Shown here piece after piece: positions 1-64,000 of a stretch of 64,000 nucleotides of DNA. Where the stretch lies: the IMG/VR virus record IMGVR_UViG_3300043803_002519; one strand, given 5' to 3'. Under the pieces are notes generated by a model that was not told where the DNA came from, searched no databases, and saw nothing but the letters and a program-made list of their open reading frames with translations. Position numbers and translations under genes: made by a program. The DNA is from a virus. The number at the start of each line of letters is the position of its first letter. The first letter of the stretch is position 1.

Positions 1-1
1 C

Positions 2-1360
2 AACCGCTGCCCCGAGGACTGGCGCAAGGCCCCTGGGGAGTGGCTGCACCCCCAGCGGTTCGGCCCCGAAGAGGCGACCTTCGTGAAGCGGAAGCTGGGC
101 GACGAGGCCTTCGCGGCTCAGTACGAGATGCGGGCCCGGCCGAAGCAGGGAACCCTCGTCCGCCAGGCGTGGGTGGAGCGCTACTACATGGACGCGCCCG
201 AGGCCCTCAAGGCCATCGCCGAGGAGGTGGTCATCGTCATCGACTCGGCGGTGAAGGGCGCGGCCTCCAACGACCCGGTGTCGATGGCGTGCTGGGCGCT
301 GGTGCACAACCGCAAGTACCTCATCGACCTGGTGAACGAGCGCATGGGCTGGCTGGCCCTGAAGAACCGCACCCGGTCCTTCCTCAAGCAGCACCCCGAG
401 GCGCGCATCAAGCTCATCGAGGACAAGGCCTCCGGGTCGCAGCTGGCCGAAGAGCTCAAGGAGGAAGGCGTCTCGGGCGTGGTGCTGTTCAACCCCGGAG
501 TGAAGGACAAGCTGACGCGGTTCAAGATGTGGGCGGTCCCCGACCTTGAGGCGGGTGACGTGCTGCTCCCCTCACCCGAGCGCTTCCCCTGGGTGCGCGG
601 CTACCAGTCGCGCCTCGTGGCCCTGCGCCCTGGCGGTGGCGACGACGACGACGCGGACACCACCGCGATGGTCCTGCACCGGTGGAGCAGTGGTCGGAAC
701 GCCCCGGCCCTCGCCCGCGTCGAGGGCGAGCCCGTCCTCCGCGCGGGGCACCTGACGCGCTGGCAGCGTCGGGACGCCATGGGCTCGTACCGCATGGGGG
801 TGTGCTGCAACTGGTCGCTGAGCAACGCGACGGCGACGTGGGCGGTGGTGGTCGACCATGACTCCGGCGTCGAGGTGTCGAAGCTGGTCGTCCCTGAGAA
901 CGGCGAAGGCGCGGCCGTCGTCGCCGTGGCCGAGGAGGCGGCGTACTGGGGGGCCACCATCCGCGTGGGCTCCCTGAACCCCAACATGGCCTTCCGCTTC
1001 GCCAAGGAGCTCGCACGCAGGCGCGTGCGCGTGGGGGGCCGGGACGGCAAGTACCTGGCCACCGACGGCGAGCGCGCGGTGTGGGGCGCGCGGCAGTCGA
1101 CGGAACTCTGGGCGGCGCTCGAGCGCGCCGGCCGCGAGCGCATCCTCACCCTGCGCTCCATCGACCTTGAGAGCGAGGTGGCCGCGGGCTCCATCGACGA
1201 CACGATGAGCGCCCCGGTGATGGCCCTCGCCCTCGCCGCCGTGGGCTCTCGCGACCCCAAGCCCCCGCCCGCCGGCGGCCCGCGCCTTCAGATTCTGGGC
1301 GCTGGTGGCCCCTCGGGCGATGCGTGGTCGTCGACCGCGACGGTGCCGAGGCGGCAGTGA
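2..1360 (+). CDS. terL: terminase large subunit, 5' end outside window
   Basis: The frame is open from the window edge. It contains ...RFGPEEATFVKRKLGDEAFAAQYEMRARP, then VIVIDSAVKG..NDP, IKLIEDKASG and GGGDDDDADTTAM, which are RNaseH-like terminase nuclease motifs. About 220 extra C-terminal residues follow. Confidence 0.8.
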   Translation, partial: NRCPEDWRKAPGEWLHPQRFGPEEATFVKRKLGDEAFAAQYEMRARPKQGTLVRQAWVERYYMDAPEALKAIAEEVVIVIDSAVKGAASNDPVSMACWALVHNRKYLIDLVNERMGWLALKNRTRSFLKQHPEARIKLIEDKASGSQLAEELKEEGVSGVVLFNPGVKDKLTRFKMWAVPDLEAGDVLLPSPERFPWVRGYQSRLVALRPGGGDDDDADTTAMVLHRWSSGRNAPALARVEGEPVLRAGHLTRWQRRDAMGSYRMGVCCNWSLSNATATWAVVVDHDSGVEVSKLVVPENGEGAAVVAVAEEAAYWGATIRVGSLNPNMAFRFAKELARRRVRVGGRDGKYLATDGERAVWGARQSTELWAALERAGRERILTLRSIDLESEVAAGSIDDTMSAPVMALALAAVGSRDPKPPPAGGPRLQILGAGGPSGDAWSSTATVPRRQ

Positions 1361-1431
1361 CTGTTCGTTTGATGCACTTCGTGGCGCGTTATTCCGACTG
1401 GGTGTAATGTTGTAGCGGAGAGTGCATCCAC

Positions 1432-2250
1432 ATGTCTACCGACTTCGACAAGCTCCTCGACGACGACCAGGTCACCGCGCAGCGCCGCGGGCGCGTGGTC
1501 GACCCTGCCGCGGACAACGCCCCCGAGTACGTGCGCGACTCGGTGCACATGAAGGAGCTCATCTCCGAGGTGCTCGAGCGGTCCAAGCCCCCGGCCGAGG
1601 ACCTGCAGAAGTGGGCCGCGGCGGGGCACCGCACGGTGGTTCTGCACGAGGGGCCCATGAGCATCGAGGGCGTGGTGAGCGCCCCCGAGCGGGTCAGCGT
1701 GAACGGATTCAAGTGGATGATCCGCCGGCTCCTCGACAAGGAGAACCTGTCGACGGCCATCTACGCTGAGTCCCGCAAGCAGTTCACCGGTCGGTGGGAG
1801 GTGGCGGCGTACCGCATCACCGACGTGACGGAGATGAAGCAGGACGTGCGGGTCAGCCGCGCGAAGATGGAGGGGCTCACGGATGAGATCGTCCCGCTGA
1901 ACGCCAACCAGACCTTCGACGACTTCCAGTCCCGCAAGGTGGGGTCGCTCAACATCGCGGTGGTCTGGATTGACGCCGTCAACGGCGAGCCCGTCCGCTA
2001 CGACGTGCACGGCAAGCCCGTGGACGCCCCGACGGTGGTGGTGAACAACGTGCCCGCCGCGGCCGCCCCCGCCCAGCCCCCGCAGGTCATCATCATGCAG
2101 CCCGGGCAGAACCCCACCGTGGAAGAGCTCGTGGCCATGGTCCAGAACAAGACGCGCATCGAGACCCCCCCGGCCGCGCCGTCCTCGGCCTCCGTGCGAG
2201 AGGAAGCCATCCGCAAGGCCGCCGCTGCGGCCGCGGCGAAGAAGGAGTAG
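1432..2250 (+). CDS. hypothetical protein (between terminase and portal)
   Basis: ATG ORF of 272 aa with high GC3 and no motif recognised. Confidence 0.55.
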   Translation: MSTDFDKLLDDDQVTAQRRGRVVDPAADNAPEYVRDSVHMKELISEVLERSKPPAEDLQKWAAAGHRTVVLHEGPMSIEGVVSAPERVSVNGFKWMIRRLLDKENLSTAIYAESRKQFTGRWEVAAYRITDVTEMKQDVRVSRAKMEGLTDEIVPLNANQTFDDFQSRKVGSLNIAVVWIDAVNGEPVRYDVHGKPVDAPTVVVNNVPAAAAPAQPPQVIIMQPGQNPTVEELVAMVQNKTRIETPPAAPSSASVREEAIRKAAAAAAAKKE

Positions 2251-2278
2251 ACTGCGAGGAATCGGATAGAGGGCCCCC

Positions 2279-4646
2279 ATGCCGACGGACCAGTACAATC
2301 CGGACAACGTCCGGCGCCTTCTCGCCCTGCACTCGCGTCGGCTGGACAAGCGCGCCAACGTCTGGAGGATGCTGAACGCGGCGTACCTCACCCGGTTCTG
2401 GGAGTACGTCGGCAACGTCCCCGACACCGCCCGCTGGTCGAAGTGGAACATCAACGGCACCGAGGTCGAGGTCAACCGCCTGTGGCGTCGGGTGATGACC
2501 TACAAGGCGGCCCTGTACCGCAAGACCTCCCGCATCGAGTGCGGACCCGACCCCATCACCGACCGGGGCGACCCGGTCATTGGCTCGGCCGTGGCCAACG
2601 CCATGTGGATGGACGAGTCCAGCGCCGAGCAGATGGACCGGGCCGTGGAGCTCGCCATCCTGTTCCCGGGCTCTGGCTTCAAGGTGGGCGTGGACGAGGG
2701 GCGCGCCCCGGCCCTACGGCGGGTGTGGACCCGCGTCGTTCCGTGGTGGGAGCTCGTCCTGGACTCCGACGTCAGCGACGTGAAGGACGAGCGCTTCCGC
2801 GGCCACCGGTACTGGGCGCCGAAGAACCTCATCGCCGACAAGTACAACCTGACGGGCCTCATCGGCTCCCGCCGCCGGGACTTCCTGGCGCAGGACAACG
2901 ACGTCGTGAACGTCCAGACGACGGACAATCAGGACGGCGACGACGATGACGGCGAGTTCGTCGAGGTGCTGGAGTTCTCCAACCTCGTCGACTGGGTCAC
3001 GGGAAAGAGCGGCGAGAAGTACAAGGGGCGGCAGGAAATCTACGTTCTGAACCAGAACGACAAGTTCAAGGAGCCGGTCGACCGCAGCCCCCTGGCGTTC
3101 GCGGACGCCGACGGCGTGGGCATCTCGCACATCGAGTACCTCATCTTCTGCCACGAGCCGTCGTTCCCCTTGCGTGGGGTGAGCCCTTGCGAGCGCATCC
3201 TTCCTCAGATGCGGGAGACCAACGTGTACCGCACGAAGCTGGCGGAGCTCCTCCGTCGCAACGCGCGGAAGTACTTCTACAAGCGGGGCACGCTGGGCGA
3301 CGACCAGGTTACCAAGCTGCTCGACGGCAACGACCAGTGCCTGATTGCCGCCGAAGAAGCGGGTGACGTCGACCTCCGGACCCTCGTGGTCCCGGTGCCG
3401 CACATTCCCATCGCGTCGGAGTTCTGGCAGTGGATGGGCCAGGTGCAGGCCGACGACGACCAAGCGTGGGGGCAGATCACCCCCGCAAGCGGCGGGTCGA
3501 CGGAGCGCAACAAGACGGCCTACGCCAACCAGATCGAACAGTTCTGGACCGAGAGTGAGATTGGATACCACGGGCAGTGCCTCACCTCGTCGGTGAAGCG
3601 CCTCACGCGGCTGCGGAACCGCGCGGTCATCCACGCCATGCAGAGCGCCGGCGACGCTGTCGGCGGCCATGGGGTCTCCGCAAACGGAGCGGTGCCCGAA
3701 GGAACCGACCTCGCGCCCATTGGAGCCACCACCGGCAAGGACGCCTCCACCGAGGCTGCGATGCGTGCGGATGCCGCCGGCAGCGCTGGCCCCGCAGTGT
3801 CCGCCGAGGAAACCGCCGCGGTAGCCGTCGCCACCGGGGACGCCGAGCAGGCCTCGGCCCGGGAGACGAGCAGCGGCGCGGCGAAGGTCGTGGTCAGCGA
3901 GTTCCTCGTGAAGGACATCGACGGGAACCCCCACACCGTGACCGTGGGGGCCCTCGACGCCGACTTCGAGATCAAGTTCGTGGACGGCGGCCGCACGCCG
4001 ATGGCGGACGCTGCGCTCCTGCAGTTCCTCTCGACGCAAGGCGCGCAGTACTTCGAATGGTTCGCCATGGTGGTGAAGGGCGGCCCGGCCGCGGTCATGG
4101 CCCGCGCGTGGATGCAGGAGGTAGCGGCCATCGCCCAGCTGCCGCCGTCGCTCCACGTCGACACCCTCGAGCGCAAGCTCGCGGAGGAAGGCCAGACCCC
4201 CGAGCAGGCCGTGGCGAAGGAGTTGCCCGCCGGAGCCGAGGAGGCCCCGCCGGATGAGCAGGTCGAGCCCGCTGCGCCCGCGCCCGAGGGCACCGCCGGC
4301 GCGCCGGCCGACCCGCTCGGCATGGCACTGGGGGAGATTGCCCACGCGCTGAAGGGCGCGGCCGAGGGAGCTCCCGAAGCTGCCGGCCCCATTCAGGCCT
4401 CGATGCAGGCGCTGCAGGGGGCCATGACGGCGAAGGAAGCCGGCGACCTCACTGGGGTCATCGAGGCCCTCAACGCGGCGCTCGACGCGCTCGAGCCCCT
4501 CGCCGAGAGCATCCCCGACGGCGCGGCGCCTGCCTTGGCCCGCGCGGTGGAGATCATGGACCAGGTGCGCCGGGCGCTGATGAAGGGCGCGGCCGCCGAG
4601 GGCGCGCCAGCCCCCGAAGAACCCCCCGTCGAAGAGGTTCCCCCCG

Positions 4647-4657
<11 letters not shown>
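2279..4657 (+). CDS. putative portal protein with Ala/Glu/Pro-rich C-terminal tail
   Basis: 792 aa ORF. The call rests on position just after the terminase and on size. No diagnostic motif was read. Confidence 0.5.
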
Positions 4658-5282
<625 letters not shown>

Positions 5283-5284
5283 GC

Positions 5285-5935
5285 ATGCCCCTGTACACCT
5301 ACCGCTGCCCCGAAGGGCACGCCATCGACCACCTCTGCCGCTACGAGCAGCGGCCCGCTACCTTGGCCTGCTCCTGCGGCCGGGACGCCACGCAGGCCCT
5401 CGCCCTGACGGCGCCGGGCATCGTCGTCGGCGGCACCTCGGGGGGCAAGGGGCGCTTCGCTGCCGACCGCACCGGGTACGTCGAGGAGTCCCCCGGAGTG
5501 TGGGTGAAGGGCGCGAGCGCCTTGAACCCCAACTTCGTCGACTACCGCTGCATCGCCTGCTCGCACAAGGATGTCGCCGTGGACGAGCCCGTCCCCGCGG
5601 CGTGTCCCTCGTGCGGCGGCACGCTGGAGACCTACCTCAACACCGCGGCCACGCACGTCGACTGGTTCCCGCACGGTGGCTACTACGACCGGGCGCTCGG
5701 GGTCCACCTCAACAGCAGGGCGCATCGGGCCCAGGTGCTGGCGGAGCGGGGGCTGCGGGAGTCGGACGACGCTGAGATCGACAACAACTTCCGCGCGGCC
5801 TCGGCGCTGCGCGCGGAGCAGGACCGCGACATCGCCGAGATGCTCGACGAGTGGGACGACGACAAGGACCGAGCTCGCCTCGTGGACGAGGGGCGCGCCC
5901 CCGACCACTCCTGGGCCCGGGACGTACTGCGATAG
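5285..5935 (+). CDS. double zinc-ribbon protein (FmdB-like N-terminus)
   Basis: Starts MPLYTYRCPEGH...CSCG, with a second pair YRCIACSH...CPSCGG. The internal ATG at 5285 of track ORF 5072-5935 was chosen because the upstream part is Arg/Gly junk overlapping the previous gene. Confidence 0.55.
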   Translation: MPLYTYRCPEGHAIDHLCRYEQRPATLACSCGRDATQALALTAPGIVVGGTSGGKGRFAADRTGYVEESPGVWVKGASALNPNFVDYRCIACSHKDVAVDEPVPAACPSCGGTLETYLNTAATHVDWFPHGGYYDRALGVHLNSRAHRAQVLAERGLRESDDAEIDNNFRAASALRAEQDRDIAEMLDEWDDDKDRARLVDEGRAPDHSWARDVLR

Positions 5936-5984
5936 TGACCGGCGGGTCAGAATGTGGTATCTTGGAGCGCACTCCGAGAGTTTC

Positions 5985-6587
5985 ATGCCTCAACCCGCCG
6001 ACATGCCCCCCGAGATGCCCGCTGACGCGATGCCCCCGGGCGGTCCTCCGATGGAAGGGCCTCCGATGGAAGGGCCTCCGCCGGGCGGCGCCTCCGACAA
6101 CCCGGTCGCCGAGGTGCAGGCCCCGCCGCCGCCGGCCGAAGGCTACAGCGAGAAGTGCGTCAAGGACCTGCTGAAGGCCCTGGGCCTCGCGCTCAAGGCC
6201 GCGACGAAGGCGATGGGCCGCGAGGCTCCGTCGGTCCCCGAGGCGCCGGCCGAGGTCTTCGAGAAGGGGAAGATGCGCCAGCCGTTCCCCGGCGTCATCG
6301 TGCAGGAGATTGCCATGCTCCTGATGATGGCCTCCCAGATCGGGGGCAAGCACGAGGGCCGCTACGACGGGGACCTCATGGAGCTCCTCGCCTCCGACGA
6401 CGGCCTCGACCGCCTGGCCACCCTGCTCGAGCTCCTCTCCAAGGACAAGGTCCTCCTCTCCGCGCTCAAGGAAGCGCAGAAGGCGGCGCCGGCCAAGGGC
6501 CCCGTGGCCGAGACCGAAGAGGTCGAGGTGGCCGCTGGACCCGAGGGCGAAGAGGTCGAAGCCATGGACGCCCGCGAGTACGCTTGA
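5985..6587 (+). CDS. hypothetical Pro-rich/helical protein (scaffold-like region)
   Basis: ATG at 5985 preceded by GAGAG. N-terminus is MPQPADMPPEMPADAMPPGGPPMEGPPMEGPPPGG. The upstream part of track ORF 5571-6587 was rejected. Confidence 0.5.
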   Translation: MPQPADMPPEMPADAMPPGGPPMEGPPMEGPPPGGASDNPVAEVQAPPPPAEGYSEKCVKDLLKALGLALKAATKAMGREAPSVPEAPAEVFEKGKMRQPFPGVIVQEIAMLLMMASQIGGKHEGRYDGDLMELLASDDGLDRLATLLELLSKDKVLLSALKEAQKAAPAKGPVAETEEVEVAAGPEGEEVEAMDAREYA

Positions 6588-6611
6588 TGGAGCTCCGCGA
6601 AAAATCTCTCC

Positions 6612-6647
6612 AAACTGACTCGCCGGTCAGTTTTGTGTTATCGTTGC
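6612..6647 (+). promoter_or_regulatory. terminator-promoter cassette, copy 1
   Basis: Hairpin AAACTGAC-TCGCCG-GTCAGTTT followed by a T-run, then an extended -10-like TGTTATCGT ending 7 nt before the ATG at 6652. The 27-mer CGCCGGTCAGTTTTGTGTTATCGTTGC recurs at 34777-34803 with one mismatch. Confidence 0.5.
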
Positions 6648-6651
6648 ACCC

Positions 6652-7629
6652 ATGAGCACCTCACTCGACACCACGACCCTGGAAGGCGGAGCCGGCAACG
6701 GCGCCGAGGGCGTGCAGGTTGAGCTGGCTCCTGTCGCCTCGCCGGCGACGGGGCCCGCCCAAGTTGCCGCATCGGCATCTGAGGGCACGCCTCCCGACAG
6801 CAAGACCTTCCTCGAGCAGATCGCCGAGGCCTTCGAAGGCGAGGACGCTGATGCTGTCAAGCAGCACGTCGCCGTCTCGGACATCAACGCCCTGAGCGGG
6901 AAGGAGCGCGGCATCGTCCGCGCTCTCCTCGCCCACCGCCAGGAGGAGGCGTCCAAGAACGCCGCCGCCGAAGCGGAGCGCGTTGCTGCCATCGGCGCTC
7001 GCGAGAAGGCTCTCGCCCAGTCCGCCGCCGACCTCCGCCGCCGGGAAGCCGCGCTCTACGCGCTGGCCAACAGCCCGGAGCTCGACGCCGCGCGCCGTGG
7101 CCAGAAGCCCAAGGTCGACCCCCTGTCGCCCGAGGGCATGGAGCAGCTGGCCGCCTACAACGCCAGCCTCGGCGTGGCCAAGGCTCTCGACCCCATCTTC
7201 CAGCGCAGCGAGCAGGCCCGCAAGGACTACGCCTACGCTGAGCTCCAGGAAAAGTTCCCGGTCATCAAGGAGAAGGATGCGGAGTTCCGCACCTTCATGG
7301 CCGAGCAGAACGCGGGCATCAGTCGCGACGACGTGCTGGCGGGCAAGGCCCGGTGGCGCGTCACCGTGGACGTGGGTGCCCGCCTCTTCGCCGCCGAGCA
7401 GCGGGCCGAGGAGGCCGCTCGCGCCGTCGAGCAGCGCCGTGCCGCCGAAGTGGCCGACCGCGCCGGCGCCGCCCGAGCGCTGAATCGCGTCAACTCCAAC
7501 GGCTTCTCCGAGGCCGACCTCCGCATCCCCGACGAAGTCTTCGAGAAGGGCAACGTCACCGAGTACCTGGCGAAGTTCTCCCCCGAGCGCCGCGCCGCCA
7601 TCGTCCGCTTCAACGCGGCCAACGCCTGA
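6652..7629 (+). CDS. putative scaffolding protein
   Basis: 325 aa, Ala/Glu/Arg-rich helical sequence immediately upstream of the putative capsid gene. No Shine-Dalgarno sequence, so the mRNA may be leaderless. Confidence 0.45.
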   Translation: MSTSLDTTTLEGGAGNGAEGVQVELAPVASPATGPAQVAASASEGTPPDSKTFLEQIAEAFEGEDADAVKQHVAVSDINALSGKERGIVRALLAHRQEEASKNAAAEAERVAAIGAREKALAQSAADLRRREAALYALANSPELDAARRGQKPKVDPLSPEGMEQLAAYNASLGVAKALDPIFQRSEQARKDYAYAELQEKFPVIKEKDAEFRTFMAEQNAGISRDDVLAGKARWRVTVDVGARLFAAEQRAEEAARAVEQRRAAEVADRAGAARALNRVNSNGFSEADLRIPDEVFEKGNVTEYLAKFSPERRAAIVRFNAANA

Positions 7630-7652
7630 GTTTCTTCCGCTCCTGAAACATT

Positions 7653-7669
7653 CCGACCAGTCGGTTTTT
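7653..7669 (+). terminator. weak hairpin plus T5 after the scaffold gene
   Basis: CCGA-CCAG-TCGG followed by TTTTT. The stem is only 4 bp. Confidence 0.3.
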
Positions 7670-7685
7670 CTGAGGATTCACCACC

Positions 7686-8756
7686 ATGCCCGCAGCGACC
7701 ATCACCCCCTCCATCGACCTCGAAGCACTCACCCTGGTCGGCATCAAGGCGGCCGCCAAGTCCACGGACGCCCAGGCGGTGACCAACGGCTGGAAGGCGC
7801 TCTGTGAGTCCGTGCACGGCAAGTCCCCGATGCAGTGGACCTTCGGCGAGCGCCGCACCACCGAGGTGCAGGTCATCGACCACACCGGCGTGACGAACTT
7901 CTCGTCCGGCTTCGAGTCCTACGAGGAGTCGGCGCTGACCACCGGTCGCCCCGCGGCCTACGGCTTCGCCATCTCCGGCCTCGCCGCGAAGATCGGCCAG
8001 CGCCAGATTCGCACCTACCAGAACGCGAAGGCCTTCGAAGAGTGGGTCAAGCGCACCATCGGCAACTGCAACGGCATCCTGAGCCGCGGCTACAACAAGC
8101 GCGTCGTCGCCGGCACCGGCGCGGGCTTCGCCGACTTCCAGACCCTCAACGGCTTCGACAGCTCCACCGGCTTCTTCGAGTCCGGCGCCAAGGGCACCCA
8201 GACCAACGTCGTCGGCGGGCTCTCCAAGGCCACCTACGCCTACACCCCGGGCTGGAACAACATGGTCGTGGACATGTCCAACGCCATGGGCAGCAACTTC
8301 TTCCAGTTCGACGCCGCGCTGAGCTCCATCCGGATTCTCGGCGCCCCCATGGACAAGACCGCGGGCCTCGGCTCGCAGAACTTCATGGACAACGCCAAGC
8401 GCTACCTCCGCGCCTACGAGCGCTACACCGGCGGCAAGTACGACGCTGGCGTGCCCTTCGAGGTCTTCGGCGGGGTGAAGTTCTTCCTCGACTTCTACAT
8501 GCCGTCCACCGGCTCGATCACGATCAACAACGCCATCTCGGCGTACATCATCGACGGCAGCCAGATTCCGGCCTTCTGGATGCCGGCCTGCAAGATCGGC
8601 GACACCGAGCTCCCCGACGGCCACTTCGGCGTCGGCTCCTGGCGCCCGGTCAGCGGCATGCAGGACGTGTTCGTGATGCCCATGGCCTGCGCCGGCCAGG
8701 TCTGCGCCGACCTCCTCGGCACCTCGGGCGTCATCCGCCGCGGCAACACCTACTGA
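7686..8756 (+). CDS. putative major capsid protein
   Basis: 356 aa with GAGGA 10 nt upstream. The call rests on position after the scaffold gene and on size typical of HK97-fold coat proteins. No diagnostic motif was read. Confidence 0.55.
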   Translation: MPAATITPSIDLEALTLVGIKAAAKSTDAQAVTNGWKALCESVHGKSPMQWTFGERRTTEVQVIDHTGVTNFSSGFESYEESALTTGRPAAYGFAISGLAAKIGQRQIRTYQNAKAFEEWVKRTIGNCNGILSRGYNKRVVAGTGAGFADFQTLNGFDSSTGFFESGAKGTQTNVVGGLSKATYAYTPGWNNMVVDMSNAMGSNFFQFDAALSSIRILGAPMDKTAGLGSQNFMDNAKRYLRAYERYTGGKYDAGVPFEVFGGVKFFLDFYMPSTGSITINNAISAYIIDGSQIPAFWMPACKIGDTELPDGHFGVGSWRPVSGMQDVFVMPMACAGQVCADLLGTSGVIRRGNTY

Positions 8757-8807
8757 GCGTAGGCTCGGTCCCCATCAACCGCCCCCTCTGAACTTCCGGA
8801 GTCTTCC

Positions 8808-9305
8808 ATGTCCCTCATCAAGGCCGACGGCTACATCGCCAACGGCGGCACCGGTCGCACCGGCCCCTCCAAGACGCAGGTCTGGATCACCGACCAGACG
8901 GTCACCGTTGGTCAGTGGGTCGCTTCCTACGCGGGCGACACCACGAGCCCTTCGGGTCTCGCGAACGGTCCGCAGGGGTCGTTCCGCCTGGCCGACTCGA
9001 GCAACGCCGACGCGGTCTACAACACCGTGGGCGTCGTGATGGAGGCTGTGGACAACAGCCCTTCCAGCACCGCCGCCGGCTACGTCGAGATCGCCATCGC
9101 CGGCGCCGTCGACACCATGAACCTCGTGTCGGCCAGCGTGGCCGCGGGCGACAACCTGATCATCAGCACCACCGCCGGTGTCGCAACCGTCGTGGGCACC
9201 CCGACCGCCGACGTGCGGGTCATCGGCCAGTGCCTCACGGACGGCGGCTCCGACCAGGGCTCGGGCATCATCTTCCCGCACCCGATGTTCGCCGGCCTGG
9301 TGTAG
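8808..9305 (+). CDS. possible head decoration protein (DUF2190-like pattern)
   Basis: 165 aa directly after the capsid gene. GVVMEAVDN...GYVEIAIAGAV...AAGDNLIISTTAGVATVV resembles the decoration/cement family as I remember it. Confidence 0.35.
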   Translation: MSLIKADGYIANGGTGRTGPSKTQVWITDQTVTVGQWVASYAGDTTSPSGLANGPQGSFRLADSSNADAVYNTVGVVMEAVDNSPSSTAAGYVEIAIAGAVDTMNLVSASVAAGDNLIISTTAGVATVVGTPTADVRVIGQCLTDGGSDQGSGIIFPHPMFAGLV

Positions 9306-9413
9306 TCCTCGCCCTCGGGCGCGTCAGTTGGCGTCGGTTGGCGCGCCCCGGGGAGCCCTTCCTTCCCCTGAGCGTGCTGGCCGACGCCTTCCTCGTTTTG
9401 GAGTACCTTCACC

Positions 9414-10760
9414 ATGTCCTACGGCAACGTCCGCACCCTGCTCGACCGCGTCGGCGTGAAGGTCGAGCACAGTCCGCAGGACCGTGACTCTCGAGCGGCG
9501 CGGCTCGACATCTTCAACCGGCACCTGTCGGACGTGTCCTCGGCCCAGCCGTGGCGCTTCCTGCAGACCGAGGCCGACTTCAAGGTCTGGTACAAGCGGG
9601 ACAACTCCACCACCGCCTTCACGGTGGCGGTCACCAACGGCTCCACCGCGGTCACCGTGAGTGGGGACTTGGGCACGGACTTCGCCCTCAGCAACGCGGG
9701 CATGGAGTTCAACGACGGGCTGGATGCTGTGGGAGGGGCATCGGTCTACACCATCGCGCGCTTCACGAGCGCCACCGGCGCCGCATTCGTTCTGGACCGC
9801 CCCTACGAGGGGGCCACGAACGCGGCCTTGACGACCTGGTACATCGGCAACGACAAGGTTCTGCTCCCCTTCGACTGCGGCCAGCCCATGGGCTTCATCG
9901 ACCGGGTGAACGGCCGTGGCCGGCTCATCTCGTGGGACCGCCGGCGGGAGGAACTCTACCTGTCGACGATGACGGGGACGGGGGACGTGTGGTGGATCGT
10001 AGACGGGGACACCCCCTACGACCGGCCGCCGGACTCCACCTTCGCAGGGGTCCTCAGCACCGCAGCAGGCACGCTCTTGGCGAGCTCCATCTTTCAGTAC
10101 GCCTACACCTTCGAGCAGTTCGGGCGGGAGTCCCCCCCGGCCATCATCGTCGAGGTCACAACGGGGGCCGGGGCCAACAACCAGGTGGTGCTGTCGGGCA
10201 TCGAGAACACCGAGTACTCCGCCGGCGTCAGCGTCGGGAAGCGGAAGTACCTCTACCGCCGGCAGGTGTCGCGGTCGTCCACGACGCTGGGCAACGTCAA
10301 CGGGCCGTGGCTGCGCCTCGCCACCATCTCCGAGAGCGCCACCACCTACACCGACGACGGCTCCATCACCCCGACGCGCGCCGACAACAGCGCCATGTAC
10401 TTCGAGGGGCCGTCCCAGTACATGCGGCCGAAGGCCGACCCTCAGGAGGACGAGGTGCTCCGGGTCCGCTACCTCCAGCGCGTCCGGAAGCTGGTGAGCG
10501 ACTCCGACGTGCCGTCGAAGTGGCCGTCGGAGTACTACGACATGTTCGTGCTGCTCACCGCCATGGACATCGTCGGGAGCAACTCCGAGCTCGCCAAGTC
10601 CCGGAACTGGGAGGTCGCCGCGATGAACATGCAGAAGCGGGCGATGGCCGGCTGGGTGCAGGTGCCGGACCTCCCCACCCAGAAGCAGGGGTGGGGCGTG
10701 GGCGGCTTCGGGTCCTACGTGGTCCGCGCGGGCACGGTCACCTCCGACTTCGGGTCCTGA
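9414..10760 (+). CDS. virion structural protein (adaptor or tail-tube position)
   Basis: 448 aa with a GGAG RBS. The call is by position only. Confidence 0.45.
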   Translation: MSYGNVRTLLDRVGVKVEHSPQDRDSRAARLDIFNRHLSDVSSAQPWRFLQTEADFKVWYKRDNSTTAFTVAVTNGSTAVTVSGDLGTDFALSNAGMEFNDGLDAVGGASVYTIARFTSATGAAFVLDRPYEGATNAALTTWYIGNDKVLLPFDCGQPMGFIDRVNGRGRLISWDRRREELYLSTMTGTGDVWWIVDGDTPYDRPPDSTFAGVLSTAAGTLLASSIFQYAYTFEQFGRESPPAIIVEVTTGAGANNQVVLSGIENTEYSAGVSVGKRKYLYRRQVSRSSTTLGNVNGPWLRLATISESATTYTDDGSITPTRADNSAMYFEGPSQYMRPKADPQEDEVLRVRYLQRVRKLVSDSDVPSKWPSEYYDMFVLLTAMDIVGSNSELAKSRNWEVAAMNMQKRAMAGWVQVPDLPTQKQGWGVGGFGSYVVRAGTVTSDFGS

Positions 10761-10763
10761 GCC

Positions 10764-12839
10764 ATGCAGAGCAAGGCCCTCGTCATCCCCGGCATCAAGG
10801 GCATCGACCAGCGGTGGTCGGCGGGCGCGTCCAGCGCGACTCGCGCCCGAGACCTGCGCTGGGACGGCCGCGGCTTCTGGACCTCCTCCGGGGGCTACGG
10901 CCTCTACATGGAGAGCAACGAGAACGCGAACCCCTTCGCCGGCGTCGGGCGCATCAACTCGGCGCACTACTTCAGCCAGCACAACGGAGCGCGCAGCTGG
11001 CTCATCTACGAGGCGGCCAACGGCAACCTCTACACGTTCAACCCCTCCACTGCGGCGCGGAGCGGCTCCCCTGGCGACATCGCCGAGGACCGCGCGGCCC
11101 AGCAGCAGACCGACCGCGCGAGCCCCACGACCCCGTGGCAGCACAGCCAGTCGGCGACCTGGGGCGACAACTTCTACATCGTCAACGGCATCAACCGGCC
11201 CCTCGTGTTCGACGGGTACTGCTGGGACTACGCGGGGTTCAGTGGACCCGCCGGGTCGCCGTCGGCAGTGGTAATGGCCCGGCCGTTCGCGACCACAGGG
11301 AGCGGAATCAAGCTGACCTCCGTCGGCCTGGGTCCGACGAGCAGCGACGCCGATGTTGATTACAAGGTGGCCTACCGCTGGCGTGTGGCGTTCCGGAATG
11401 TCCGAAAGCAGTTGTCGCCGCTGTCGTCGCCCTCGGAAATCGTGAGCTTCACCAACTCTGGAGGGTCTGAGGAGTCTGACGGGGGGCACCTGGCGGCCCT
11501 CAACCTGCCGATTGGCGGGCCGGAGGTGACTACCCGGGTGCTGTTCCGCACCCAGAACATATACGACTCCACAGGGAACCCCATCCAGGGGTACGCCGAT
11601 CAGTTCTTCTTCCACTCGGAGATTCCGGACAACGTCACCGCAGTGGTTCTCGACGGGTTGCTCGACAGCAATCTCGGCACCCCGGTGGACGACCTGGACT
11701 ACGGGCCGTGGCCGACGGGGGCGAAGTTCATCGCGCCGTTCAAGGGGTGCATGTTCGCCACGGGCAGCACCCAGACGGACGTGTTCTACTCGGCCCCCGG
11801 CTCCCCGGAGAACTTCCCCATCGACAACGTGTTGCCGGTGGGCGACGCCTACCTCGGGCCCATCACGGGCCTGTACGGCACCCGAAACGCGCTGGTGGTG
11901 TTCAAGGAGCACGGCATCTACTTCATCAAGGGCGACCCGGTGAACGGCTTCACCGCCTCGCTCTTCACGAAGACCACGGGCTGTGTGGCGGGCAACACCG
12001 TGCGCGAGGTGCCCGGGCTCGGCCTGGTGTTCCTCGGCAGCAGCGGGGTGTTCCTGCTCCGCGGCACCCTTGAGAACGAGGGGGTGCAGACCGAGGTGGT
12101 GCCCCTGCACGTTCCCATCACGGAGTGGATGAAGAAGCTGAACCGCTCCGCGCTCATCGGGGCGGTGGCCGCGGTCTACCACCGGGACAAGGAGTATTGG
12201 CTGGCGGTGCCATCGGTCGGGTCGGCGGAGAACGACCTGGTCCTCGTCTTCCACTACGAGGTGGGGGAGTGGACGACCCGCGAGGACTTCCCCATCTCGT
12301 GCATGCTCGAGACCCCCGACCACCGGGGGCACCTCGTCTTCGGCAGCTGGGACCCCAACAGCGAGGGCATCCACCTGTACTCCCCCGCCTTCGCCGACAA
12401 GAACGGCACCGCCATCGCGCCGCTGTACCAGACCGGCTGGTTCAACGTGGGGGCCATCTGGCGCTCGATGCGGCCGAAGTACGTGCAGGTCCAGTGCGGC
12501 CTCCACGGCGACAACGGGCTCAACCTCGAGGTCACCACCAACCGAAAGCTCGCTGCCTGGCCCGCCCAGCCCGCCGAGCCACAGCAGTACCCAGGCGACG
12601 CCCAGCCCGTGTACGGCACGGCCACCTTCGACTCCGACATCAACTGGACCGCGTTCCGCCCGGGGACGCTCCGGTTCGACATCGTGGACGCCAAGCAGGC
12701 TATGGTTCACGAGATGAGCGTGGCCTTCACCCCGGACAGCGGCAAGCGGTGGATGTCGCTGGTCGTCATCGACCCCGAGATTTCCCCCGACGACCCCAAC
12801 GAGGCGAAGCCCATCGGGCCCGGCCGAGGGGGGCGCTGA
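10764..12839 (+). CDS. virion structural protein (tail tubular/nozzle position)
   Basis: 691 aa, tightly packed after the previous gene. The call is by position only. Confidence 0.45.
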   Translation: MQSKALVIPGIKGIDQRWSAGASSATRARDLRWDGRGFWTSSGGYGLYMESNENANPFAGVGRINSAHYFSQHNGARSWLIYEAANGNLYTFNPSTAARSGSPGDIAEDRAAQQQTDRASPTTPWQHSQSATWGDNFYIVNGINRPLVFDGYCWDYAGFSGPAGSPSAVVMARPFATTGSGIKLTSVGLGPTSSDADVDYKVAYRWRVAFRNVRKQLSPLSSPSEIVSFTNSGGSEESDGGHLAALNLPIGGPEVTTRVLFRTQNIYDSTGNPIQGYADQFFFHSEIPDNVTAVVLDGLLDSNLGTPVDDLDYGPWPTGAKFIAPFKGCMFATGSTQTDVFYSAPGSPENFPIDNVLPVGDAYLGPITGLYGTRNALVVFKEHGIYFIKGDPVNGFTASLFTKTTGCVAGNTVREVPGLGLVFLGSSGVFLLRGTLENEGVQTEVVPLHVPITEWMKKLNRSALIGAVAAVYHRDKEYWLAVPSVGSAENDLVLVFHYEVGEWTTREDFPISCMLETPDHRGHLVFGSWDPNSEGIHLYSPAFADKNGTAIAPLYQTGWFNVGAIWRSMRPKYVQVQCGLHGDNGLNLEVTTNRKLAAWPAQPAEPQQYPGDAQPVYGTATFDSDINWTAFRPGTLRFDIVDAKQAMVHEMSVAFTPDSGKRWMSLVVIDPEISPDDPNEAKPIGPGRGGR

Positions 12840-12840
12840 G

Positions 12841-13503
12841 ATGGGCCAGCGCTACCGGTTCACCTTCACCGAGACCGGCGACGTCCTCGACCCGGCTGCG
12901 TGGGTGGAGGACAACAACGAGCTCGCCTCGGAGCTCAACGGCTACCTCGACCGCGACAACTTCGCACGGAACGACATCCTTCAGGCAGAGATCACCGCGA
13001 ACGCCTTCACCAAGGTAGAACCGTTCTACTCCACGTCCATCTACACCCCAGACAACACCGTCATCTCCTGGCAGGGCGGCACGGGGAATGACGCGGACGG
13101 CATCTTTCAAGAAGCGGTGACCTGCGAGGTCGACTGCCTCTTGGTGTGCGAGTTGAGCTTGGGGTGGGTGTGGGACAAGGATGTCACGCGGTACTCCCTC
13201 GCGGGCCTCGGTCCCACGACGTCGGGGGACATCTTCGTGAGCGACTCCACCGTGGATACCATCCAGTTCCGCATTGCGGTGGATGGGGTTGAGGTGGCGC
13301 GGAGCGGGCTTTTTGAGGACATGCACCACCGCTACGGCACGTACATCCTCGGGGCCAAGGTGGTCACCTCCGGGGTCCACACGGTGTCCGCGGAGTGCGT
13401 CCTCATGCGTCGCCGGTGGGAGGGGCTTCGGCAAGACGGGGCCAACACCTACACGGTCGACATCTCCAATCGGGTACTGCTGGTGACCCAGGAGAAGAGG
13501 TAG
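12841..13503 (+). CDS. hypothetical virion protein
   Basis: 220 aa. The ATG lies 1 nt after the previous stop (TGAGATG). Confidence 0.5.
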   Translation: MGQRYRFTFTETGDVLDPAAWVEDNNELASELNGYLDRDNFARNDILQAEITANAFTKVEPFYSTSIYTPDNTVISWQGGTGNDADGIFQEAVTCEVDCLLVCELSLGWVWDKDVTRYSLAGLGPTTSGDIFVSDSTVDTIQFRIAVDGVEVARSGLFEDMHHRYGTYILGAKVVTSGVHTVSAECVLMRRRWEGLRQDGANTYTVDISNRVLLVTQEKR

Positions 13504-13504
13504 C

Positions 13505-14137
13505 ATGTCCCGTGTAGTCGTCACCGACCTTGTGCCGGGCACCGAGGCCACCAGCGCCGACGTCAACGCCACGATCACGTCGTGGAACGCTGCTGCTGGC
13601 GCAGGGGACATCGGCCCCAACAATGTGCGTCAGGAGGGCATTGACCGGCGCACCTTGGCTCTCGGGGGGCAGGCGATTCAAGCCCCTCCAGCGGACTTCG
13701 CCGCCTGCTTCGAGAGCGGGTCCACTGCCACGGTCAACGCAATCACAGCGACGTGGGGGATTGTCGACGTAGGGGCCACGCTCTACATCGGCCCGATGAC
13801 CGACCTCTCGTCGTCGTCTTCCGAGACGGTGGTCGTTCGGGCGAGCGTGTGGTTCGCTGGACCAGCGCTGGATGGGGCCACCGACCCCGCGCTGTACGAG
13901 TTCATCATCCAGAGCAGCGTGGATGCCGCGACGTGGGTCGACTACGACGAGTCGTACCAGCCGTTCCAAGTTACGGCGTTCGCCACTGACGTTCAGCCGA
14001 GGTGCGTCGGGGTGTACACGTCCCTTGTGGCCACCACCCCGGCCGGGAGTCGGGTGTATTGGCGGGTGGCGTACAAGGCGAGCGCGGCCGTGGAGTGCGA
14101 CGGCGGCACCATCTACATCGAGGAGTACGCGCGGTAA
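13505..14137 (+). CDS. hypothetical virion protein
   Basis: 210 aa. The ATG lies 1 nt after the previous stop. Confidence 0.5.
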   Translation: MSRVVVTDLVPGTEATSADVNATITSWNAAAGAGDIGPNNVRQEGIDRRTLALGGQAIQAPPADFAACFESGSTATVNAITATWGIVDVGATLYIGPMTDLSSSSSETVVVRASVWFAGPALDGATDPALYEFIIQSSVDAATWVDYDESYQPFQVTAFATDVQPRCVGVYTSLVATTPAGSRVYWRVAYKASAAVECDGGTIYIEEYAR

Positions 14138-14889
14138 TGCCGATCTCCATCAGCACGTTCTCCTCGGGGGCCGTCATCAGCGCCACGGAGCTTCGCTCCC
14201 GCGCAGCGGCCATTGAGGACTACGTCAACAAGCAGATTGAAGCCGGGGATCGCACCACGAACTGGATGACATCCGGGCACGTCTACGGCCCCGATTTCCA
14301 GTACGGCAGCGGCTACGACGCGCACCTGCCCTTCACCGGCGGCCACGCCTACTGGTCCCAGCGCCCCAACGACGACGGCCGCCGCGCCATCTTCTCCTGG
14401 TTCGCTGGGGAAGGACCCGCGATGGTGCCGGGCCTCACGCGCACGATTCAGCTTCCGGAGGCTATGCCTTCTGGGAAGTACCGGGCGTTGGTCCTGGCCT
14501 CGTTCTGGGGCTACGAGTACGGCGGGCTGGGAGAGAACAACACGGCCACCGTGACGGTTACGCCCTTCCAAGACGAGGAGAGCGCCCCCGCGTGCTCCTT
14601 CCGACTCTACGAAGACGGGGCCGAGGTGCCCGCTACCTCGCGGAAGGTGTACCCCTCCAGCTGCGCGACAGACAACGGGTGGGTGGGGGGATCGAGCGGC
14701 ACCTGGGGCGCCGCCTCGGGGCTCATCTACTGCCGGAAGCAGATCAGCATGGTCCACGCGGTGCATTGGGGCACCGCCGGTGTCCACACGGTCGGGGTCG
14801 GGGTCACCTGTCCCGCCGCCGGGGCAGGGCAGTGGAAGCACATTTTCGTGCGCGAGGGGTCGTTCTACGTGCGGTATCGCATCCGGTGA
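14137..14889 (+). CDS. hypothetical virion protein
   Basis: Starts MPISISTFSSG. TAATG overlap with the previous stop. The internal start of track ORF 14002-14889 was chosen. Confidence 0.5.
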   Translation: MPISISTFSSGAVISATELRSRAAAIEDYVNKQIEAGDRTTNWMTSGHVYGPDFQYGSGYDAHLPFTGGHAYWSQRPNDDGRRAIFSWFAGEGPAMVPGLTRTIQLPEAMPSGKYRALVLASFWGYEYGGLGENNTATVTVTPFQDEESAPACSFRLYEDGAEVPATSRKVYPSSCATDNGWVGGSSGTWGAASGLIYCRKQISMVHAVHWGTAGVHTVGVGVTCPAAGAGQWKHIFVREGSFYVRYRIR

Positions 14890-14916
14890 ATATTCTGAGA
14901 GCAGGAAGGTGACTCC

Positions 14917-15177
14917 ATGACTCTGCTTCTGCTCGTCTCCGGTTGCGCTGAGGTTTCCGAGAGCGTCGAAGTCGCCCCGCGGTGGTACGTCTACGAGGCC
15001 GAGTGTGCGGATGCCGCGGCGGTCTGGGAGGCACCCCCGGGGCTGGTCGCTCTCACGATTCGACGGCCGGACTCCGGCGGCGCCGACTTCTACATCGGCG
15101 GCAGCGTCTCGGCAGACGGGCTGCTCTCGGTGACCTGCACCGACGACGTGAGCATCCTGTACGCCGTCGTGGAGTAG
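14917..15177 (+). CDS. small lipoprotein
   Basis: MTLLLLVSGC is a signal peptide with the lipobox L-V-S-G-C. 86 aa. Confidence 0.55.
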   Translation: MTLLLLVSGCAEVSESVEVAPRWYVYEAECADAAAVWEAPPGLVALTIRRPDSGGADFYIGGSVSADGLLSVTCTDDVSILYAVVE

Positions 15178-15242
15178 GACATTGCGGAGTAGGCCCCCGC
15201 GCCGCCAGAAAACGGGGTAGAATCCCCCCGGGGAACTGCGCC

Positions 15243-15683
15243 ATGGCTGAAGCCCAGAAGTACGACAAGACCCGCAACGCCAACGCGGCCGGCACCGGGG
15301 CCTTGACGGGCGCCTCTGGTGGGGTGGCTACGGGGGCCACCATTGGCGGTGCGCTGGGAACGGCGCTGGCCCCAGGCGTCGGGACGCTGATCGGCGCGGG
15401 CATTGGCGCCGCCATCGGCGCGGGCACGGGTGCCGGGGCCAGCGCTTGGATGGATGACGCGGCCCAGAAGCAGGAGATCAAGACCTCCGAGGAGAACGTC
15501 GCCATGGCGCAGAAGGCCGAGAAGGAGGCCGCCATCGACTCCGCCGCCCTGGCGCGGTCGATGCAGAAGCCCGCCTCGGGGCGCGCCGGCGGCGCCGGTC
15601 TGCCCAGCGGCTCGGCGTACCTCCCCGCCTCGGGGGTCACCAGCTACGACTCCTGGAAGTCCCGCATCTCCGGCGGGTACTGA
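15243..15683 (+). CDS. glycine-zipper membrane protein (internal virion protein candidate)
   Basis: GATIGGALGTALAPGVGTLIGAGIGAAIGAGTGAGA. The ATG at 15243 inside track ORF 14982-15683 was chosen. Confidence 0.5.
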   Translation: MAEAQKYDKTRNANAAGTGALTGASGGVATGATIGGALGTALAPGVGTLIGAGIGAAIGAGTGAGASAWMDDAAQKQEIKTSEENVAMAQKAEKEAAIDSAALARSMQKPASGRAGGAGLPSGSAYLPASGVTSYDSWKSRISGGY

Positions 15684-15684
15684 G

Positions 15685-16530
15685 GTGGCCGCGTCGACTC
15701 GCCAGTTCATGTACACGGGGGCCGACGGCAAGCCCGTGTACGTGGACGCTGTGATGGCCCCCGACTACCACGACGAGTACACCACGCCCGGCGACATCAA
15801 GCGGGCGCAGGACGCGGCGTTCGCCGAGTACGGCATGAACGCGGCCGCCGGCGGGCTGGGGCTCCTTGGGCAGACGGCGCTCTCCTACGTGGATACCGCT
15901 CAGGACACCAAGAACAAGTCCGAGCTCAAGAAGCTCGAGGGCCTCGAGAAGCGCGGGAAGCTGGGCCTCACGGGCGAGGAGCGCACCACCTACGAACGGG
16001 GACTCCTGAACCCGGTCAAGGCCGCCGCGGCCGAGCAGGGGCGCCGGGACGAGGCGCGCCTGGCCTCCGGCAGCGCGGGCCGCAGCGCGGCTGACGTGGT
16101 CCGTGCTCAGCGCGAGACCGACCGACGTCTCGACGACGCGGGCCTCTCCGCGGCGCAGAAGATCGAACAGGCTCACCTCGGGCGCAAGGCCGAGCAGCGC
16201 ACCGAGATGGAAGAGCGCCGCAGCTACGAGAGCGGCCGCGAGACCCAGCGCCTGAACCTCGTGGGGCAGACCATCCCCGGCGTGCTCGCCAACGTGGGGA
16301 AGGTCATGGCAGGGGTCGCCGCGCCGGCGGCCATGACCGACGCTCAGGTGCTCCGCATGCAGGCGGCGACCGACGCCAAGGGCCAGCCCCTCTGGCCGGG
16401 CCTGCAGGGCAAGACCCTCGACGAACTCCGGACGCTCCTCAAGGGCGCCGCGTGGCAGAAGAATGCCCTCGGCGCCGCGCAGGCCGCTGACGCAGGCGTC
16501 GCAGACACCTCCACCGGCCGGACGGACTGA
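15685..16530 (+). CDS. hypothetical protein (internal virion block)
   Basis: GTG lies 2 nt after the previous stop. The protein is helical and Ala/Arg/Glu-rich. The start is uncertain, with an alternative ATG at 15709. Confidence 0.45.
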   Translation: MAASTRQFMYTGADGKPVYVDAVMAPDYHDEYTTPGDIKRAQDAAFAEYGMNAAAGGLGLLGQTALSYVDTAQDTKNKSELKKLEGLEKRGKLGLTGEERTTYERGLLNPVKAAAAEQGRRDEARLASGSAGRSAADVVRAQRETDRRLDDAGLSAAQKIEQAHLGRKAEQRTEMEERRSYESGRETQRLNLVGQTIPGVLANVGKVMAGVAAPAAMTDAQVLRMQAATDAKGQPLWPGLQGKTLDELRTLLKGAAWQKNALGAAQAADAGVADTSTGRTD

Positions 16531-16532
16531 CC

Positions 16533-19064
16533 ATGGCGCGCATCCAGGACTACTACCAGAACCGCCGCGACCTCGGCCCGTCGGCGATGGTGGCGTACCT
16601 CGACGCCTGGCTCGACGAGCGCGCGGGGATGAACAAGTCGCTGATGGCCTCCGAGGGGAAGCAGGCCGACCCCAGCCGCCTGGCTGAGCAGGAGGCCCGC
16701 ATCCGCGCGGCCATGGCGGACCTCCTCAAAGCGAAGGTGAGCGGCTCCGTCGAGCAGATGAAGGCCGCCGACGACCTGGCCAAGCAGGCGCTGTCGTCCT
16801 ACGAGCAGGTCACCGTCGCCAACGTCAAGGCGGGCTCCGACCGGGCCGTCGCGCTGATCCAGTCCCGCACGGACCTCTCGAAGCAGGACGTCGACTCCCG
16901 GGCGGCCATCGCCAAGGAGTTGACGCTGACCAACCCGGACGGCATCAAGATCATCGCGTCGGCCTACGACACCGCCACCACGGAGATGGGCGGTGACCCA
17001 GATCGTGTCGCGGACGCGCTCGTTCGGATGGTCACCGACGTCACCAAGACCCACGAGGGCGGGCACAAGGCCAAACGAGATGCGGCAGCTGCTGAGGTCC
17101 TGCGCCAGGCGACCGAGGCCGGGAATGCCCACGTAGTGGCGCGAATCGAGAAGGCGTTCTTCAGCGGCTCCGCGGCCGACGACTACTTTGAGAGGGTCTA
17201 CCCCGGATTCACTCCCGAGGAGCAGGCCAAGGTGTACGAGGAGGTCAAGAAGCTCGGTGCGGGCGCGGACCCGGAGAAGGTCGTAGCCCTCTACGAGAAG
17301 CTCACCGCAGCGGGCAAGGGCGGGGGCGGCACGAAGACCAGCACCTCGTACTCGGACATCGTTCCAGACCTCGACGCCAAGCTCAAGTCCCTCGAGGACG
17401 CCGCCGACGACCTCGCCAAGGCGCGGCGCGAGGCGATGACCTCGCCCAAGCGCTTCCCGCGCCCCAACTACATGATCGCCAACCCCAACACCTTCACCGA
17501 CCCGCGGCAGGTGGCGGAACTCCGGAAGTGGGGGGTCTTGGACCCGACCTACGTCGAGGAGATGGTCACGGCTCGCCAGCGGGAGGGCACCTGGGCGGGC
17601 GCCCTCAAGTCCGTTGGGGAGCGCGGCGGTGCCTCGCAGAGCATCGAGAAGGTCGCCCCGCTGGTCTTGACCGAGGAGCCCGGCGCACAGGTCACCTACA
17701 CCGACGCCGAGGCGGCGTGGCTGGGCACGCTCAAGCGGGCCGGTTCCGGCGAGCCCTTTCCGGGGAAGGGGGGCTACACCTACACCCTGAACGCCGACGG
17801 CTCCATCACGTCTCTGGCCCCGGAGAAGGGCAAGAAGCCCGTGAAGGTGGAGAAGGGTTCCGCGCCCCACACTGCCATCTTGGAGGAGGTGTTCCCCGCA
17901 CCTGGCCTCCCCGACGAGGTCTCGGACCTCTACGCCCCGTCCATCGAACTCGCCAAGGCGGGACAGTGGGCGAAGGCGGCCGAAGCAGCCGAGAAAGTGA
18001 GCCACGACGACGTGCGCTCGGCCTACGCCCAGGCACTAGTCGACGTGGCCTCTGGCCGGTCGGCGTTCTCCGGCGTGCCTTCCGAGGGCCAGATGGAGGC
18101 CATGGCCGCCAGCATCGGCGAGGGCGGCGGGAAGTGGGGAGAGCACTTCCGCGACCTCCTGCGCCTGCCCGTGTCCGACCAGTACGCCAAGAGCAGGGTC
18201 ATGGGCGCCGTCGACAGCCTCGGCAAGGCCCTGCACAAGACCCCGGATGTCGAGCGTGATCTCGACGAGTCCGACATCGACGAGCGGGCGTATGGCCTCG
18301 CCGAACTCCGTGCGGGGCGGGAGTTGAACACCGGCGCCTACGCCCGCGGCGTGGAAGATGCGACCGGTCCGGTCAAGGCCCTCGTAGAGTCCTCGTCGCC
18401 CGAGGTCGTGCGGGAGCAGCTGCGAGGCCTCCCGGCAGAGCGCAAGGGAGTCGTTCCCGACTACGAAGCGGGCGTCCCGCGCGTGGTGGGGGACGCCCTA
18501 ACCAATGCGAGCCCGCGGACGTTCTCTCCGGTCGTCTACTTCGACGAGCCGGAGCGGGAGTCCCCGCTGGCTGCGCCGGACGCGCGTCTCGCGGCGGCCG
18601 ACGGGGCCCTCGGAGAGTCGGGCCCGGGGCTCGACCTTCACGCCGACGTGTCCGAGGCCCAGCGGGTGCTGGCGACCCTGGACCAGTGGGAGAAGGACAA
18701 CCCGCTCTCGGCGGACGCCCCCGCTTCGAAGCAGGACCGGGAGGCTGTGGCGTTCACTCGGAAGGAGTGGGAGAAGAAGCTGGACAGCGCCCGCGCAAAG
18801 GCGCGTGCCTCGCGCGATTACGTCGCTCCGGAGGAGCGCGGCGCGGCACTGCTCCGCGACCGTGTGCAGAAGGAAGCCGAAACGGTGGCGCCCCCGACCG
18901 TCCGACCCCCGATCCGGCAGGCTCCGCCTGTGTCGGCGGCGAAGCCCCCTCCGGCCGCGCTCGACTACGCGGAGCTCTTCAGCGCGTCGGCCACTCCGAC
19001 GGACGAGTTGGACTACGACCTCGACGAACTGATGGGCCGTGCGCCCGCTGGAGCGAAGCGATGA
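16533..19064 (+). CDS. large helical virion protein
   Basis: 843 aa. The ATG lies 3 nt after the previous stop. No motif recognised. Confidence 0.5.
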   Translation: MARIQDYYQNRRDLGPSAMVAYLDAWLDERAGMNKSLMASEGKQADPSRLAEQEARIRAAMADLLKAKVSGSVEQMKAADDLAKQALSSYEQVTVANVKAGSDRAVALIQSRTDLSKQDVDSRAAIAKELTLTNPDGIKIIASAYDTATTEMGGDPDRVADALVRMVTDVTKTHEGGHKAKRDAAAAEVLRQATEAGNAHVVARIEKAFFSGSAADDYFERVYPGFTPEEQAKVYEEVKKLGAGADPEKVVALYEKLTAAGKGGGGTKTSTSYSDIVPDLDAKLKSLEDAADDLAKARREAMTSPKRFPRPNYMIANPNTFTDPRQVAELRKWGVLDPTYVEEMVTARQREGTWAGALKSVGERGGASQSIEKVAPLVLTEEPGAQVTYTDAEAAWLGTLKRAGSGEPFPGKGGYTYTLNADGSITSLAPEKGKKPVKVEKGSAPHTAILEEVFPAPGLPDEVSDLYAPSIELAKAGQWAKAAEAAEKVSHDDVRSAYAQALVDVASGRSAFSGVPSEGQMEAMAASIGEGGGKWGEHFRDLLRLPVSDQYAKSRVMGAVDSLGKALHKTPDVERDLDESDIDERAYGLAELRAGRELNTGAYARGVEDATGPVKALVESSSPEVVREQLRGLPAERKGVVPDYEAGVPRVVGDALTNASPRTFSPVVYFDEPERESPLAAPDARLAAADGALGESGPGLDLHADVSEAQRVLATLDQWEKDNPLSADAPASKQDREAVAFTRKEWEKKLDSARAKARASRDYVAPEERGAALLRDRVQKEAETVAPPTVRPPIRQAPPVSAAKPPPAALDYAELFSASATPTDELDYDLDELMGRAPAGAKR

Positions 19065-20035
19065 CCCGCGAAGAAGCCAAGGCCGCGCTCATGGAGCGCG
19101 AGAAGCTGACTGCCGACGAGGCGGAGGCGCGCATCTCCGCATTCGAGATGAAGAAGCGTGGTGGGGGGGCGGCCCCGGTCGCGAAGCCCGCCGCGCGGCC
19201 GACCCCCGCCCCAGCGCCAGCCCCGGCCGCGCGGCCGACCCCCGCCCCAGCGCCGGCCGTAGCTCGACCGATGGCCCCCACGCCGGCGCCAGCCGTCGCG
19301 CGACCGATGGCCCCCACGCCGGCCATGACCGACAAGGCCCCCGCAGGGGGGTACACCGAGTCCGCCGGCGGGTACACGGAGGGCACGCCTGCCCCAGCTG
19401 CGAAGTACTACATGGACGACCCGGCCCCCGTGACGACTCGGGAGGGGAGGGCCGTGCGCCGGTGGCTGGACCACGGCGGGCAGGCTTCAATCGACGCGGC
19501 GAAGGCTGTGGGGCGAGGGGCGCAGTCGGCAGCGCGGGGCTTCCACCGCGCGGAGATGGACGCAGGCAAGGCCGCGCTCGGGGCGGGAAAGGAGATTCTG
19601 AAGGCCCCGCTGACCGTCTTGCGCGCAGGCGCCGGAATGGGGCATCAGATGCGGGAGCAGCGCGACCTGGCGCAGCAGAGCCGCAGACCGGCATTCGACC
19701 CGAAGGGCGTGGAGGAGGCGAAGAGCGTCCTTCGCGACGCCCTCGGCATGGCCCCCGCGGTGGACCTGCAGGGCTCACAGGGGCCGGACTACTACGACGA
19801 GTCCATCGCCGCCCCGCCCGCGGCGCCCGGACCCCGCCACGGGCCGGAGCGGCCTGCCTCCAGCGCCCCGCCCGCGGCGGGCCTCTCGGCGGAGGCGTTC
19901 GACACGCTCACCGAGGCGGATGCGTACCTCAAGCAGAAGGCCCCCCAGCGGGACATCAACGAGTGGGGCACCCCGGAAGAGCGCGTGACCGTGTACGAGT
20001 ATCTCCGGACGAAGGACGCCGCGCGGAAGAGGTGA
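19061..20035 (+). CDS. hypothetical protein with Pro/Ala tandem repeats
   Basis: Starts MTREEAKAALMEREKL. ATGA overlap with the previous gene. The internal start of track ORF 18686-20035 was chosen. Confidence 0.5.
   Translation: MTREEAKAALMEREKLTADEAEARISAFEMKKRGGGAAPVAKPAARPTPAPAPAPAARPTPAPAPAVARPMAPTPAPAVARPMAPTPAMTDKAPAGGYTESAGGYTEGTPAPAAKYYMDDPAPVTTREGRAVRRWLDHGGQASIDAAKAVGRGAQSAARGFHRAEMDAGKAALGAGKEILKAPLTVLRAGAGMGHQMREQRDLAQQSRRPAFDPKGVEEAKSVLRDALGMAPAVDLQGSQGPDYYDESIAAPPAAPGPRHGPERPASSAPPAAGLSAEAFDTLTEADAYLKQKAPQRDINEWGTPEERVTVYEYLRTKDAARKR
19191..19330 (+). repeat. two adjacent ~36-bp duplications, coding AARPTPAPAPAP x2 and AVARPMAPTPAP x2
   Basis: GCCGCGCGGCCGACCCCCGCCCCAGCGCC occurs twice, and CGACCGATGGCCCCCACGCCGGC occurs twice. 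Confidence 0.85.
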
Positions 20036-20047
20036 TAGACTGGGGGG

Positions 20048-23000
20048 ATGCCGAGCCCGCGATCTCCCCAAGAAATCCTTGATGCGCTGGGGATGACCGA
20101 GGACGAGGTTCTCGGGCCCCTCCCGCCCAAGGACGCCGTCGAGCTCGCACCCGAGGACTACCGCGACCCGGAGGTCCTGCCCGTGGGCGAGGAGCCCCCG
20201 GAGGGTGGCGCGCGGACCCCGCGGGGTCGCATCGCCAAGGGCTACGCGAGTGCCGTCTACGAGGATGGGAACACTGCCCTCCGCTCGCTTCGCGGGGACG
20301 TGGCGGACCACCTCATCACCCAGGGGCTTGCCCCTGAAGACGCCAGGCTCACGGCCTACGAGGACACCCGGCACCTCGAGGCCACCGGCCACGTCGAGGA
20401 CAGCGAGGACGCGGCCGACGCCATCCGCGCGCGTGAGGGGGAGCCGACCGTCGGCAAGGCCCTCACCATGGCGGTCAACCGCGTCACCCCCATCGGGCTG
20501 GACCAGGGCCCGGAGGAGTGGGGTCGCCGCGTCCGCGAGAACGAGAAGGCCACCTGGGGCGAGCGGTCCGACGCGCTCGGCAAGGCCTTGCAGGGCGAGG
20601 AGATCACCGAGGCGGACGCCAAGGCGGCGGGCATTGACCTCCCGCTCGTGCAAGAGCTCAAGAAGGCCTACGTCTCCCACTTCGGGGAGATGGTCTACAC
20701 TGCCGGCTCGGCGGGCATCCTCCCGACCATCGGCTCCATCACGGGGCTGATTCCGGGCTGGAGCGACGTCGTCGAGCAGTCGGGCAAGAACCTCGAGGTG
20801 GCGAAGGAGGGGAAGAAGTATGTTACCTCCGAGGAGCTCGTCAAGATCGCCGCCTACGGCGGGGTCAACTCCCCCATCGGCGACGCCATCCCCTACATCG
20901 TGGATGCCGCGGTCGACTTCCATGACGTGGTCACCGGCGAGGACAAGCAGGGCAGGCTCCGCAGCGCGACCGGCGGGACCGTGGGGGACGTGTTCTGGGA
21001 CTTCGTCTCCAAGGGCCGGCACAACGAGAAGTTCGACCCCGCGGCCAAGGCCCTGTACGAAGAGGGGGATGTCGCTGGCTTGGGGCAGCTGGGCATGGTC
21101 GACATCCCTGAGCACGTTCCGGCGGTCAAGGTTGACCTGCCGACGTTGAAGAGCGCCGTGGAGGCGGGGGGTCTGCTGGCCGAGGCGCCCGAAGCAGATC
21201 GGTTCCGGGTGGGGATGTCCAGTGGTCTGTCCGACGAGGTGCTCCAGACCCTCGCTGACGCCATTCCTCTGGACGTGGTGCGCCGCGCGCAGCCGGACGC
21301 GGGCCCGACGTTGAAGTCCGTGCTCGCGGCCTACACGGCTCGCAAGAAGATTCAGGAGATCGTAGGCACCCCCGAGGCAGACGACGCCCTCAAGGTGGCC
21401 GCGGCCGCGCTCCACGACCGCGAGGTGCGGGAGGACGGCTCGGTGTACTTCGTGCCGTCCACCACGCAGAAGGTCCTGACCGCAATCAATGCGGCCGTGC
21501 CTCTCGTCATCGAGGCAGATGTTCCCGTTCTCGGGCCCGTCGCCGGCGTCTACGGGGGCGTGCTCAAGGCCATGGGCTTCGAGAAACTCGGGGGCATGGC
21601 GGAGTCGGCGAGGTTCCCGACGGCAGCTGGCAACGAGTCCATGGTCGCTTCCGGCGACTTCGATTGGGTCCTTGAGGGCATGGGCCTTCAGGGCAGCACC
21701 TCTTCCGAGCGTCGGCGCGACATCGGGGAGTCTCGGTACATCGACCGCGTGTTGGCCGACATGCAACTGCCCCAGTACCAGAACTGGGGCCTGAAGGAGC
21801 TCGGCCGCGACCTTGGGGTGAAGCCGGGCTCCACGGCGGACGTGGCCCTCGGGACCGCGGACCTTGGGGCGGACACCGTCGTGCCCTTCGAGGAGATGTT
21901 CCTCGGGCCCGCCGGCTCGGCGGTCACCATGGCCTCGCGCGCGGCGACGGCGGCGAAGCTCAGCAAGATGCTCGGGCGGAGCAACTCCCAGGCGGCACGC
22001 GTTGCGGTGCGAGCGGCGCTTCCCCAGTTCCTGGGCGGGTCGACGGATGCCGTCGCGGCCATGGACGCGGCCCTGCGGACGGCCGTCGCCGACTCGGTGG
22101 CGGCGGGCGAGGTGCTCTTCACGGTTGGCCGCGGCGAGGACGCCGTGAAGGGGACGCTCTCCAAGGAGGTCCAGCGTGCCGTCGGCAACCTCCTCGAGGA
22201 CGTGGGCATCCGCAAGGAGGACGTGTTTCGCACGGTCAACGACCTCTCCTTCGCGCAGAAGGCCAAGAACACCGTCATCGTGAAGGACTGGATGGCCCGG
22301 GGCACTCCCGAGCAGAAGGCCCTCCGCGAGACGGCGGAGTGGAAGGCGGTGCGACAGGGGCTGGAGGAGTCGGCCCCGCCAGAGGTCGTGGACGCTGGCA
22401 TGGCGCTCAACGAGTGGATGGCGCACCAGGCAGTGGTGCTGGGCGAGTTCCGCTCCCCCAAGGACTGGTTCGCCGCGCAGCGCGTGGGCAAGGCCATCGA
22501 CGGTGCCGCGCCTCCTCCGCCGCGCCCGACCACGGTCGCTGACGCCCTGCGCGCGGCCGCTACGGATGCGGACGGCGAAGTGTCGGCAATGGCTGCGCGC
22601 CTCTTGGCGATGAACCATCCGGCGGTGACGTCCGCCGCGCTCGACGTGGGCGTGGACCTCGGGCCCGGCGTGCACGGCCGCTACGACATCGCGGACAACC
22701 ACATCGTCCTGTCGCCGAGCGCGACCGCGAGCACCCTCGTCCACGAGGTGGCGCACGCGGTCACGGCCCACGCCCTTCGCAACGTCGACACCCTGTCGCC
22801 CGCCGGTCGCAAGGCGGTGGCGGACCTGCAGGCCCTGTACGCCAAGGCCTCGGAGTCCCCCGACCTGCAGGCCGTCGGCCTGGGTCTGGACAACCTCGAC
22901 GAGTTCATCGCTGAGGCCTACTCCAACCCGGCCTTCCGCGCGGCCTTGCGGAAGGTGAAGGTCACCCCCACCAAGAGCGCCTGGCGGGTGTTCGTCGACA

Positions 23001-26000
23001 CCGTGGGACAGCTCCTGGGTCTCAAGACCAAGCCTGAGCTCGACGCCCTCGACCGGACGCTGAGCAAGATCGAAGTCGTGGCCAAGGAGCGCGTGGTGCC
23101 GGGCCGCGGCGGAGGGTCTCTGGCTTCTCGGGCGGCGCTGGTCAAAGACCCGCCGGCCCCGGAGCCCCCCGACGTTCTTCCAGAGCGGCACCCCGCCGAC
23201 ACCTGGGCGGACGTCCGCGGTCCCATTGGGTGGTGGATGCCTCTCGACGAGGTCGAGTTCCGCATCGGTCAGATGGCGGAAGAGCACGCCATCTTCTTCG
23301 ACCGCGAGGGGCGCCAGATTGCGCGCTTCGGGCCGGAGGACACTCGTCGGGACGCCCCGGGGTACGATCCTGCCACCGCGTGCATCATCTACCCCAAGGC
23401 GCTGGACGACCTCGCGGCCTCGGGTGGCGGGGTCTACACCCACAACCACCCCAGCGGCAGCGCCCCGTCCATCGACGACGTTCTCGTGGCACGTCGCGGG
23501 AACGTGGACGCACTGCGCGCTGTCGCACGGAACGACGGATTCACCTGGGTCGTTCGCCGGCCAGAGGCGGGCTGGCCAGAGACCGATGTGTTGCGAAGGG
23601 CGTGGAAGGACCTCGCGCACACCGTGTACCTGTCTGCCAAGAAGCGCATGGACGCCCGCATCAAGGCTGCGGGGGGGAACCTCTGGGAGGGCGACCGGGC
23701 GGCTGGCTTCTCTGAAACCGTATGGAAGGAGTACCTCACGAATGGCTACGACACCCACTGGGCCGAATACTTCGGGGACCTTGGCATCGTCCTCGAGCGG
23801 GAACGGCACCCCCATCTTGGTCAACTCGGACTGGACGCCCCGGTACGGGGAGCCGCTGGTGCTCCCGGAGCCGGACCCGCAGTTGCTGGAGCCACCGAAG
23901 CGGCCCGCTACCCCGCCGTCGGAGTAGGCGAGCAGGGCAGGCTGTTCTCCCGTGCTGCGCCGGAAGGCGGCACTGTTCGGAAGGGCCGGCTGGGTTCGGA
24001 CCTCCCCCGACTGCTGGACCTGCTCGGAGCGAGCATGTACTCCAAGCCGCTCGCAGAGGTGGCTGTCAAGGAGTTGGTGCAGAACGCATTCGATGCAATC
24101 AAGGCCACTGCCCGCACGGATGGGCAGATTCACGTCACCCTGAACGCCCAGGAGCGCACCCTCTCGGTGGCGGACAACGGCAAGGGGATGACCCCGGAAG
24201 TCGTGCAGGACGCGCTGTTCACGGTCGGAGGAACCAACAAGGAGGGGCTCGCCGTGGGAGACCGCTCGGGCGGGCTGGGGTTGGCCAAGATGGCCTTCCT
24301 GTTCGGGTCCGAGTGGGTCGATGTGGACACGGTGCATGGGGGGGTTCGCACCCGCGTTCACGCCACGTCGGCGCAGATCAAGGCCTCCGACTTTGACATC
24401 GTGACTGAGCCTGCCCCCGGCGCGCCCAACGGAACCAATGTCACTCTCAAGATTCCGGAGACGTACCGAGACCCTGCCTCTGGAGCGGACCGCACCATCT
24501 ACCTCTTCAAGGAGCAGATGACGAGCGAGCAGGGGTCGGGGGTGCTGGACAGGCCGCTTTTCGGGAACGTCGAGGTCCTGTTCACGGAGGTTCCGCGGTA
24601 CGGAACGCCGTCAACCGCCACGCTGCCCGTTGGCAGGAACACTGACCCGCTCGCAACCCCCCTCCTGACCCGCGCAGCGTTCGACTGGGGCTCCGCGGAC
24701 GTCTACATGGGGGACGCCCGGAAGAAGTACCCCCGGCACCGAGTACTGTCTGCGGGACTGCATCAGTTTGATACTGCCATTCTCGCAGGTAACGAGCGCA
24801 TCCCCTACGACATCGTAGTTGACATTCGCCCGGGAGTGGACCCGCTCCACCCACACTACCCGTTCAACAACCAGCGGGAGGGGTGGCGCGGTACGGTCGA
24901 GGCCGACGTCAAGGCCCTGAACGGCTACATCGCCAAGCACTCCAGCGGCCGCGCCGCCGCAGAGACGTCGGACGTGTTCAAGGGGGCCGTCACGATGCCC
25001 CGTGTGGCGCCCGACGACCTGGATGTCGGAGCGGCCGCTCCCGCGGCTGTGAAGGCGTTTGCGCCGAAGGCTCCCCCTTCTCCACCCCCCGAGGGCGCCG
25101 CGGCCCCGAGGGCGCCCGACGTAATCAAGATCAGCGCCGGCGCTGTGGCCCCTTCGGTATCGGAGCGGGCGGCCCCAGACAGCTTCCGTCCCGAGAGGGC
25201 GGCCCCCGACCTTCAGTCCTTCGTCGGGTCCGTGGCCGTGGACCCCCTGAAGCCGCTCTTCCACAACAACACGGGAGTCGACTACATCGGCGCGGTGCGG
25301 GCGGCGCTGCCTGGCGCCGAGCCCGAGCGGTTCCTCGCGGAGATGGGGTCGCTGGTCCTCGACTTCAAGGAGGCCGCGGCCAAGCAGGACAAGTACGGTC
25401 TGGCCGATCTGGTCTCGTTGGAGAACCCCTACGCTGCAGGCATCTCCATCGACAAGGACTACCGAGGGGTTCACGTCAAGGTCCCGTACCGCGCGTTCTT
25501 CCTGAATCCCCTCGCGGCCACCAACGAGACCGCGTCGGGCCTTGCGGAGAGCATGCTCCACACGCTGGTCCACGAAGTGGCGCACACGACCGTGATGGCG
25601 CACAACGAGAACTTCGCTCTCGCGCTGGCGGACGTTTACGACCGGCTCGGAGACTCCGGGGACACAGACATCTTCCGGGCGCGGCTGCGGAAAATACTGA
25701 CGCGGCACCAAGACACCTTCAACGAGATGAGGCGCATCTATGACAGCCCCCGCACAAGCAATCTCCGAGGCGCTCTGGAAAACGGCGAGCAGCTTTCCAC
25801 CCGAGGAGCGCCCGGCCCAGGTGAAGGCGGCCCTGGAGCAGCACCTGGAGATGCTGCAGCAGTCGGGGGGCTCGACGGAGATGCAGGCCCCGCTCGTCGA
25901 GGCGTTGGAGAGCCTTCTGCTCGAGAACTGATCGAGGCGGCTCTGCCGGGTCTCTCCGGGCACGGGAACGCCGCGCGGCCGGGTCCGCTCTACTCCCGCG

Positions 26001-29000
26001 CGGCCCCGGCCCCCTCGGCAGTCCCGAAGCCGTCGCTTCCTGAACCCACCGACGAGGTGCGTCGAGCGCATCAAGCCCTCGTCGTCAAGCGACTGCTGTC
26101 GCCGAGCGCAGAGACGCGCGCGGCGCACCAGGCGTACCAGGCGGAGCACCCCGAGGTGCTTGCATGGGCGGAGTACCGGGCGGCTGTCGCCGACGCAGAG
26201 TTGGCTCAAGCGCGCGAAGCTGCCCGCGCGGAGTACGAGGCCGGAGCCCCCGCCCGTCAGGCTGCAGCGGACGCGAAGGCGGCACGGTATGCGGACGCGA
26301 AGGCGACCGGAAAGAAGCTGCCCCCGGAAGAGCGGGCGATGAATCGTCGCGAGTGGTTCGGGGACTCCGCGGTGACGACCACGGGCGAGGCCGGTGGGAA
26401 GCCGCTGGTCGTCACGCACGAGTCGCCGTCAAAGTTCTCGGAGTTCCGGGCAGGGGAGTTCGGCTTTCACTTCGGGGTCGGCATCCCCGACGGGATGTTC
26501 GGCAGCAACCGGGTGTCGGGGCTGCTCCGCATCAACAACCCGATGCGGATGGCTGACCTCGGGGTGTGGACGCCGGAGCGGGTCCTTGCGGAGGGCGGGT
26601 TCAGCACCGCGGAGCAACCGCGCCTGCTGGCGGAGGTTGAACGGATTCGGGCGGAGGCGGACGCGCCGACGAAGGCCATGGTCGCGAAAGCACGGGCTTC
26701 TGGAGACGTGGCCACGGCCGAGAAGTGGCAGGCCCTCTTGGAAGATGGCAGCGATGCGGCGACCTTCCGCGACCGCCGCGGGAACTACCTGGCGAGCCGG
26801 CCGGTGCATGACGCCCTCCGCGAGAAGGGCTACGACGGCATCGTGTACCGCAACGAGGCGGAGGGGGTCGACGACTCCTACATCGCCTTCGAGCCGCAGC
26901 AGTTCAAGTCGAACAAGAACGTCGGGACCTACGACGCCACCGACCCCCGCTTCCTGTACAGCCGCGCCGCGCCAGCCCGCGCCGCCGAGGAGGCGGCCGA
27001 GCCCCTGCCCGTGTTTCGATCTCCTGCCGCCACAGAGCAGCGCTGGCATCGGATTGGCGACGACCATCAGTACACCGAGTTGACCATCTCCCCTGAGGGG
27101 GCGCTGGACCCGTCGTTGCCGAGCTACGCGAAGCGGGGAAGGATGTCCAGCGGTCGCGGGACAGGGTTCGCCTCTGGCATGTACGCATTCGCTGACGCGC
27201 GCCAGGGGACGGTTCCCGTTCTCCCCGCCCGGAACCCCCTGACGCTTCGGTCGTGGGGGCTTGAGGTGCCCAACGCGGCGGCCGAGTTCCAGCGGGATGC
27301 GTCGTCTCTCCTGTTCCTCGCGGAGCGCCTTCGCGACCTGTCTCCGGCGAAGCGCGCAGAGGCCATCGATCTGTTGCGCGCGAGGGTGTCCTCCTCCTTC
27401 GAGGAAGTGTACGACGCCGAGAAGCGCCTTGCCTCCCCCGAGTTCGGCATTGGTCGGGGTGTGTTTGGCGGGGAGCCCAAGTTCCCGTCCGACCTCGCGA
27501 CCGCCCTTGACCCCCTCCTCTCGCGCTGGCGGAGGGTGGGTGTGCCTGCGGGCCTCGACGGAGCCGGCACGGTGGACGCGCTGATCGATGCGGCGGCGAC
27601 GTGGGGCAAGCACCAGCATGTCCACCCGGTGAACATCCTGCTGAGTCGAATGGGCCACGACGGCATCGAATGGGCGGGAGGGGCGCTCAAGGAAGGCAAC
27701 ACCGGCGCCCACGGCTTCGTCAAGTTCCCGCCCATCACCGCAGACGGCGCTCTCGTTGACGTCGTTCCAGACCCTCGTCATGGCTACGCGGTGACGCACG
27801 GTGGGCGCGACCCGCGGGTGCTGTACTCCCGCGCCGCGCCAGCCCGCGCCGCCGAGTACCGCGGTGTAGACGGCAAGCCCCGCACCGCCACCATGTTCAG
27901 CGGCGGTGGGCTGGTCGAGGCGGGTCTCCGCAAGTACATCGACCCGGTGTTCGCGGTCGAGGTGAGCCCTGAGATCGGAGCCGCGTACAAGGCGGCCCAC
28001 GGCGACCACGTCCGCATCGACGACGTCCGCAACGTCGACCTCGGCGAGGCTGGCGACGTGGACTACCTGCACGCCTCCCCGGTCTGCAAGAACTTCAGCG
28101 CCGCCAAAGCCGTCACGGAGTCCGGTGAGCAGCCCCTGGACCTTGAGACGGCTCGGGCCACCGCCGACGCCGTCCACCGCACCCAGCCCGCGGTCTTCAC
28201 GCTGGAGAACGTGCGGGGCTACCAGGGCACCGAGGCCATGGGGCTGGTCGAAGCCGCGCTCCGCGAGGAGGGCTACACCTTCGACGCCAACGTCTACGAC
28301 GCGGCCGACTACGGCGCGGCCACCCGACGCAAGCGTCTGCTGCTCCGGGCGGTGAAGGACGGGGACCTCCCCCCGGTCCCGGCGCCCACGCACGGGCCCG
28401 GCCGGGCGCAGCCCTACGCCGACTGGTACGCCGCCGTTGAGGACCTCGTAGATGACCTGCCCGACGACGTGGTCCCCCCGTGGATGCGACGGCGCCTCGA
28501 GGCGGCGGGGATCGATCCCGACGCGCCGGCGAAGCCCACCATCGTCATGGGCGGCAGCGCTGGGAAGAACGTGCCCTACGCGGAAGCGGGGGGGCCTGCC
28601 CCCACGTTCAAGGCCACGCCGGGCGAAGCGCACCGCATCATCTTCCCCGACGGGCGGGTCAAGCGGGTCACGCCCCGCGCAGCCGCTCGCATCACGGGCC
28701 TGCCTGACGACTACCCGCTGCCCACCAAGAACGCGACGGCGACGACGGTCATCGGCAACGGCGTGCCCCCGGCCCTGAGCGAGGCGGTGTTCGCGCCGCT
28801 CTTGGCGGGCGACCATGTGCCGGGGACGCTCTACTCCCGCGCGGCGCCTATTGAAGACGCCGCGCCCGGCATCGTGGCCCTCCGCAAATACATGCTGGAT
28901 GCGGCCGGCGACGATACGGCGTTCGACGCCAAGGTCTACGCTGAGCGCAAGCAGGTCTGCGCGTTGACCGGGCACTGCAACGCGGCGGCGTACATCGTTC

Positions 29001-32000
29001 AGAAGCGCTACGGCGGCGAGCTTCTGAGTGCGAAAGTCGACGGCGAAACGCATGTATGGAACCGGCTCGCCGACGGCACCGAGATCGACCTCACCGGTTC
29101 GCAGTACGGCGGGGACGGGTTTCACCCGGTAGCGAAGAATGGAAAGGTGGTGCCACTGCGATCCACGGTGAACCCGCGGTTTGCAGCGTTTGAAGACCGC
29201 GTGGCCGCTGCGGAGCTGCGCGCTGCGCGCGACCCTCGGTTCCTCTACTCCCGCGCCCCCGGCAACCAGACCGACACGCCCGCCTTCCAGCGCTTCATCG
29301 AGGGCACCAAGGCCGTGGACGAGGACGGCGCGCCGAAGCGGCTGTACCACGGCACCACGCACGACTTCGAGGCCTTCGACGCGCAGAGTGGGAACGTCGA
29401 GAACCACCACGGCCGTGGCATCTACCTGACCTCGTCGGAAGGCGACGTCGGGTCCAACTACGCCACCCGCGAGGGGCCCGACCTCAAGAGCCGCATCGAG
29501 TCCCAGATGGAGTCCCTCCTCGACGTCTGGGACGACCCCAGCGTGGCGCAGGACTTCGTCGAGCGGTGGCTGGAGGCGCACCCTGAGCGCGCCGCCGAGG
29601 GCGAGCGGCTGGTCCAGGTGCTGGACGACGGGGGGAACCCCGACGCGAATCTCTTGCAGGAGATCACTCGGTGGGTAGCCGAGCAGGAGATTGCTGGCTC
29701 GCACGGGGGCGCAGTCCTGCCCGTCTACGCCGCCATCAAGAACCCCGTCGATTTGCGGCCCGGCAAGGTGACACGCTTCGACATCGAGACGAAGTGGTCC
29801 GAGGACGGTGAGGACTTCCTCGGCGAGACCGGGGCCGGCGTGGAGGCCATCGACGCCATCCGCCGCATGGCCAACTCCTCCGACACGGCGGACCTGATCA
29901 TCGAGGCGCTCGGGGACATCTCCGAAGGGTTCGACGCCGCTGACCTCGAGCGCGCAGTGCGGGACAACTCCATCGAGTTCCTCGACGACGACTCTTCAGC
30001 GGGGCAGTTCCTTCAGGACGTCTACCGCGAGCTGGGCTTCGACGGCATCGTCATCGACGCCTACAAGACCTTCGGCCCCCGGCGCGCAGGGTGGGGGGTA
30101 AACCTCCCCGGCATGGCGGGGCTGACCCCCGGCACGGAGCACTGGGTCGCCTTCGAGCCCACCCAGGTCAAGTCCGCCACGGGCAACCGCGGCACGTTCG
30201 ACCCGAAGGACAAGCGCCTCTTGTACAGCCGCGCGCCTGACGGCCCGACGTGGACCGCCGAGCCCCCGCCCCCGGGCGACAAGGTCCCCGGCATCGTCGA
30301 CAACCCCGCCCACGCGGCTTGGTCCAAGACGAAGCGTGACCTTGCGAAGGATGTCGCGGACCTCGAGGACGCGGAGCTATCCGCGTGGTGGGAGCACTAC
30401 GGGCCCTCTCCGGACGCGCCGACGGTCGCGCCCAGGCCGAAGAACTTCGCCGAGGCTCAGGCCTACTGGACCGAGCACGGCGACGACCCGGCGGAGTTCC
30501 CCGAGCCCTCCCCCGAGCTCTCTGCGAAGCTGCAGGCCCTCGACGATGCCAACGCCGCGCCCGAGCCCTCGCGCACCACCGCAGGCTTGGTGAACGACCC
30601 GGCCCGCGTCATCGTCCGCTACTTCAAGACCGCCAACATGCAGGCCCTGCTCGAGCAGAACGCTCAGGTCATCCGCATGCTGCTCGGGGAGAAGTGGGCG
30701 GGCGACCTCATGCGCTTCTTCGACCACGAGGTCGACACAGCCTCCGGCCAGGTGCGCCTCACGAAGAAGGGCGAGGAGCAGTTCAACGTGGCCCTCGCCC
30801 GCGTCCTGCGCGGCGACCTCGCGCCCCGCGGCCGGGTGCGGGCGTACTTCGAAGAGCTCCGCGATGCGCTGAGCGACATCTGGCTGAACCTCCGCGGCAA
30901 GCCCATGTCGCTGCCCCCCGGCTTCCGCCAGTGGTGGGACGCCACCCTCGACCCGGCCAAGCACCTCCGCGCCCGGGTGAAGGTCTCCGACGAACGCTTC
31001 GGGCGCCAGCCGCTCGAGGTCAACGTCACCGTGAAGGCGAACGACCCCGACGCTCCCCCGCCGCCGGACCCCACGCGCCTCGGGCGGGAGCTCGCCGACG
31101 TCACGGACGTCATCTACCGAGAGGACTTCAAGCGCGCCAACGCTCTGCACGAGTACTGGAACCTGCCCCTGACGCCCGGGCAGAAGCGCCACGCCCTCGG
31201 CATCCTGGGCAGCGACACCGACGTGGATGCTGTCGAGGCCGTGGCCAAGGCCATCGCGCTCCTCGGCACGACGCAGGCCCGCCGCCGCTGGGGCTTCTCC
31301 GGCAAGGTGGTGCGGGTGGGTCGGCGCAGCCAGGTCTCCGAAGACCGCAAGGAGAGCGTGCTGAAGCGCGCCCGCGAGGCCTTGCACGGGGCCATCGGCG
31401 GCGACGTGGTGGCCGCTCCCGACGGCGGGGTGACCCTCACCCCCGAGCAGGCCAAGGGCCTCGCCGCACACCTCGACCACCTCGTGGACGCCGGGTGGGG
31501 CGAGCAGCTGCCGGACGAGTTGATCAGTCCGCAGAAGGACCTCACCAAGCTGACCGAGCAGGAGTGGTCGGACATCGCCAACACCACGGTCGACGACGTG
31601 GCGGGCCCTGGCAGCTACCGCGACCGCCAGGCCGACCGGGTCGTGGGCAACGCCGCGGAGAGCCTCCTCGGCCGCGCGGTCGACGCACTGTCCACCGTGC
31701 CCATCTTCAACGGCGTGCGCCGGAAGCTGACCGAGGCCTTCGACACGACCTTCGCCGGCAGCAAGAACATCAACCCCGCCGTGGCCGAGGTGGTGGACGG
31801 GTGGCGTCGCGAGTTCAGCGACGTGGCATCCCAGATTGCCCGCCTTCGTGAGCATGTTCGCGCGGGCACTGCAGACGAGACGGCCGAAGTCCTGATTCGG
31901 AAGATTGCCAAGGAACTGCCCGCCGTGGGCCCCGACCCCAAGGTGGTCGACGACCTGGTGGTGCTGAACCGCGCCCTCAACCCTGAGGGGGACGTCACGC

Positions 32001-34762
32001 CGACCGTGCAGACCTTCCTCGACAACAAGGCCGCACTACGCGCGCTGTTCGACGCGACGCCGGCCCACGGTCCCGCGGGCATCGTCGAGGCCGACGCGCT
32101 CCCCCGCCTCCTCCGCCTCGACGCGACGTCGGACATCAAGGACCCGGTCATCGCCGCGGCGATTGAGGTGATCCAGACCGGCATCCGCCGACGCTACGAG
32201 GCGGTGCGTGACACCGGCCTCCGCATCGAGCAGCGTATGTCCGGCCGCGCCGACCTCGGCGTGGCGACGGGCGACCCCAACCTCCCCATCAACGCCTACA
32301 AGCTGTGGTACGCGGGCAAGTACCAGGAGCTCGCCGCTCAAGCCCAGCGCCGCGGCCAAACCACCGACCCAGGCAAGTCCGGCGCGTCGGGGAGCTCGAG
32401 CGACGCGGCGGGCCTCGTGTTCGACCCAGTGTCCGGCGCCCTCGCGGTGGTGACGGGTCTCCTCGCCGACGGCGTGCTGGCCTCGGCGGCGGCCGATATG
32501 ATGCGCCTCGGCCTGCCGGTGCACACCGACAGCGTCAACTTCGGCGGGCGCAACTTCGACCAGTGGGTGCCGCTCGGCAGCACCTCGATGTCCCGGGCGA
32601 AGTACCGGGCGCTGGTGCAGGAGTACATGAACGCCATCCTCAGCTTCCAGGGTTCGCAGTCCAAGCAGTTCAACGAGGCGCGGGAGTTCGTGGGGACCGA
32701 GATGCTCCCGGTCCAGGTGTCGGGGCTGAACGATGGAAAGTTCGACCCGTCCGCCTGGGCAGACGCGCACCGCATCCTCGACTCTTGGGGCATCAAGAGC
32801 AACACCTCCGGGATGGAGACGATGGTCCTCCCGACGGGCGAAGAAGTGTTCATGCCCAAGATCATCAAGGACGAGCTCACCGGACTCTTCGACCGCACGG
32901 CGAAGGCTGGGCTCCCCTGGACGAAGTCGGCGGAGGGCGAGCCCGACAAGATTCTCGGCCGGTTCGGCGAGTTCGTGGACGGGAGGCTCTACCCCAACAA
33001 CAACCTCCAGTACAAGGGCAAGGGGAGCCTCGCCGACAACGTCAACATCGCCGTCCGGACGATGGTCAACATCCCCGGCCGCACTCTCGCCATGGCGCGG
33101 GTCGGCGTCACCACGGGCGTCGGCATCCCCAACCCCGCCTTCTACATCGGCAACGTCTTCGGCGGCCTCCTGCAAGCCGTCCAGAGCAAGGGCGCTGTGG
33201 GCACGGCGCGAATGCTGGGCCGCTACCTGCCCGGCGTCGGCGGAGATGCCGGCAAGGTCCTCCGCAGCGTGTTCTGTCGGGTGTGGGGCGACTCTCAGGG
33301 CTACTTCAAGCCTGCTTCGGGGTCGTTCATCGCCGACAACGGCGCGGTCATCAGCGACGACTTCATCACCAAGACCGTGGTCAAGTACGGTCTGCACACG
33401 TCGCAGCCGCGGGCCGAGTCGGCCATCCGCATCATCGACGACCTTCGCAACCATGAAGGCACGTTCTGGACGCGGGTGAAGCGCGACCGCATCTTCGACG
33501 TGCCGCTCCTCGGCACTGCGGAGAGCGCGGTCCGGACGGGCGTGTCTACGACCTTCCGCTACTGGCAGGGCATCCTCGGAGACGCAGCCACCGCAGTGGA
33601 CGACCTCTTCCGCGTGGCGACCTACGTCGACGAGCTCGCCGGCGGGGTCGCCCCGGCCGAGGCCGCCGCCGTCGCCCGCCGCACTTCCTTCGACTACGCT
33701 GACCTCACGGACTTCGAGAAGGAGCACCTGCGTCGGTTCATCATGTTCTACACCTTCCAGCGTCGCAACGCCGACCTGTTCTGGTGGACGATGCTGAACC
33801 ACCCTTCCCGCATCATGGGCCAGGTGCGTGCGGTGCGGGACGCGCAGGAGCACTTCCTCGGAGAGGACGACTCCGAGAGCATCCTCCCCGAGCACCTCGA
33901 CGGGCGCCTCATCATCGGGATGCGGAAGACTCTCGGCGACGAAGCGGCCCTGCGGGGCTCCCTCGGCACGATGACCGTCGCACCTCCGCTCCCGGCGATG
34001 GACCACCTCGGGCTGTGGGTCTCCATCTTCCGGTCCTTGAACAGCGACGAGCCGCGGGGCGGGCGCGAGATCATCTCCCGCCTGGCCCCCGAGTACCAGG
34101 CGCCGTTCGTCCTCGGCCTGGAGGTCGACATCTTCTCCGGCCGCGACCTCGCCGCCTTCAACACTGTCCCCTCGTGGATGGTGGAGATGGACCGCCAGAT
34201 TTCCGGCGGGGCCATGGTCGACGACCTGTTCAAGGTCCGCAAGACGGAGAACAGCGACCCCTCCCGTGACGAGGCCCCCGGCGTAGATCGCTGGGAGCCC
34301 ACGGGAGAGGGCGCGAAGTGGTGGTGGGTCTTCCGCAACCTCGTGCAGGTCCCGCCGTTCGGCCGGGGCACCGATACCATCACCCAGATGGCTCGGGCGG
34401 ACTGGATTGTCGGGGACGTCGTGAACGGTGCCCGGTGGTATCGAGCCACTCAGGGCCCCGTGGGGGCCATCCGCGACAACCTCACCGACCCCTTCTTCCG
34501 CAGCGTGGTCCGCCCGATGATGGACGCCCTCCCTCACGTCGACCCTTCGGCGGTGCAGGTCTACGAGCCCCCGGCCATCGTGGAGGACCTCAACATTGAG
34601 CGCGCCGGCTACACGCCGGGCCTTGAGGCCGCGCAGCTGTTCGGCGTCAAGAGCGTCATCGTACCGACGGCCGCCATCGCGGCGGACGAGGACGAGGTAG
34701 GTCGCCGTCGCCGCATCAGCACCGCGGCCTCCGAGGAGCGGAAGCGCGACCCCTACCGGTAG
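20048..34762 (+). CDS. giant multi-domain (polyvalent-type) virion/ejection protein, 4904 aa
   Basis: Single uninterrupted ORF with several independent enzyme motif sets (listed below as sub-features). It sits between internal-virion genes and tail-fibre genes, and a hairpin plus T-run follows the stop. Confidence 0.85.
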   Translation: MPSPRSPQEILDALGMTEDEVLGPLPPKDAVELAPEDYRDPEVLPVGEEPPEGGARTPRGRIAKGYASAVYEDGNTALRSLRGDVADHLITQGLAPEDARLTAYEDTRHLEATGHVEDSEDAADAIRAREGEPTVGKALTMAVNRVTPIGLDQGPEEWGRRVRENEKATWGERSDALGKALQGEEITEADAKAAGIDLPLVQELKKAYVSHFGEMVYTAGSAGILPTIGSITGLIPGWSDVVEQSGKNLEVAKEGKKYVTSEELVKIAAYGGVNSPIGDAIPYIVDAAVDFHDVVTGEDKQGRLRSATGGTVGDVFWDFVSKGRHNEKFDPAAKALYEEGDVAGLGQLGMVDIPEHVPAVKVDLPTLKSAVEAGGLLAEAPEADRFRVGMSSGLSDEVLQTLADAIPLDVVRRAQPDAGPTLKSVLAAYTARKKIQEIVGTPEADDALKVAAAALHDREVREDGSVYFVPSTTQKVLTAINAAVPLVIEADVPVLGPVAGVYGGVLKAMGFEKLGGMAESARFPTAAGNESMVASGDFDWVLEGMGLQGSTSSERRRDIGESRYIDRVLADMQLPQYQNWGLKELGRDLGVKPGSTADVALGTADLGADTVVPFEEMFLGPAGSAVTMASRAATAAKLSKMLGRSNSQAARVAVRAALPQFLGGSTDAVAAMDAALRTAVADSVAAGEVLFTVGRGEDAVKGTLSKEVQRAVGNLLEDVGIRKEDVFRTVNDLSFAQKAKNTVIVKDWMARGTPEQKALRETAEWKAVRQGLEESAPPEVVDAGMALNEWMAHQAVVLGEFRSPKDWFAAQRVGKAIDGAAPPPPRPTTVADALRAAATDADGEVSAMAARLLAMNHPAVTSAALDVGVDLGPGVHGRYDIADNHIVLSPSATASTLVHEVAHAVTAHALRNVDTLSPAGRKAVADLQALYAKASESPDLQAVGLGLDNLDEFIAEAYSNPAFRAALRKVKVTPTKSAWRVFVDTVGQLLGLKTKPELDALDRTLSKIEVVAKERVVPGRGGGSLASRAALVKDPPAPEPPDVLPERHPADTWADVRGPIGWWMPLDEVEFRIGQMAEEHAIFFDREGRQIARFGPEDTRRDAPGYDPATACIIYPKALDDLAASGGGVYTHNHPSGSAPSIDDVLVARRGNVDALRAVARNDGFTWVVRRPEAGWPETDVLRRAWKDLAHTVYLSAKKRMDARIKAAGGNLWEGDRAAGFSETVWKEYLTNGYDTHWAEYFGDLGIVLERERHPHLGQLGLDAPVRGAAGAPGAGPAVAGATEAARYPAVGVGEQGRLFSRAAPEGGTVRKGRLGSDLPRLLDLLGASMYSKPLAEVAVKELVQNAFDAIKATARTDGQIHVTLNAQERTLSVADNGKGMTPEVVQDALFTVGGTNKEGLAVGDRSGGLGLAKMAFLFGSEWVDVDTVHGGVRTRVHATSAQIKASDFDIVTEPAPGAPNGTNVTLKIPETYRDPASGADRTIYLFKEQMTSEQGSGVLDRPLFGNVEVLFTEVPRYGTPSTATLPVGRNTDPLATPLLTRAAFDWGSADVYMGDARKKYPRHRVLSAGLHQFDTAILAGNERIPYDIVVDIRPGVDPLHPHYPFNNQREGWRGTVEADVKALNGYIAKHSSGRAAAETSDVFKGAVTMPRVAPDDLDVGAAAPAAVKAFAPKAPPSPPPEGAAAPRAPDVIKISAGAVAPSVSERAAPDSFRPERAAPDLQSFVGSVAVDPLKPLFHNNTGVDYIGAVRAALPGAEPERFLAEMGSLVLDFKEAAAKQDKYGLADLVSLENPYAAGISIDKDYRGVHVKVPYRAFFLNPLAATNETASGLAESMLHTLVHEVAHTTVMAHNENFALALADVYDRLGDSGDTDIFRARLRKILTRHQDTFNEMRRIYDSPRTSNLRGALENGEQLSTRGAPGPGEGGPGAAPGDAAAVGGLDGDAGPARRGVGEPSARELIEAALPGLSGHGNAARPGPLYSRAAPAPSAVPKPSLPEPTDEVRRAHQALVVKRLLSPSAETRAAHQAYQAEHPEVLAWAEYRAAVADAELAQAREAARAEYEAGAPARQAAADAKAARYADAKATGKKLPPEERAMNRREWFGDSAVTTTGEAGGKPLVVTHESPSKFSEFRAGEFGFHFGVGIPDGMFGSNRVSGLLRINNPMRMADLGVWTPERVLAEGGFSTAEQPRLLAEVERIRAEADAPTKAMVAKARASGDVATAEKWQALLEDGSDAATFRDRRGNYLASRPVHDALREKGYDGIVYRNEAEGVDDSYIAFEPQQFKSNKNVGTYDATDPRFLYSRAAPARAAEEAAEPLPVFRSPAATEQRWHRIGDDHQYTELTISPEGALDPSLPSYAKRGRMSSGRGTGFASGMYAFADARQGTVPVLPARNPLTLRSWGLEVPNAAAEFQRDASSLLFLAERLRDLSPAKRAEAIDLLRARVSSSFEEVYDAEKRLASPEFGIGRGVFGGEPKFPSDLATALDPLLSRWRRVGVPAGLDGAGTVDALIDAAATWGKHQHVHPVNILLSRMGHDGIEWAGGALKEGNTGAHGFVKFPPITADGALVDVVPDPRHGYAVTHGGRDPRVLYSRAAPARAAEYRGVDGKPRTATMFSGGGLVEAGLRKYIDPVFAVEVSPEIGAAYKAAHGDHVRIDDVRNVDLGEAGDVDYLHASPVCKNFSAAKAVTESGEQPLDLETARATADAVHRTQPAVFTLENVRGYQGTEAMGLVEAALREEGYTFDANVYDAADYGAATRRKRLLLRAVKDGDLPPVPAPTHGPGRAQPYADWYAAVEDLVDDLPDDVVPPWMRRRLEAAGIDPDAPAKPTIVMGGSAGKNVPYAEAGGPAPTFKATPGEAHRIIFPDGRVKRVTPRAAARITGLPDDYPLPTKNATATTVIGNGVPPALSEAVFAPLLAGDHVPGTLYSRAAPIEDAAPGIVALRKYMLDAAGDDTAFDAKVYAERKQVCALTGHCNAAAYIVQKRYGGELLSAKVDGETHVWNRLADGTEIDLTGSQYGGDGFHPVAKNGKVVPLRSTVNPRFAAFEDRVAAAELRAARDPRFLYSRAPGNQTDTPAFQRFIEGTKAVDEDGAPKRLYHGTTHDFEAFDAQSGNVENHHGRGIYLTSSEGDVGSNYATREGPDLKSRIESQMESLLDVWDDPSVAQDFVERWLEAHPERAAEGERLVQVLDDGGNPDANLLQEITRWVAEQEIAGSHGGAVLPVYAAIKNPVDLRPGKVTRFDIETKWSEDGEDFLGETGAGVEAIDAIRRMANSSDTADLIIEALGDISEGFDAADLERAVRDNSIEFLDDDSSAGQFLQDVYRELGFDGIVIDAYKTFGPRRAGWGVNLPGMAGLTPGTEHWVAFEPTQVKSATGNRGTFDPKDKRLLYSRAPDGPTWTAEPPPPGDKVPGIVDNPAHAAWSKTKRDLAKDVADLEDAELSAWWEHYGPSPDAPTVAPRPKNFAEAQAYWTEHGDDPAEFPEPSPELSAKLQALDDANAAPEPSRTTAGLVNDPARVIVRYFKTANMQALLEQNAQVIRMLLGEKWAGDLMRFFDHEVDTASGQVRLTKKGEEQFNVALARVLRGDLAPRGRVRAYFEELRDALSDIWLNLRGKPMSLPPGFRQWWDATLDPAKHLRARVKVSDERFGRQPLEVNVTVKANDPDAPPPPDPTRLGRELADVTDVIYREDFKRANALHEYWNLPLTPGQKRHALGILGSDTDVDAVEAVAKAIALLGTTQARRRWGFSGKVVRVGRRSQVSEDRKESVLKRAREALHGAIGGDVVAAPDGGVTLTPEQAKGLAAHLDHLVDAGWGEQLPDELISPQKDLTKLTEQEWSDIANTTVDDVAGPGSYRDRQADRVVGNAAESLLGRAVDALSTVPIFNGVRRKLTEAFDTTFAGSKNINPAVAEVVDGWRREFSDVASQIARLREHVRAGTADETAEVLIRKIAKELPAVGPDPKVVDDLVVLNRALNPEGDVTPTVQTFLDNKAALRALFDATPAHGPAGIVEADALPRLLRLDATSDIKDPVIAAAIEVIQTGIRRRYEAVRDTGLRIEQRMSGRADLGVATGDPNLPINAYKLWYAGKYQELAAQAQRRGQTTDPGKSGASGSSSDAAGLVFDPVSGALAVVTGLLADGVLASAAADMMRLGLPVHTDSVNFGGRNFDQWVPLGSTSMSRAKYRALVQEYMNAILSFQGSQSKQFNEAREFVGTEMLPVQVSGLNDGKFDPSAWADAHRILDSWGIKSNTSGMETMVLPTGEEVFMPKIIKDELTGLFDRTAKAGLPWTKSAEGEPDKILGRFGEFVDGRLYPNNNLQYKGKGSLADNVNIAVRTMVNIPGRTLAMARVGVTTGVGIPNPAFYIGNVFGGLLQAVQSKGAVGTARMLGRYLPGVGGDAGKVLRSVFCRVWGDSQGYFKPASGSFIADNGAVISDDFITKTVVKYGLHTSQPRAESAIRIIDDLRNHEGTFWTRVKRDRIFDVPLLGTAESAVRTGVSTTFRYWQGILGDAATAVDDLFRVATYVDELAGGVAPAEAAAVARRTSFDYADLTDFEKEHLRRFIMFYTFQRRNADLFWWTMLNHPSRIMGQVRAVRDAQEHFLGEDDSESILPEHLDGRLIIGMRKTLGDEAALRGSLGTMTVAPPLPAMDHLGLWVSIFRSLNSDEPRGGREIISRLAPEYQAPFVLGLEVDIFSGRDLAAFNTVPSWMVEMDRQISGGAMVDDLFKVRKTENSDPSRDEAPGVDRWEPTGEGAKWWWVFRNLVQVPPFGRGTDTITQMARADWIVGDVVNGARWYRATQGPVGAIRDNLTDPFFRSVVRPMMDALPHVDPSAVQVYEPPAIVEDLNIERAGYTPGLEAAQLFGVKSVIVPTAAIAADEDEVGRRRRISTAASEERKRDPYR
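22625..23080 (+). other. zincin metallopeptidase domain 1 (MPTase-PolyVal-like)
   Basis: TLVHEVAHAVTAH (HEVAH at 22742-22756), plus downstream NLDEFIAEAYSNPAFRAAL, a pattern I associate with polyvalent-protein metallopeptidases. Confidence 0.6.
23225..23580 (+). other. RadC-like JAB/MPN metallopeptidase domain
   Basis: VYTHNHPSGSAPSIDDV (23441-23479) matches the HxHPSG..PS..D JAMM signature, one residue shorter than canonical. An upstream Glu lies in QMAEEHAIFF. Confidence 0.65.
23942..23962 (+). other. inter-module motif a: LFSRAAP
   Basis: Context GRLFSRAAPEGG, aa 1299-1305. Confidence 0.9.
24000..24460 (+). other. GHKL (HSP90/MORC/histidine-kinase-like) ATPase domain
   Basis: N-box ELVQNAFDAIKA (24071...), G1 box VADNGKGM (24173...), G2-like SGGLGLAKMAF. 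Confidence 0.6.
25430..25650 (+). other. zincin metallopeptidase motif region 2
   Basis: HTLVHEVAHTTVMAH (HEVAH at 25571-25585). It shares the octapeptide TLVHEVAH with domain 1. Confidence 0.5.
25988..26008 (+). other. inter-module motif b: LYSRAAP
   Basis: Context RPGPLYSRAAPAPSA, aa 1981-1987. Confidence 0.9.
26009..26953 (+). other. ART-like module 1 (putative ADP-ribosyltransferase fold, divergent)
   Basis: LVVTHESPSKFSEF, GEFGFHFGVG and YDGIVYRNEAEGVDDSYIAFEPQQFKSNKNVGTYDATDPRF. This module is paralogous to module 29261-30220. Confidence 0.4.
26954..26974 (+). other. inter-module motif c: LYSRAAP
   Basis: Context DPRFLYSRAAPARAAEE, aa 2303-2309. Confidence 0.9.
27821..27841 (+). other. 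inter-module motif d: LYSRAAP
   Basis: Context DPRVLYSRAAPARAAEY, aa 2592-2598. 34 of 36 nt are identical to copy c. Confidence 0.9.
27842..28828 (+). other. C5-cytosine DNA methyltransferase domain
   Basis: Motif I ATMFSGGGLVEAG, motif IV HASPVCKNFS, motif VI FTLENVRG, motif VIII YGAATRRKRLLL, motif X IGNGVPPAL. Confidence 0.85.
28829..28849 (+). other. inter-module motif e: LYSRAAP
   Basis: Context PGTLYSRAAPIEDA, aa 2928-2934. Confidence 0.9.
28850..29242 (+). other. small transglutaminase/papain-like Cys-His-Asp module
   Basis: LTGHCNAAAYIVQKRYGGELLSAKVDGETHVWNRLADGTEIDLTGSQ has spacing like the transglutaminase-core pattern C...HxW...D. Confidence 0.35.
29243..29260 (+). other. inter-module motif f: LYSRAP
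   Basis: Context DPRFLYSRAPGNQ, aa 3066-3071. Confidence 0.9.
29261..30220 (+). other. ART-like module 2 (ART-PolyVal-like)
   Basis: RLYHGTTHDFEAFD, GRGIYLTSSEGDVGSNYA and EHWVAFEPTQVKSATGNRGTFDPKDKRL give an H / Y-x-S-T / E arrangement. Confidence 0.45.
30221..30238 (+). other. inter-module motif g: LYSRAP
   Basis: Context KDKRLLYSRAPDGP, aa 3392-3397. Confidence 0.9.
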
Positions 34763-34766
34763 CTGT

Positions 34767-34803
34767 AAAACCTACCCGCCGGTCGGTTTTGTGTTATCGT
34801 TGC
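34767..34803 (+). promoter_or_regulatory. terminator-promoter cassette, copy 2
   Basis: AAAACC...GGTTTT hairpin plus T-run starting 5 nt after the giant ORF stop, then TGTTATCGT. 26 of 27 nt are identical to 6621-6647. Confidence 0.5.
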
Positions 34804-34837
34804 CTCCTCTTCGTTCTCTTCCCTTTCGAGGTCTCCA

Positions 34838-35830
34838 ATGAAGCTCGCCGCCGCCGATACCATCATCGAGGAAAGCCTCCTTCTCGACACCGGCTTCGTG
34901 TTCTACAACCGTGCGCGCACGGCCAGCATCACTGCGGGGACCTCGGGGTTCTCCGTCGTGGGCGACGCCTCTGACACCGGCATCGCCGGTACGGCGGGCT
35001 CCTCGGGTACGGGCACCACCTCCGGCACCGCCGGCGGTGCGATGGCTCGCACCGGCGGCGCGGGGGGCTCGGCCACCTCGACCGCGGGGGCGGGCGGCGG
35101 CGCCGGCGGTGCGGTCGCCAACACCGGCGGTGCGGGCGGCAGTGCCGCAGGCACCTCGGCAGCTGGCGCAGGCGGCGCGGTCACCAACACCGGCGGCGTC
35201 GGCGGAGCGAAGACCGGAACCGGCACCGCCAATGGCGGGGCGGGCGGCGGGGTCTCCTCTCGGGGCGGCGACGGTGGGGCCACGGCCTCTTCCAACGCGG
35301 GCTCCGCGGGCGGCGCTGGCGGCACCGCCGGTCTCCGCGGCGGCGCGGGCGGCGCGGCCACTGCCGGCGCGGTCAGCGGCAACGGCGGTGGCATCCCCCT
35401 CCAGCCCGGCGCGGCCGGCGCGGCCTCTGGTGGAAGCACCGTCGGCAATGCCGGCATCGTCTACGTGGCCACGGCCACCACCCCGGTGGCCGCCACCGGC
35501 GCGGTCGACCAGACCGCCGCGACGGTCGCCAACGCGGGGACCATCTCCGCGGCCCAGCATCGTGGCCAGCAGGTCTACCAGGACGCATCTGGCGGCAACG
35601 TGACCATGACGACCCTGTCCGCCACCCTGTTGGCGGGGGCGCTGCCCAGCCTCCCCACCGGCGGCTTCATCATGCTGTACTGCGCCAGCAATCACGCCAG
35701 CAACACCTCCACCATCGCAGGAGGGACCGGCGTGACCGTGGTGGGCGCCGCCTCGTTCACCCAGACGGGCGCCACCTTCCTCCTCCGCAAGACCGGCGCC
35801 GCGGCCTTCGACCTCATCCGGGTCGGGTAG
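34838..35830 (+). CDS. glycine-rich tail fibre/spike-like protein
   Basis: 330 aa. The central ~170 aa consist of TGGAGGSA-type Gly/Ala/Thr repeats, followed by a globular C-terminus. GAGG RBS. Confidence 0.5.
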   Translation: MKLAAADTIIEESLLLDTGFVFYNRARTASITAGTSGFSVVGDASDTGIAGTAGSSGTGTTSGTAGGAMARTGGAGGSATSTAGAGGGAGGAVANTGGAGGSAAGTSAAGAGGAVTNTGGVGGAKTGTGTANGGAGGGVSSRGGDGGATASSNAGSAGGAGGTAGLRGGAGGAATAGAVSGNGGGIPLQPGAAGAASGGSTVGNAGIVYVATATTPVAATGAVDQTAATVANAGTISAAQHRGQQVYQDASGGNVTMTTLSATLLAGALPSLPTGGFIMLYCASNHASNTSTIAGGTGVTVVGAASFTQTGATFLLRKTGAAAFDLIRVG

Positions 35831-35833
35831 TCC

Positions 35834-36244
35834 GTGGCGAGGGCCTTCTCGGTCAGCGTCGAGGTCTCCGACAGCGGGGACATGAAGTTCCATGTCGACG
35901 TGGCGGACGGCGACGACGTCCGCTTCTACGACGTGGTCCATCACCTGCGCCAGGTGCTGACCGACTGCGAGTCTCGGGGAGCTCTCCGCGTGTCCACGCG
36001 CACGGAGTTCGCCGAGGCCTGCGACAAGGCCGTCGCCCAGCGCGACTGGGCCGAGGGCGTCCTCGCGGACTGGGAGCCCACGCTGGACGGGGTGTCGAAC
36101 TACGGCACCCACTACACGCGGACGTTCGTGAAGAGCGGCTACCTCGAGCACGTCGAGGCACCTTGTGACATCAACGGCGGCGGCACCTTGGCCACTGCTG
36201 CGGTGCTGGCTGAGTGGGTTCCCACTGCAACGGCGGAGGCGTAG
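35834..36244 (+). CDS. hypothetical protein
   Basis: GTG start 3 nt after the previous stop. 136 aa. Confidence 0.45.
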   Translation: MARAFSVSVEVSDSGDMKFHVDVADGDDVRFYDVVHHLRQVLTDCESRGALRVSTRTEFAEACDKAVAQRDWAEGVLADWEPTLDGVSNYGTHYTRTFVKSGYLEHVEAPCDINGGGTLATAAVLAEWVPTATAEA

Positions 36245-36246
36245 TC

Positions 36247-36696
36247 ATGGCGCAGGGGTTCATCAGCGAAGAAGCGGCCGTTGCGAGCATCTCGACGCCA
36301 GCGGCCCTCGCTCGGGTCATCACCCTGTCGGGACGGGCCGCCGCCGTTGCGCGCGACCCCCTGGCGGTGTCGAGCCCTGCGGGCGGGTACTTCTCCCACC
36401 TCGACCTGGTGGTGCTGGCCACGGCGGGCACGCCCACCGGTTGCAGCATCGTCCTCACCTACGACGCCGCGGGCGACGAGGTGTTCGCGGTCATCCCCGC
36501 CACCGACGTCACCTTGGTGCCCGCGCTCACCACGGCGAGCACCTACCTGGCGACTGCCAAGCTCGACAAGTGGTGTCGCCTGCCAACGGGCGGCGTGGCG
36601 GGCATCGTCTACGCCTTCCTCGCGATGACTGGCGGGGCCACGGTGACGCTGCAGACGATGCGCCTGCACTGGCGCGACGGCCACAGCGGAGGGTAG
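36247..36696 (+). CDS. hypothetical protein
   Basis: Starts MAQGFISEEAA. The ATG lies 2 nt after the previous stop. Confidence 0.45.
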   Translation: MAQGFISEEAAVASISTPAALARVITLSGRAAAVARDPLAVSSPAGGYFSHLDLVVLATAGTPTGCSIVLTYDAAGDEVFAVIPATDVTLVPALTTASTYLATAKLDKWCRLPTGGVAGIVYAFLAMTGGATVTLQTMRLHWRDGHSGG

Positions 36697-36697
36697 C

Positions 36698-37639
36698 ATG
36701 CCCCCTCGGCCGAGCCTGACCCGCGCGGACATCGTTCAGATCGTCAACGCCATCGTCGACCGCCTGCACAACCTCCCCCTGGGCCTCGGCGGCCTCCGGC
36801 GCATCGGAACCGACGCGAGCTCGGCCGCGCCTGGCACCCTCGCCGCCAACGACTTCCTGGTGAAGACCGCCTCGAGCACGCTGTCGGCGGAGCGGGTGGT
36901 CACGGACACGGCAACGGTCACCTGGGACTGGGGCACCGCGGGCCAGGCGAAGGCCAACGCCTCAACCTCGGGGCTGTCGGTGCTCACCACCAAGGGCGAC
37001 CTGTGGGGCTTCTCCACCGTCAACGCGCGCATCCCCGTCGGCACCAACGGCCAGGTACTGACGGCGGACTCGACGCAGGCTCTGGGCGTGAAGTGGGCGG
37101 CGGTCGGCGGCGGCTCCGGCGATGTCGTCGGCCCGGCGTCGTCGGTCGTCAACGAGCTCATGGTGTACGCGGACACCAGCGGCAAGCTGGCTGGGCGGGC
37201 AACCGGGACCGGCCTCGCCAAGCTCACGTCGGGCGTGCTCTCGGCGGTGACGACGTGGACCGGCGCGGGGCTCACGGGCACGGCCTCGCGGCTCGCCTCG
37301 TTCGATGGCTCGGGGAACCCAACCTCCGTGGCGATCGGAACCACGGCGGGTACTGTGGCGGCGGGGGACGACTCCCGGTTTACGGACGCGCGGACTCCCA
37401 CGGGTGCAGCGGGCGGCCAACTCGGCGGCACTTACCCCAATCCCGACGTGCGCGGGCTGCGGGAAACGTCCGGCCCCACCAGCCTGACGATGGGCGCCGT
37501 GGCTGATGGGCAGGTTCTCCAGCGGAGCGGCAACACCATCGTCGGCACGTTTCTTCTCCTCGCCGTGGCCGCCATCGCCGCGCCAGAACTGGCCGCCGGG
37601 ATTGACGGTTCGGCCGCTACCACGGGGACTCTCGTATAA
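36698..37639 (+). CDS. tail fibre protein
   Basis: GTNGQVLTADSTQALGVKWAAVGG is a motif common in phage tail-fibre proteins. 313 aa. Confidence 0.55.
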   Translation: MPPRPSLTRADIVQIVNAIVDRLHNLPLGLGGLRRIGTDASSAAPGTLAANDFLVKTASSTLSAERVVTDTATVTWDWGTAGQAKANASTSGLSVLTTKGDLWGFSTVNARIPVGTNGQVLTADSTQALGVKWAAVGGGSGDVVGPASSVVNELMVYADTSGKLAGRATGTGLAKLTSGVLSAVTTWTGAGLTGTASRLASFDGSGNPTSVAIGTTAGTVAAGDDSRFTDARTPTGAAGGQLGGTYPNPDVRGLRETSGPTSLTMGAVADGQVLQRSGNTIVGTFLLLAVAAIAAPELAAGIDGSAATTGTLV

Positions 37640-38649
37640 TGGCACTCCCACTCGCCGCGCTCACGTTCTACCGCATGGCCGACGCCAGCCCCGCTTCGGC
37701 GGACATCAACGGGCTTCTCGACGCCATCTTCACGGCCGGGTCAGCAGCCAACGACTACCGCGGGACCGCGCTTCCATCGTCGCACGTCTGGACGTGGGCG
37801 CGTCAGGTGACCGGCGTCACCGTGGCGACCTACGTCACGCCGCCGGCCGGCACCGGAATGGGGCTCTCTCCGGGGCTGATCTTCGCGGGCGCCACCGGCG
37901 CTCCGACGCCAACGATGGCGAGCCCCGACACGTTCACCGCGTCGAACCTCCTGCTCGGCATCGTAAAGAACCGAGGCGCGTGGAACGACTGGGCCAATGC
38001 GGCACCGTTCACCAGCGGCACCTTCTCCGGATACTGGCGGGCGGCAGGTACGACGTGGAACGCCACGGGCGCAAAGGTGCGCGTCTACATCTCCGAGGAG
38101 GTGATCTTCGTCCAGTTGATCGGCGTGACAGTCACTCAGCAGGCTTGGATGGCTCTCGGCGCTATCGTCGAGCCGCACCAAACCAACTCCGCGTCTGGCG
38201 GGCTTGACGCAGAGACGGACGATCGGCTCTACGGAATGTGGGCAACGGGGGGCGGAGCCACAATGACTACAACCTGGCTGAACTCGAACGCCCCCCAGAG
38301 CCCGTTCAATCATGGCGTCTCTGCTGGCCAGACCCACGGCATGGTCTGGCAGCCAGGGACGAGCACGCTCTACACCAGTGGCCGGAAGATACACTTTTCG
38401 GCAGCGGGCTCTGTAGCAGAAACTACGACCCCAGGGGGCATGTTCGTTGGTGACCTAATGCCCTTCCACAGGTCTACCGGCGGAACAGCGAACAACGGAA
38501 GCCGTCTCGGAATGCTCCGGGGCATCTACCCCAGCGGGCAGTTCCAGAGCGGCAAGACGATCCGCAACGGCTCGACCGACCTCTACCACTGCATCTCGAC
38601 GGATACGAGCGCGACGGCTGACGGCCTCATGCTGAAGGCCGCTGCGTAG
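37639..38649 (+). CDS. hypothetical protein (distal fibre or receptor-binding candidate by position)
   Basis: TAATG overlap with the fibre gene. 336 aa. Confidence 0.4.
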   Translation: MALPLAALTFYRMADASPASADINGLLDAIFTAGSAANDYRGTALPSSHVWTWARQVTGVTVATYVTPPAGTGMGLSPGLIFAGATGAPTPTMASPDTFTASNLLLGIVKNRGAWNDWANAAPFTSGTFSGYWRAAGTTWNATGAKVRVYISEEVIFVQLIGVTVTQQAWMALGAIVEPHQTNSASGGLDAETDDRLYGMWATGGGATMTTTWLNSNAPQSPFNHGVSAGQTHGMVWQPGTSTLYTSGRKIHFSAAGSVAETTTPGGMFVGDLMPFHRSTGGTANNGSRLGMLRGIYPSGQFQSGKTIRNGSTDLYHCISTDTSATADGLMLKAAA

Positions 38650-38698
38650 CCACGTCGAGCCAAGTACCAAAAACGCTAAGAACGTGGTATGCAGACGC

Positions 38699-39100
38699 AT
38701 GGCCGAGCCAGCGACCAGAGACGACCTCCGCGAGATCGCCGACGCGGTGCGCGACCTCGCGAGCGCGATGGCGGCCGGCGCGGGCGCTCGCGAGGCTCAG
38801 CGGCAGGAAGGGCAGGCCCGCGGGGAAACGGTGGTCGCTCAGATCGCCGCCCACCACAGCACGAGCACGGCGATCATGGGCGAGCTTGTGCGGCGGATTG
38901 ACTCGCTGGAGCGCACCAAGTCAGGAGCGCCCTACCTACTTGTTTACACGTTGATTGCCGCGATTGTGGTACAGGGTGGCGTGGTGTTGCACCTTTACGG
39001 CCAATCGAAAGGGCAGGATGCGAGCGCCGCATTCCGTGACGCCTCCCACGCTGCGGAGACGCTGGTGCCGACGATGCCCGGCGAGGAGTCGCCCGAATGA
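38699..39100 (+). CDS. single-pass membrane protein (holin or lysis-regulator candidate)
   Basis: One TM segment, APYLLVYTLIAAIVVQGGVVLHLY, after a 75-aa helical N-terminus. TGGTATGCA lies 5 nt upstream of the ATG. Confidence 0.4.
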   Translation: MAEPATRDDLREIADAVRDLASAMAAGAGAREAQRQEGQARGETVVAQIAAHHSTSTAIMGELVRRIDSLERTKSGAPYLLVYTLIAAIVVQGGVVLHLYGQSKGQDASAAFRDASHAAETLVPTMPGEESPE

Positions 39101-39235
39101 CGACCGACCACGCGACCGAGATGGCGTTGATCGAAGCGGCCCGCGCGAAGGCAGAGGCGGTGTGGCTCCGGTGCTCCTCCCCCGGTGCCCCGTCACAGGC
39201 TCAGCCCGCAAAGGCCAGCGTCACACCACGCCGCC

Positions 39236-39547
39236 CTACCGCCGCTGCTGGCGGGTAGGTCGCTGGCGCACCTTCGGCGCCCGGTGGCGTCGGGCCTCGA
39301 CGGCGGCCACGGCCTCATCGAGCGCGGCGAGGCTCTCCGCGTTCGCGGCATCGATCGCCTGCCGGCGAGCGGCATCCATGGCATCGCGCTCTCGCTCGCG
39401 TCGCAGGTCTGACAGGTAGTCGCGGACGACGGCGGCGAGGATAGCGCCCACGACCAACAGGAGCGACGGCCGGAGGAGCGGTGCCCACGCCTCGCCCGCG
39501 ATCGTCAGCCACGCGGGCGCCTCGATGCGGTGGGGGGGCGTGGCCAT
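39236..39547 (-). CDS. N-terminal TM plus coiled-coil protein (i-spanin-like architecture), opposite strand
   Basis: Starts MATPPHRIEAPAWL, then LLRPSLLLVVGAILAAVV, then a charged helix. High GC3 on the minus frame. The internal Met of track ORF 39236-39625 was chosen. Confidence 0.4.
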   Translation of the reverse strand: MATPPHRIEAPAWLTIAGEAWAPLLRPSLLLVVGAILAAVVRDYLSDLRRERERDAMDAARRQAIDAANAESLAALDEAVAAVEARRHRAPKVRQRPTRQQRR

Positions 39548-39592
39548 TCTGTATGCTACCCCGGTGGAAAGTCGCCGTGCTACACTCGTCGG

Positions 39593-40123
39593 ATGACCGA
39601 CACCGAGCACCTCGCCCAAATGCACCCGTGGCTTCGCGAGCGCGTGGCCGCTGCCATCGCCGACTGGCGGGCGGGCGCTCTCGAGGGGGAGACGATTCGG
39701 ATCGTGGAGTCGGTGCGGGCTACGTCCACGCAGGCCAAGTACTTCGCCGAGGGCCGATCGAAAGCCGACGGCGTGAACCGGCTGAGCCTACACCAGTTCC
39801 GGCCAGCCCTTGCAGCCGATGTCGCCGTGATTCGCGGTGGCAAGGTGGTAGCGAAGGCGTCCGATCCAGCGTGGGCGCTGTGGGGCGTGTGCGCCCTCGC
39901 GCATGGCCTGGAATGGGGCGGCGCATGGACCGGCCTCGTGGACTGCCCCCATGTGCAAGTGCCCGTCAAGCAGCGCGTGCGGCTCGCTCAGGTGGCCGCG
40001 GGCGTCGAGGCCGATGGCCTGTGGGGACCGGCGACCGAGCGCGCGATCAAAGGCCCGTTCCGCGGTGGGAGCGGGTGGGAGCGAATGAGCCTCGCGGCGT
40101 GGGCCGCATTGGAGCACGGATGA
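39593..40123 (+). CDS. endolysin: peptidase M15 (VanY/L-Ala-D-Glu peptidase-like) with PG_binding_1-like C-terminus
   Basis: SLHQFRPALAADV, LEWGGAWTGLVDCPHVQ and LAQVAAGVEADGLWGPATERAIK. The extended -10 TGCTACACT ends 6 nt before the ATG. Confidence 0.75.
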   Translation: MTDTEHLAQMHPWLRERVAAAIADWRAGALEGETIRIVESVRATSTQAKYFAEGRSKADGVNRLSLHQFRPALAADVAVIRGGKVVAKASDPAWALWGVCALAHGLEWGGAWTGLVDCPHVQVPVKQRVRLAQVAAGVEADGLWGPATERAIKGPFRGGSGWERMSLAAWAALEHG

Positions 40124-40362
40124 CCATCCCCGACACCATCGAGGCGCTGAGGCGCAAGGCGATCAACCGCGAGCAGGCGATCGACCTCCTCGTGCCCGAG
40201 CTTGACCGGCTCCTCGCGTTCGAGCTCCTGCCCGTGGTGGGCGGGTTCGCCGAGGCGCTTAGCGATCAGTTCCTTCGCCCGATGGCGGGCGGCATCGTCA
40301 ACGCGGCGCAGGCGCGGTGGGCGAAAGAGCGCCGGGCCGCGAGGGTGGCGGGGAGGCGGTGA
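40120..40362 (+). CDS. hypothetical small protein downstream of the endolysin
   Basis: ATGA overlap with the endolysin stop. 80 aa. Confidence 0.4.
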   Translation: MTIPDTIEALRRKAINREQAIDLLVPELDRLLAFELLPVVGGFAEALSDQFLRPMAGGIVNAAQARWAKERRAARVAGRR

Positions 40363-40393
40363 CCGTCGCCAAGTGGGCGCCCTTGGTCGGGGG

Positions 40394-40648
40394 TTAGCCG
40401 GAGCCGTAGCCGGAGCCGGAGCCGTAGCCGTAGCCGGAGCCGGAGCCGTCGCCGTAGCCGGAGCCGGAGCCGTCGCCGTAGCCGTAGCCGTAGCCGTAGC
40501 CGTAGCCGTAGCCGTAGCCGGAGCCGGAGCCGTCGCCGTCGCCGTCGCCGTAGCCGGAGCCGGAGCCGTCGCCGTAGCCGTAGCCGTAGCCGTAGCCGTA
40601 GCCGGAGCCGTCGTCGTCGCCGGAGCCGTCGTGCTCTACTTCGTCCAC
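40394..40648 (-). CDS. Gly/Tyr/Ser/Asp low-complexity repeat protein (84 aa)
   Basis: The sequence begins with the GTG-encoded start then DEVEHDGSGDDDGSGYGYGYGYGDGSGSGYG... All repeat codons are GGC/TAC/TCC/GAC, the high-GC3 choice on this strand only. The GTG start overlaps the upstream gene by 13 nt. Confidence 0.4.
   Translation of the reverse strand: MDEVEHDGSGDDDGSGYGYGYGYGYGDGSGSGYGDGDGDGSGSGYGYGYGYGYGYGYGDGSGSGYGDGSGSGYGYGSGSGYGSG
40397..40620. repeat. GCCGTA/GCCGGA/GCCGTC hexamer-type microsatellite (~220 bp)
   Basis: Seen directly as long runs of gccgtagccgtagccgga... Confidence 0.9.
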
Positions 40649-41022
40649 GGCGATACCTTGTTCACCGCGTCCACCGCCGCTGACGACATCAGGTGCGCCT
40701 CCAGCACTTCCGCGACGATGGGCGCCGCGGCTGGCCCGATCTTACCGCCGCTCGGCCCGGTCAACGCGAGTGAGGAGCACTCGCCCGCGCCCGTCCACGA
40801 CCAGAGGCGCCGCGCGGTGCTGAGCGTGAGCGTGTGGCCGGCGGCGCCCTCGTGGGCCGACTCGACCACGCCGGCCCACACGCCGGAACCGCGCGAACGA
40901 ACCAGCGCGACCTTGCCGACGAGCGGCGCGAACGGGGAGGCGGTGGGGGCGACGGTCGCGCCACCGAACAGGGAGGCGAGCCGCTTGGCCTCGCCGATGG
41001 TGAGAGAGTCGAGGTCGATCAT
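40636..41022 (-). CDS. hypothetical protein
   Basis: 128 aa. GGAG RBS. Preceded by the conserved 24-nt leader element. Confidence 0.5.
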   Translation of the reverse strand: MIDLDSLTIGEAKRLASLFGGATVAPTASPFAPLVGKVALVRSRGSGVWAGVVESAHEGAAGHTLTLSTARRLWSWTGAGECSSLALTGPSGGKIGPAAAPIVAEVLEAHLMSSAAVDAVNKVSPWTK

Positions 41023-41038
41023 GGTTGCTCCTGGAGTG

Positions 41039-41061
41039 GTCCCCGTCCGTGGGGCAAGGCC
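41039..41061 (-). promoter_or_regulatory. conserved leader element, copy 1 (GGCCTTGCCCCACGGACGGGGAC on the minus strand)
   Basis: Near-identical copy at 62685-62708. Both sit 11-17 nt upstream of a minus-strand ATG. Contains the hairpin CCCC-ACGGAC-GGGG. Confidence 0.5.
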
Positions 41062-41121
41062 CCCATCCTTGCAGGGGGCTACGTCGCCTGGATGGCGATG
41101 CGGGGGCGAGGCCCCCTTCGG

Positions 41122-41283
41122 TTAGGCGCCATCCACCTCCCCCGCCGGCACCCACAGCGCGAGCCCGCACGGCAGCACGACGAGGAGCACCTGACCCGCG
41201 GCGGTGTAGTTGGCGTCGGCGATGGTGACGGGGAGGGAGAGGTAGCGCATGGGATGGGTATCGGCATCGGCGAGGGTGGGCAT
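41122..41283 (-). CDS. possible small ORF (53 aa), below the track cutoff
   Basis: Hand translation: MPTLADADTHPMRYLSLPVTIADANYTAAGQVLLVVLPCGLALWVPAGEVDGA. High GC3. Confidence 0.3.
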   Translation of the reverse strand: MPTLADADTHPMRYLSLPVTIADANYTAAGQVLLVVLPCGLALWVPAGEVDGA

Positions 41284-41463
41284 TAGGGCGACTGGCGGGC
41301 AGCGGCGAGGGCCTTCCGCACTCCTGGAGTAGTTGCCGGGGGGGCATTCCCTGCACCGAGTTTGCCCCCCCGGACCCCGCGGGATTGCGGGGAAGTGAAG
41401 GCGCCAGCCTCGCCCGACCCCAAGGCGGAGAAGCCTGTACGGGCGAGGCCGGCGCGGAGGGGG

Positions 41464-41700
41464 TTACGGAGGGGACGCGAGGAACAGCCAGAGCAGTAGC
41501 GTGCCAACGCTGCCCACGAGGCCGAGGAACACCGCAGGCGGCTCCTCCGAGCACCGCGGGCACTCGTCCTCGACCAGCTCCACGTCCTCGCCACGCGACC
41601 AGCAGTAGCCGCAGAGGGTGCCCTCTTCAGGCGCCCGCGCCTCGTACTCACGCTCGGCGCGGGAGAAGCCGCTGGCCAGGGCTCGGTTGAACGGGTTCAT
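41464..41700 (-). CDS. zinc-ribbon protein with C-terminal TM anchor
   Basis: Starts MNPFNRAL. CGYC...CPRC, then FLGLVGSVGTLLLWLFLA. RBS GGAGAA. Confidence 0.5.
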   Translation of the reverse strand: MNPFNRALASGFSRAEREYEARAPEEGTLCGYCWSRGEDVELVEDECPRCSEEPPAVFLGLVGSVGTLLLWLFLASPP

Positions 41701-41810
41701 CTGTTGTTCTCCTTCGGGGTTCGTGCGGCTCGGTGCCGCCACAGCATCATGCTCCGGCGCCTTTCGCGGCGCAACCCCCCAATGAAGAAAAAAGAACGCA
41801 CGGTGAGTTG

Positions 41811-41839
41811 TTGTGTTCGCAGAGTGAGTCTGTTAGTGT
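41811..41839 (+). promoter_or_regulatory. candidate promoter for the XRE gene (leaderless)
   Basis: TTGTGT-N17-TAGTGT, with the -10 ending 5 nt before the ATG at 41845. Confidence 0.3.
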
Positions 41840-41844
41840 GCAGT

Positions 41845-42072
41845 ATGCCGCTCACCCCGACGACCTCGTTCCACCTTCTCCTAGCCGAGGCGCGACCGCG
41901 CTCCGTCAGCCAGGCCGCCGCCGCCCGCGCCCTGGGCGTTTGCCGCTCCACCCTCTCCCTGTGGGAGCGCGGCCAGCGGAAGCCCCCCTCCGGGGACCTG
42001 GCCAAGCTCCTCTTCTACTACGCCGTGAACGAGCAGGTCCGCCTTCAGGTGTACGATGCCGCCGGTGAATGA
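41845..42072 (+). CDS. XRE/Cro-CI family helix-turn-helix regulator
   Basis: SQAAAARALGVCRSTLSLWERGQRKP. 75 aa. Divergent from the minus-strand gene across an AT-richer gap. Confidence 0.7.
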   Translation: MPLTPTTSFHLLLAEARPRSVSQAAAARALGVCRSTLSLWERGQRKPPSGDLAKLLFYYAVNEQVRLQVYDAAGE

Positions 42073-42682
42073 CGACTACCGCGCCGCCCGCGAGGGGCAT
42101 GGCTCAACCTCCCGTCCAATCCGGGTGGACGAACCACATGGCCTGCCCGGCCTGAGCGCTGCGGAGACGCAGCCGGCGCGACCCCCTTCCTACGTCGACC
42201 CCTTCGGGGGCTCCTTGACCCGTGAGGTCACCCGCTGCATCGACTGCGGCGTCGGCCCCCAGACCTACCCCGGCCGCCGGTGCGGGGGCTGCTGGCGGGC
42301 GTCCACCGGGATTGTGCTGGCCCCGCCGGTGGCGCCTCCCCCGGCCCCCTCGCCGGTGTTGGTGGTGCTCAAGGAGGTCGCTCCCGCGGCGGCGCGGCCC
42401 CCCGTAGCGCGGGCGCCCAGCAAGCGGTGTCTGTGGGCCGGCTGCGACCGCAAGCACGCCCGCTACGGCGCGTGTCAGCGGGACTCCCGGCGGCTCGTCA
42501 GCATGGGTGCGGTAGGGACCGACCCTGACACCTGGCCCTCGGCGTGGGAGGTGTACCAGCAGGAGCTCGACGACCTCGCCGCCTGGAACGGCCAGGTCCA
42601 CCGCGGGCTGGGCCGCGCGGAGTCCCGGCCGATGTTGACCCTCAAAGAATGGCGCGCCCTGCGCCGAAAGGCGGACGTGTGA
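42056..42682 (+). CDS. zinc-ribbon protein
   Basis: CIDCG...CGGC and CLWAGCDRKHARYGACQRDSRRL. 208 aa. Overlaps the XRE gene by 17 nt. Confidence 0.5.
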   Translation: MPPVNDDYRAAREGHGSTSRPIRVDEPHGLPGLSAAETQPARPPSYVDPFGGSLTREVTRCIDCGVGPQTYPGRRCGGCWRASTGIVLAPPVAPPPAPSPVLVVLKEVAPAAARPPVARAPSKRCLWAGCDRKHARYGACQRDSRRLVSMGAVGTDPDTWPSAWEVYQQELDDLAAWNGQVHRGLGRAESRPMLTLKEWRALRRKADV

Positions 42683-43206
42683 GACGCGACAACGATGCCT
42701 ACTTCACGGCCCCGGCGTTAGCCCAGGCCCTCGTCGACACGCTGGACATCCTCCCCGGCGACGAGGTGCTCGAGCCCCACGCCGGCGGCGGGGCCTTCGT
42801 CGAGGCCCTCCTGCGGCGCACGCCGGCGGTGGTCGCCTCTGACATCGCTCCCGGGACGGGGTGGTACGTGCAGGACTTCCTGACGCTGCTGCCCACCACG
42901 ACGTTCGACTGGGTGGTGGGGAATCCCCCGTTCAAGAACTTCGAAGCCCATGTCGCCCAGGCCCTGACCATCGCGCCCCGGGTGGCCTTCCTCCTGCGCC
43001 TCGCGGCGATGGAGTCCATCGGGCGGATTGAGACGTGGAAGGTCTGGCCCCTGCGTCGGGTCAGGGTTCTGGCGGAGCGGCCCTCGTTCACGGGGGACGG
43101 TCGGTCGGACTCCTGCGCCTACGGGTGGTTCGAATGGGACCGGGCATGGGCGGGTAAGCCCGCCGAGGTCGTGCCCTGCTGGTCGTGGCGGAGGGTGGCC
43201 TCGTGA
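42679..43206 (+). CDS. N6-adenine (or N4-C) DNA methyltransferase, small gamma-type
   Basis: Motif I LEPHAGGGAFVEAL and motif IV VVGNPPFKNF. The GTG start overlaps the previous stop (GTGTGA). Confidence 0.7.
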   Translation: MRRDNDAYFTAPALAQALVDTLDILPGDEVLEPHAGGGAFVEALLRRTPAVVASDIAPGTGWYVQDFLTLLPTTTFDWVVGNPPFKNFEAHVAQALTIAPRVAFLLRLAAMESIGRIETWKVWPLRRVRVLAERPSFTGDGRSDSCAYGWFEWDRAWAGKPAEVVPCWSWRRVAS

Positions 43207-44417
43207 AGTACGGCTCCGTCTGCTCCGGCATCGAGGCCGCCACCGCGGCTTGGCACCCACTCGGCTGGACGCCGGCGTGGTTCGCTGAAATCGAAGCGTT
43301 CCCCAGCGCGGTCCTCGCGCATCACTACCCTCAGGTGCCCAACCATGGTGACTTCACCCAACTCATCGACAACTCGCCGGAGGGCGTCGACGTCCTCGTC
43401 GGCGGAACCCCCTGCCAGGCCTTCTCCGTCGCAGGACTCCGACAGGGTCTTGCCGACCATCGCGGCGGCCTCACGCTGGAGTTCCTTCGACTGGCTCGAG
43501 CACTTCGCCCGAAGTGGATCGTCTGGGAAAACGTCCCCGGTGTCCTGTCGCAAGACGGAGGACGGGCGTTTGGAGCCTTCCTCGGGGGGCTGGAAGACCT
43601 CAGGTATGGGTGGGCCTACCGGGTCCTGGACGCTCAGTACTTCGGACTAGCCCAGCGCCGCAAGCGTGTGTTCGTTGTCGGATGTGCTGGAGGAGACTTC
43701 GCGCGTGCCGCAGCGGTTCTCTTTGAGCCGGAGGGCCTGCGTAGGGATTCTCCGCCGCGCCGTGAAGCGGGGGCGGGGGCGGGAGTTGCCGGCGCCATTA
43801 GCACAGGCGCTTCTGGCGGTGGCGGGCGGCTGATCGGGGCTGACGAGGCCGCCGCAAGTCAGATCGTACCGTATGGGGGTGGGGATGTGGCATGGCCCGC
43901 CACGATCGCCCCGACGCTCTACGCTCTGATGGGCGAGAAGATGGGCATGGAGAACCAGCACATAAACAGCGGAGCGGGGCACTTTGTTCCCACGCTATCT
44001 CCGTGCCTCGAAACCCAGGTGGGTGGCCTGCGCCACCCCGACACGCAGGCCTATGTCGTCAACGCGATGCCGGTCTCGCTTGGTAAGGGCCTTGGGCACA
44101 ACAAAGATGACTACTGCGTGCCGTCAACACAGGGCGTCCGCCGCCTGACGCCGACCGAGTGCGAGCGGTTGCAGGGGTTTCCCGATGGCCACACCCTCGT
44201 TAGCTACCGAGGCAAGGCGGCCAAGGACTGCCCCGACGGCCCGCGCTACAAGGCCCTGGGGAACTCGATGGCGGTGCCGGTCATGCGTTGGATCGGAGAG
44301 CGTATCGCTCTCGCGGAAGCCCTCGCGGAAGCCCTCGACCAGGCGCCCCCGGTGCCATCGGTGCCATCGGTGCCTGCGTGGTTGCAGACCTGGTCCGGTC
44401 GGCAGGAGCAGGATTGA
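43203..44417 (+). CDS. C5-cytosine DNA methyltransferase
   Basis: CSGIEAAT, GGTPCQAFSVAG, VWENVPG, LAQRRKRVFVVG and LGNSMAVPV. The GTG at 43203 overlaps the upstream stop as GTGA. The track start at 43185 is an alternative. Confidence 0.9.
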   Translation: MKYGSVCSGIEAATAAWHPLGWTPAWFAEIEAFPSAVLAHHYPQVPNHGDFTQLIDNSPEGVDVLVGGTPCQAFSVAGLRQGLADHRGGLTLEFLRLARALRPKWIVWENVPGVLSQDGGRAFGAFLGGLEDLRYGWAYRVLDAQYFGLAQRRKRVFVVGCAGGDFARAAAVLFEPEGLRRDSPPRREAGAGAGVAGAISTGASGGGGRLIGADEAAASQIVPYGGGDVAWPATIAPTLYALMGEKMGMENQHINSGAGHFVPTLSPCLETQVGGLRHPDTQAYVVNAMPVSLGKGLGHNKDDYCVPSTQGVRRLTPTECERLQGFPDGHTLVSYRGKAAKDCPDGPRYKALGNSMAVPVMRWIGERIALAEALAEALDQAPPVPSVPSVPAWLQTWSGRQEQD

Positions 44418-44435
44418 GCCTCCTTGGCGGGCGCC

Positions 44436-44681
44436 CTACGCGCCGACCTCGCCCTCGTCCACGTCCACGTCCACGTCGAGGACCGGGTCAGGCGCAGGGT
44501 CATTGAGGTCCTCCACGGGTACGTCGAGGATGTGAGCCAGGCCTACGCGCAAGGCCGCCAGCATCGCTGCGTGGCGGCTGACGCGCAGGCCCGTCCGCTT
44601 CGACAGCTTCTCGGCGGCGAGGTCGCCCGCCGCCCTCAGGAGGTCAGCGGCGGCGGTGTTGAAGGTGATGATGCGGTTCAT
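44436..44681 (-). CDS. hypothetical protein, possible ribbon-helix-helix N-terminus, acidic DVDVDVD tail
   Basis: MNRIITFNTAAADLLRAAGDLAAEKL. ATGA overlap with the RuvC-like gene. Confidence 0.4.
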   Translation of the reverse strand: MNRIITFNTAAADLLRAAGDLAAEKLSKRTGLRVSRHAAMLAALRVGLAHILDVPVEDLNDPAPDPVLDVDVDVDEGEVGA

Positions 44682-45178
44682 GGGGTGACTCCGGGGTGCA
44701 GGGCGGGATGGATGCGTAGGTGGTGAAGACCTAGACCGATGGCGTCCCAGGTGTCGAGGGTGCAGGCGCGGCCGGGGCGAATCGCGGCGAGCTCACCCAC
44801 GGACAGGCGGGCCTTCGACCGGGCGGCGATGACCTCCTTCGGGGCCTGCCCCTTCCACGCCGCGGGGTCGTAGTGGACGACCTTCGCGCCCAGGGAGGCC
44901 GCGATGGCCGCGAGGCCCCCCGCCACGCCGGCGACTTGCAGGACATCGTTGGGGTCGGCGACCGCGTGGGGGTAGATGACCTGTCCCTCGAGCACGACGA
45001 CGTCGACCCCGTGGAGCGCCAAGGGGGACCAGATGGCTGCGGCGACCTCCCCCCAGGACTTGGGGCCGCGCCCCGGCACACGCGGCCGCGCGGCGTAGGC
45101 GTCGACCAGACGCCCGTCGACGAAGAGGGCCACGCCCGTCGTGCGGAGGGCGGGGTCGAAGCAGACCAGGTGCTTCAC
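44678..45178 (-). CDS. RuvC-like Holliday junction resolvase
   Basis: VCFDPALRTTGVALF, VVVLEGQ and DTWDAIGLGLHH. GTG start in a GTGA overlap. Confidence 0.65.
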   Translation of the reverse strand: MKHLVCFDPALRTTGVALFVDGRLVDAYAARPRVPGRGPKSWGEVAAAIWSPLALHGVDVVVLEGQVIYPHAVADPNDVLQVAGVAGGLAAIAASLGAKVVHYDPAAWKGQAPKEVIAARSKARLSVGELAAIRPGRACTLDTWDAIGLGLHHLRIHPALHPGVTP

Positions 45179-45567
45179 TCAGTCCACCCGCCCCTGCCGG
45201 AGATATCGGAGCACCAGCCGCCGCTGTCGAGCGTCAGGTGGGGGAGAGGCAACTCTTGCTGCGCGGGGGCCATGGGGTCGCGCGCTTCGCGAAGGCCGCC
45301 ATCCCCCCAAATCTCCCACACCCGCCAGCCGGGGAGCCAGCGTTGGTATGGGTCGGCGTGGTCAATCCAAGGCTCCCCGCTCGCGGAATCAGAGATGCAG
45401 ATGAGGGTCCTGCCCTCGGCCCAGGGGAGCACTGCTGGGTGCGGGTCGGCGGCGGCCAGCTGCTCTCGCGTGACCACGCTGCCGTACTCGGCCTCCAGAG
45501 CGTACCACTTTCCGACGTCGAGTACCTCCTTGCGCTCGAGGTCCACGAGGTAGTAGTCGACGCCCAC
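45175..45567 (-). CDS. hypothetical protein
   Basis: The GTG start overlaps the polymerase stop (TAGTG). 130 aa. The upstream part of track ORF 45175-46056 is antisense noise inside the polymerase gene. Confidence 0.45.
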   Translation of the reverse strand: MGVDYYLVDLERKEVLDVGKWYALEAEYGSVVTREQLAAADPHPAVLPWAEGRTLICISDSASGEPWIDHADPYQRWLPGWRVWEIWGDGGLREARDPMAPAQQELPLPHLTLDSGGWCSDISGRGGWTE

Positions 45568-47462
45568 TACCCCTCCGTCGGAGGTTTGGGGGTCCACACC
45601 TGCAGGCGGCCGTTCTCGTCGACCACCCGCTCGGCGCTCTTCGACCAGCGGTCGGAGGCCTCGGTCTCTACGCGGACGGCGACGTCCGGCATGTAGTACC
45701 GCATGCACTCGACCATGATCTCCTCGAGGCGGACCGCGGCCTCGTGCACCCGGGCGATGGGTGCGGACAGGAGCACCTCGTCGTGCACGAAGGCGTGGAC
45801 CAGGCACCCGTACAGCGGGCTCGGCGCTTCGCCGGGAAGGGGCGGCAGGAAGCACTCCCGCACGATGGCGCGCAGGGCCCGCTTCGCGCCGTCGGCGGCG
45901 AGGCCTTGGAAGAGGCTGTTGCACGCCGCGGTGTAGCGGCACCCGCCCCGCACACGCCCGGAGCGCAGCTGCGTCAGGTCGAAGGTCTCGCCGGTGCCCG
46001 CCAGCTGGGAGATGTAGGCGAAGTAGTCCTTCATCTCCGGGTAAGCGTCGAACCACACCTGCTTCAGCTCGGCGACGAAGTCCCGGTCGAGGACGAGCCC
46101 ATACCCGAGGGCGAACTCCACGAAGGCGTCGGGGCCCATGCCGCCGGGGAAGCCGAAGTTCAAACTTTTCGATAGCTGGCGTTTTTCCTTTGCTTCGGGG
46201 TCTTTGGTCGTGTAACGGGCGAGGGCCTCCTCGTAGGGGATGCCCATGATCTGAGCCGCCGTCACGAGGTGCAAGTCCTTGCCCTCGTTGATGGCGTCCG
46301 CCATCGCCGAGTGGCCGAAGAGGTCAAGACAGACCTGGGCGAGCGCGACGAGCTCCACGGTGGAGTAGTCCGAGTCCACGAAGGCATACCCTTCCGGCGG
46401 CCGGTACAACTCTCGGATACCCCCCTTCCGGGGCATCTGCTGGATGTTGGGGTTGAAGCTGCTCGTGCGCCCGGTCTCCTTCAGCACGTCGTAGCTGGGG
46501 TTCACGATGCCCTGCTTCAGCATCGGGATGAACGCCGACAGCAGCTTCTCCGCGCTGGCGGCTTCTCCAATGGCGACGAGCAGGTCGTCACCAGAGGCGA
46601 GAAGGGTGTCGCCGGCGGTGGACGTCGCGCCCTTCTCCGTGACGGGCAGGGGCACGCCCCGCGCAGCGTAGGCGCGCTCCACGCGAGCCTTCAGCACCTT
46701 CATGTCCTTGGAGCCGTTGGCCCGCAGGATGCCCGCTTGCCGCATCTTGGCGTGCACGTCGGCCACGCTGGCTTGGAGCTCGGCCTCCAGCTTGGCGACC
46801 CCATCGAGGTCGACCTCGAGGCCGGACATGGAGATGAGATGCAGCGCCCACGCGGCGTCCGTCTGGGGAAGCTCGTCCACGAGGGTCTCGGTGCCCTGTG
46901 CGAGGAACACGTCGAGGGTGGTGATGGCGTCCGTCAGGGCGTAGGCCATCGCGTCCTGAGGGTACTTGTGGATGGGTACGCCGTCGAGCTCGGAGTACCG
47001 CAGGCGCCAGGTGTCCCCGCCCTTGTCCATGGGGGTGTTGAGGTAGCGCTCGCTGAGCGCCCCCAGCGAGAAGCTGGGCATCTTGTTGGTGATGGCGTCG
47101 AAGCTCAGCCGGCCCTGGGCCAGCATGAACAGCTTGTCGCGGACCTGTACGTCTCGGATGCGCTCGTTGTCGTAGGCCGCGAACACCAGCCGCATCATGC
47201 GGTCGGGCTCGGGCGCCCAGGTGACGGCGAGGCCGAGGTCATAGGCGACGTTGGCGCCGACGAGGATCACGTCGGTGTCCTCCAGCCAGCCGTAGAGGCG
47301 CTCCCACCCGTCGTCCACGGCGACAAGGTCGACCTCGCCTCCTTCGGCGAAGGACATGCACACCGGCTTGGGTGCGAGGATGCCGGGCTCGATGAGGTAC
47401 GACTCGAAGTCGAACGCCACGTAGCGTGGCGAAGGGGAGGGCATGGGGGTCTCCAGAGACAA
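45567..47462 (-). CDS. family A DNA polymerase with 3'-5' exonuclease domain
   Basis: Exo I AFDFESY and Exo II ANVAYDL. Pol motif A DSDYSTVELVALA, motif B RQLSKSLNFGFPGGMG, motif C VHDEVLL. Confidence 0.9.
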   Translation of the reverse strand: MSLETPMPSPSPRYVAFDFESYLIEPGILAPKPVCMSFAEGGEVDLVAVDDGWERLYGWLEDTDVILVGANVAYDLGLAVTWAPEPDRMMRLVFAAYDNERIRDVQVRDKLFMLAQGRLSFDAITNKMPSFSLGALSERYLNTPMDKGGDTWRLRYSELDGVPIHKYPQDAMAYALTDAITTLDVFLAQGTETLVDELPQTDAAWALHLISMSGLEVDLDGVAKLEAELQASVADVHAKMRQAGILRANGSKDMKVLKARVERAYAARGVPLPVTEKGATSTAGDTLLASGDDLLVAIGEAASAEKLLSAFIPMLKQGIVNPSYDVLKETGRTSSFNPNIQQMPRKGGIRELYRPPEGYAFVDSDYSTVELVALAQVCLDLFGHSAMADAINEGKDLHLVTAAQIMGIPYEEALARYTTKDPEAKEKRQLSKSLNFGFPGGMGPDAFVEFALGYGLVLDRDFVAELKQVWFDAYPEMKDYFAYISQLAGTGETFDLTQLRSGRVRGGCRYTAACNSLFQGLAADGAKRALRAIVRECFLPPLPGEAPSPLYGCLVHAFVHDEVLLSAPIARVHEAAVRLEEIMVECMRYYMPDVAVRVETEASDRWSKSAERVVDENGRLQVWTPKPPTEG

Positions 47463-47518
47463 GTACGGCCCGACCCCCGCGTGAGCGCAGGCCGGGCCGC
47501 CTTGGTGAGGGGTGGGGG

Positions 47519-47953
47519 CTACTCGGTGACCGCGTAGAAGTTGTGCTTGCTGAAGTCGCCGCCGGCCTTGGTCTTGGTCGGCTCGACCACGATGCGGAGC
47601 GCCGAGCCTGCGAGCGCGGTCCCGTCTCCCTCGAGGGCCTCCTCGATGGTCCCCTCGTCCACGTCGTCCTCGTCAGCGTTGGTGGCCGCCATGATGAACG
47701 CCTTGATGTCGGCGAGCGCCATGTCGGGGTACTTCCCGTTGAGCTTGGTCATCCACGTCGCCGCCGTGCCCGCGGGCAGGTCGGGGTTGGTGGACTCCTG
47801 GATGTCGAAGTCGACGACGAAGAACTGGTCGCTGCCGACCTTGCTCTCGACGTGGCGGACGCTGACGACGCTGACGTCGTAGCGACCCTTCGTGAAGAAC
47901 TGACCCTTGGGGCGCGCGGCCCCGACCTTGCCGATTTTGCTGAAGATGCCCAT
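47519..47953 (-). CDS. hypothetical protein
   Basis: 144 aa. Downstream of a sigma70-like promoter and a long leader. Confidence 0.5.
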   Translation of the reverse strand: MGIFSKIGKVGAARPKGQFFTKGRYDVSVVSVRHVESKVGSDQFFVVDFDIQESTNPDLPAGTAATWMTKLNGKYPDMALADIKAFIMAATNADEDDVDEGTIEEALEGDGTALAGSALRIVVEPTKTKAGGDFSKHNFYAVTE

Positions 47954-48016
47954 GTTGTTGTCCTGTTGCGTTGCGGTTTACGTTGTGGTTCCGTCGAACG
48001 GTTGCTCGACTCAGGG

Positions 48017-48044
48017 ATAGTATCAGAGTTCTATGTGGAGTCAA
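48017..48044 (-). promoter_or_regulatory. candidate sigma70-type promoter
   Basis: Minus strand TTGACT-N16-TACTAT, about 60 nt upstream of the ATG at 47953. Confidence 0.45.
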
Positions 48045-48218
48045 GAGGCGTAGCGCGAAGTGCATCATTTTTTCTGGCCACGGCCGGTCGTCCCTCGTCG
48101 GGTAGCAACGCCTCCCCCGCCGCCCGCAGCCGGTCGATGACCAGCGCGCGGGAGCAGCGGGGGATGTTGCGCGACTCGGCGGGGAGGGAGGAGAGGAGCG
48201 CGCGGGCGGCGGCGGGGG

Positions 48219-48422
48219 TCAATAGTAGGAGCCCCCACCGCCAACCCGCTTGTTCCGTTCTATGACCGCAGGGGCGCAGGCTGGGCAGTAGTCCACGCCC
48301 CGGCGCCAGTAGACCCAGCCCTTCGCCTTCAGCGTGCGCCGGGTGGTGTAGGTGTCGGCCGGCGGCGTAAGCCCCTCGACAGCGGCGCATGTGTTGCACA
48401 CGAGGACGGTGCGGGCGCTCAC
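48219..48422 (-). CDS. small zinc-ribbon protein
   Basis: CNTC...CPAC. GTG start in a GTGA overlap. Confidence 0.45.
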   Translation of the reverse strand: MSARTVLVCNTCAAVEGLTPPADTYTTRRTLKAKGWVYWRRGVDYCPACAPAVIERNKRVGGGGSYY

Positions 48423-48637
48423 GACTTCGCCCCGGCGGCTAACCGCAACCGCTCCACCTCGGCGGTGAGTTCGTCCACGCGGGCGAGGGCGGCGCGGAGG
48501 TGCTTCTCCGCGTCGGTCAGTCGGCGGTTCATGGGCGCGGCCTTCATCTTGCCAGACAGGCGCTGGGCTACAATGAAGCGCGTGTGGAGATCGAACGCCG
48601 CCAACGCCTCCCGAGCGGCGGTGAGGGGGTCAGACAT
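48419..48637 (-). CDS. small coiled-coil protein
   Basis: 72 aa, helical and Ala/Arg/Glu-rich. Confidence 0.4.
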   Translation of the reverse strand: MSDPLTAAREALAAFDLHTRFIVAQRLSGKMKAAPMNRRLTDAEKHLRAALARVDELTAEVERLRLAAGAKS

Positions 48638-49019
48638 CGGAGGCTCCCTGGGTGGTGAGGGCGGCGAGCGCCCCGAGCAACCGGCGCACTTCGCCCTCCG
48701 TCAGCTCGACATTCCGATGGCAGCATTCGACACGGGCGGCCGACGCATTCAGCGCGGCATCGCGCCGCCAGAACGCGGCGCTCATGGCGGTGGTCTGGGT
48801 CTGTGGCTCGTCCGCGAGGAGCGCCGTGGCCTCGGCACGGTAGGCGCTGGTTCGGAATGCGTATTGGTCCATCCACGCGATGCGTGAGTCCACCATGGCG
48901 GCCCCCAGCGCGAGCGTTGCCGCTTCGTAGGCGGCGATGGCGGCCTCGATGTTCTCGGGGGTGGGGTCGCTTTTGTGGAGCGTGGTGGCTACGGAGGCGA
49001 TGAGGCTGTCGATGTTCAT
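48630..49019 (-). CDS. hypothetical protein
   Basis: MNIDSLIASVATT start chosen inside track ORF 48630-49079. Confidence 0.4.
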   Translation of the reverse strand: MNIDSLIASVATTLHKSDPTPENIEAAIAAYEAATLALGAAMVDSRIAWMDQYAFRTSAYRAEATALLADEPQTQTTAMSAAFWRRDAALNASAARVECCHRNVELTEGEVRRLLGALAALTTQGASDV

Positions 49020-49060
49020 GGGATGTCCTTGAGGGTGCGAATCTGCCCTTGGGCGCGGGG

Positions 49061-49636
49061 TCACGGCTTCACCGTCCACCCGCGGCGCGTGGCCTCGGCT
49101 TCGATGTAGGCGCGGGCCTCGACCTCGGTGGCGAAGCTACGCACGTTCGGGCGCCAGTGCGCGAGCCACGTCTCGCCGGATGCCCGCGGGCGGTCGACCT
49201 GCGCGAGCCTTCGATTGCTCCTGCCCAGGAGGAGGATGTACCCAGGATAGCGGAAGGGCTCCGTCTCCCACCTCGCTACGTTGGCGGGCTTCTCCGTTGC
49301 CTCCCCCGTGGACGCCCGCAGCCCCTTCATCAAGGACGAGTCCGGATTCAGAAGCTGGTAGCTCAGCCACTCCATCGCGGCATCGCGGCCCTCGTTGTAG
49401 TAGCCCCCCGCCGAGTCGCCGCTGGCGTGCATCGCCTTCGCCGTGGCCTTGGCCTCGGTGGAGATGTCGGAGCACGCGCGGGCGAGGTGGGCGAGGTGGG
49501 CGGGGTTCAGCGGGGCCTTCAGGGCACAGAGCAGGGCCTCCGCCTCGTTGGGGAGAACGGCCCAGGCGTAGCCGCCAGCGACGGCGCGCTCGAGGGCAGA
49601 GATGAGGTGCGGGGGTACGGTCGGCGGCGTCGACAT
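49061..49636 (-). CDS. hypothetical protein
   Basis: 191 aa. The ATG lies 2 nt after the helicase stop. Confidence 0.45.
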   Translation of the reverse strand: MSTPPTVPPHLISALERAVAGGYAWAVLPNEAEALLCALKAPLNPAHLAHLARACSDISTEAKATAKAMHASGDSAGGYYNEGRDAAMEWLSYQLLNPDSSLMKGLRASTGEATEKPANVARWETEPFRYPGYILLLGRSNRRLAQVDRPRASGETWLAHWRPNVRSFATEVEARAYIEAEATRRGWTVKP

Positions 49637-49638
49637 GG

Positions 49639-52353
49639 TCAGGTCTCCGAGGACTGCGAGTAGAACGATGCCAGCAGCAGCTTCTGCTGCTGGCCGGTGG
49701 ACTGTTGAACGTAGGCCGCGTCGTCGCGCGCGGCGGTGAGGTAGGACAGGGCGATGCCGTCCCAGAAGGGCACCTCGACGAGGACGTCGTCCGCGTCCTG
49801 ACCTTCCCTATGCGTGCGCCCGATGCAGTTGCCGACGACAGCGACCTTGCCGTTTCTCCGAGTGATGATTGCTCCGGACGCCACTTCAGCGCACCACACC
49901 CGCTCGGTATCCTGAGAGGGCACTACGCCCCAGGTCGGGCGGCTCAGCCACCTCTTGCAGGACGCCGACCGAGAGGTCACGTCTTCTGAGTAGTGCAAGA
50001 ACCACATCTTCTTGTGGACCGACACGTTGCATCGAATCCCCCGGCGAACGCACAAGGACTGAAGCTGGTCCGCCACGCCCTTCCTGCTGGAGCAGATCGT
50101 GGCCGTGTGCGGAGTGTACCGGTCACCGGTATAGGCGCCATTCGTTTTGTTACCGTCCCCGGCCCACATTCCGTGAAGTAGCACGAGAAGTTGCCTGCGC
50201 GTCAACTGCGTCAGGGTGTCGGGGAGGTCCTTGTTCAAGAACGGCTGGAGCACTCGCCACCCGCGGCACTCCGCGCCATCCTGTCCCCCCAGGTCTCGGA
50301 ACCTGCGGTCCCCGGGAATCTTGCTGTTACCGGAAACTGTCCACTTGTGAAGGGCGAACCGACGCTTTCCGAAGTTCGTCGGCGTAGTCACGAGGACGTG
50401 GCGGAATCGGAAGTTGCAAGCGCGCAGGGTGTCCTCGCAGAGGCGGACTATCTCTGGGTATCGGTCAGACTGAAACAAGCTGATCGTTCCGTTGGTCATG
50501 TTCCCGTCTGTCATGAACAGCCCAATGAACGTCAGTTCTGCATCGGTCAACGGAGCCTCCTCGCCCGGCTGTTCCCCCGCCACAGGAATCCGGAACGCTG
50601 GGGGCATCTCGGACGCCTGCACGAAGCTCCGCGGGCCGTACACGAGGCCGTCTCGCCCCGCAGGGCCGAGGCGCTTCGCGCGCTGGCACACCATTCGGTG
50701 GCCCGCCGTTACGCGAATGTCCAGGTGTGGATTGCTCAGTCCGAACATCTCCTCCTTGCCGAGAAGCCGCTCCACCCTCTTCCCGAAGGACCAGGTGACT
50801 GTGCCGTCTTCCACGGAATATGCCGCCACGTCCTCCCCCGCGGGCCACGGGTCGTCGATCCCTACCCAGCCGAGTCGCGTGAGGATTTCGGTCTTCTCAT
50901 CCAAGCACTGTTCCCACACCTTCCCCGACGACGAGACCTCGGGGACCAGGTTGGTGTTCCAGGCCTGCAGGTTCCGCCCGGTGCCGAAGCTCGAGCGGGA
51001 CAGCGCCACGGTGCGGGGCTTCTTGGGCACGGGCGCGCCGGGGCGGAGGACCGCCATGCCGCACTCCTCCAGCGCGTCGAGCAGGGCGATGGACTCGCAC
51101 CACACCAGCACCGGGCCGCGCTCGCGCTCGAGCCGGTCGACGCAGTCGAGCAGGTCGTCGACGAAGGCGTAGGACAGCCACGTCGTCTTGACCGGCGGCG
51201 GGCGTTGGTACTGCTCGTCCCACCTGCCGAGGGCCATGCTGTCGACGGAGGTCCCTTGCCCGGCGCGCACGCGCTGCTCAACCTGCAGGGGGCTGTCGAC
51301 GCCGGGTAGGCGTCGGGCGAGGGTGTTGCGGACGACGCGGGCCCAGCCCGCGCGGGCCTCCAGCCACTGCTGGTCGGGTCCTTTCGGGCCCCAGTCCCAG
51401 GTGTAGTAGAAGCCGGTCTGGAGCTGGCGCATGGCCGCGGCCTGCTCGCTGGCCCGGAGCAACTCCGTTCCGTCGGGGAGCTCCCAGCGGGTGCGGAGGA
51501 CCTTCATGGCCTCGACGAGGGCCTCGGGCTTGTTGAGGCGGCGGGTCCGCAGGATGATGCTGCACTCCGCCGCGGAGGTGTCGACGGTGCAGATGACGCC
51601 CGGCGCGGAGCGCAGGCGGGCGTAGTAGCTGGCCCGGGGAGTGTTCTCCGGGGTGGGGTAGGCGTCGACGAGGGGCTGCACCGCCGCGCGCTGGTGGTCG
51701 GTGGGCGGGGCCTCGGGGCGCGCGTCGATGCACGCCGCCCAGGCCTGCACCTCCACCCAGTCTCGGGGGAGGGGGCTGCGCTCGCGCAGGGCGAGCTCGG
51801 CGATGTGGTCGTAGTCGAGCAGGCTGCGGTTGGACATCGTCCCGCTGAGCGCCACGAGGCGCGTGTCGGGGTGCTCCTGGAACCACTGGATGAAGCGCCG
51901 CGTGCGCGCCGACTCCCGCCGGGCGAGGCAGTGGACCTCGTCCGCGACGATGAGGTCGGGCGCATGGGCCGTGAGCATCGCCTGCTTCTTGGCGCTGGAG
52001 AGGTCGTCGTAGCTCATCACGAGCAGGTTCTCGTGGATGCGGAAGTGGTCCCTCCACCGGTTCACTTCGGCCTTGGTCTGCGCGAGGAGCGAGGAGGGCA
52101 CCAGCAGCAGCGGGCGGTAGGTGTTGGGGACGACCGACGGCGCGAGCACGGAGATGAGGAACTTCCCCTGCCCGACACCGATGACGCCCAGCAGCCCGTC
52201 GCTGCGCTGGGCCTCCCCGAGCGCGGCGAGCTGGACCTGCCTCAGAGCGTGGGGGGTGCCCGGCACGAGCAGGTCCTCCGCGTGAGCGGGGGGCAGACGG
52301 TCCGCCGCATCGAGGCGGGGCAGCGACAGGATGCGGCGGACCTCAGGGAGCAT
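49639..52353 (-). CDS. SF2 DEAH-box helicase (SNF2/Res-like) interrupted by an intein
   Basis: Motif I GVGQGKF, motif II IVADEVH, motif III LSGT. Motif VI is split as WEQ | intein | CIGRTHREGQ. Confidence 0.8.
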   Translation of the reverse strand: MLPEVRRILSLPRLDAADRLPPAHAEDLLVPGTPHALRQVQLAALGEAQRSDGLLGVIGVGQGKFLISVLAPSVVPNTYRPLLLVPSSLLAQTKAEVNRWRDHFRIHENLLVMSYDDLSSAKKQAMLTAHAPDLIVADEVHCLARRESARTRRFIQWFQEHPDTRLVALSGTMSNRSLLDYDHIAELALRERSPLPRDWVEVQAWAACIDARPEAPPTDHQRAAVQPLVDAYPTPENTPRASYYARLRSAPGVICTVDTSAAECSIILRTRRLNKPEALVEAMKVLRTRWELPDGTELLRASEQAAAMRQLQTGFYYTWDWGPKGPDQQWLEARAGWARVVRNTLARRLPGVDSPLQVEQRVRAGQGTSVDSMALGRWDEQYQRPPPVKTTWLSYAFVDDLLDCVDRLERERGPVLVWCESIALLDALEECGMAVLRPGAPVPKKPRTVALSRSSFGTGRNLQAWNTNLVPEVSSSGKVWEQCLDEKTEILTRLGWVGIDDPWPAGEDVAAYSVEDGTVTWSFGKRVERLLGKEEMFGLSNPHLDIRVTAGHRMVCQRAKRLGPAGRDGLVYGPRSFVQASEMPPAFRIPVAGEQPGEEAPLTDAELTFIGLFMTDGNMTNGTISLFQSDRYPEIVRLCEDTLRACNFRFRHVLVTTPTNFGKRRFALHKWTVSGNSKIPGDRRFRDLGGQDGAECRGWRVLQPFLNKDLPDTLTQLTRRQLLVLLHGMWAGDGNKTNGAYTGDRYTPHTATICSSRKGVADQLQSLCVRRGIRCNVSVHKKMWFLHYSEDVTSRSASCKRWLSRPTWGVVPSQDTERVWCAEVASGAIITRRNGKVAVVGNCIGRTHREGQDADDVLVEVPFWDGIALSYLTAARDDAAYVQQSTGQQQKLLLASFYSQSSET
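49828..50907 (-). mobile_element. intein with LAGLIDADG homing-endonuclease core (360 aa, helicase residues 483-842)
   Basis: N-terminal CLDEKTEILT. Block B TAGH. LAGLIDADG-type LTFIGLFMTDGN and LLVLLHGMWAGDGN. C-terminal VAVVGN followed by Cys +1. GC is visibly lower than in the flanks. Confidence 0.75.
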
Positions 52354-52359
52354 GGCGGC

Positions 52360-54300
52360 TTAGCGCGTCCCGCGCAGGACGAACGCCGCGGTGGGGACGA
52401 GGGCCTGGGAGACCTCCTTCCACACGCCGTTCATGGAGTCGACCAGAAGCAGCGTGCCGTCCGCGGGCAGCGCGAGGCTGGCCATGTACGCCACCGTGCG
52501 CTCGCCGGCGCGGAAGTCCCGGAGGAACGCCGGGCCGCCGGTGGACTTCTCGTAGCTGGCGATGATGGGGGCGAGGTAGGCCTCCATGGTCTGCACCGTC
52601 CACCCCTGCGGTGCGACGACGATGCCCACGTCGACGAGGAGGGCGAAGCCATTCTGTACGGAGGATGCGGGCAGCGTGGGGGTCTCGGTGGGGGTCTCGG
52701 TGGGGGTGGCCTTGACCACCTCGACGGGCTCGGCCCGCGCCACCACGTCGAGTGCGACCGCTTGGGCCACCTCCTCCGTGGGCGTGGTCGGGCCGACGAG
52801 CGACAGGTCGAGGCCCTTGAGCGTCAGGGCACCGGGCCACGCCGCGCAGGCGCGCTCGACGTGGGACCACGCCACGCGCTGCAGGTCGAGGGCCGAGCCC
52901 ACGATGGCGCGCAGATCCTTCGAGGAGATGGTGGTCTTGCCGTCGGCGAGCTCGCGCTCGATGGCCGCTTCGGCCACGGGGTAGTCGAAGCCTTGGTGCG
53001 CCACGGCGCGGGGGCCGGGGGGCGCGGTGGTGGCCCGCTCGGCGACGATGGGGGTGCCGGCCTGTTCTGCGATGGCCTTGGCCTGCGCCAGCGCGGTGGC
53101 CATGGCCTCGGCGGTGGTCTGGGCCTCGGCGCGCCGGGCCTCCTCCTCTTCCTTGGCCTTCGCCTTCTCGGCGGCCGCGCGCTCGATAGCGCGCTGGGCC
53201 TCGACGACCTCCACGGCGGCGGAGTCCCAGCCCTCCAGCCACGCGGTGTCCTTGGCCGAGCCCTCCTTGTACGGGGACTCGCGCCCCTCCTCGGCGGCGT
53301 AGGCCGTGCGCCCATCGAGGCGGAAAGCGACCTCGTCGACCGTGGGGGCGGCCTTGACCGTGGGGGTCTCGACCTGTGCGGCCTCGTCGACCGCGGCGAT
53401 TGCCGCCGCGAGGGCAGGGGCACCCGTCGGGATGCTGGAGGGGGTCGGGGGGGTGCCTTCGGCCTTGGCGAGGGCGGCCTTCTCGGCCCGGGCGCGGATG
53501 AGGTCTTGGAGCTTGGACATGGGGGTTTCTCCTGAGGCAGTGGGAATGGTGGAGGCCTTGATACGGCCGATGTTGGCGAAGGGGGACGAGGGGTTGGCCT
53601 GGCCGCGCTGGCAGTGCGACAGGTACGGGCACCCGCCGAAGGCACTGCAGGCCTGGACGACGGCGGGGACCTTCGTCACCTCGAGGGTGGCCCACTCTGC
53701 CATGCGGTGGCTCAGGGGGACGATGGTCTCCGACCACACCTTGCGGGTGTGCCGGGTGTCGAGGACCGCGGAGACCTCGGCGGTCTGGGCGGTGGCCTTG
53801 TGGACCTGAAGGTGGGCCACCGACACAGCGTTGGGCTTGTAGGTGTTGAGCGCCCACACCGCGTAGGGCACCATCTGCAGGTCCGTGCGGAGCTCCTCCT
53901 CCGTCTTCGCCCACTTCCAGTCCCCGACCGTCTTGAAGTCGACGATGCCCAGGGTGTGGGGCAGAGCGGTCAGGTCGACAAGGTCGATGAAGCCCAACAG
54001 GGGGACGGCGAGGCCGGTGTCCGTCGGGGACAGCTTGACCTCCTGCTCCGAGATGAGCCGACCGTTGCCGTGGCTGCGCGGGGGGTAGTGCCTGGTGAGG
54101 GCCGACGCACGGAGGTCGATGGGGGTCGTGCCGTGCTTGAGGTAGTCCTCCACCTGCTTGTGGATGGCGCTGCCCTCAATCAGGGCGCGGGTTGGCTCGG
54201 GCTTCGGCAGGTCCGACAGCTTCTCAAACCACCACTTGCGGGGGCAGAGCGCCGCCGTCTTGAGCTGGCTGGCGCTGGTGCGGTCATGGGTCTTGGGCAC
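52360..54300 (-). CDS. Cas4/RecB-like PD-(D/E)XK nuclease fused in frame to a ~386-aa C-terminal region
   Basis: SASQLKTAALCPRKWWF, IEGSAIHKQVE, GFIDLVD, IVDFKT and CSAFGGCPYLSHC. GTG start in a TAGTG overlap. An internal GGAGAA-N6-ATG lies at 53520 in the same frame. Confidence 0.65.
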   Translation of the reverse strand: MPKTHDRTSASQLKTAALCPRKWWFEKLSDLPKPEPTRALIEGSAIHKQVEDYLKHGTTPIDLRASALTRHYPPRSHGNGRLISEQEVKLSPTDTGLAVPLLGFIDLVDLTALPHTLGIVDFKTVGDWKWAKTEEELRTDLQMVPYAVWALNTYKPNAVSVAHLQVHKATAQTAEVSAVLDTRHTRKVWSETIVPLSHRMAEWATLEVTKVPAVVQACSAFGGCPYLSHCQRGQANPSSPFANIGRIKASTIPTASGETPMSKLQDLIRARAEKAALAKAEGTPPTPSSIPTGAPALAAAIAAVDEAAQVETPTVKAAPTVDEVAFRLDGRTAYAAEEGRESPYKEGSAKDTAWLEGWDSAAVEVVEAQRAIERAAAEKAKAKEEEEARRAEAQTTAEAMATALAQAKAIAEQAGTPIVAERATTAPPGPRAVAHQGFDYPVAEAAIERELADGKTTISSKDLRAIVGSALDLQRVAWSHVERACAAWPGALTLKGLDLSLVGPTTPTEEVAQAVALDVVARAEPVEVVKATPTETPTETPTLPASSVQNGFALLVDVGIVVAPQGWTVQTMEAYLAPIIASYEKSTGGPAFLRDFRAGERTVAYMASLALPADGTLLLVDSMNGVWKEVSQALVPTAAFVLRGTR

Positions 54301-54719
54301 TAGGTCGCCTTGGCGGGGGTGGTGTGGGGGGTGGCGGGGGTGGTCGCGGGGAACAGCGGCACCTGTGCGCCGGGGCCCTCGGTCGGGGGGTCGACGAGGG
54401 GGTCGGGGGCCTGGGCCGCTGCGGGCGGCGACAGGCGCTCGAAGGCGTGCTGCAAGGCGACGCCGGGGCAGAGTGCAGAGTGGCTGATGATGCTGCCGTT
54501 CTGGTCGACGACCACCCACTTGCCGCCGAAGTGCTCGACGTTCGCGGCGTCGTCGTTGGTGGCGATGCGGAAGAGGTCGAGCAGGTGGCCGACCGTGCCC
54601 GGGTCGTTGAGGTCCGGCTCGGTGTTGGGATCAGCCGGACGGCGGTTGTCCTGGAGGTGCAGGCCGCCGCCGGCGTACCGCATGCCCGCGCGCCAGCGGA
54701 AGTGAGGGTTCTGAGTCAT
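54300..54719 (-). CDS. hypothetical protein
   Basis: MTQNPHFRW start with a GAGGAG RBS. 139 aa. Confidence 0.5.
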   Translation of the reverse strand: MTQNPHFRWRAGMRYAGGGLHLQDNRRPADPNTEPDLNDPGTVGHLLDLFRIATNDDAANVEHFGGKWVVVDQNGSIISHSALCPGVALQHAFERLSPPAAAQAPDPLVDPPTEGPGAQVPLFPATTPATPHTTPAKAT

Positions 54720-54756
54720 CGTTCTGCTCCTCGTCTCGGTTCGGGGTGGTGCTCGT

Positions 54757-54784
54757 AGTGTATAGCGCTGACGGAAGGGGTCAA
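54757..54784 (-). promoter_or_regulatory. candidate promoter TTGACC-N16-TACACT
   Basis: Read on the minus strand. A TATTTAG-TTGCAC box lies just upstream (54802-54818). Confidence 0.4.
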
Positions 54785-54827
54785 GCACTTTGATGCAGAC
54801 AGTGCAACTAAATAAGCAGGGGGCCTA

Positions 54828-57419
54828 TTAGTGAGCGGGGGCGTCTGGGGCTGGGCGCGCGGTGGCTTGGGCGACGTGCACGCCGAGGGTCTGCGGCACC
54901 TCGTAGAGGGCGGGCCAGTTCCGGGCCCCGCCGCCGGCGCGCTCCTGCTTGTGGCCCTTCGACACCATGCGCTGCGTGAGGCGGCGCTGGGAGGGGACGA
55001 AGCGCTCGCCGTTGCGCTCGCACCACGACTTGAACAGGGTGTAGAGGCGCTCGTTGGTGATGGGCTTCGACGCCGAGGTGGGCGGGGTGTCGGTGATGCG
55101 GTCGTCGAGGAACTGCGCCACCACGTCGCCGGCGAGGCGGACCTCGGCGGCCGCGTCCTGCATCGCCTGCGGGATGGCGAGCCCTTGGCGGCGGTAGGCG
55201 TCGAAGCCGTCGACCAGCCAGCGGATGATGCCAGGCCCCTCGGCCCGCAGGGTGTCGCGCAGGGACAGGTCAGGGTTGTCGCGGAAGCTGCGGTTGAAGG
55301 GGATGAGGACGAAGCGACGCCGCATCGCCGGGTCGGAGACGTCAATCTCGTAGCCGGGGTTGGCCGAGAAGAAGAGCGTGAACTGCCCCTTGTACTCGAA
55401 GAAGTTCTCCCTCATCAGCCGCGCGCGGATGGGGTCCTCACCCGTGCAGGTCTTCAGGATGGCGGAGTCCATGCGGCGGTTCTGCGGGAGCTCCTCGGGG
55501 AAGACGAAGCGACGCCCCGCCCACGAGGCCAGGTCGACCGGGACCGCCGGGTCGCCGTGGCGCTCGATGAAGGTCTCCGCCTTCGCCGAGGTCGTGTACT
55601 CCGGGCCGAGGGCGTCGGAGATGGCGCGCTGCAGGACACCTTTGCCGTTGCCGCCGTCGCCCTGCATGAAGAACATCTTCTGCTCGCGGCAGTACCCCGA
55701 CATGGCGTAGCCCAGGGCGCGCTGGAGGAAGGCCGCGTGCTCGGCGTTGCCGTCCATCACCTCGAGGATGAAGCGCTCGAAGCGAGGGCACCGGGCCTTG
55801 GGGTCGTAGGGCGGCATTGACGGCGGCGTCGCCCGGGTGAGGTAGTCCTCGCGCCGCGGCGCGCGGGGGACGATGGGGACGGCGGGGTCGAGGGGCAGGT
55901 GGAGGGTCTGGCCACCCGTGTTGATGACGCCGGGCAGCTGGTCGAAGACCTCGGCCGAGCCGCCTACCTCGGGGAAGCCGCCCATGCGCGCTACGTCCAC
56001 CATCTCCCGGAGGCCCGAGGCGCTGGCCGCGTGGCGGTAGTTGGCCATGCGCTGCTTCAGGGGGGTCAGCGACATGGCGTTGGACACCTCGACACGGTGC
56101 ACGTCGGCTACGCGGTGGGCCAGGTGGAAGACGTCGTTGGCCACGGTGGGGGACAGGTGCCAGTGTCCGCGGGTGGGGGACCACGTCGCCCACTCCTTCC
56201 TCTCCAGTGCCCAGCGGTAGTTGCCCTGCATCAAGGCGACGAGGGACCGGGCGTTCTCGATGCCCGTGCCGTCGGACTGCGGCGCGGCGGGGGGCGGGGG
56301 GTCTTCGTCCTGGACGAGGGACCGGGCGTTCTCGATGCCCGTGCCGTCGGACTGCGGCGCGGCGGGGGGCGGGGGGTCTTCGTCCTGGACGAGGGGCGGG
56401 GGCGCGTCGGCGGTGCGGGCGAGGGCCCGGGCTACCGCGGCGTGGGGGGCGGCGGGCTCGCTGGGGCCGGTCGGGGTGCTCGAGGAGGCCTCGTCCCACC
56501 AGGTGATGTCGCACTTCGAACAGTGCAGGTATCGCTGGTGCACGGTCTCGAAGCGGCCGTTGGCGCCGAGACGGCGGACGGGCTTGGCGGAGACGAAGGC
56601 CGATGGGTGCTGGTCAGGGTGCTCGGGGTTGATGCACCGGGTTTTTTGCTTGGCGCCGGGCTCGGGGTGCAGGTCGACGAGCTCGGGATAGTCGACGAAG
56701 CGGACGTCCACGGTGCGGGCCGGGGAGGTGGCCGCGGCGACGGCCTGCTGGGTGGCAGGGTCGGCGCGGAGCCGAGCCTCGGCCCACTGGGACATGGCGT
56801 CGAGGGTGTGGGTCGGCCCGTTGAAGTAGGCGATGGTCTGGTGTCGGCCCTCGTGGAGGCCGCCGGGAAGGCGCATGCGGCGGGAGGGGTCGGTCAGGCG
56901 ACGGTCGGCGTCGGGGCCGAGGGCGACGGCGAGGGCCGTCTGGGTGGCGCGCCACCGGGTGAGGTCGTGGGCGTTGCGGGGGTCGACGGGGGGGTCAACC
57001 TGCCAATAGGCGTGCACCGACTTCCCCGGGGCGGCGTGGCGAGGGTCACCCGACAGGACCAGCATGGTGGGGTGAGGGATGCGGCCTCGGTCGACGAGGG
57101 TGGCGATGTGGCGGAGCTGCTCGTCGACACGGGCGGCGCACCAGAGGGGGTCTTGTTTCTGCTCGAGCGTGCCCTCGGGGTCGACCTCGGCGAAGCAGAA
57201 GGGCATGGCCACGACGTGGGCGGACGCGGCGCCCTCGCCCGTAGGACCGAAGGAGTGGTCGGCGAGGAATCGGGCCGGCGTCCAGTAGTGACCGCGGGCG
57301 CCGGGGATGTGGCCGTGCCAGTGCGACTGGTCCGGGGGCGGGGTGTAGTCGAGGTCCTCGTCCGTGAAGTCGCCGAAGTCGGGCGCTTCGTGCAGGCCGA
57401 CGGGGAGAGGGAGGGGCAT
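54828..57419 (-). CDS. bifunctional primase (AEP/prim-pol-like) and SF3 (D5/P4-type) helicase
   Basis: LVLSGDPRHAAPGKSVHAYWQV. Zinc-binding CINPEH...CSKC. Walker A GDGGNGKGV, Walker B FVFPEE, motif C FFSAN. The Met at 57419 was chosen over the track start at 57623. Confidence 0.8.
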   Translation of the reverse strand: MPLPLPVGLHEAPDFGDFTDEDLDYTPPPDQSHWHGHIPGARGHYWTPARFLADHSFGPTGEGAASAHVVAMPFCFAEVDPEGTLEQKQDPLWCAARVDEQLRHIATLVDRGRIPHPTMLVLSGDPRHAAPGKSVHAYWQVDPPVDPRNAHDLTRWRATQTALAVALGPDADRRLTDPSRRMRLPGGLHEGRHQTIAYFNGPTHTLDAMSQWAEARLRADPATQQAVAAATSPARTVDVRFVDYPELVDLHPEPGAKQKTRCINPEHPDQHPSAFVSAKPVRRLGANGRFETVHQRYLHCSKCDITWWDEASSSTPTGPSEPAAPHAAVARALARTADAPPPLVQDEDPPPPAAPQSDGTGIENARSLVQDEDPPPPAAPQSDGTGIENARSLVALMQGNYRWALERKEWATWSPTRGHWHLSPTVANDVFHLAHRVADVHRVEVSNAMSLTPLKQRMANYRHAASASGLREMVDVARMGGFPEVGGSAEVFDQLPGVINTGGQTLHLPLDPAVPIVPRAPRREDYLTRATPPSMPPYDPKARCPRFERFILEVMDGNAEHAAFLQRALGYAMSGYCREQKMFFMQGDGGNGKGVLQRAISDALGPEYTTSAKAETFIERHGDPAVPVDLASWAGRRFVFPEELPQNRRMDSAILKTCTGEDPIRARLMRENFFEYKGQFTLFFSANPGYEIDVSDPAMRRRFVLIPFNRSFRDNPDLSLRDTLRAEGPGIIRWLVDGFDAYRRQGLAIPQAMQDAAAEVRLAGDVVAQFLDDRITDTPPTSASKPITNERLYTLFKSWCERNGERFVPSQRRLTQRMVSKGHKQERAGGGARNWPALYEVPQTLGVHVAQATARPAPDAPAH
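56238..56387. repeat. perfect 75-bp tandem duplication inside the primase linker
   Basis: The unit gacgagggaccgggcgttctcgatgcccgtgccgtcggactgcggcgcggcggggggcggggggtcttcgtcctg occurs twice, and the next 8 nt start a third copy. It encodes LVQDEDPPPPAAPQSDGTGIENARS x2. Confidence 0.95.
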
Positions 57420-57641
57420 GGGGACCTCGAGCGGCGGGGACAGGGCGCCGGGCCCCCCACCACCTGCAATGGCGGAGGGCCGGCGGGGGCCACCGTTGGC
57501 CCCTGAACCTGTAGTGAGCAGGGTGTGCGCGGGGGTTGCAGGCCCCGAGGAGAGGAACCTACCACACATTCGCGTGGCGTGGGAGTGGCGTGGGGGTGAG
57601 GGTGGAGAAATAAGTGCCCCCACCCAGGCCCCCGACCCGTC

Positions 57642-57723
57642 GCCTATTTAGCGGGTGTGCCCAGCCTCGGATAGGAGGGCTCGCATTTAGGCGAGGGCGA
57701 CGGGGCCGGGCGCCTAAATAGGC
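57642..57723. promoter_or_regulatory. left cluster of GCCTA-NN-TAGGC boxes (3 sites)
   Basis: GCCTATTTAGCG at 57642-57653. Degenerate CGCATTTAGGCG near 57682-57693. Perfect GCCTAAATAGGC at 57712-57723. Confidence 0.55.
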
Positions 57724-57834
57724 GCTGCGTAAGCCTCGGGGGTGGCATCGGAGAGGGTGTCGCGGGGCCCGCCGGCAGGCCGAAACACCCACACTGGGGG
57801 GTGGTGGGCACGTCGTCGTGACAAGAAGTGCGTG

Positions 57835-58140
57835 GAAATAGGGAAAACGACAGTTTGGCGGCCGATTGTGCACTTGTTGGGTGGGGTGTTGCACTTCCTT
57901 TTAGGGCTTTCTGTAGTTTGGAGGCCGTTTGTGCACTTGTTACGCTTCTTTCGGGGTATGAACGCGCATACGAGAGTGATTGACATGTCAAGTGTAACCC
58001 TCATGTAGTACATCACATGTGAGGTGTATACGGCCGTGTCATACCCCCAAAGAAGCGTAACAAGTGAACAGTTGGCCTCAAACCTACCGAAAGCCCTATA
58101 CCGAAGTGCAACACGAAGTGACACACCCTATTTGGCTGTT
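57835..58140. repeat. AT-richer ~300-bp imperfect palindrome (candidate origin or operator region)
   Basis: 57934-57961 is complementary to 58039-58066 at 27 of 28 positions. The outer arms are related with indels. There are three (G/T)TGCACTT-like 8-mers per arm. The 12-bp perfect palindrome TTGACATGTCAA lies near the centre at 57980-57991. Confidence 0.7.
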
Positions 58141-58156
58141 CGGCGGGGGCGGCCGC

Positions 58157-58263
58157 GCCTATTTAGGCCTCCGGGATGAAGGCGTCCCCGCTTATTTAGG
58201 CGGCCCTCGATAGCGCCTATTTAGGCCACGGGGTGAGGGCGTCTGGGCATCGCCTAAATAGGC
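58157..58263. promoter_or_regulatory. right cluster of GCCTA-NN-TAGGC boxes (4 sites)
   Basis: GCCTATTTAGGC at 58157-58168. GCTTATTTAGGC at 58190-58201. GCCTATTTAGGC at 58215-58226. GCCTAAATAGGC at 58252-58263. Confidence 0.6.
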
Positions 58264-58298
58264 AAGGTGCGGAGTGTTGCAGACCCTGCTACGAGGTG

Positions 58299-58328
58299 TT
58301 GACGGCCACCCCGGCGGCGGAGTAGGCT
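58299..58328 (+). promoter_or_regulatory. candidate promoter giving a leaderless mRNA
   Basis: TTGACG-N18-TAGGCT, with the -10 ending 6 nt before the ATG at 58335. Confidence 0.4.
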
Positions 58329-58334
58329 GTCGAC

Positions 58335-58931
58335 ATGCCCCGAGTGCTGAACAGGCGAGCCACGTTGGACGACCGAGCCAAGCTCGAGACCATTGTTCGT
58401 GAGCAGGGCTGGTCGATTGCCACGATGAACCGCGCGGCGGCGGAGATTGGTCTCCACCCGCGCACGATCCGACGCATCTGGAACAGCACCGTGCGCTACG
58501 TCGCCGGCGGCGAGTCCGTTGGCGACTGGGTACGGAACAAGCGGGACGAGCAGCTGGCTCGGCTCGAGTATATAAGCGCCAAGGCGACGGCCGCGGGCGA
58601 TTTCTCCGCCGCCGCGAAGGTCGAGATGGTCTACGCCCAGGTGGCGGGGACCTTGTCGCCCACGAAAATCCTGCACTCGGGCGCCGTTTCGGTCACGCAC
58701 AGCGCCGCGGTGGCCGCGGTGTCGAAGATGAGCCACGACGAGCTCCGCCTGGCGGTCTACCAAGGCAACGAGCAGCCCCTGGAGGTGCTCGAGGCGGCCT
58801 TTGAGGCCGTTGGGGAGGCCAAGGAGGCCTCGGAGGTGCTCCCGGCGGCCCCTGAGGTGCCCCCGGCGGTGGCCAGGGCCCTCGCGAGGCTCAGCGCGGG
58901 TCGGGGAGGGTCCGGATCAAGCGCCGGATGA
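58335..58931 (+). CDS. HTH DNA-binding protein (candidate binder of the adjacent boxes)
   Basis: GWSIATMNRAAAEIGLHPRTIRRIW is HTH-like, followed by a helical region. 198 aa. The only plus-strand gene in this area. Confidence 0.5.
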   Translation: MPRVLNRRATLDDRAKLETIVREQGWSIATMNRAAAEIGLHPRTIRRIWNSTVRYVAGGESVGDWVRNKRDEQLARLEYISAKATAAGDFSAAAKVEMVYAQVAGTLSPTKILHSGAVSVTHSAAVAAVSKMSHDELRLAVYQGNEQPLEVLEAAFEAVGEAKEASEVLPAAPEVPPAVARALARLSAGRGGSGSSAG

Positions 58932-59310
58932 CCTCGCTGTTGTTGGTTCCCTCCCGTTTGGCCGCCGCCACGAGGCGCTCCCGCTCCTCGGGCAGTAGGC
59001 GAACCGCCACGAGGGGCGTTCCGCCCGGCGTCGACACGCCGTCGAGGCGCACGGTGCGGGGGTTTGGGGCGGGCGAGCCGTCCCGAGGTTGCGAGCCGGC
59101 GAGGAAGAGCAGGCTGGGGTCCACCGCGAGGACCTCGAGCGCCTCGCCGAGGCTCAGGTCGAGGCGCAGGTCCTCGACGGGGTCGGCGTGCTTGTGGATG
59201 GCCAGCCCTTGGGCGTGGGCGTGCTCGAGCGCCTCGCGGAGGCCGAGCCCGAGGGGCCTGGCGAAGGCCACGAGGGCGGAGACGGGGATGGCGGAAGAGG
59301 ACGCGGGCAT
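58891..59310 (-). CDS. protein with C-terminal ribbon-helix-helix domain
   Basis: VAVRLLPEERERLVAAAKREGTNNSEVIRRLI. The MPASSSAIP start has a GGAG RBS. Its 3' end overlaps the convergent gene by 41 nt. Confidence 0.5.
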   Translation of the reverse strand: MPASSSAIPVSALVAFARPLGLGLREALEHAHAQGLAIHKHADPVEDLRLDLSLGEALEVLAVDPSLLFLAGSQPRDGSPAPNPRTVRLDGVSTPGGTPLVAVRLLPEERERLVAAAKREGTNNSEVIRRLIRTLPDPR

Positions 59311-59312
59311 GA

Positions 59313-59693
59313 CTACTCCTGAGGGGTTGGGGTGGGGGAGGGCGTGGTGGGGCGACCGTGGCGGGCGGGCCGTCCCGAGGTTGCGACCGCCGCCGCGGCC
59401 AGGTGGGCCTCGACGGTGAGCACCGCCCAGCCTTCGAACAGGTCGAGGAAGGTGACCCGCCGGTAGCGGGGGTTCCGCAGCTTGCGCGTCAGCCAGGCAC
59501 GGGGGGGCACCTGGCCGGCGTCGAGTTGCTCGCCCACCTCCTCGACGAGCGCCTCGACCATGTTGCGGGCCGTGATCCTGGCGAGGGCGTAGCCCGGGTC
59601 GGGCGCACCGAAGCGCACCAGGCGCGACCGGGCCCGGGCGACGTCCGGCCGACGTTGGACCTGCTCGAGCAGGGCGACCGTGGCGGGGCTCAC
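59313..59693 (-). CDS. hypothetical small protein
   Basis: GTG start in a GTGA overlap. 126 aa. Confidence 0.45.
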   Translation of the reverse strand: MSPATVALLEQVQRRPDVARARSRLVRFGAPDPGYALARITARNMVEALVEEVGEQLDAGQVPPRAWLTRKLRNPRYRRVTFLDLFEGWAVLTVEAHLAAAAVATSGRPARHGRPTTPSPTPTPQE

Positions 59694-60001
59694 GGGGCAC
59701 CCTCGGCAGCGTCGAGGCACAGGGCGCAGGTCGAGCAGAGCACCATGCTGTACATGAGCTCCCCGGTGTCGGCGGTGAAGTGCGCGCGGTAGTCGTGGCC
59801 GGACCACCGGACCACCGGCAGGTCGAGCCAGTCAGGCGCGAGGCGGAGCCGGGCCGCCCGCAGGTGGGCCTCGAGGTACTCGGGCGACTCGGCGCCCAGC
59901 CGGGCCAGCAGTCGCCCGGCGTAGCGGTACACGCTGCGCTTGTGGGCACGCTTGCCCTCGTCGACCTGGTCCTGCGTCAGGAGGGGGCGGGCGGGGCTCA
60001 C
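59690..60001 (-). CDS. hypothetical small protein (Cys-containing C-terminus)
   Basis: GTG start in a GTGA overlap. 103 aa. Contains LCSTCALC. Confidence 0.45.
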   Translation of the reverse strand: MSPARPLLTQDQVDEGKRAHKRSVYRYAGRLLARLGAESPEYLEAHLRAARLRLAPDWLDLPVVRWSGHDYRAHFTADTGELMYSMVLCSTCALCLDAAEGAP

Positions 60002-60240
60002 GGGCGCCACACAGTGCCCCGGCGGGGGGGCTGGGGGTGGTCGAGCATGGACCCGCACAGGTCGGGCTGGCCCGCGCGCTTGCAGGCGAGCTCGTACAGG
60101 TCGACGTAGTGGGCGAAGGCACCGGAGGCCTCGGCCATCTCGTCCTCGTGCCCGTCCTCCTTCGCGAGGGCGAGCGCGCCGGCCCACTGCTGGGCGGCGT
60201 CCCGCAGGCGGTTGAGAACCCGCGCCTCGTCGGGGGTCAC
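59998..60240 (-). CDS. hypothetical small protein
   Basis: GTG start in a GTGA overlap. 80 aa. Confidence 0.45.
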   Translation of the reverse strand: MTPDEARVLNRLRDAAQQWAGALALAKEDGHEDEMAEASGAFAHYVDLYELACKRAGQPDLCGSMLDHPQPPRRGTVWRP

Positions 60241-60536
60241 TGGGACACCTCCCGTGCGTCTGCGACCCTCGAGGGGTGCTCGCGGTCCAGCACCGGGTAT
60301 CCGCCCCACCCGCCGCCGAGGCTGGAGGGGGAGCCGATTCGAGTTGATTGGCACGGTCGACCGGGGCGCGCACCGCACGTCGGGCAGTCGACGGCGCGGC
60401 GCTGCTTCTGGGTGAGGCGGGCGGGGCGGTCCATGATGTTCTCCGAGGGGGCGGGGTGGATGGGCGTGTGCCACGTCGGCGTGGGCTCGCCGGCCTCGGC
60501 GGCGAACACGGCGATCAGCGATGCGTCGCGGGTCAC
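60237..60536 (-). CDS. small zinc-finger protein
   Basis: RAVDCPTCGARPGRPC. GTG start in a GTGA overlap. 99 aa. Confidence 0.45.
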   Translation of the reverse strand: MTRDASLIAVFAAEAGEPTPTWHTPIHPAPSENIMDRPARLTQKQRRAVDCPTCGARPGRPCQSTRIGSPSSLGGGWGGYPVLDREHPSRVADAREVSQ

Positions 60537-60766
60537 GAGGCGGCCCGCGTGCCGAGGCGGTCCATGAGCGCGGCGACGGCGTCCCGCTTCGACGTGTAGG
60601 CGTCCTGCGGCTCAGACTCGCGGCGGTTCTGCCACGCTTCCGCGTCCGTCCGCATGTAGACCCAGCGGTTGACACCTCGGACCTCGCCGTGGTCGTGGAA
60701 CACGCGCCACGTCGTGCCAGACGCGCAGTCGTGGTGCTCGTAGAGGCCGGCGGATAGGCGGTTCAC
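60533..60766 (-). CDS. hypothetical small protein
   Basis: GTG start in a GTGA overlap. 77 aa. Confidence 0.4.
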   Translation of the reverse strand: MNRLSAGLYEHHDCASGTTWRVFHDHGEVRGVNRWVYMRTDAEAWQNRRESEPQDAYTSKRDAVAALMDRLGTRAAS

Positions 60767-60855
60767 GGGCGCACCGACGTGAGGGCGGCGAGCGCCGTCT
60801 CGAAGGCTTCGCCGGCCGCCTCGAAGGCTTCCTTGGCCCAGTAGGCCGCGCTCAC
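60763..60855 (-). CDS. possible 30-aa micro-ORF linking two coupled genes
   Basis: VSAAYWAKEAFEAAGEAFETALAALTSVRP. GTGA overlaps at both ends. Confidence 0.25.
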   Translation of the reverse strand: MSAAYWAKEAFEAAGEAFETALAALTSVRP

Positions 60856-61217
60856 TTGGCACGCTCGGCGAGGTGGCGAGCCTGCCACGCTTGCCACGAG
60901 GGGGCATCGGCCACCCGGTCGGCCCGGTGGGCGAAGCAGGCCGATGCGGTGAGGCGCCAGCGGGTGCCGGCGAACATGCCGTCCGGCACCGCCTCCACGA
61001 GGCCGCGGGCCACGAGCGCCTCGCGGGTCTTCTGGTGCGCGGGCACCGAGAAGGTGTGCAGGTAGAGGCGCGGCCAGCCGCCGCTGCCGGCGTCCATCTC
61101 GCGGGTGCGCTGAAAGCTGCCGTCTGCCCAGTCGAAGGGGTCTGCCCGGAAGGCGGCCCACAGGTCGGCGGTGAGCGCGGCGTAGTCGACCGGGCGGGGG
61201 GTGGGGGTCGTGGACAT
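60852..61217 (-). CDS. hypothetical protein
   Basis: 121 aa. GGAG RBS. A hairpin lies in the leader. Confidence 0.5.
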   Translation of the reverse strand: MSTTPTPRPVDYAALTADLWAAFRADPFDWADGSFQRTREMDAGSGGWPRLYLHTFSVPAHQKTREALVARGLVEAVPDGMFAGTRWRLTASACFAHRADRVADAPSWQAWQARHLAERAK

Positions 61218-61315
61218 GGGGGAACTCCGGGCCCACCCGGCGGGATTGCCGGGGCGACGGACTGGCTACCGTCGGAGCGCCGCGCGGGCGCTTGCACCAA
61301 GGGAGGGGGACAGGT

Positions 61316-61564
61316 TCAGCCGGTGCAACAACCGCAACACGGAGAATCGATGCAGCGGCCGCGGGCGTTGCGGGTGACGACCGCCCCGCTCGCGAAGCGG
61401 GTCTCGACCACGCGCGGACCGGCCGCCCCGACGTCGTCCGCGCACGTCAGGTGGAACACCCGCCACGCCCGGCCGGGGCCCTCGAGCAGGGCGCCGCCCC
61501 GGGCGGGCACCCGGACCCCGCAGGAGGCGCAGGGGGCAGCGTAGCGGTTCACGGGCAGGGACAC
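61316..61564 (-). CDS. Cys-rich small protein ending CCGCCTG
   Basis: GGAGG-N6-GTG. Contains PCASCG, HLTCAD and RGRCIDSPCCGCCTG. 82 aa. Confidence 0.45.
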   Translation of the reverse strand: MSLPVNRYAAPCASCGVRVPARGGALLEGPGRAWRVFHLTCADDVGAAGPRVVETRFASGAVVTRNARGRCIDSPCCGCCTG

Positions 61565-61695
61565 GGGGCACCTCCGGAGGGGAACAGGTAGGCTGAGACC
61601 AGGGCCCACCCCACGAGGGGAAGCAGGGTAGCCGCCACCCCGAAGAGGGCGGACGCCCCCTCGGGGGTCAGGAACCCGAAGAGGGGCCGGCTCAC
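61549..61695 (-). CDS. possible 48-aa membrane peptide
   Basis: VSRPLFGFLTPEGASALFGVAATLLPLVGWALVSAYLF. GTGA overlap with the upstream micro-ORF. Confidence 0.3.
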   Translation of the reverse strand: MSRPLFGFLTPEGASALFGVAATLLPLVGWALVSAYLFPSGGAPCPCP

Positions 61696-61796
61696 CGGGC
61701 ACCCCCGCCGGGCGCCAGCTGGAAGCGGAACCAGTCGGCCCATTCGGGTGCGGGGCAGGGGGCGGGGGTGGTGCGGAAGTCGGCGGGCTTGGTCAT
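61692..61796 (-). CDS. possible 34-aa micro-ORF
   Basis: Hand translation: MTKPADFRTTPAPCPAPEWADWFRFQLAPGGGAR. GAGGA RBS. Confidence 0.25.
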   Translation of the reverse strand: MTKPADFRTTPAPCPAPEWADWFRFQLAPGGGAR

Positions 61797-61893
61797 ATTA
61801 CAGTCCTCGTTGGGGTTGCAGGTCGGTTCGAAGGCCAGGCCCTCGCCACAGCCCACCCCTGCGATAGGGTGGGCTGGGACGGTGCCCGGCCGG

Positions 61894-62382
61894 TCAGGCA
61901 GACTGGGCGACGGGCTCCTCGGCCACGACGGCCGCCCCGATCACCTCCAGCCGGGCCCCCTTGATGGACACCGCGCCGGCGCGGGGCTCCTTCGGCAGGC
62001 TGGCCGCGAACGCGGCGCGCAGGGCCTTGACCTGCTCCTCGAGGGTGGCCGCATCCGGGTCCACCTCCCCGGCCAGTTCGGCGGCCGTGGCCTTGACCAC
62101 GATCGCGGCGATGTGCTCGCGGGTACACCCTGCGTGCTTCAGGGCACGCGCAAGGACCCCGAAGAGGGACACGGATGCCGTGGGCGTGGCCATGCTGGCC
62201 GCCCCGACGGTAACACTGTCGTAGGCGAGGAGGACATCACCCGGCGCGGGGATGTCGCCGTCGGCCAGCTGGCGGAGCGCCCATGCGGCGCCCTCCAGCT
62301 TGCCGGCGGGGAGCGCCGGACGGGGGGGCGCGGCCTTGTGAGCGGCAGCGGCGAGCAGGAACAGGGTCTGGTCGTTGATCAT
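61894..62382 (-). CDS. hypothetical protein
   Basis: MINDQTLFLL start chosen inside track ORF 61894-62466. 162 aa. Confidence 0.5.
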   Translation of the reverse strand: MINDQTLFLLAAAAHKAAPPRPALPAGKLEGAAWALRQLADGDIPAPGDVLLAYDSVTVGAASMATPTASVSLFGVLARALKHAGCTREHIAAIVVKATAAELAGEVDPDAATLEEQVKALRAAFAASLPKEPRAGAVSIKGARLEVIGAAVVAEEPVAQSA

Positions 62383-62432
62383 TGTTGTAGTCCTCGGTGT
62401 GGGGTCGGGGTTTAGTGCGTCGCTACATAGAG

Positions 62433-62476
62433 AGTATAACACACCGTGTAGCGCGATGTGCAACATTTATTTAGGC
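62433..62476 (-). promoter_or_regulatory. candidate promoter with extended -10 and an upstream half-box
   Basis: Minus strand: CCTAAATAAAT-G-TTGCAC-N19 (last three nt TGT)-TATACT. Confidence 0.4.
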
Positions 62477-62674
62477 GGGCCCGCCGGTGGCCAGACGGAT
62501 CAGATCGGCGCTTGCGCCCGCGGCAAGCGCCGCGCGGATGCGCCGAGAGACCGTGCGCTCGCTGGCGTCCCGATCGAGCCGGGCGAGGGCCTGGATCGTG
62601 GCGACTACCTGACGGTCCTCGCCCTCAAGGGCGGTCTCGAGGGCGATGGCCTGGATCGTGGTGGGGGTATCCAT
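62471..62674 (-). CDS. hypothetical small protein
   Basis: MDTPTTIQAIALE start. 67 aa. Preceded by conserved leader element copy 2. Confidence 0.45.
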   Translation of the reverse strand: MDTPTTIQAIALETALEGEDRQVVATIQALARLDRDASERTVSRRIRAALAAGASADLIRLATGGPA

Positions 62675-62684
62675 GTAGACTCCA

Positions 62685-62708
62685 GTCCCCGTCCGTGGGG
62701 CTAAGGCC
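62685..62708 (-). promoter_or_regulatory. conserved leader element, copy 2 (GGCCTTAGCCCCACGGACGGGGAC on the minus strand)
   Basis: See copy 1 at 41039-41061. One inserted base differs. Confidence 0.5.
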
Positions 62709-62789
62709 GGCATCTCTGCAGCTGGCGACGTTCACCGGCGGAATGCCGGGGAATGCGGGCGGATCGGGCCGCCCTTCCCGTGCGCCGGG

Positions 62790-63560
62790 CTACGTGGCCA
62801 TTCCGGGAACCACGAAGCCGGAGCGGTCCTTCCGCGCGTGCCCTTTCGCCCGCAGGCCGGAGACATGCCCGGCCGGGTCGCGATACCGGACGTCGGTTAC
62901 GTCCGCGTCGAACACGGGGAACCCTCGCCACGTCGCCGGGAGGGCCCGGCCCTTAGGAGTGTCGAACACGATCGCGACGTTTCCGCCGGCCCGGAGGTAT
63001 TCGATCGCGTGGCGCTCGCGAGCCGCCCCGACATCCAAGCTGTACACATGGAACACGGGAGCCCCCGGCGTGTGCCGGATCGGGCGTTTCGTGTAGTCAT
63101 AGAGACGGATGCCCAGTGCGGCCGCGGCCGCGAGTACTTCGGGCGCCTCGGTTGCCCAGTCAATATCGCTGGTCCCGTTCAGGCGCGCCGCAGGCTGTAG
63201 CCCGTGTTCCGCCGCGGCCGCGGCAAGGCGGCGCAGGTCGGCCAGTAGACGCCGGATAAACTCCGGCCGATCGACGTGGTAGAGATCGGTCCGCCGGTAG
63301 CGGCCGTACTCCACATTGTTCCGGTACGGCCCCGCGGCATAGCTGGCCATAGGCAACCCGCCGCGACCGGCCGTGTTGAGACAAGTAGCCTTGCAGGCTC
63401 CCGCCCACGGGCAGAGGTTTACCCGGATGGGCTCGAGCCCTTGCGCGGTCCGCAAGCGGTCATACTCGCCCGCGGGCAGGAGATGCACGACGCCGGTAAG
63501 GACGCCGAGAGTCTCACCCTTGAGAGTCTTAGGGTTTGCGAAAGAGAGGATCGAGGACAT
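62790..63560 (-). CDS. Cys-cluster protein (resembles the phage GP88-type family as I remember it)
   Basis: SFANPKTLKGE, NLCPWAGACKATCLNTAGRG, ARLNGTSDIDW and LYDYTKRP. 256 aa. Confidence 0.5.
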   Translation of the reverse strand: MSSILSFANPKTLKGETLGVLTGVVHLLPAGEYDRLRTAQGLEPIRVNLCPWAGACKATCLNTAGRGGLPMASYAAGPYRNNVEYGRYRRTDLYHVDRPEFIRRLLADLRRLAAAAAEHGLQPAARLNGTSDIDWATEAPEVLAAAAALGIRLYDYTKRPIRHTPGAPVFHVYSLDVGAARERHAIEYLRAGGNVAIVFDTPKGRALPATWRGFPVFDADVTDVRYRDPAGHVSGLRAKGHARKDRSGFVVPGMAT

Positions 63561-63760
63561 CGTAAGGCCTGGGTTAGGGTTCGGGGGCTACGTTGCCGCC
63601 CCACATTCATCTATTATCCGAGCGTTATACGCTCGGCCAGCTAAATCGGCGCCGTTTAGTCAAGGGAATGTCAAGAGCCGCGGACAAGCGCGGCAACTCG
63701 CGGCGGACACCCGGGTACGCCACGAAGGCCGCTGATCCGGACAATCTTGGCCGATCCCAC

Positions 63761-63861
63761 CGGACACCGGTGTCCGTTCAAACGCTCGAGCATGCCGGAC
63801 GGGCCGGTCCGGAGCAGGTGGACCCCGGTGTCCGCTCACCCGCTCGAGCATGCCGGACGGG
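63761..63861. repeat. 16-bp perfect palindrome plus two 37-bp direct repeats
   Basis: Palindrome CGGACACCGGTGTCCG at 63761-63776. CCGGTGTCCGNTCANNCGCTCGAGCATGCCGGACGGG at 63767-63803 and 63825-63861. Confidence 0.85.
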
Positions 63862-64000
63862 CGACCGCGCCACGACGGGCGACCGCGCCACGACGGGCGA
63901 CCGCGCCACGACGGGCGACCGCGCCACGACGGGCGACCGCGCCACGACGGGCGACCGCGCCACGACGGGCGACCGCGCCACGACGGGCGACCGCGCCACG
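63856..64000. repeat. 18-bp tandem array GACGGGCGACCGCGCCAC, at least 8 perfect copies, truncated by the window end
   Basis: Counted directly. No spacers between units. Confidence 0.95.

Follow-up and report, generated by a model that had tools for sequence, protein, structure and literature searches.

An extended palindrome with opposed iterons beside a D5-like primase gene as the probable replication origin of an uncultured high-GC phage

The palindromic spacer and its setting

The analyzed stretch of DNA, referred to as the window, represents 64,000 nucleotides (about 64 kb) of the roughly 70-kb genome, of 69.5% GC, of an uncultured phage. An intergenic spacer of about 915 bp (57420-58334), with a replication operon running leftward on one side and a single rightward gene on the other, contains an imperfect palindrome and sets these two divergent transcription units apart. 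The bordering genes, described in an earlier note on this DNA as a primase gene and a helix-turn-helix (HTH) gene, were recognized as a D5-like primase/helicase gene and a gene whose relatives match HTH Pfam families. The main features are as follows:

54828 to 57419, minus strand: primase-helicase of 863 aa, candidate self-loading initiator-helicase (Pfam, PHROG, and PDB searches)
57886 to 58114, no strand: core imperfect palindrome, the proposed origin core (inverted-repeat search, shuffles, and fold z-scores)
58335 to 58931, plus strand: HTH-family protein of 198 aa, candidate origin-binding or regulatory partner

Judging from the sequence, the primase most likely starts at the ATG at 57419 and not at 57623. 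The palindrome begins about 470 bp upstream of this ATG, within the same spacer and in divergent arrangement.

The whole palindrome spans 229 bp. Its arms (57886-57961 and 58039-58114), 76 nt each and 77 nt apart, are 86% complementary without gaps and form the longest inverted repeat of the window. The pairing of 57934-57961 with the reverse complement of 58039-58066 at 27 of 28 positions, noted before, was reproduced on recomputation; the imperfect palindrome as a whole proved larger than described, and the indels attributed to it were not found in the 76-nt core. Local alignment of the region to its own reverse complement scored 167, compared to 22.9 ± 4.1 with a maximum of 39 in mononucleotide shuffles (n = 200), confirming that the palindrome is real and far beyond chance. 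The symmetry takes in the spacers between the short repeats described below, and its axis at about 58000 lies inside the 77-bp nonpalindromic center.

The lowest GC content of the window was observed at the palindrome (0.45, 0.475, and 0.49 at scales of 100, 200, and 300 bp, versus minima of 0.49, 0.545, and 0.573 elsewhere), in agreement with the earlier description of the least GC-rich stretch. The profile of GC skew, also proposed there as a check, was uninformative: cumulative skew rose steadily across 45-64 kb and appeared to track gene orientation, and the local sign flip only reflects the palindrome's own symmetry. ORFs over the palindrome had a third-codon-position GC of 0.38-0.65 versus 0.86-0.94 in the flanking genes, and in a six-frame comparison with the related locus L002, similarity appeared in all six frames and was confined to the left edge of the spacer. 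Both results indicate that the region is noncoding, as the absence of a convincing ORF had suggested, and a hidden small gene in the palindrome was ruled out on these grounds.

No nucleotide match to the spacer or to 45-64 kb was found among 50,697 phage records, a single-sequence search of IMG/VR brought up no near relative of either the primase or the HTH protein, and no primase relative, hence no prophage copy, was detected in the scanned contigs of GTDB representative genomes. Neither tRNA nor tmRNA genes were detected with ARAGORN. Another large spacer of the divergent kind, at about 63561-64137, carries a perfect tandem array of 8-9 copies of an 18-bp unit, which could be an alternative iteron origin.

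Iterons, flanking sites, and their conservation

The following elements were distinguished in and around the palindrome:

57864 to 57878, plus strand: left outer iteron GATTGTGCACTTGTT, core TGCACTT at 57869-57875 (repeat search)
57886 to 57898, plus strand: left middle iteron GTGTTGCACTTCC, core at 57890-57896, mirroring 58102-58114
57927 to 57941, plus strand: left inner iteron GTTTGTGCACTTGTT, core at 57932-57938
57945 to 57961, plus strand: inner box CTTCTTTCGGGGTATGA (comparison with the relatives L002 and L003)
57962 to 58038, no strand: 77-bp center of 48% GC, proposed DNA-unwinding element (GC profile)
57998 to 58024: sub-palindrome CCCTCATGT...ACATGTGAGG within the center
58039 to 58055, minus strand: mirror copy of the inner box, TCATACCCCCAAAGAAG
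58059 to 58071, minus strand: right inner iteron AACAAGTGAACAG, core AAGTGA at 58062-58067, mirroring 57927-57941 with one change
58102 to 58126, minus strand: right middle and outer iterons CGAAGTGCAACAC and CGAAGTGACACAC, cores at 58104 and 58116

The three 8-mer-like repeats per arm reported previously correspond to three TGCACTT cores on the left (57869, 57890, and 57932) and three AAGTG(C/A) cores on the right (58062, 58104, and 58116), and the perfect cores of both sides face the center. Core spacings are 21 and 42 bp on the left, corresponding to 2 and 4 helical turns, and 42 and 12 bp on the right, most iteron spacings being near multiples of 10.5 bp. The left outer iteron belongs to a 27-nt direct repeat (57852-57878 and 57915-57941, 93% identical). 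Iterons of the right arm are degenerate, with AAGTGAACA and AAGTGACA in place of AAGTGCACA. The bare 9-mer TGTGCACTT at one mismatch showed no window-wide enrichment, and the designation of these putative iterons depends on their clustering, orientation, and conservation.

Two relatives, L002 and L003, whose primases share 64% protein identity with that of the window and 76% identity over the matched segment, respectively, kept the layout with the iteron changed to GACACTTC. Their palindromes scored 197 and 100, compared to about 21 ± 4 for shuffles. The iterons number 3 + 3 in L002 and 4 + 3 in L003, with spacings of 20/43 and 43/21 in the former and 20/11/32 and 43/20 in the latter; in L003, the iterons are intact and the spacers between them have drifted. 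The inner box CTTCTTTCGGGGTATGA is the best-conserved part of the arms across the window and both relatives, and a similar box, GGACACTTCTTTCGAGG, occurs in the more distant locus L005. The TTGACA-containing 12-bp palindrome TTGACATGTCAA, which the earlier note had placed at the core, is present at 57980-57991, but it is centered at 57985.5, 14.5 bp off the symmetry axis, and is absent from L002 and L003.

Five more distant loci (L004, L005, L009, L013, and L014) likewise have opposed iteron sets flanking an AT-rich center, and each of these structures adjoins an HTH-family gene, a D5-like primase gene, or both. In L005 and L009, the layout adjoins D5_N/DUF5906 primases and lies upstream of HTH-family genes, in L013 and L014 it lies upstream of HTH-family genes, and in L004 it lies immediately 3' of a distant D5-like primase gene, the next ORF showing no apparent HTH-family sequence pattern, part of it having been read by eye only. 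In L004, L005, and L009, the structure follows the primase gene on its downstream side instead of separating divergent genes. An unbiased 6-mer count placed the iteron motifs among the most enriched in the spacers of the relatives; in the window spacer, fragments of a 12-mer ranked top.

This 12-mer corresponds to palindromic sites flanking the palindrome, which were overlooked in the earlier note and are newly recognized here, and promoter-like elements lie farther out:

57556 to 57564, minus strand: putative extended -10-like element of the primase operon, TGGTAGGTT (by eye)
57642 to 57723, no strand: left cluster of 12-bp palindromic sites GCCTAWWTAGGC (motif scan)
57642 to 57653: GCCTAWWTAGGC site with 2 mismatches
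57684 to 57693: half-site CATTTAGGCG
57712 to 57723: perfect GCCTAWWTAGGC site, within GCGCCTAAATAGGCGC
58127 to 58263, no strand: right cluster of GCCTAWWTAGGC sites (motif scan)
58127 to 58136: weak site CCTATTTGGC
58157 to 58168, 58190 to 58201 (1 mismatch), 58215 to 58226, and 58252 to 58263: GCCTAWWTAGGC sites
58299 to 58328, plus strand: putative promoter of the HTH gene, TTGACG, 18 nt, TAGGCT (by eye)

All six matches to GCCTAWWTAGGC in the window at up to 2 mismatches fall inside this spacer, on either side of the palindrome, and a cognate motif, CGCTAWTAGCG, occupies the equivalent flanking positions in L002 and L003. The GCCTAWWTAGGC sites stand upstream of each promoter-like element and may act as operators, which is compatible with an origin.

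The element at 58299-58328 stops 6 nt short of the ATG at 58335, so that a transcript would be leaderless or nearly so, and L002 and L003 have TTGCTG, 17 nt, and TACACT at the same place. The element TGGTAGGTT aligns with TGCTATGGT in L002 and TGCTACTCT in L003. From there to the ATG at 57419 runs a leader of about 130 nt in which hairpins are conserved. A strict sigma-70 scan of 57300-58600 returned no site and likewise missed the elements identified by eye. The palindrome itself yielded no promoter-like element, both conserved ones being located beyond its arms.

Neighboring proteins and comparison with known origins

The primase-helicase combines an AEP PrimPol-like N terminus, weakly matching 6ZP9, with D5_N, DUF5906 (SF3 ATPase), and a C-terminal region matching Pox_D5 (Pfam, E 3e-5). 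It matched the PHROG DNA primase family with E 2e-82, and its closest solved homolog in the PDB sequence search was PriRep5 of SaPI5 (7OLA, E 4e-8); the same search gave no sequence match to the winged-helix domain of P4 alpha. Between the window and L002, residues 785-835 hardly vary although the iteron flanks differ, which speaks neither for nor against a part in iteron binding.

In the HTH protein, an N-terminal HTH is followed by long helices. The protein itself had no Pfam or PHROG match at default E-value cutoffs and insignificant matches only when the cutoff was relaxed to 10. Nothing significant was found by PDB sequence search, and no matches were obtained by tblastn of the protein and its relative P0011 against phage records. 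Its relatives match regulator-type HTH Pfam families, and 12 of 27 family members match phrog_645, labeled 'Rnase E'. The AlphaFold model had a mean pLDDT of 76.7, and a single-sequence model was poor; the best BFVD fold matches were mycobacteriophage 'DNA binding protein' entries, and no fold match in the PDB had an E-value under 0.9. In seven lineages, the HTH-family gene immediately adjoins the iteron/AT-rich region.

The closest parallel was found in the staphylococcal pathogenicity islands SaPI1, SaPIbov1, and SaPI5. Their origins contain 6-12 iterons, divided equally between the two sides of an AT-rich region and oppositely oriented, and adjoin the rep gene; the iterons are read by the winged-helix C-terminal domain of self-loading SF3/SF6 Reps, and one Rep hexamer is probably loaded per side (PMC9371898). 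The phage locus likewise has two opposed sets of short iterons (5-8 bp in the SaPI type) flanking an AT-rich region, with a total within the 6-12 range, and it directly adjoins the gene of a candidate initiator-helicase. As in PriRep5, to which the window protein is detectably homologous, the SF3 helicase is fused to a primase. In contrast to SaPIs, where the origin lies immediately 3' of the gene, it is upstream and divergent here, the 3' position being seen in L004, L005, and L009. Further differences are the extended 229-bp palindrome that includes the spacers, the conserved inner box CTTCTTTCGGGGTATGA, the co-conserved HTH-family gene next to the origin, and the second 12-bp palindromic site in flanking arrays. 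In a genome of about 70% GC, 'AT-rich' moreover means 48% GC, and C-terminal winged-helix binding, known in SaPIs, would be a candidate function here.

The origin of phage P4 is also of the kind served by a self-loading SF3 primase-helicase, and it uses two separated elements, ori and crr, rather than a single palindrome. It resembles the phage locus in being built from short, octamer-like repeated iterons and in having primase, SF3 helicase, and C-terminal region (the Pox_D5 match here) in one polypeptide. In P4 alpha, the C-terminal part is a winged-helix origin-binding domain following the primase and SF3 helicase (PMC2777425). The primase domain of P4 is of the DnaG type, in contrast to the AEP/PrimPol-like N terminus found here.

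In SV40 and other polyomaviruses (large T antigen) and in papillomaviruses (E1), palindromic initiator sites direct two SF3 hexamers onto an AT-rich origin. The mode of working would be alike, although the DNA-binding domains and their sites are without homology. In papillomaviruses, 12-bp palindromic sites for the dimeric auxiliary protein E2 flank the helicase sites, and the flanking 12-bp sites of the phage resemble them by analogy only.

Plasmid RSF1010 uses RepA, a helicase that is not D5-like SF3. Its oriV contains iterons, an AT-rich segment, and inverted priming sites, ssiA and ssiB, for RepB', and differs in that the iterons are direct repeats bound by a separate RepC protein. The inverted repeats of oriV are reported to give each strand an equivalent primase-specific start site (PMC8567376). 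By analogy, such priming symmetry may explain why the arms as a whole, beyond the iterons themselves, stay symmetrical.

Competing readings and the proposed mechanism

We consider it likely that the region is the bidirectional iteron origin of replication of the phage. The proposal of an origin beside the primase/helicase, made in the earlier note, is best supported by the comparative anatomy and by the published architecture of SaPI origins. Weighing against it are the divergent upstream position, the degenerate right-arm iterons, and the lack of a skew signal.

Purely transcriptional control, in which the iterons and the 12-bp palindromes would be operators for the HTH protein or another regulator and would form an early or immunity-type switch of the divergent primase-operon and HTH promoters with no replication role, was judged unlikely. 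It is consistent with the division of two divergent transcription units by the spacer, with an HTH gene that stands alone and rightward like many repressor genes, with its regulator-type relatives, and with the restriction of GCCTAWWTAGGC sites to the spacer upstream of each promoter-like element. A switch would have its promoters and operators within the symmetric element, whereas the conserved promoter-like elements lie outside it and the sigma-70 scan was empty. A 229-bp palindrome with six phased iterons and a center at the GC minimum goes far beyond the needs of an operator, the layout fits experimentally defined SaPI origins, and in L004, L005, and L009 the structure downstream of the primase gene has no divergent promoters around it. 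The idea of a divergent promoter/operator region is only partly borne out: the divergent arrangement of the units stands, and the TTGACA-containing core that had motivated the promoter idea is off-axis and not conserved.

A packaging site (pac or cos) is clearly less probable. In the pacL-pacC-pacR region of SPP1, the small terminase binds repeats on both sides of a central cleavage region, and here the HTH protein would be the small terminase subunit acting on the repeats around the center. Its size and its layout of N-terminal HTH and long helices would fit, binding-site-like repeats lie directly upstream of its own gene, its model matched several BFVD 'terminase small subunit' entries (E 1e-3 to 4e-2), and 1 of 27 family members matched a small-terminase PHROG (E 0.004). 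However, the TM-scores of these fold matches were just 0.22-0.27, and the top matches were the mycobacteriophage 'DNA binding protein' entries. A pac or cos site is expected in or beside a small-terminase gene neighboring the large-terminase gene, whereas the large terminase gene (727 aa) is about 11 kb away, past a block of opposite-strand genes, and a 199-aa ORF immediately upstream of it occupies the usual small-terminase position. None of the seven HTH-family lineages examined had a terminase gene nearby, and four had a D5-like primase next door. Locus L004 has the same DNA layout beside its primase, with no HTH-family gene apparent in the partly eye-read next ORF, and four independent assemblies continue straight through the site.

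It is very improbable that a long transcript of the palindrome acts through its structure, for instance as a hairpin sRNA, in antisense regulation, or as a signal for processing. The hairpin predicted from either strand is very stable (-126 and -125 kcal/mol; RNA z-scores -12.5 and -13.1), but such a fold arises from any DNA palindrome, and the single-strand DNA z-score was -10.7. The arm mismatches are mostly non-wobble (9 of 12) and lack a strand bias of the G:U type, which places the symmetry in the DNA rather than specifically in RNA. Conservation resides in phased iterons rather than base pairs, as in L003, the promoter-like elements face away from the palindrome, and the whole window contained no Rfam family at the gathering threshold.

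The large dyad symmetry with nested inverted repeats also recalls a protelomerase telomere-resolution site of a linear plasmid-prophage, considered in the earlier note, or an attP-like recombination site, but this can practically be discounted. The 77-bp symmetry center is nonpalindromic, where a telRL site has a perfect or near-perfect palindrome placed right on the dyad axis at the point of cleavage and rejoining; the sole perfect palindrome, TTGACATGTCAA, lies off-axis and is missing from both relatives; and no protelomerase, integrase, or partition match in Pfam or PHROG came from the ORFs scanned, which belong to the window (about 6 kb less than the genome) and take in not all of its small ORFs.

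Hairpin promoters of the N4 type for a virion RNA polymerase were also considered, as the 12-bp sites could form stems of 5-7 bp and part of a 4,904-aa ORF weakly matches a 'virion RNA polymerase' PHROG. They were dropped, since Pfam shows this ORF as a polyvalent protein (C5 methylase, ART-PolyVal, and HATPase) with no polymerase domain.

As a replication origin, the locus would most likely be a clean example of the known architecture served by related self-loading primase-helicases, not a new kind of element. In the mechanism proposed, an initiator binds the iterons on one helix face. This would most likely be the primase-helicase itself, acting through its C-terminal region as SaPI Rep/PriRep proteins act through the winged-helix domain, and the co-conserved HTH protein may assist it or substitute for it as the initiator. 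One hexamer would assemble on each arm, and the center between them would melt. Because the arms are palindromic, each displaced strand would present the same 5'-to-3' sequence, and helicase loading and priming by the AEP primase would be symmetrical, giving two opposite forks. The flanking GCCTAWWTAGGC arrays would bind a second, probably dimeric, DNA-binding protein, perhaps the neighboring HTH protein or a small regulator from a nearby gene, and this protein would link the origin to the two promoters that face outward or insulate it from them.

A bolder version, distinctly unlikely as it stands, is a two-component origin variant that has not been described so far. The HTH-plus-long-helix family (phrog_645 relatives) would be a dedicated origin-recognition or helicase-recruiting partner, always beside an opposed-iteron origin in high-GC phages. 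The 229-bp palindrome would form hairpins, by extrusion or on the displaced strands, and through them offer the AEP primase-helicase the same sites for loading and priming on either strand. The 12-bp arrays would be an auxiliary or insulating layer comparable to the E2 sites of papillomaviruses.

Origins of uncultured high-GC phages have almost never been mapped, and the locus offers a testable prediction with clearly separated parts: iterons, inner box, unwinding center, and flanking sites. The seven related loci provide natural variants in which the iteron sequence changes and the geometry stays. The HTH family would gain a tentative functional context, and its PHROG label 'Rnase E' may deserve a second look. 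A simple search rule for phage origins in metagenomes is to look for opposed k-mer sets flanking a GC minimum beside a D5-like primase gene, and the pair of origin and initiator could serve in vectors for GC-rich hosts. Without overturning current understanding, the predicted origin would extend the SaPI/P4 origin model to a new phage group.

Genome context of the spacer

The window has a GC content of 69.5% and a phage-like gene content, encoding virion proteins, an endolysin-type peptidase, and a minus-strand replication operon with DNA polymerase, helicase-like protein, nuclease, and D5-like primase-helicase. A nucleotide search against 50,697 phage records gave no match, and the closest cultured-phage primases were about 30% identical. 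Of the two near-identical metagenome contigs, L001 and L011, one spans 70,339 bp, so by coordinate arithmetic the genome measures roughly 70 kb, of which the window represents about 64 kb. The primase start was placed at 57419 because of its 838- and 828-aa homologues and the gene calls. Since the gene calls of L001 and L011 put the genes beyond 58931 on the minus strand, the 58335-58931 gene, which encodes the 198-aa helix-turn-helix (HTH) protein, stands alone in reading rightward. Positions 57420-58334 make up the non-coding spacer.

2-1360, large-terminase fragment
20048-34762, plus strand, single 4,904-aa ORF, polyvalent-like protein
45567-47672, minus strand, family-A DNA polymerase
49639-52353, minus strand, helicase-like protein
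52360-54519, minus strand, PD-(D/E)XK nuclease

The 4,904-aa product looks like a "polyvalent" protein and is probably injected; it carries C5 cytosine DNA methylase (2614-2915), ART-PolyVal, YunG, and HATPase domains, and its residues 671-1019 weakly match a "virion RNA polymerase" PHROG. Inside the primase gene of L011, a perfect 75-bp tandem duplication (16956-17113, 2.1 copies) falls at the position of the proline-rich linker of the window primase gene (54828-57419), which likely explains the 25-aa gap between the window primase (863 aa) and P0001 of L001 (838 aa).

Inverted repeat, iterons, and flanking sites

The palindrome described in the earlier note proved genuine and bigger than claimed, with ungapped, 86% complementary arms of 76 nt (57886-57961 and 58039-58114) around a 77-nt centre. 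No longer inverted repeat occurs in the window, and the palindrome's self versus reverse-complement alignment scored 167, compared to 22.9 ± 4.1 in shuffles. The reported pairing of 27 of 28 arm positions was exact, the window's GC content was lowest here at all scales tried, and the absence of a real gene was confirmed, ORFs there lacking the third-position GC bias of true genes. Three iterons per arm were likewise recovered, TGCACTT on the left and AAGTG(C/A) on the right. The proposed "core" TTGACATGTCAA is present at 57980-57991, but sits 14.5 bp away from the dyad axis and lacks conservation, and the idea of a promoter core based on its TTGACA was not upheld.

57642-57723, left cluster of the 12-bp palindromic site GCCTAWWTAGGC, two to three copies
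57869, 57890, and 57932, left iterons, spacing 21 and 42 bp
57945-57961, inner box CTTCTTTCGGGGTATGA, opposite TCATACCCCCAAAGAAG at 58039-58055
57962-58038, centre, 77 bp, 48% GC
58062, 58104, and 58116, right iterons, mirrored
58127-58263, right cluster of the 12-bp site, four to five copies

Diverged relatives L002 and L003 were recovered via the primase (64% identity to the window in L002, 76% over the matched segment in L003), and in both a spacer of 760-780 bp separates the primase gene from an orthologue (41-43% identical) of the 198-aa gene. Their palindromes, mostly unlike that of the window in sequence, scored 197 and 100, respectively, compared to about 21 in shuffles, and were highly significant in both. 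The iteron there is GACACTTC, arranged 3+3 in L002 (spacings 20/43 and 43/21) and 4+3 in L003 (20/11/32 and 43/20), and the inner box is kept in both. The inter-iteron spacers are still symmetrical in L002 and the window; in L003 they have drifted between the arms with the iterons intact, which points to selection on protein-binding sites. In an unbiased 6-mer count, the iteron motifs, separated by orientation, were near the top for enrichment in the relatives' spacers, and 12-mer fragments ranked first in the window.

All six matches to the 12-bp site in the 64-kb window were confined to this spacer, on both sides of the palindrome, with six to eight copies in all. The cognate in L002 and L003 is the 11-bp CGCTAWTAGCG, its half-sites one base nearer each other. 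The 12-bp sites form a second class of site, presumably bound by a dimeric regulator.

A strict sigma-70 scan of the region found no site. Two promoter-like elements, read by eye, lie outside the arms, iterons, and 12-bp sites and by eye are conserved in the relatives.

ends 6 nt ahead of the ATG at 58335, plus strand, promoter-like TTGACG-18-TAGGCT
57556-57564, minus strand, extended -10-like TGGTAGGTT, preceding the primase leader

The leader (57420-57550, minus-strand sense, about 130 nt) contains GC-rich hairpins that L002/L003 share with the window through compensatory changes (e.g., CGGGG..CCCCG versus CAGGGG..CCCCTG), and might act as a 5' UTR with a regulatory or stabilising role.

HTH family and distant loci

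An exhaustive HMMER search with the 198-aa query yielded 27 relatives, mostly of about 160 aa, many matching HTH Pfam families. Their contigs share the same DNA layout directly upstream of the HTH gene, and no other gene accompanies the iteron region so constantly. Twelve of the 27 match phrog_645, annotated "Rnase E", a label that seems misleading given their HTH domain and their constant place next to iteron regions. Iterons of the distant loci are GGACAC(TT) in L005-L007 and GGACAC in L009, both adjoining D5_N/DUF5906 primases downstream of the primase gene, compared to upstream in the window, GTGACAG around a 33% GC centre in L013, and GTGTAAC around a 30% GC centre in L014. In L004, an IMG/VR locus with a distant D5-like primase, GGGGCAC and GTGCCCC sets surround an AT-rich centre directly 3' of the gene, and no HTH-family gene was apparent in the part of the next ORF that was read by eye. 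In L005-L007 (1-2450), the DEAD/ResIII helicase gene by the D5-like primase has Hint/intein Pfam matches, suggesting a replication helicase interrupted by an intein.

Origin reading and alternatives

The palindrome region is probably a bidirectional replication origin. It combines opposed, mostly helically phased short iterons, an easily melted centre, and an adjacent primase-SF3-helicase gene, and is so read because this layout is that established for origins of Staphylococcus aureus pathogenicity islands (SaPIs), in which 6-12 iterons are split in opposite orientation around an AT-rich region and a self-loading Rep recognises them through its C-terminal winged-helix domain, probably loading one hexamer per side (PMC9371898). 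The window primase-helicase is detectably homologous to SaPI5 PriRep5 (7OLA, E 4e-8) and has an AEP-like N-terminus (weak 6ZP9 match). The origin proposed in the earlier note thus gained fair support from layout and SaPI match. An initiator would bind the iterons, two hexamers would assemble, the centre would melt, and the primase would prime symmetrically. Because of the dyad symmetry both displaced strands show the same 5'-to-3' sequence, which offers a reason for the symmetry of whole arms; the inverted ssiA/ssiB sites in RSF1010 are a comparable case. Candidate iteron readers are the primase C-terminal region, which hardly varies from the window to L002, and the HTH protein, whose recognition helix differs.

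A different origin could lie in a second large divergent spacer (63561-64000, continuing in L011 9215-10000, minus-strand reading). It holds an AT-richer patch and a perfect 18-bp tandem array GACGGGCGACCGCGCCAC (8.1-8.8 copies, 100% identity, 63856-64000 and beyond), preceded by two ~50-bp direct repeats, each with CCGGTGTCCG, one as the palindrome CCGGACACCGGTGTCCG. It may serve as a regulatory array or as an alternative iteron origin. It has no testable conserved link to the replication genes. A pure operator region is less likely given how large the element is, where the promoter-like elements lie, and that the structure sits downstream in L004, L005, and L009. For a pac/cos site with the HTH protein as small terminase, the predicted HTH fold (pLDDT 76.7) is weakly like small terminases (E 1e-3 to 4e-2, TM-scores about 0.25), but the large terminase gene lies 11 kb off and has an upstream 199-aa ORF of its own, which had no PHROG match, and the HTH family keeps synteny with primases rather than terminases.

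L011 4066-4665, minus strand, outside the window, 199-aa ORF in the classical small-terminase position, directly upstream of the 727-aa large terminase gene
L011 4803-5180, 125-aa XRE-type repressor-like gene, just upstream of the 199-aa ORF

A structured RNA is opposed by the lack of an Rfam match and of wobble bias in the arm mismatches. A telomere site, considered in the earlier note, or attP is not supported, the centre not being palindromic and no enzyme being found in the ORFs scanned.

Read as a bidirectional origin, the element belongs to a known kind of origin, and its flanking 12-bp arrays and co-conserved HTH family merit follow-up.
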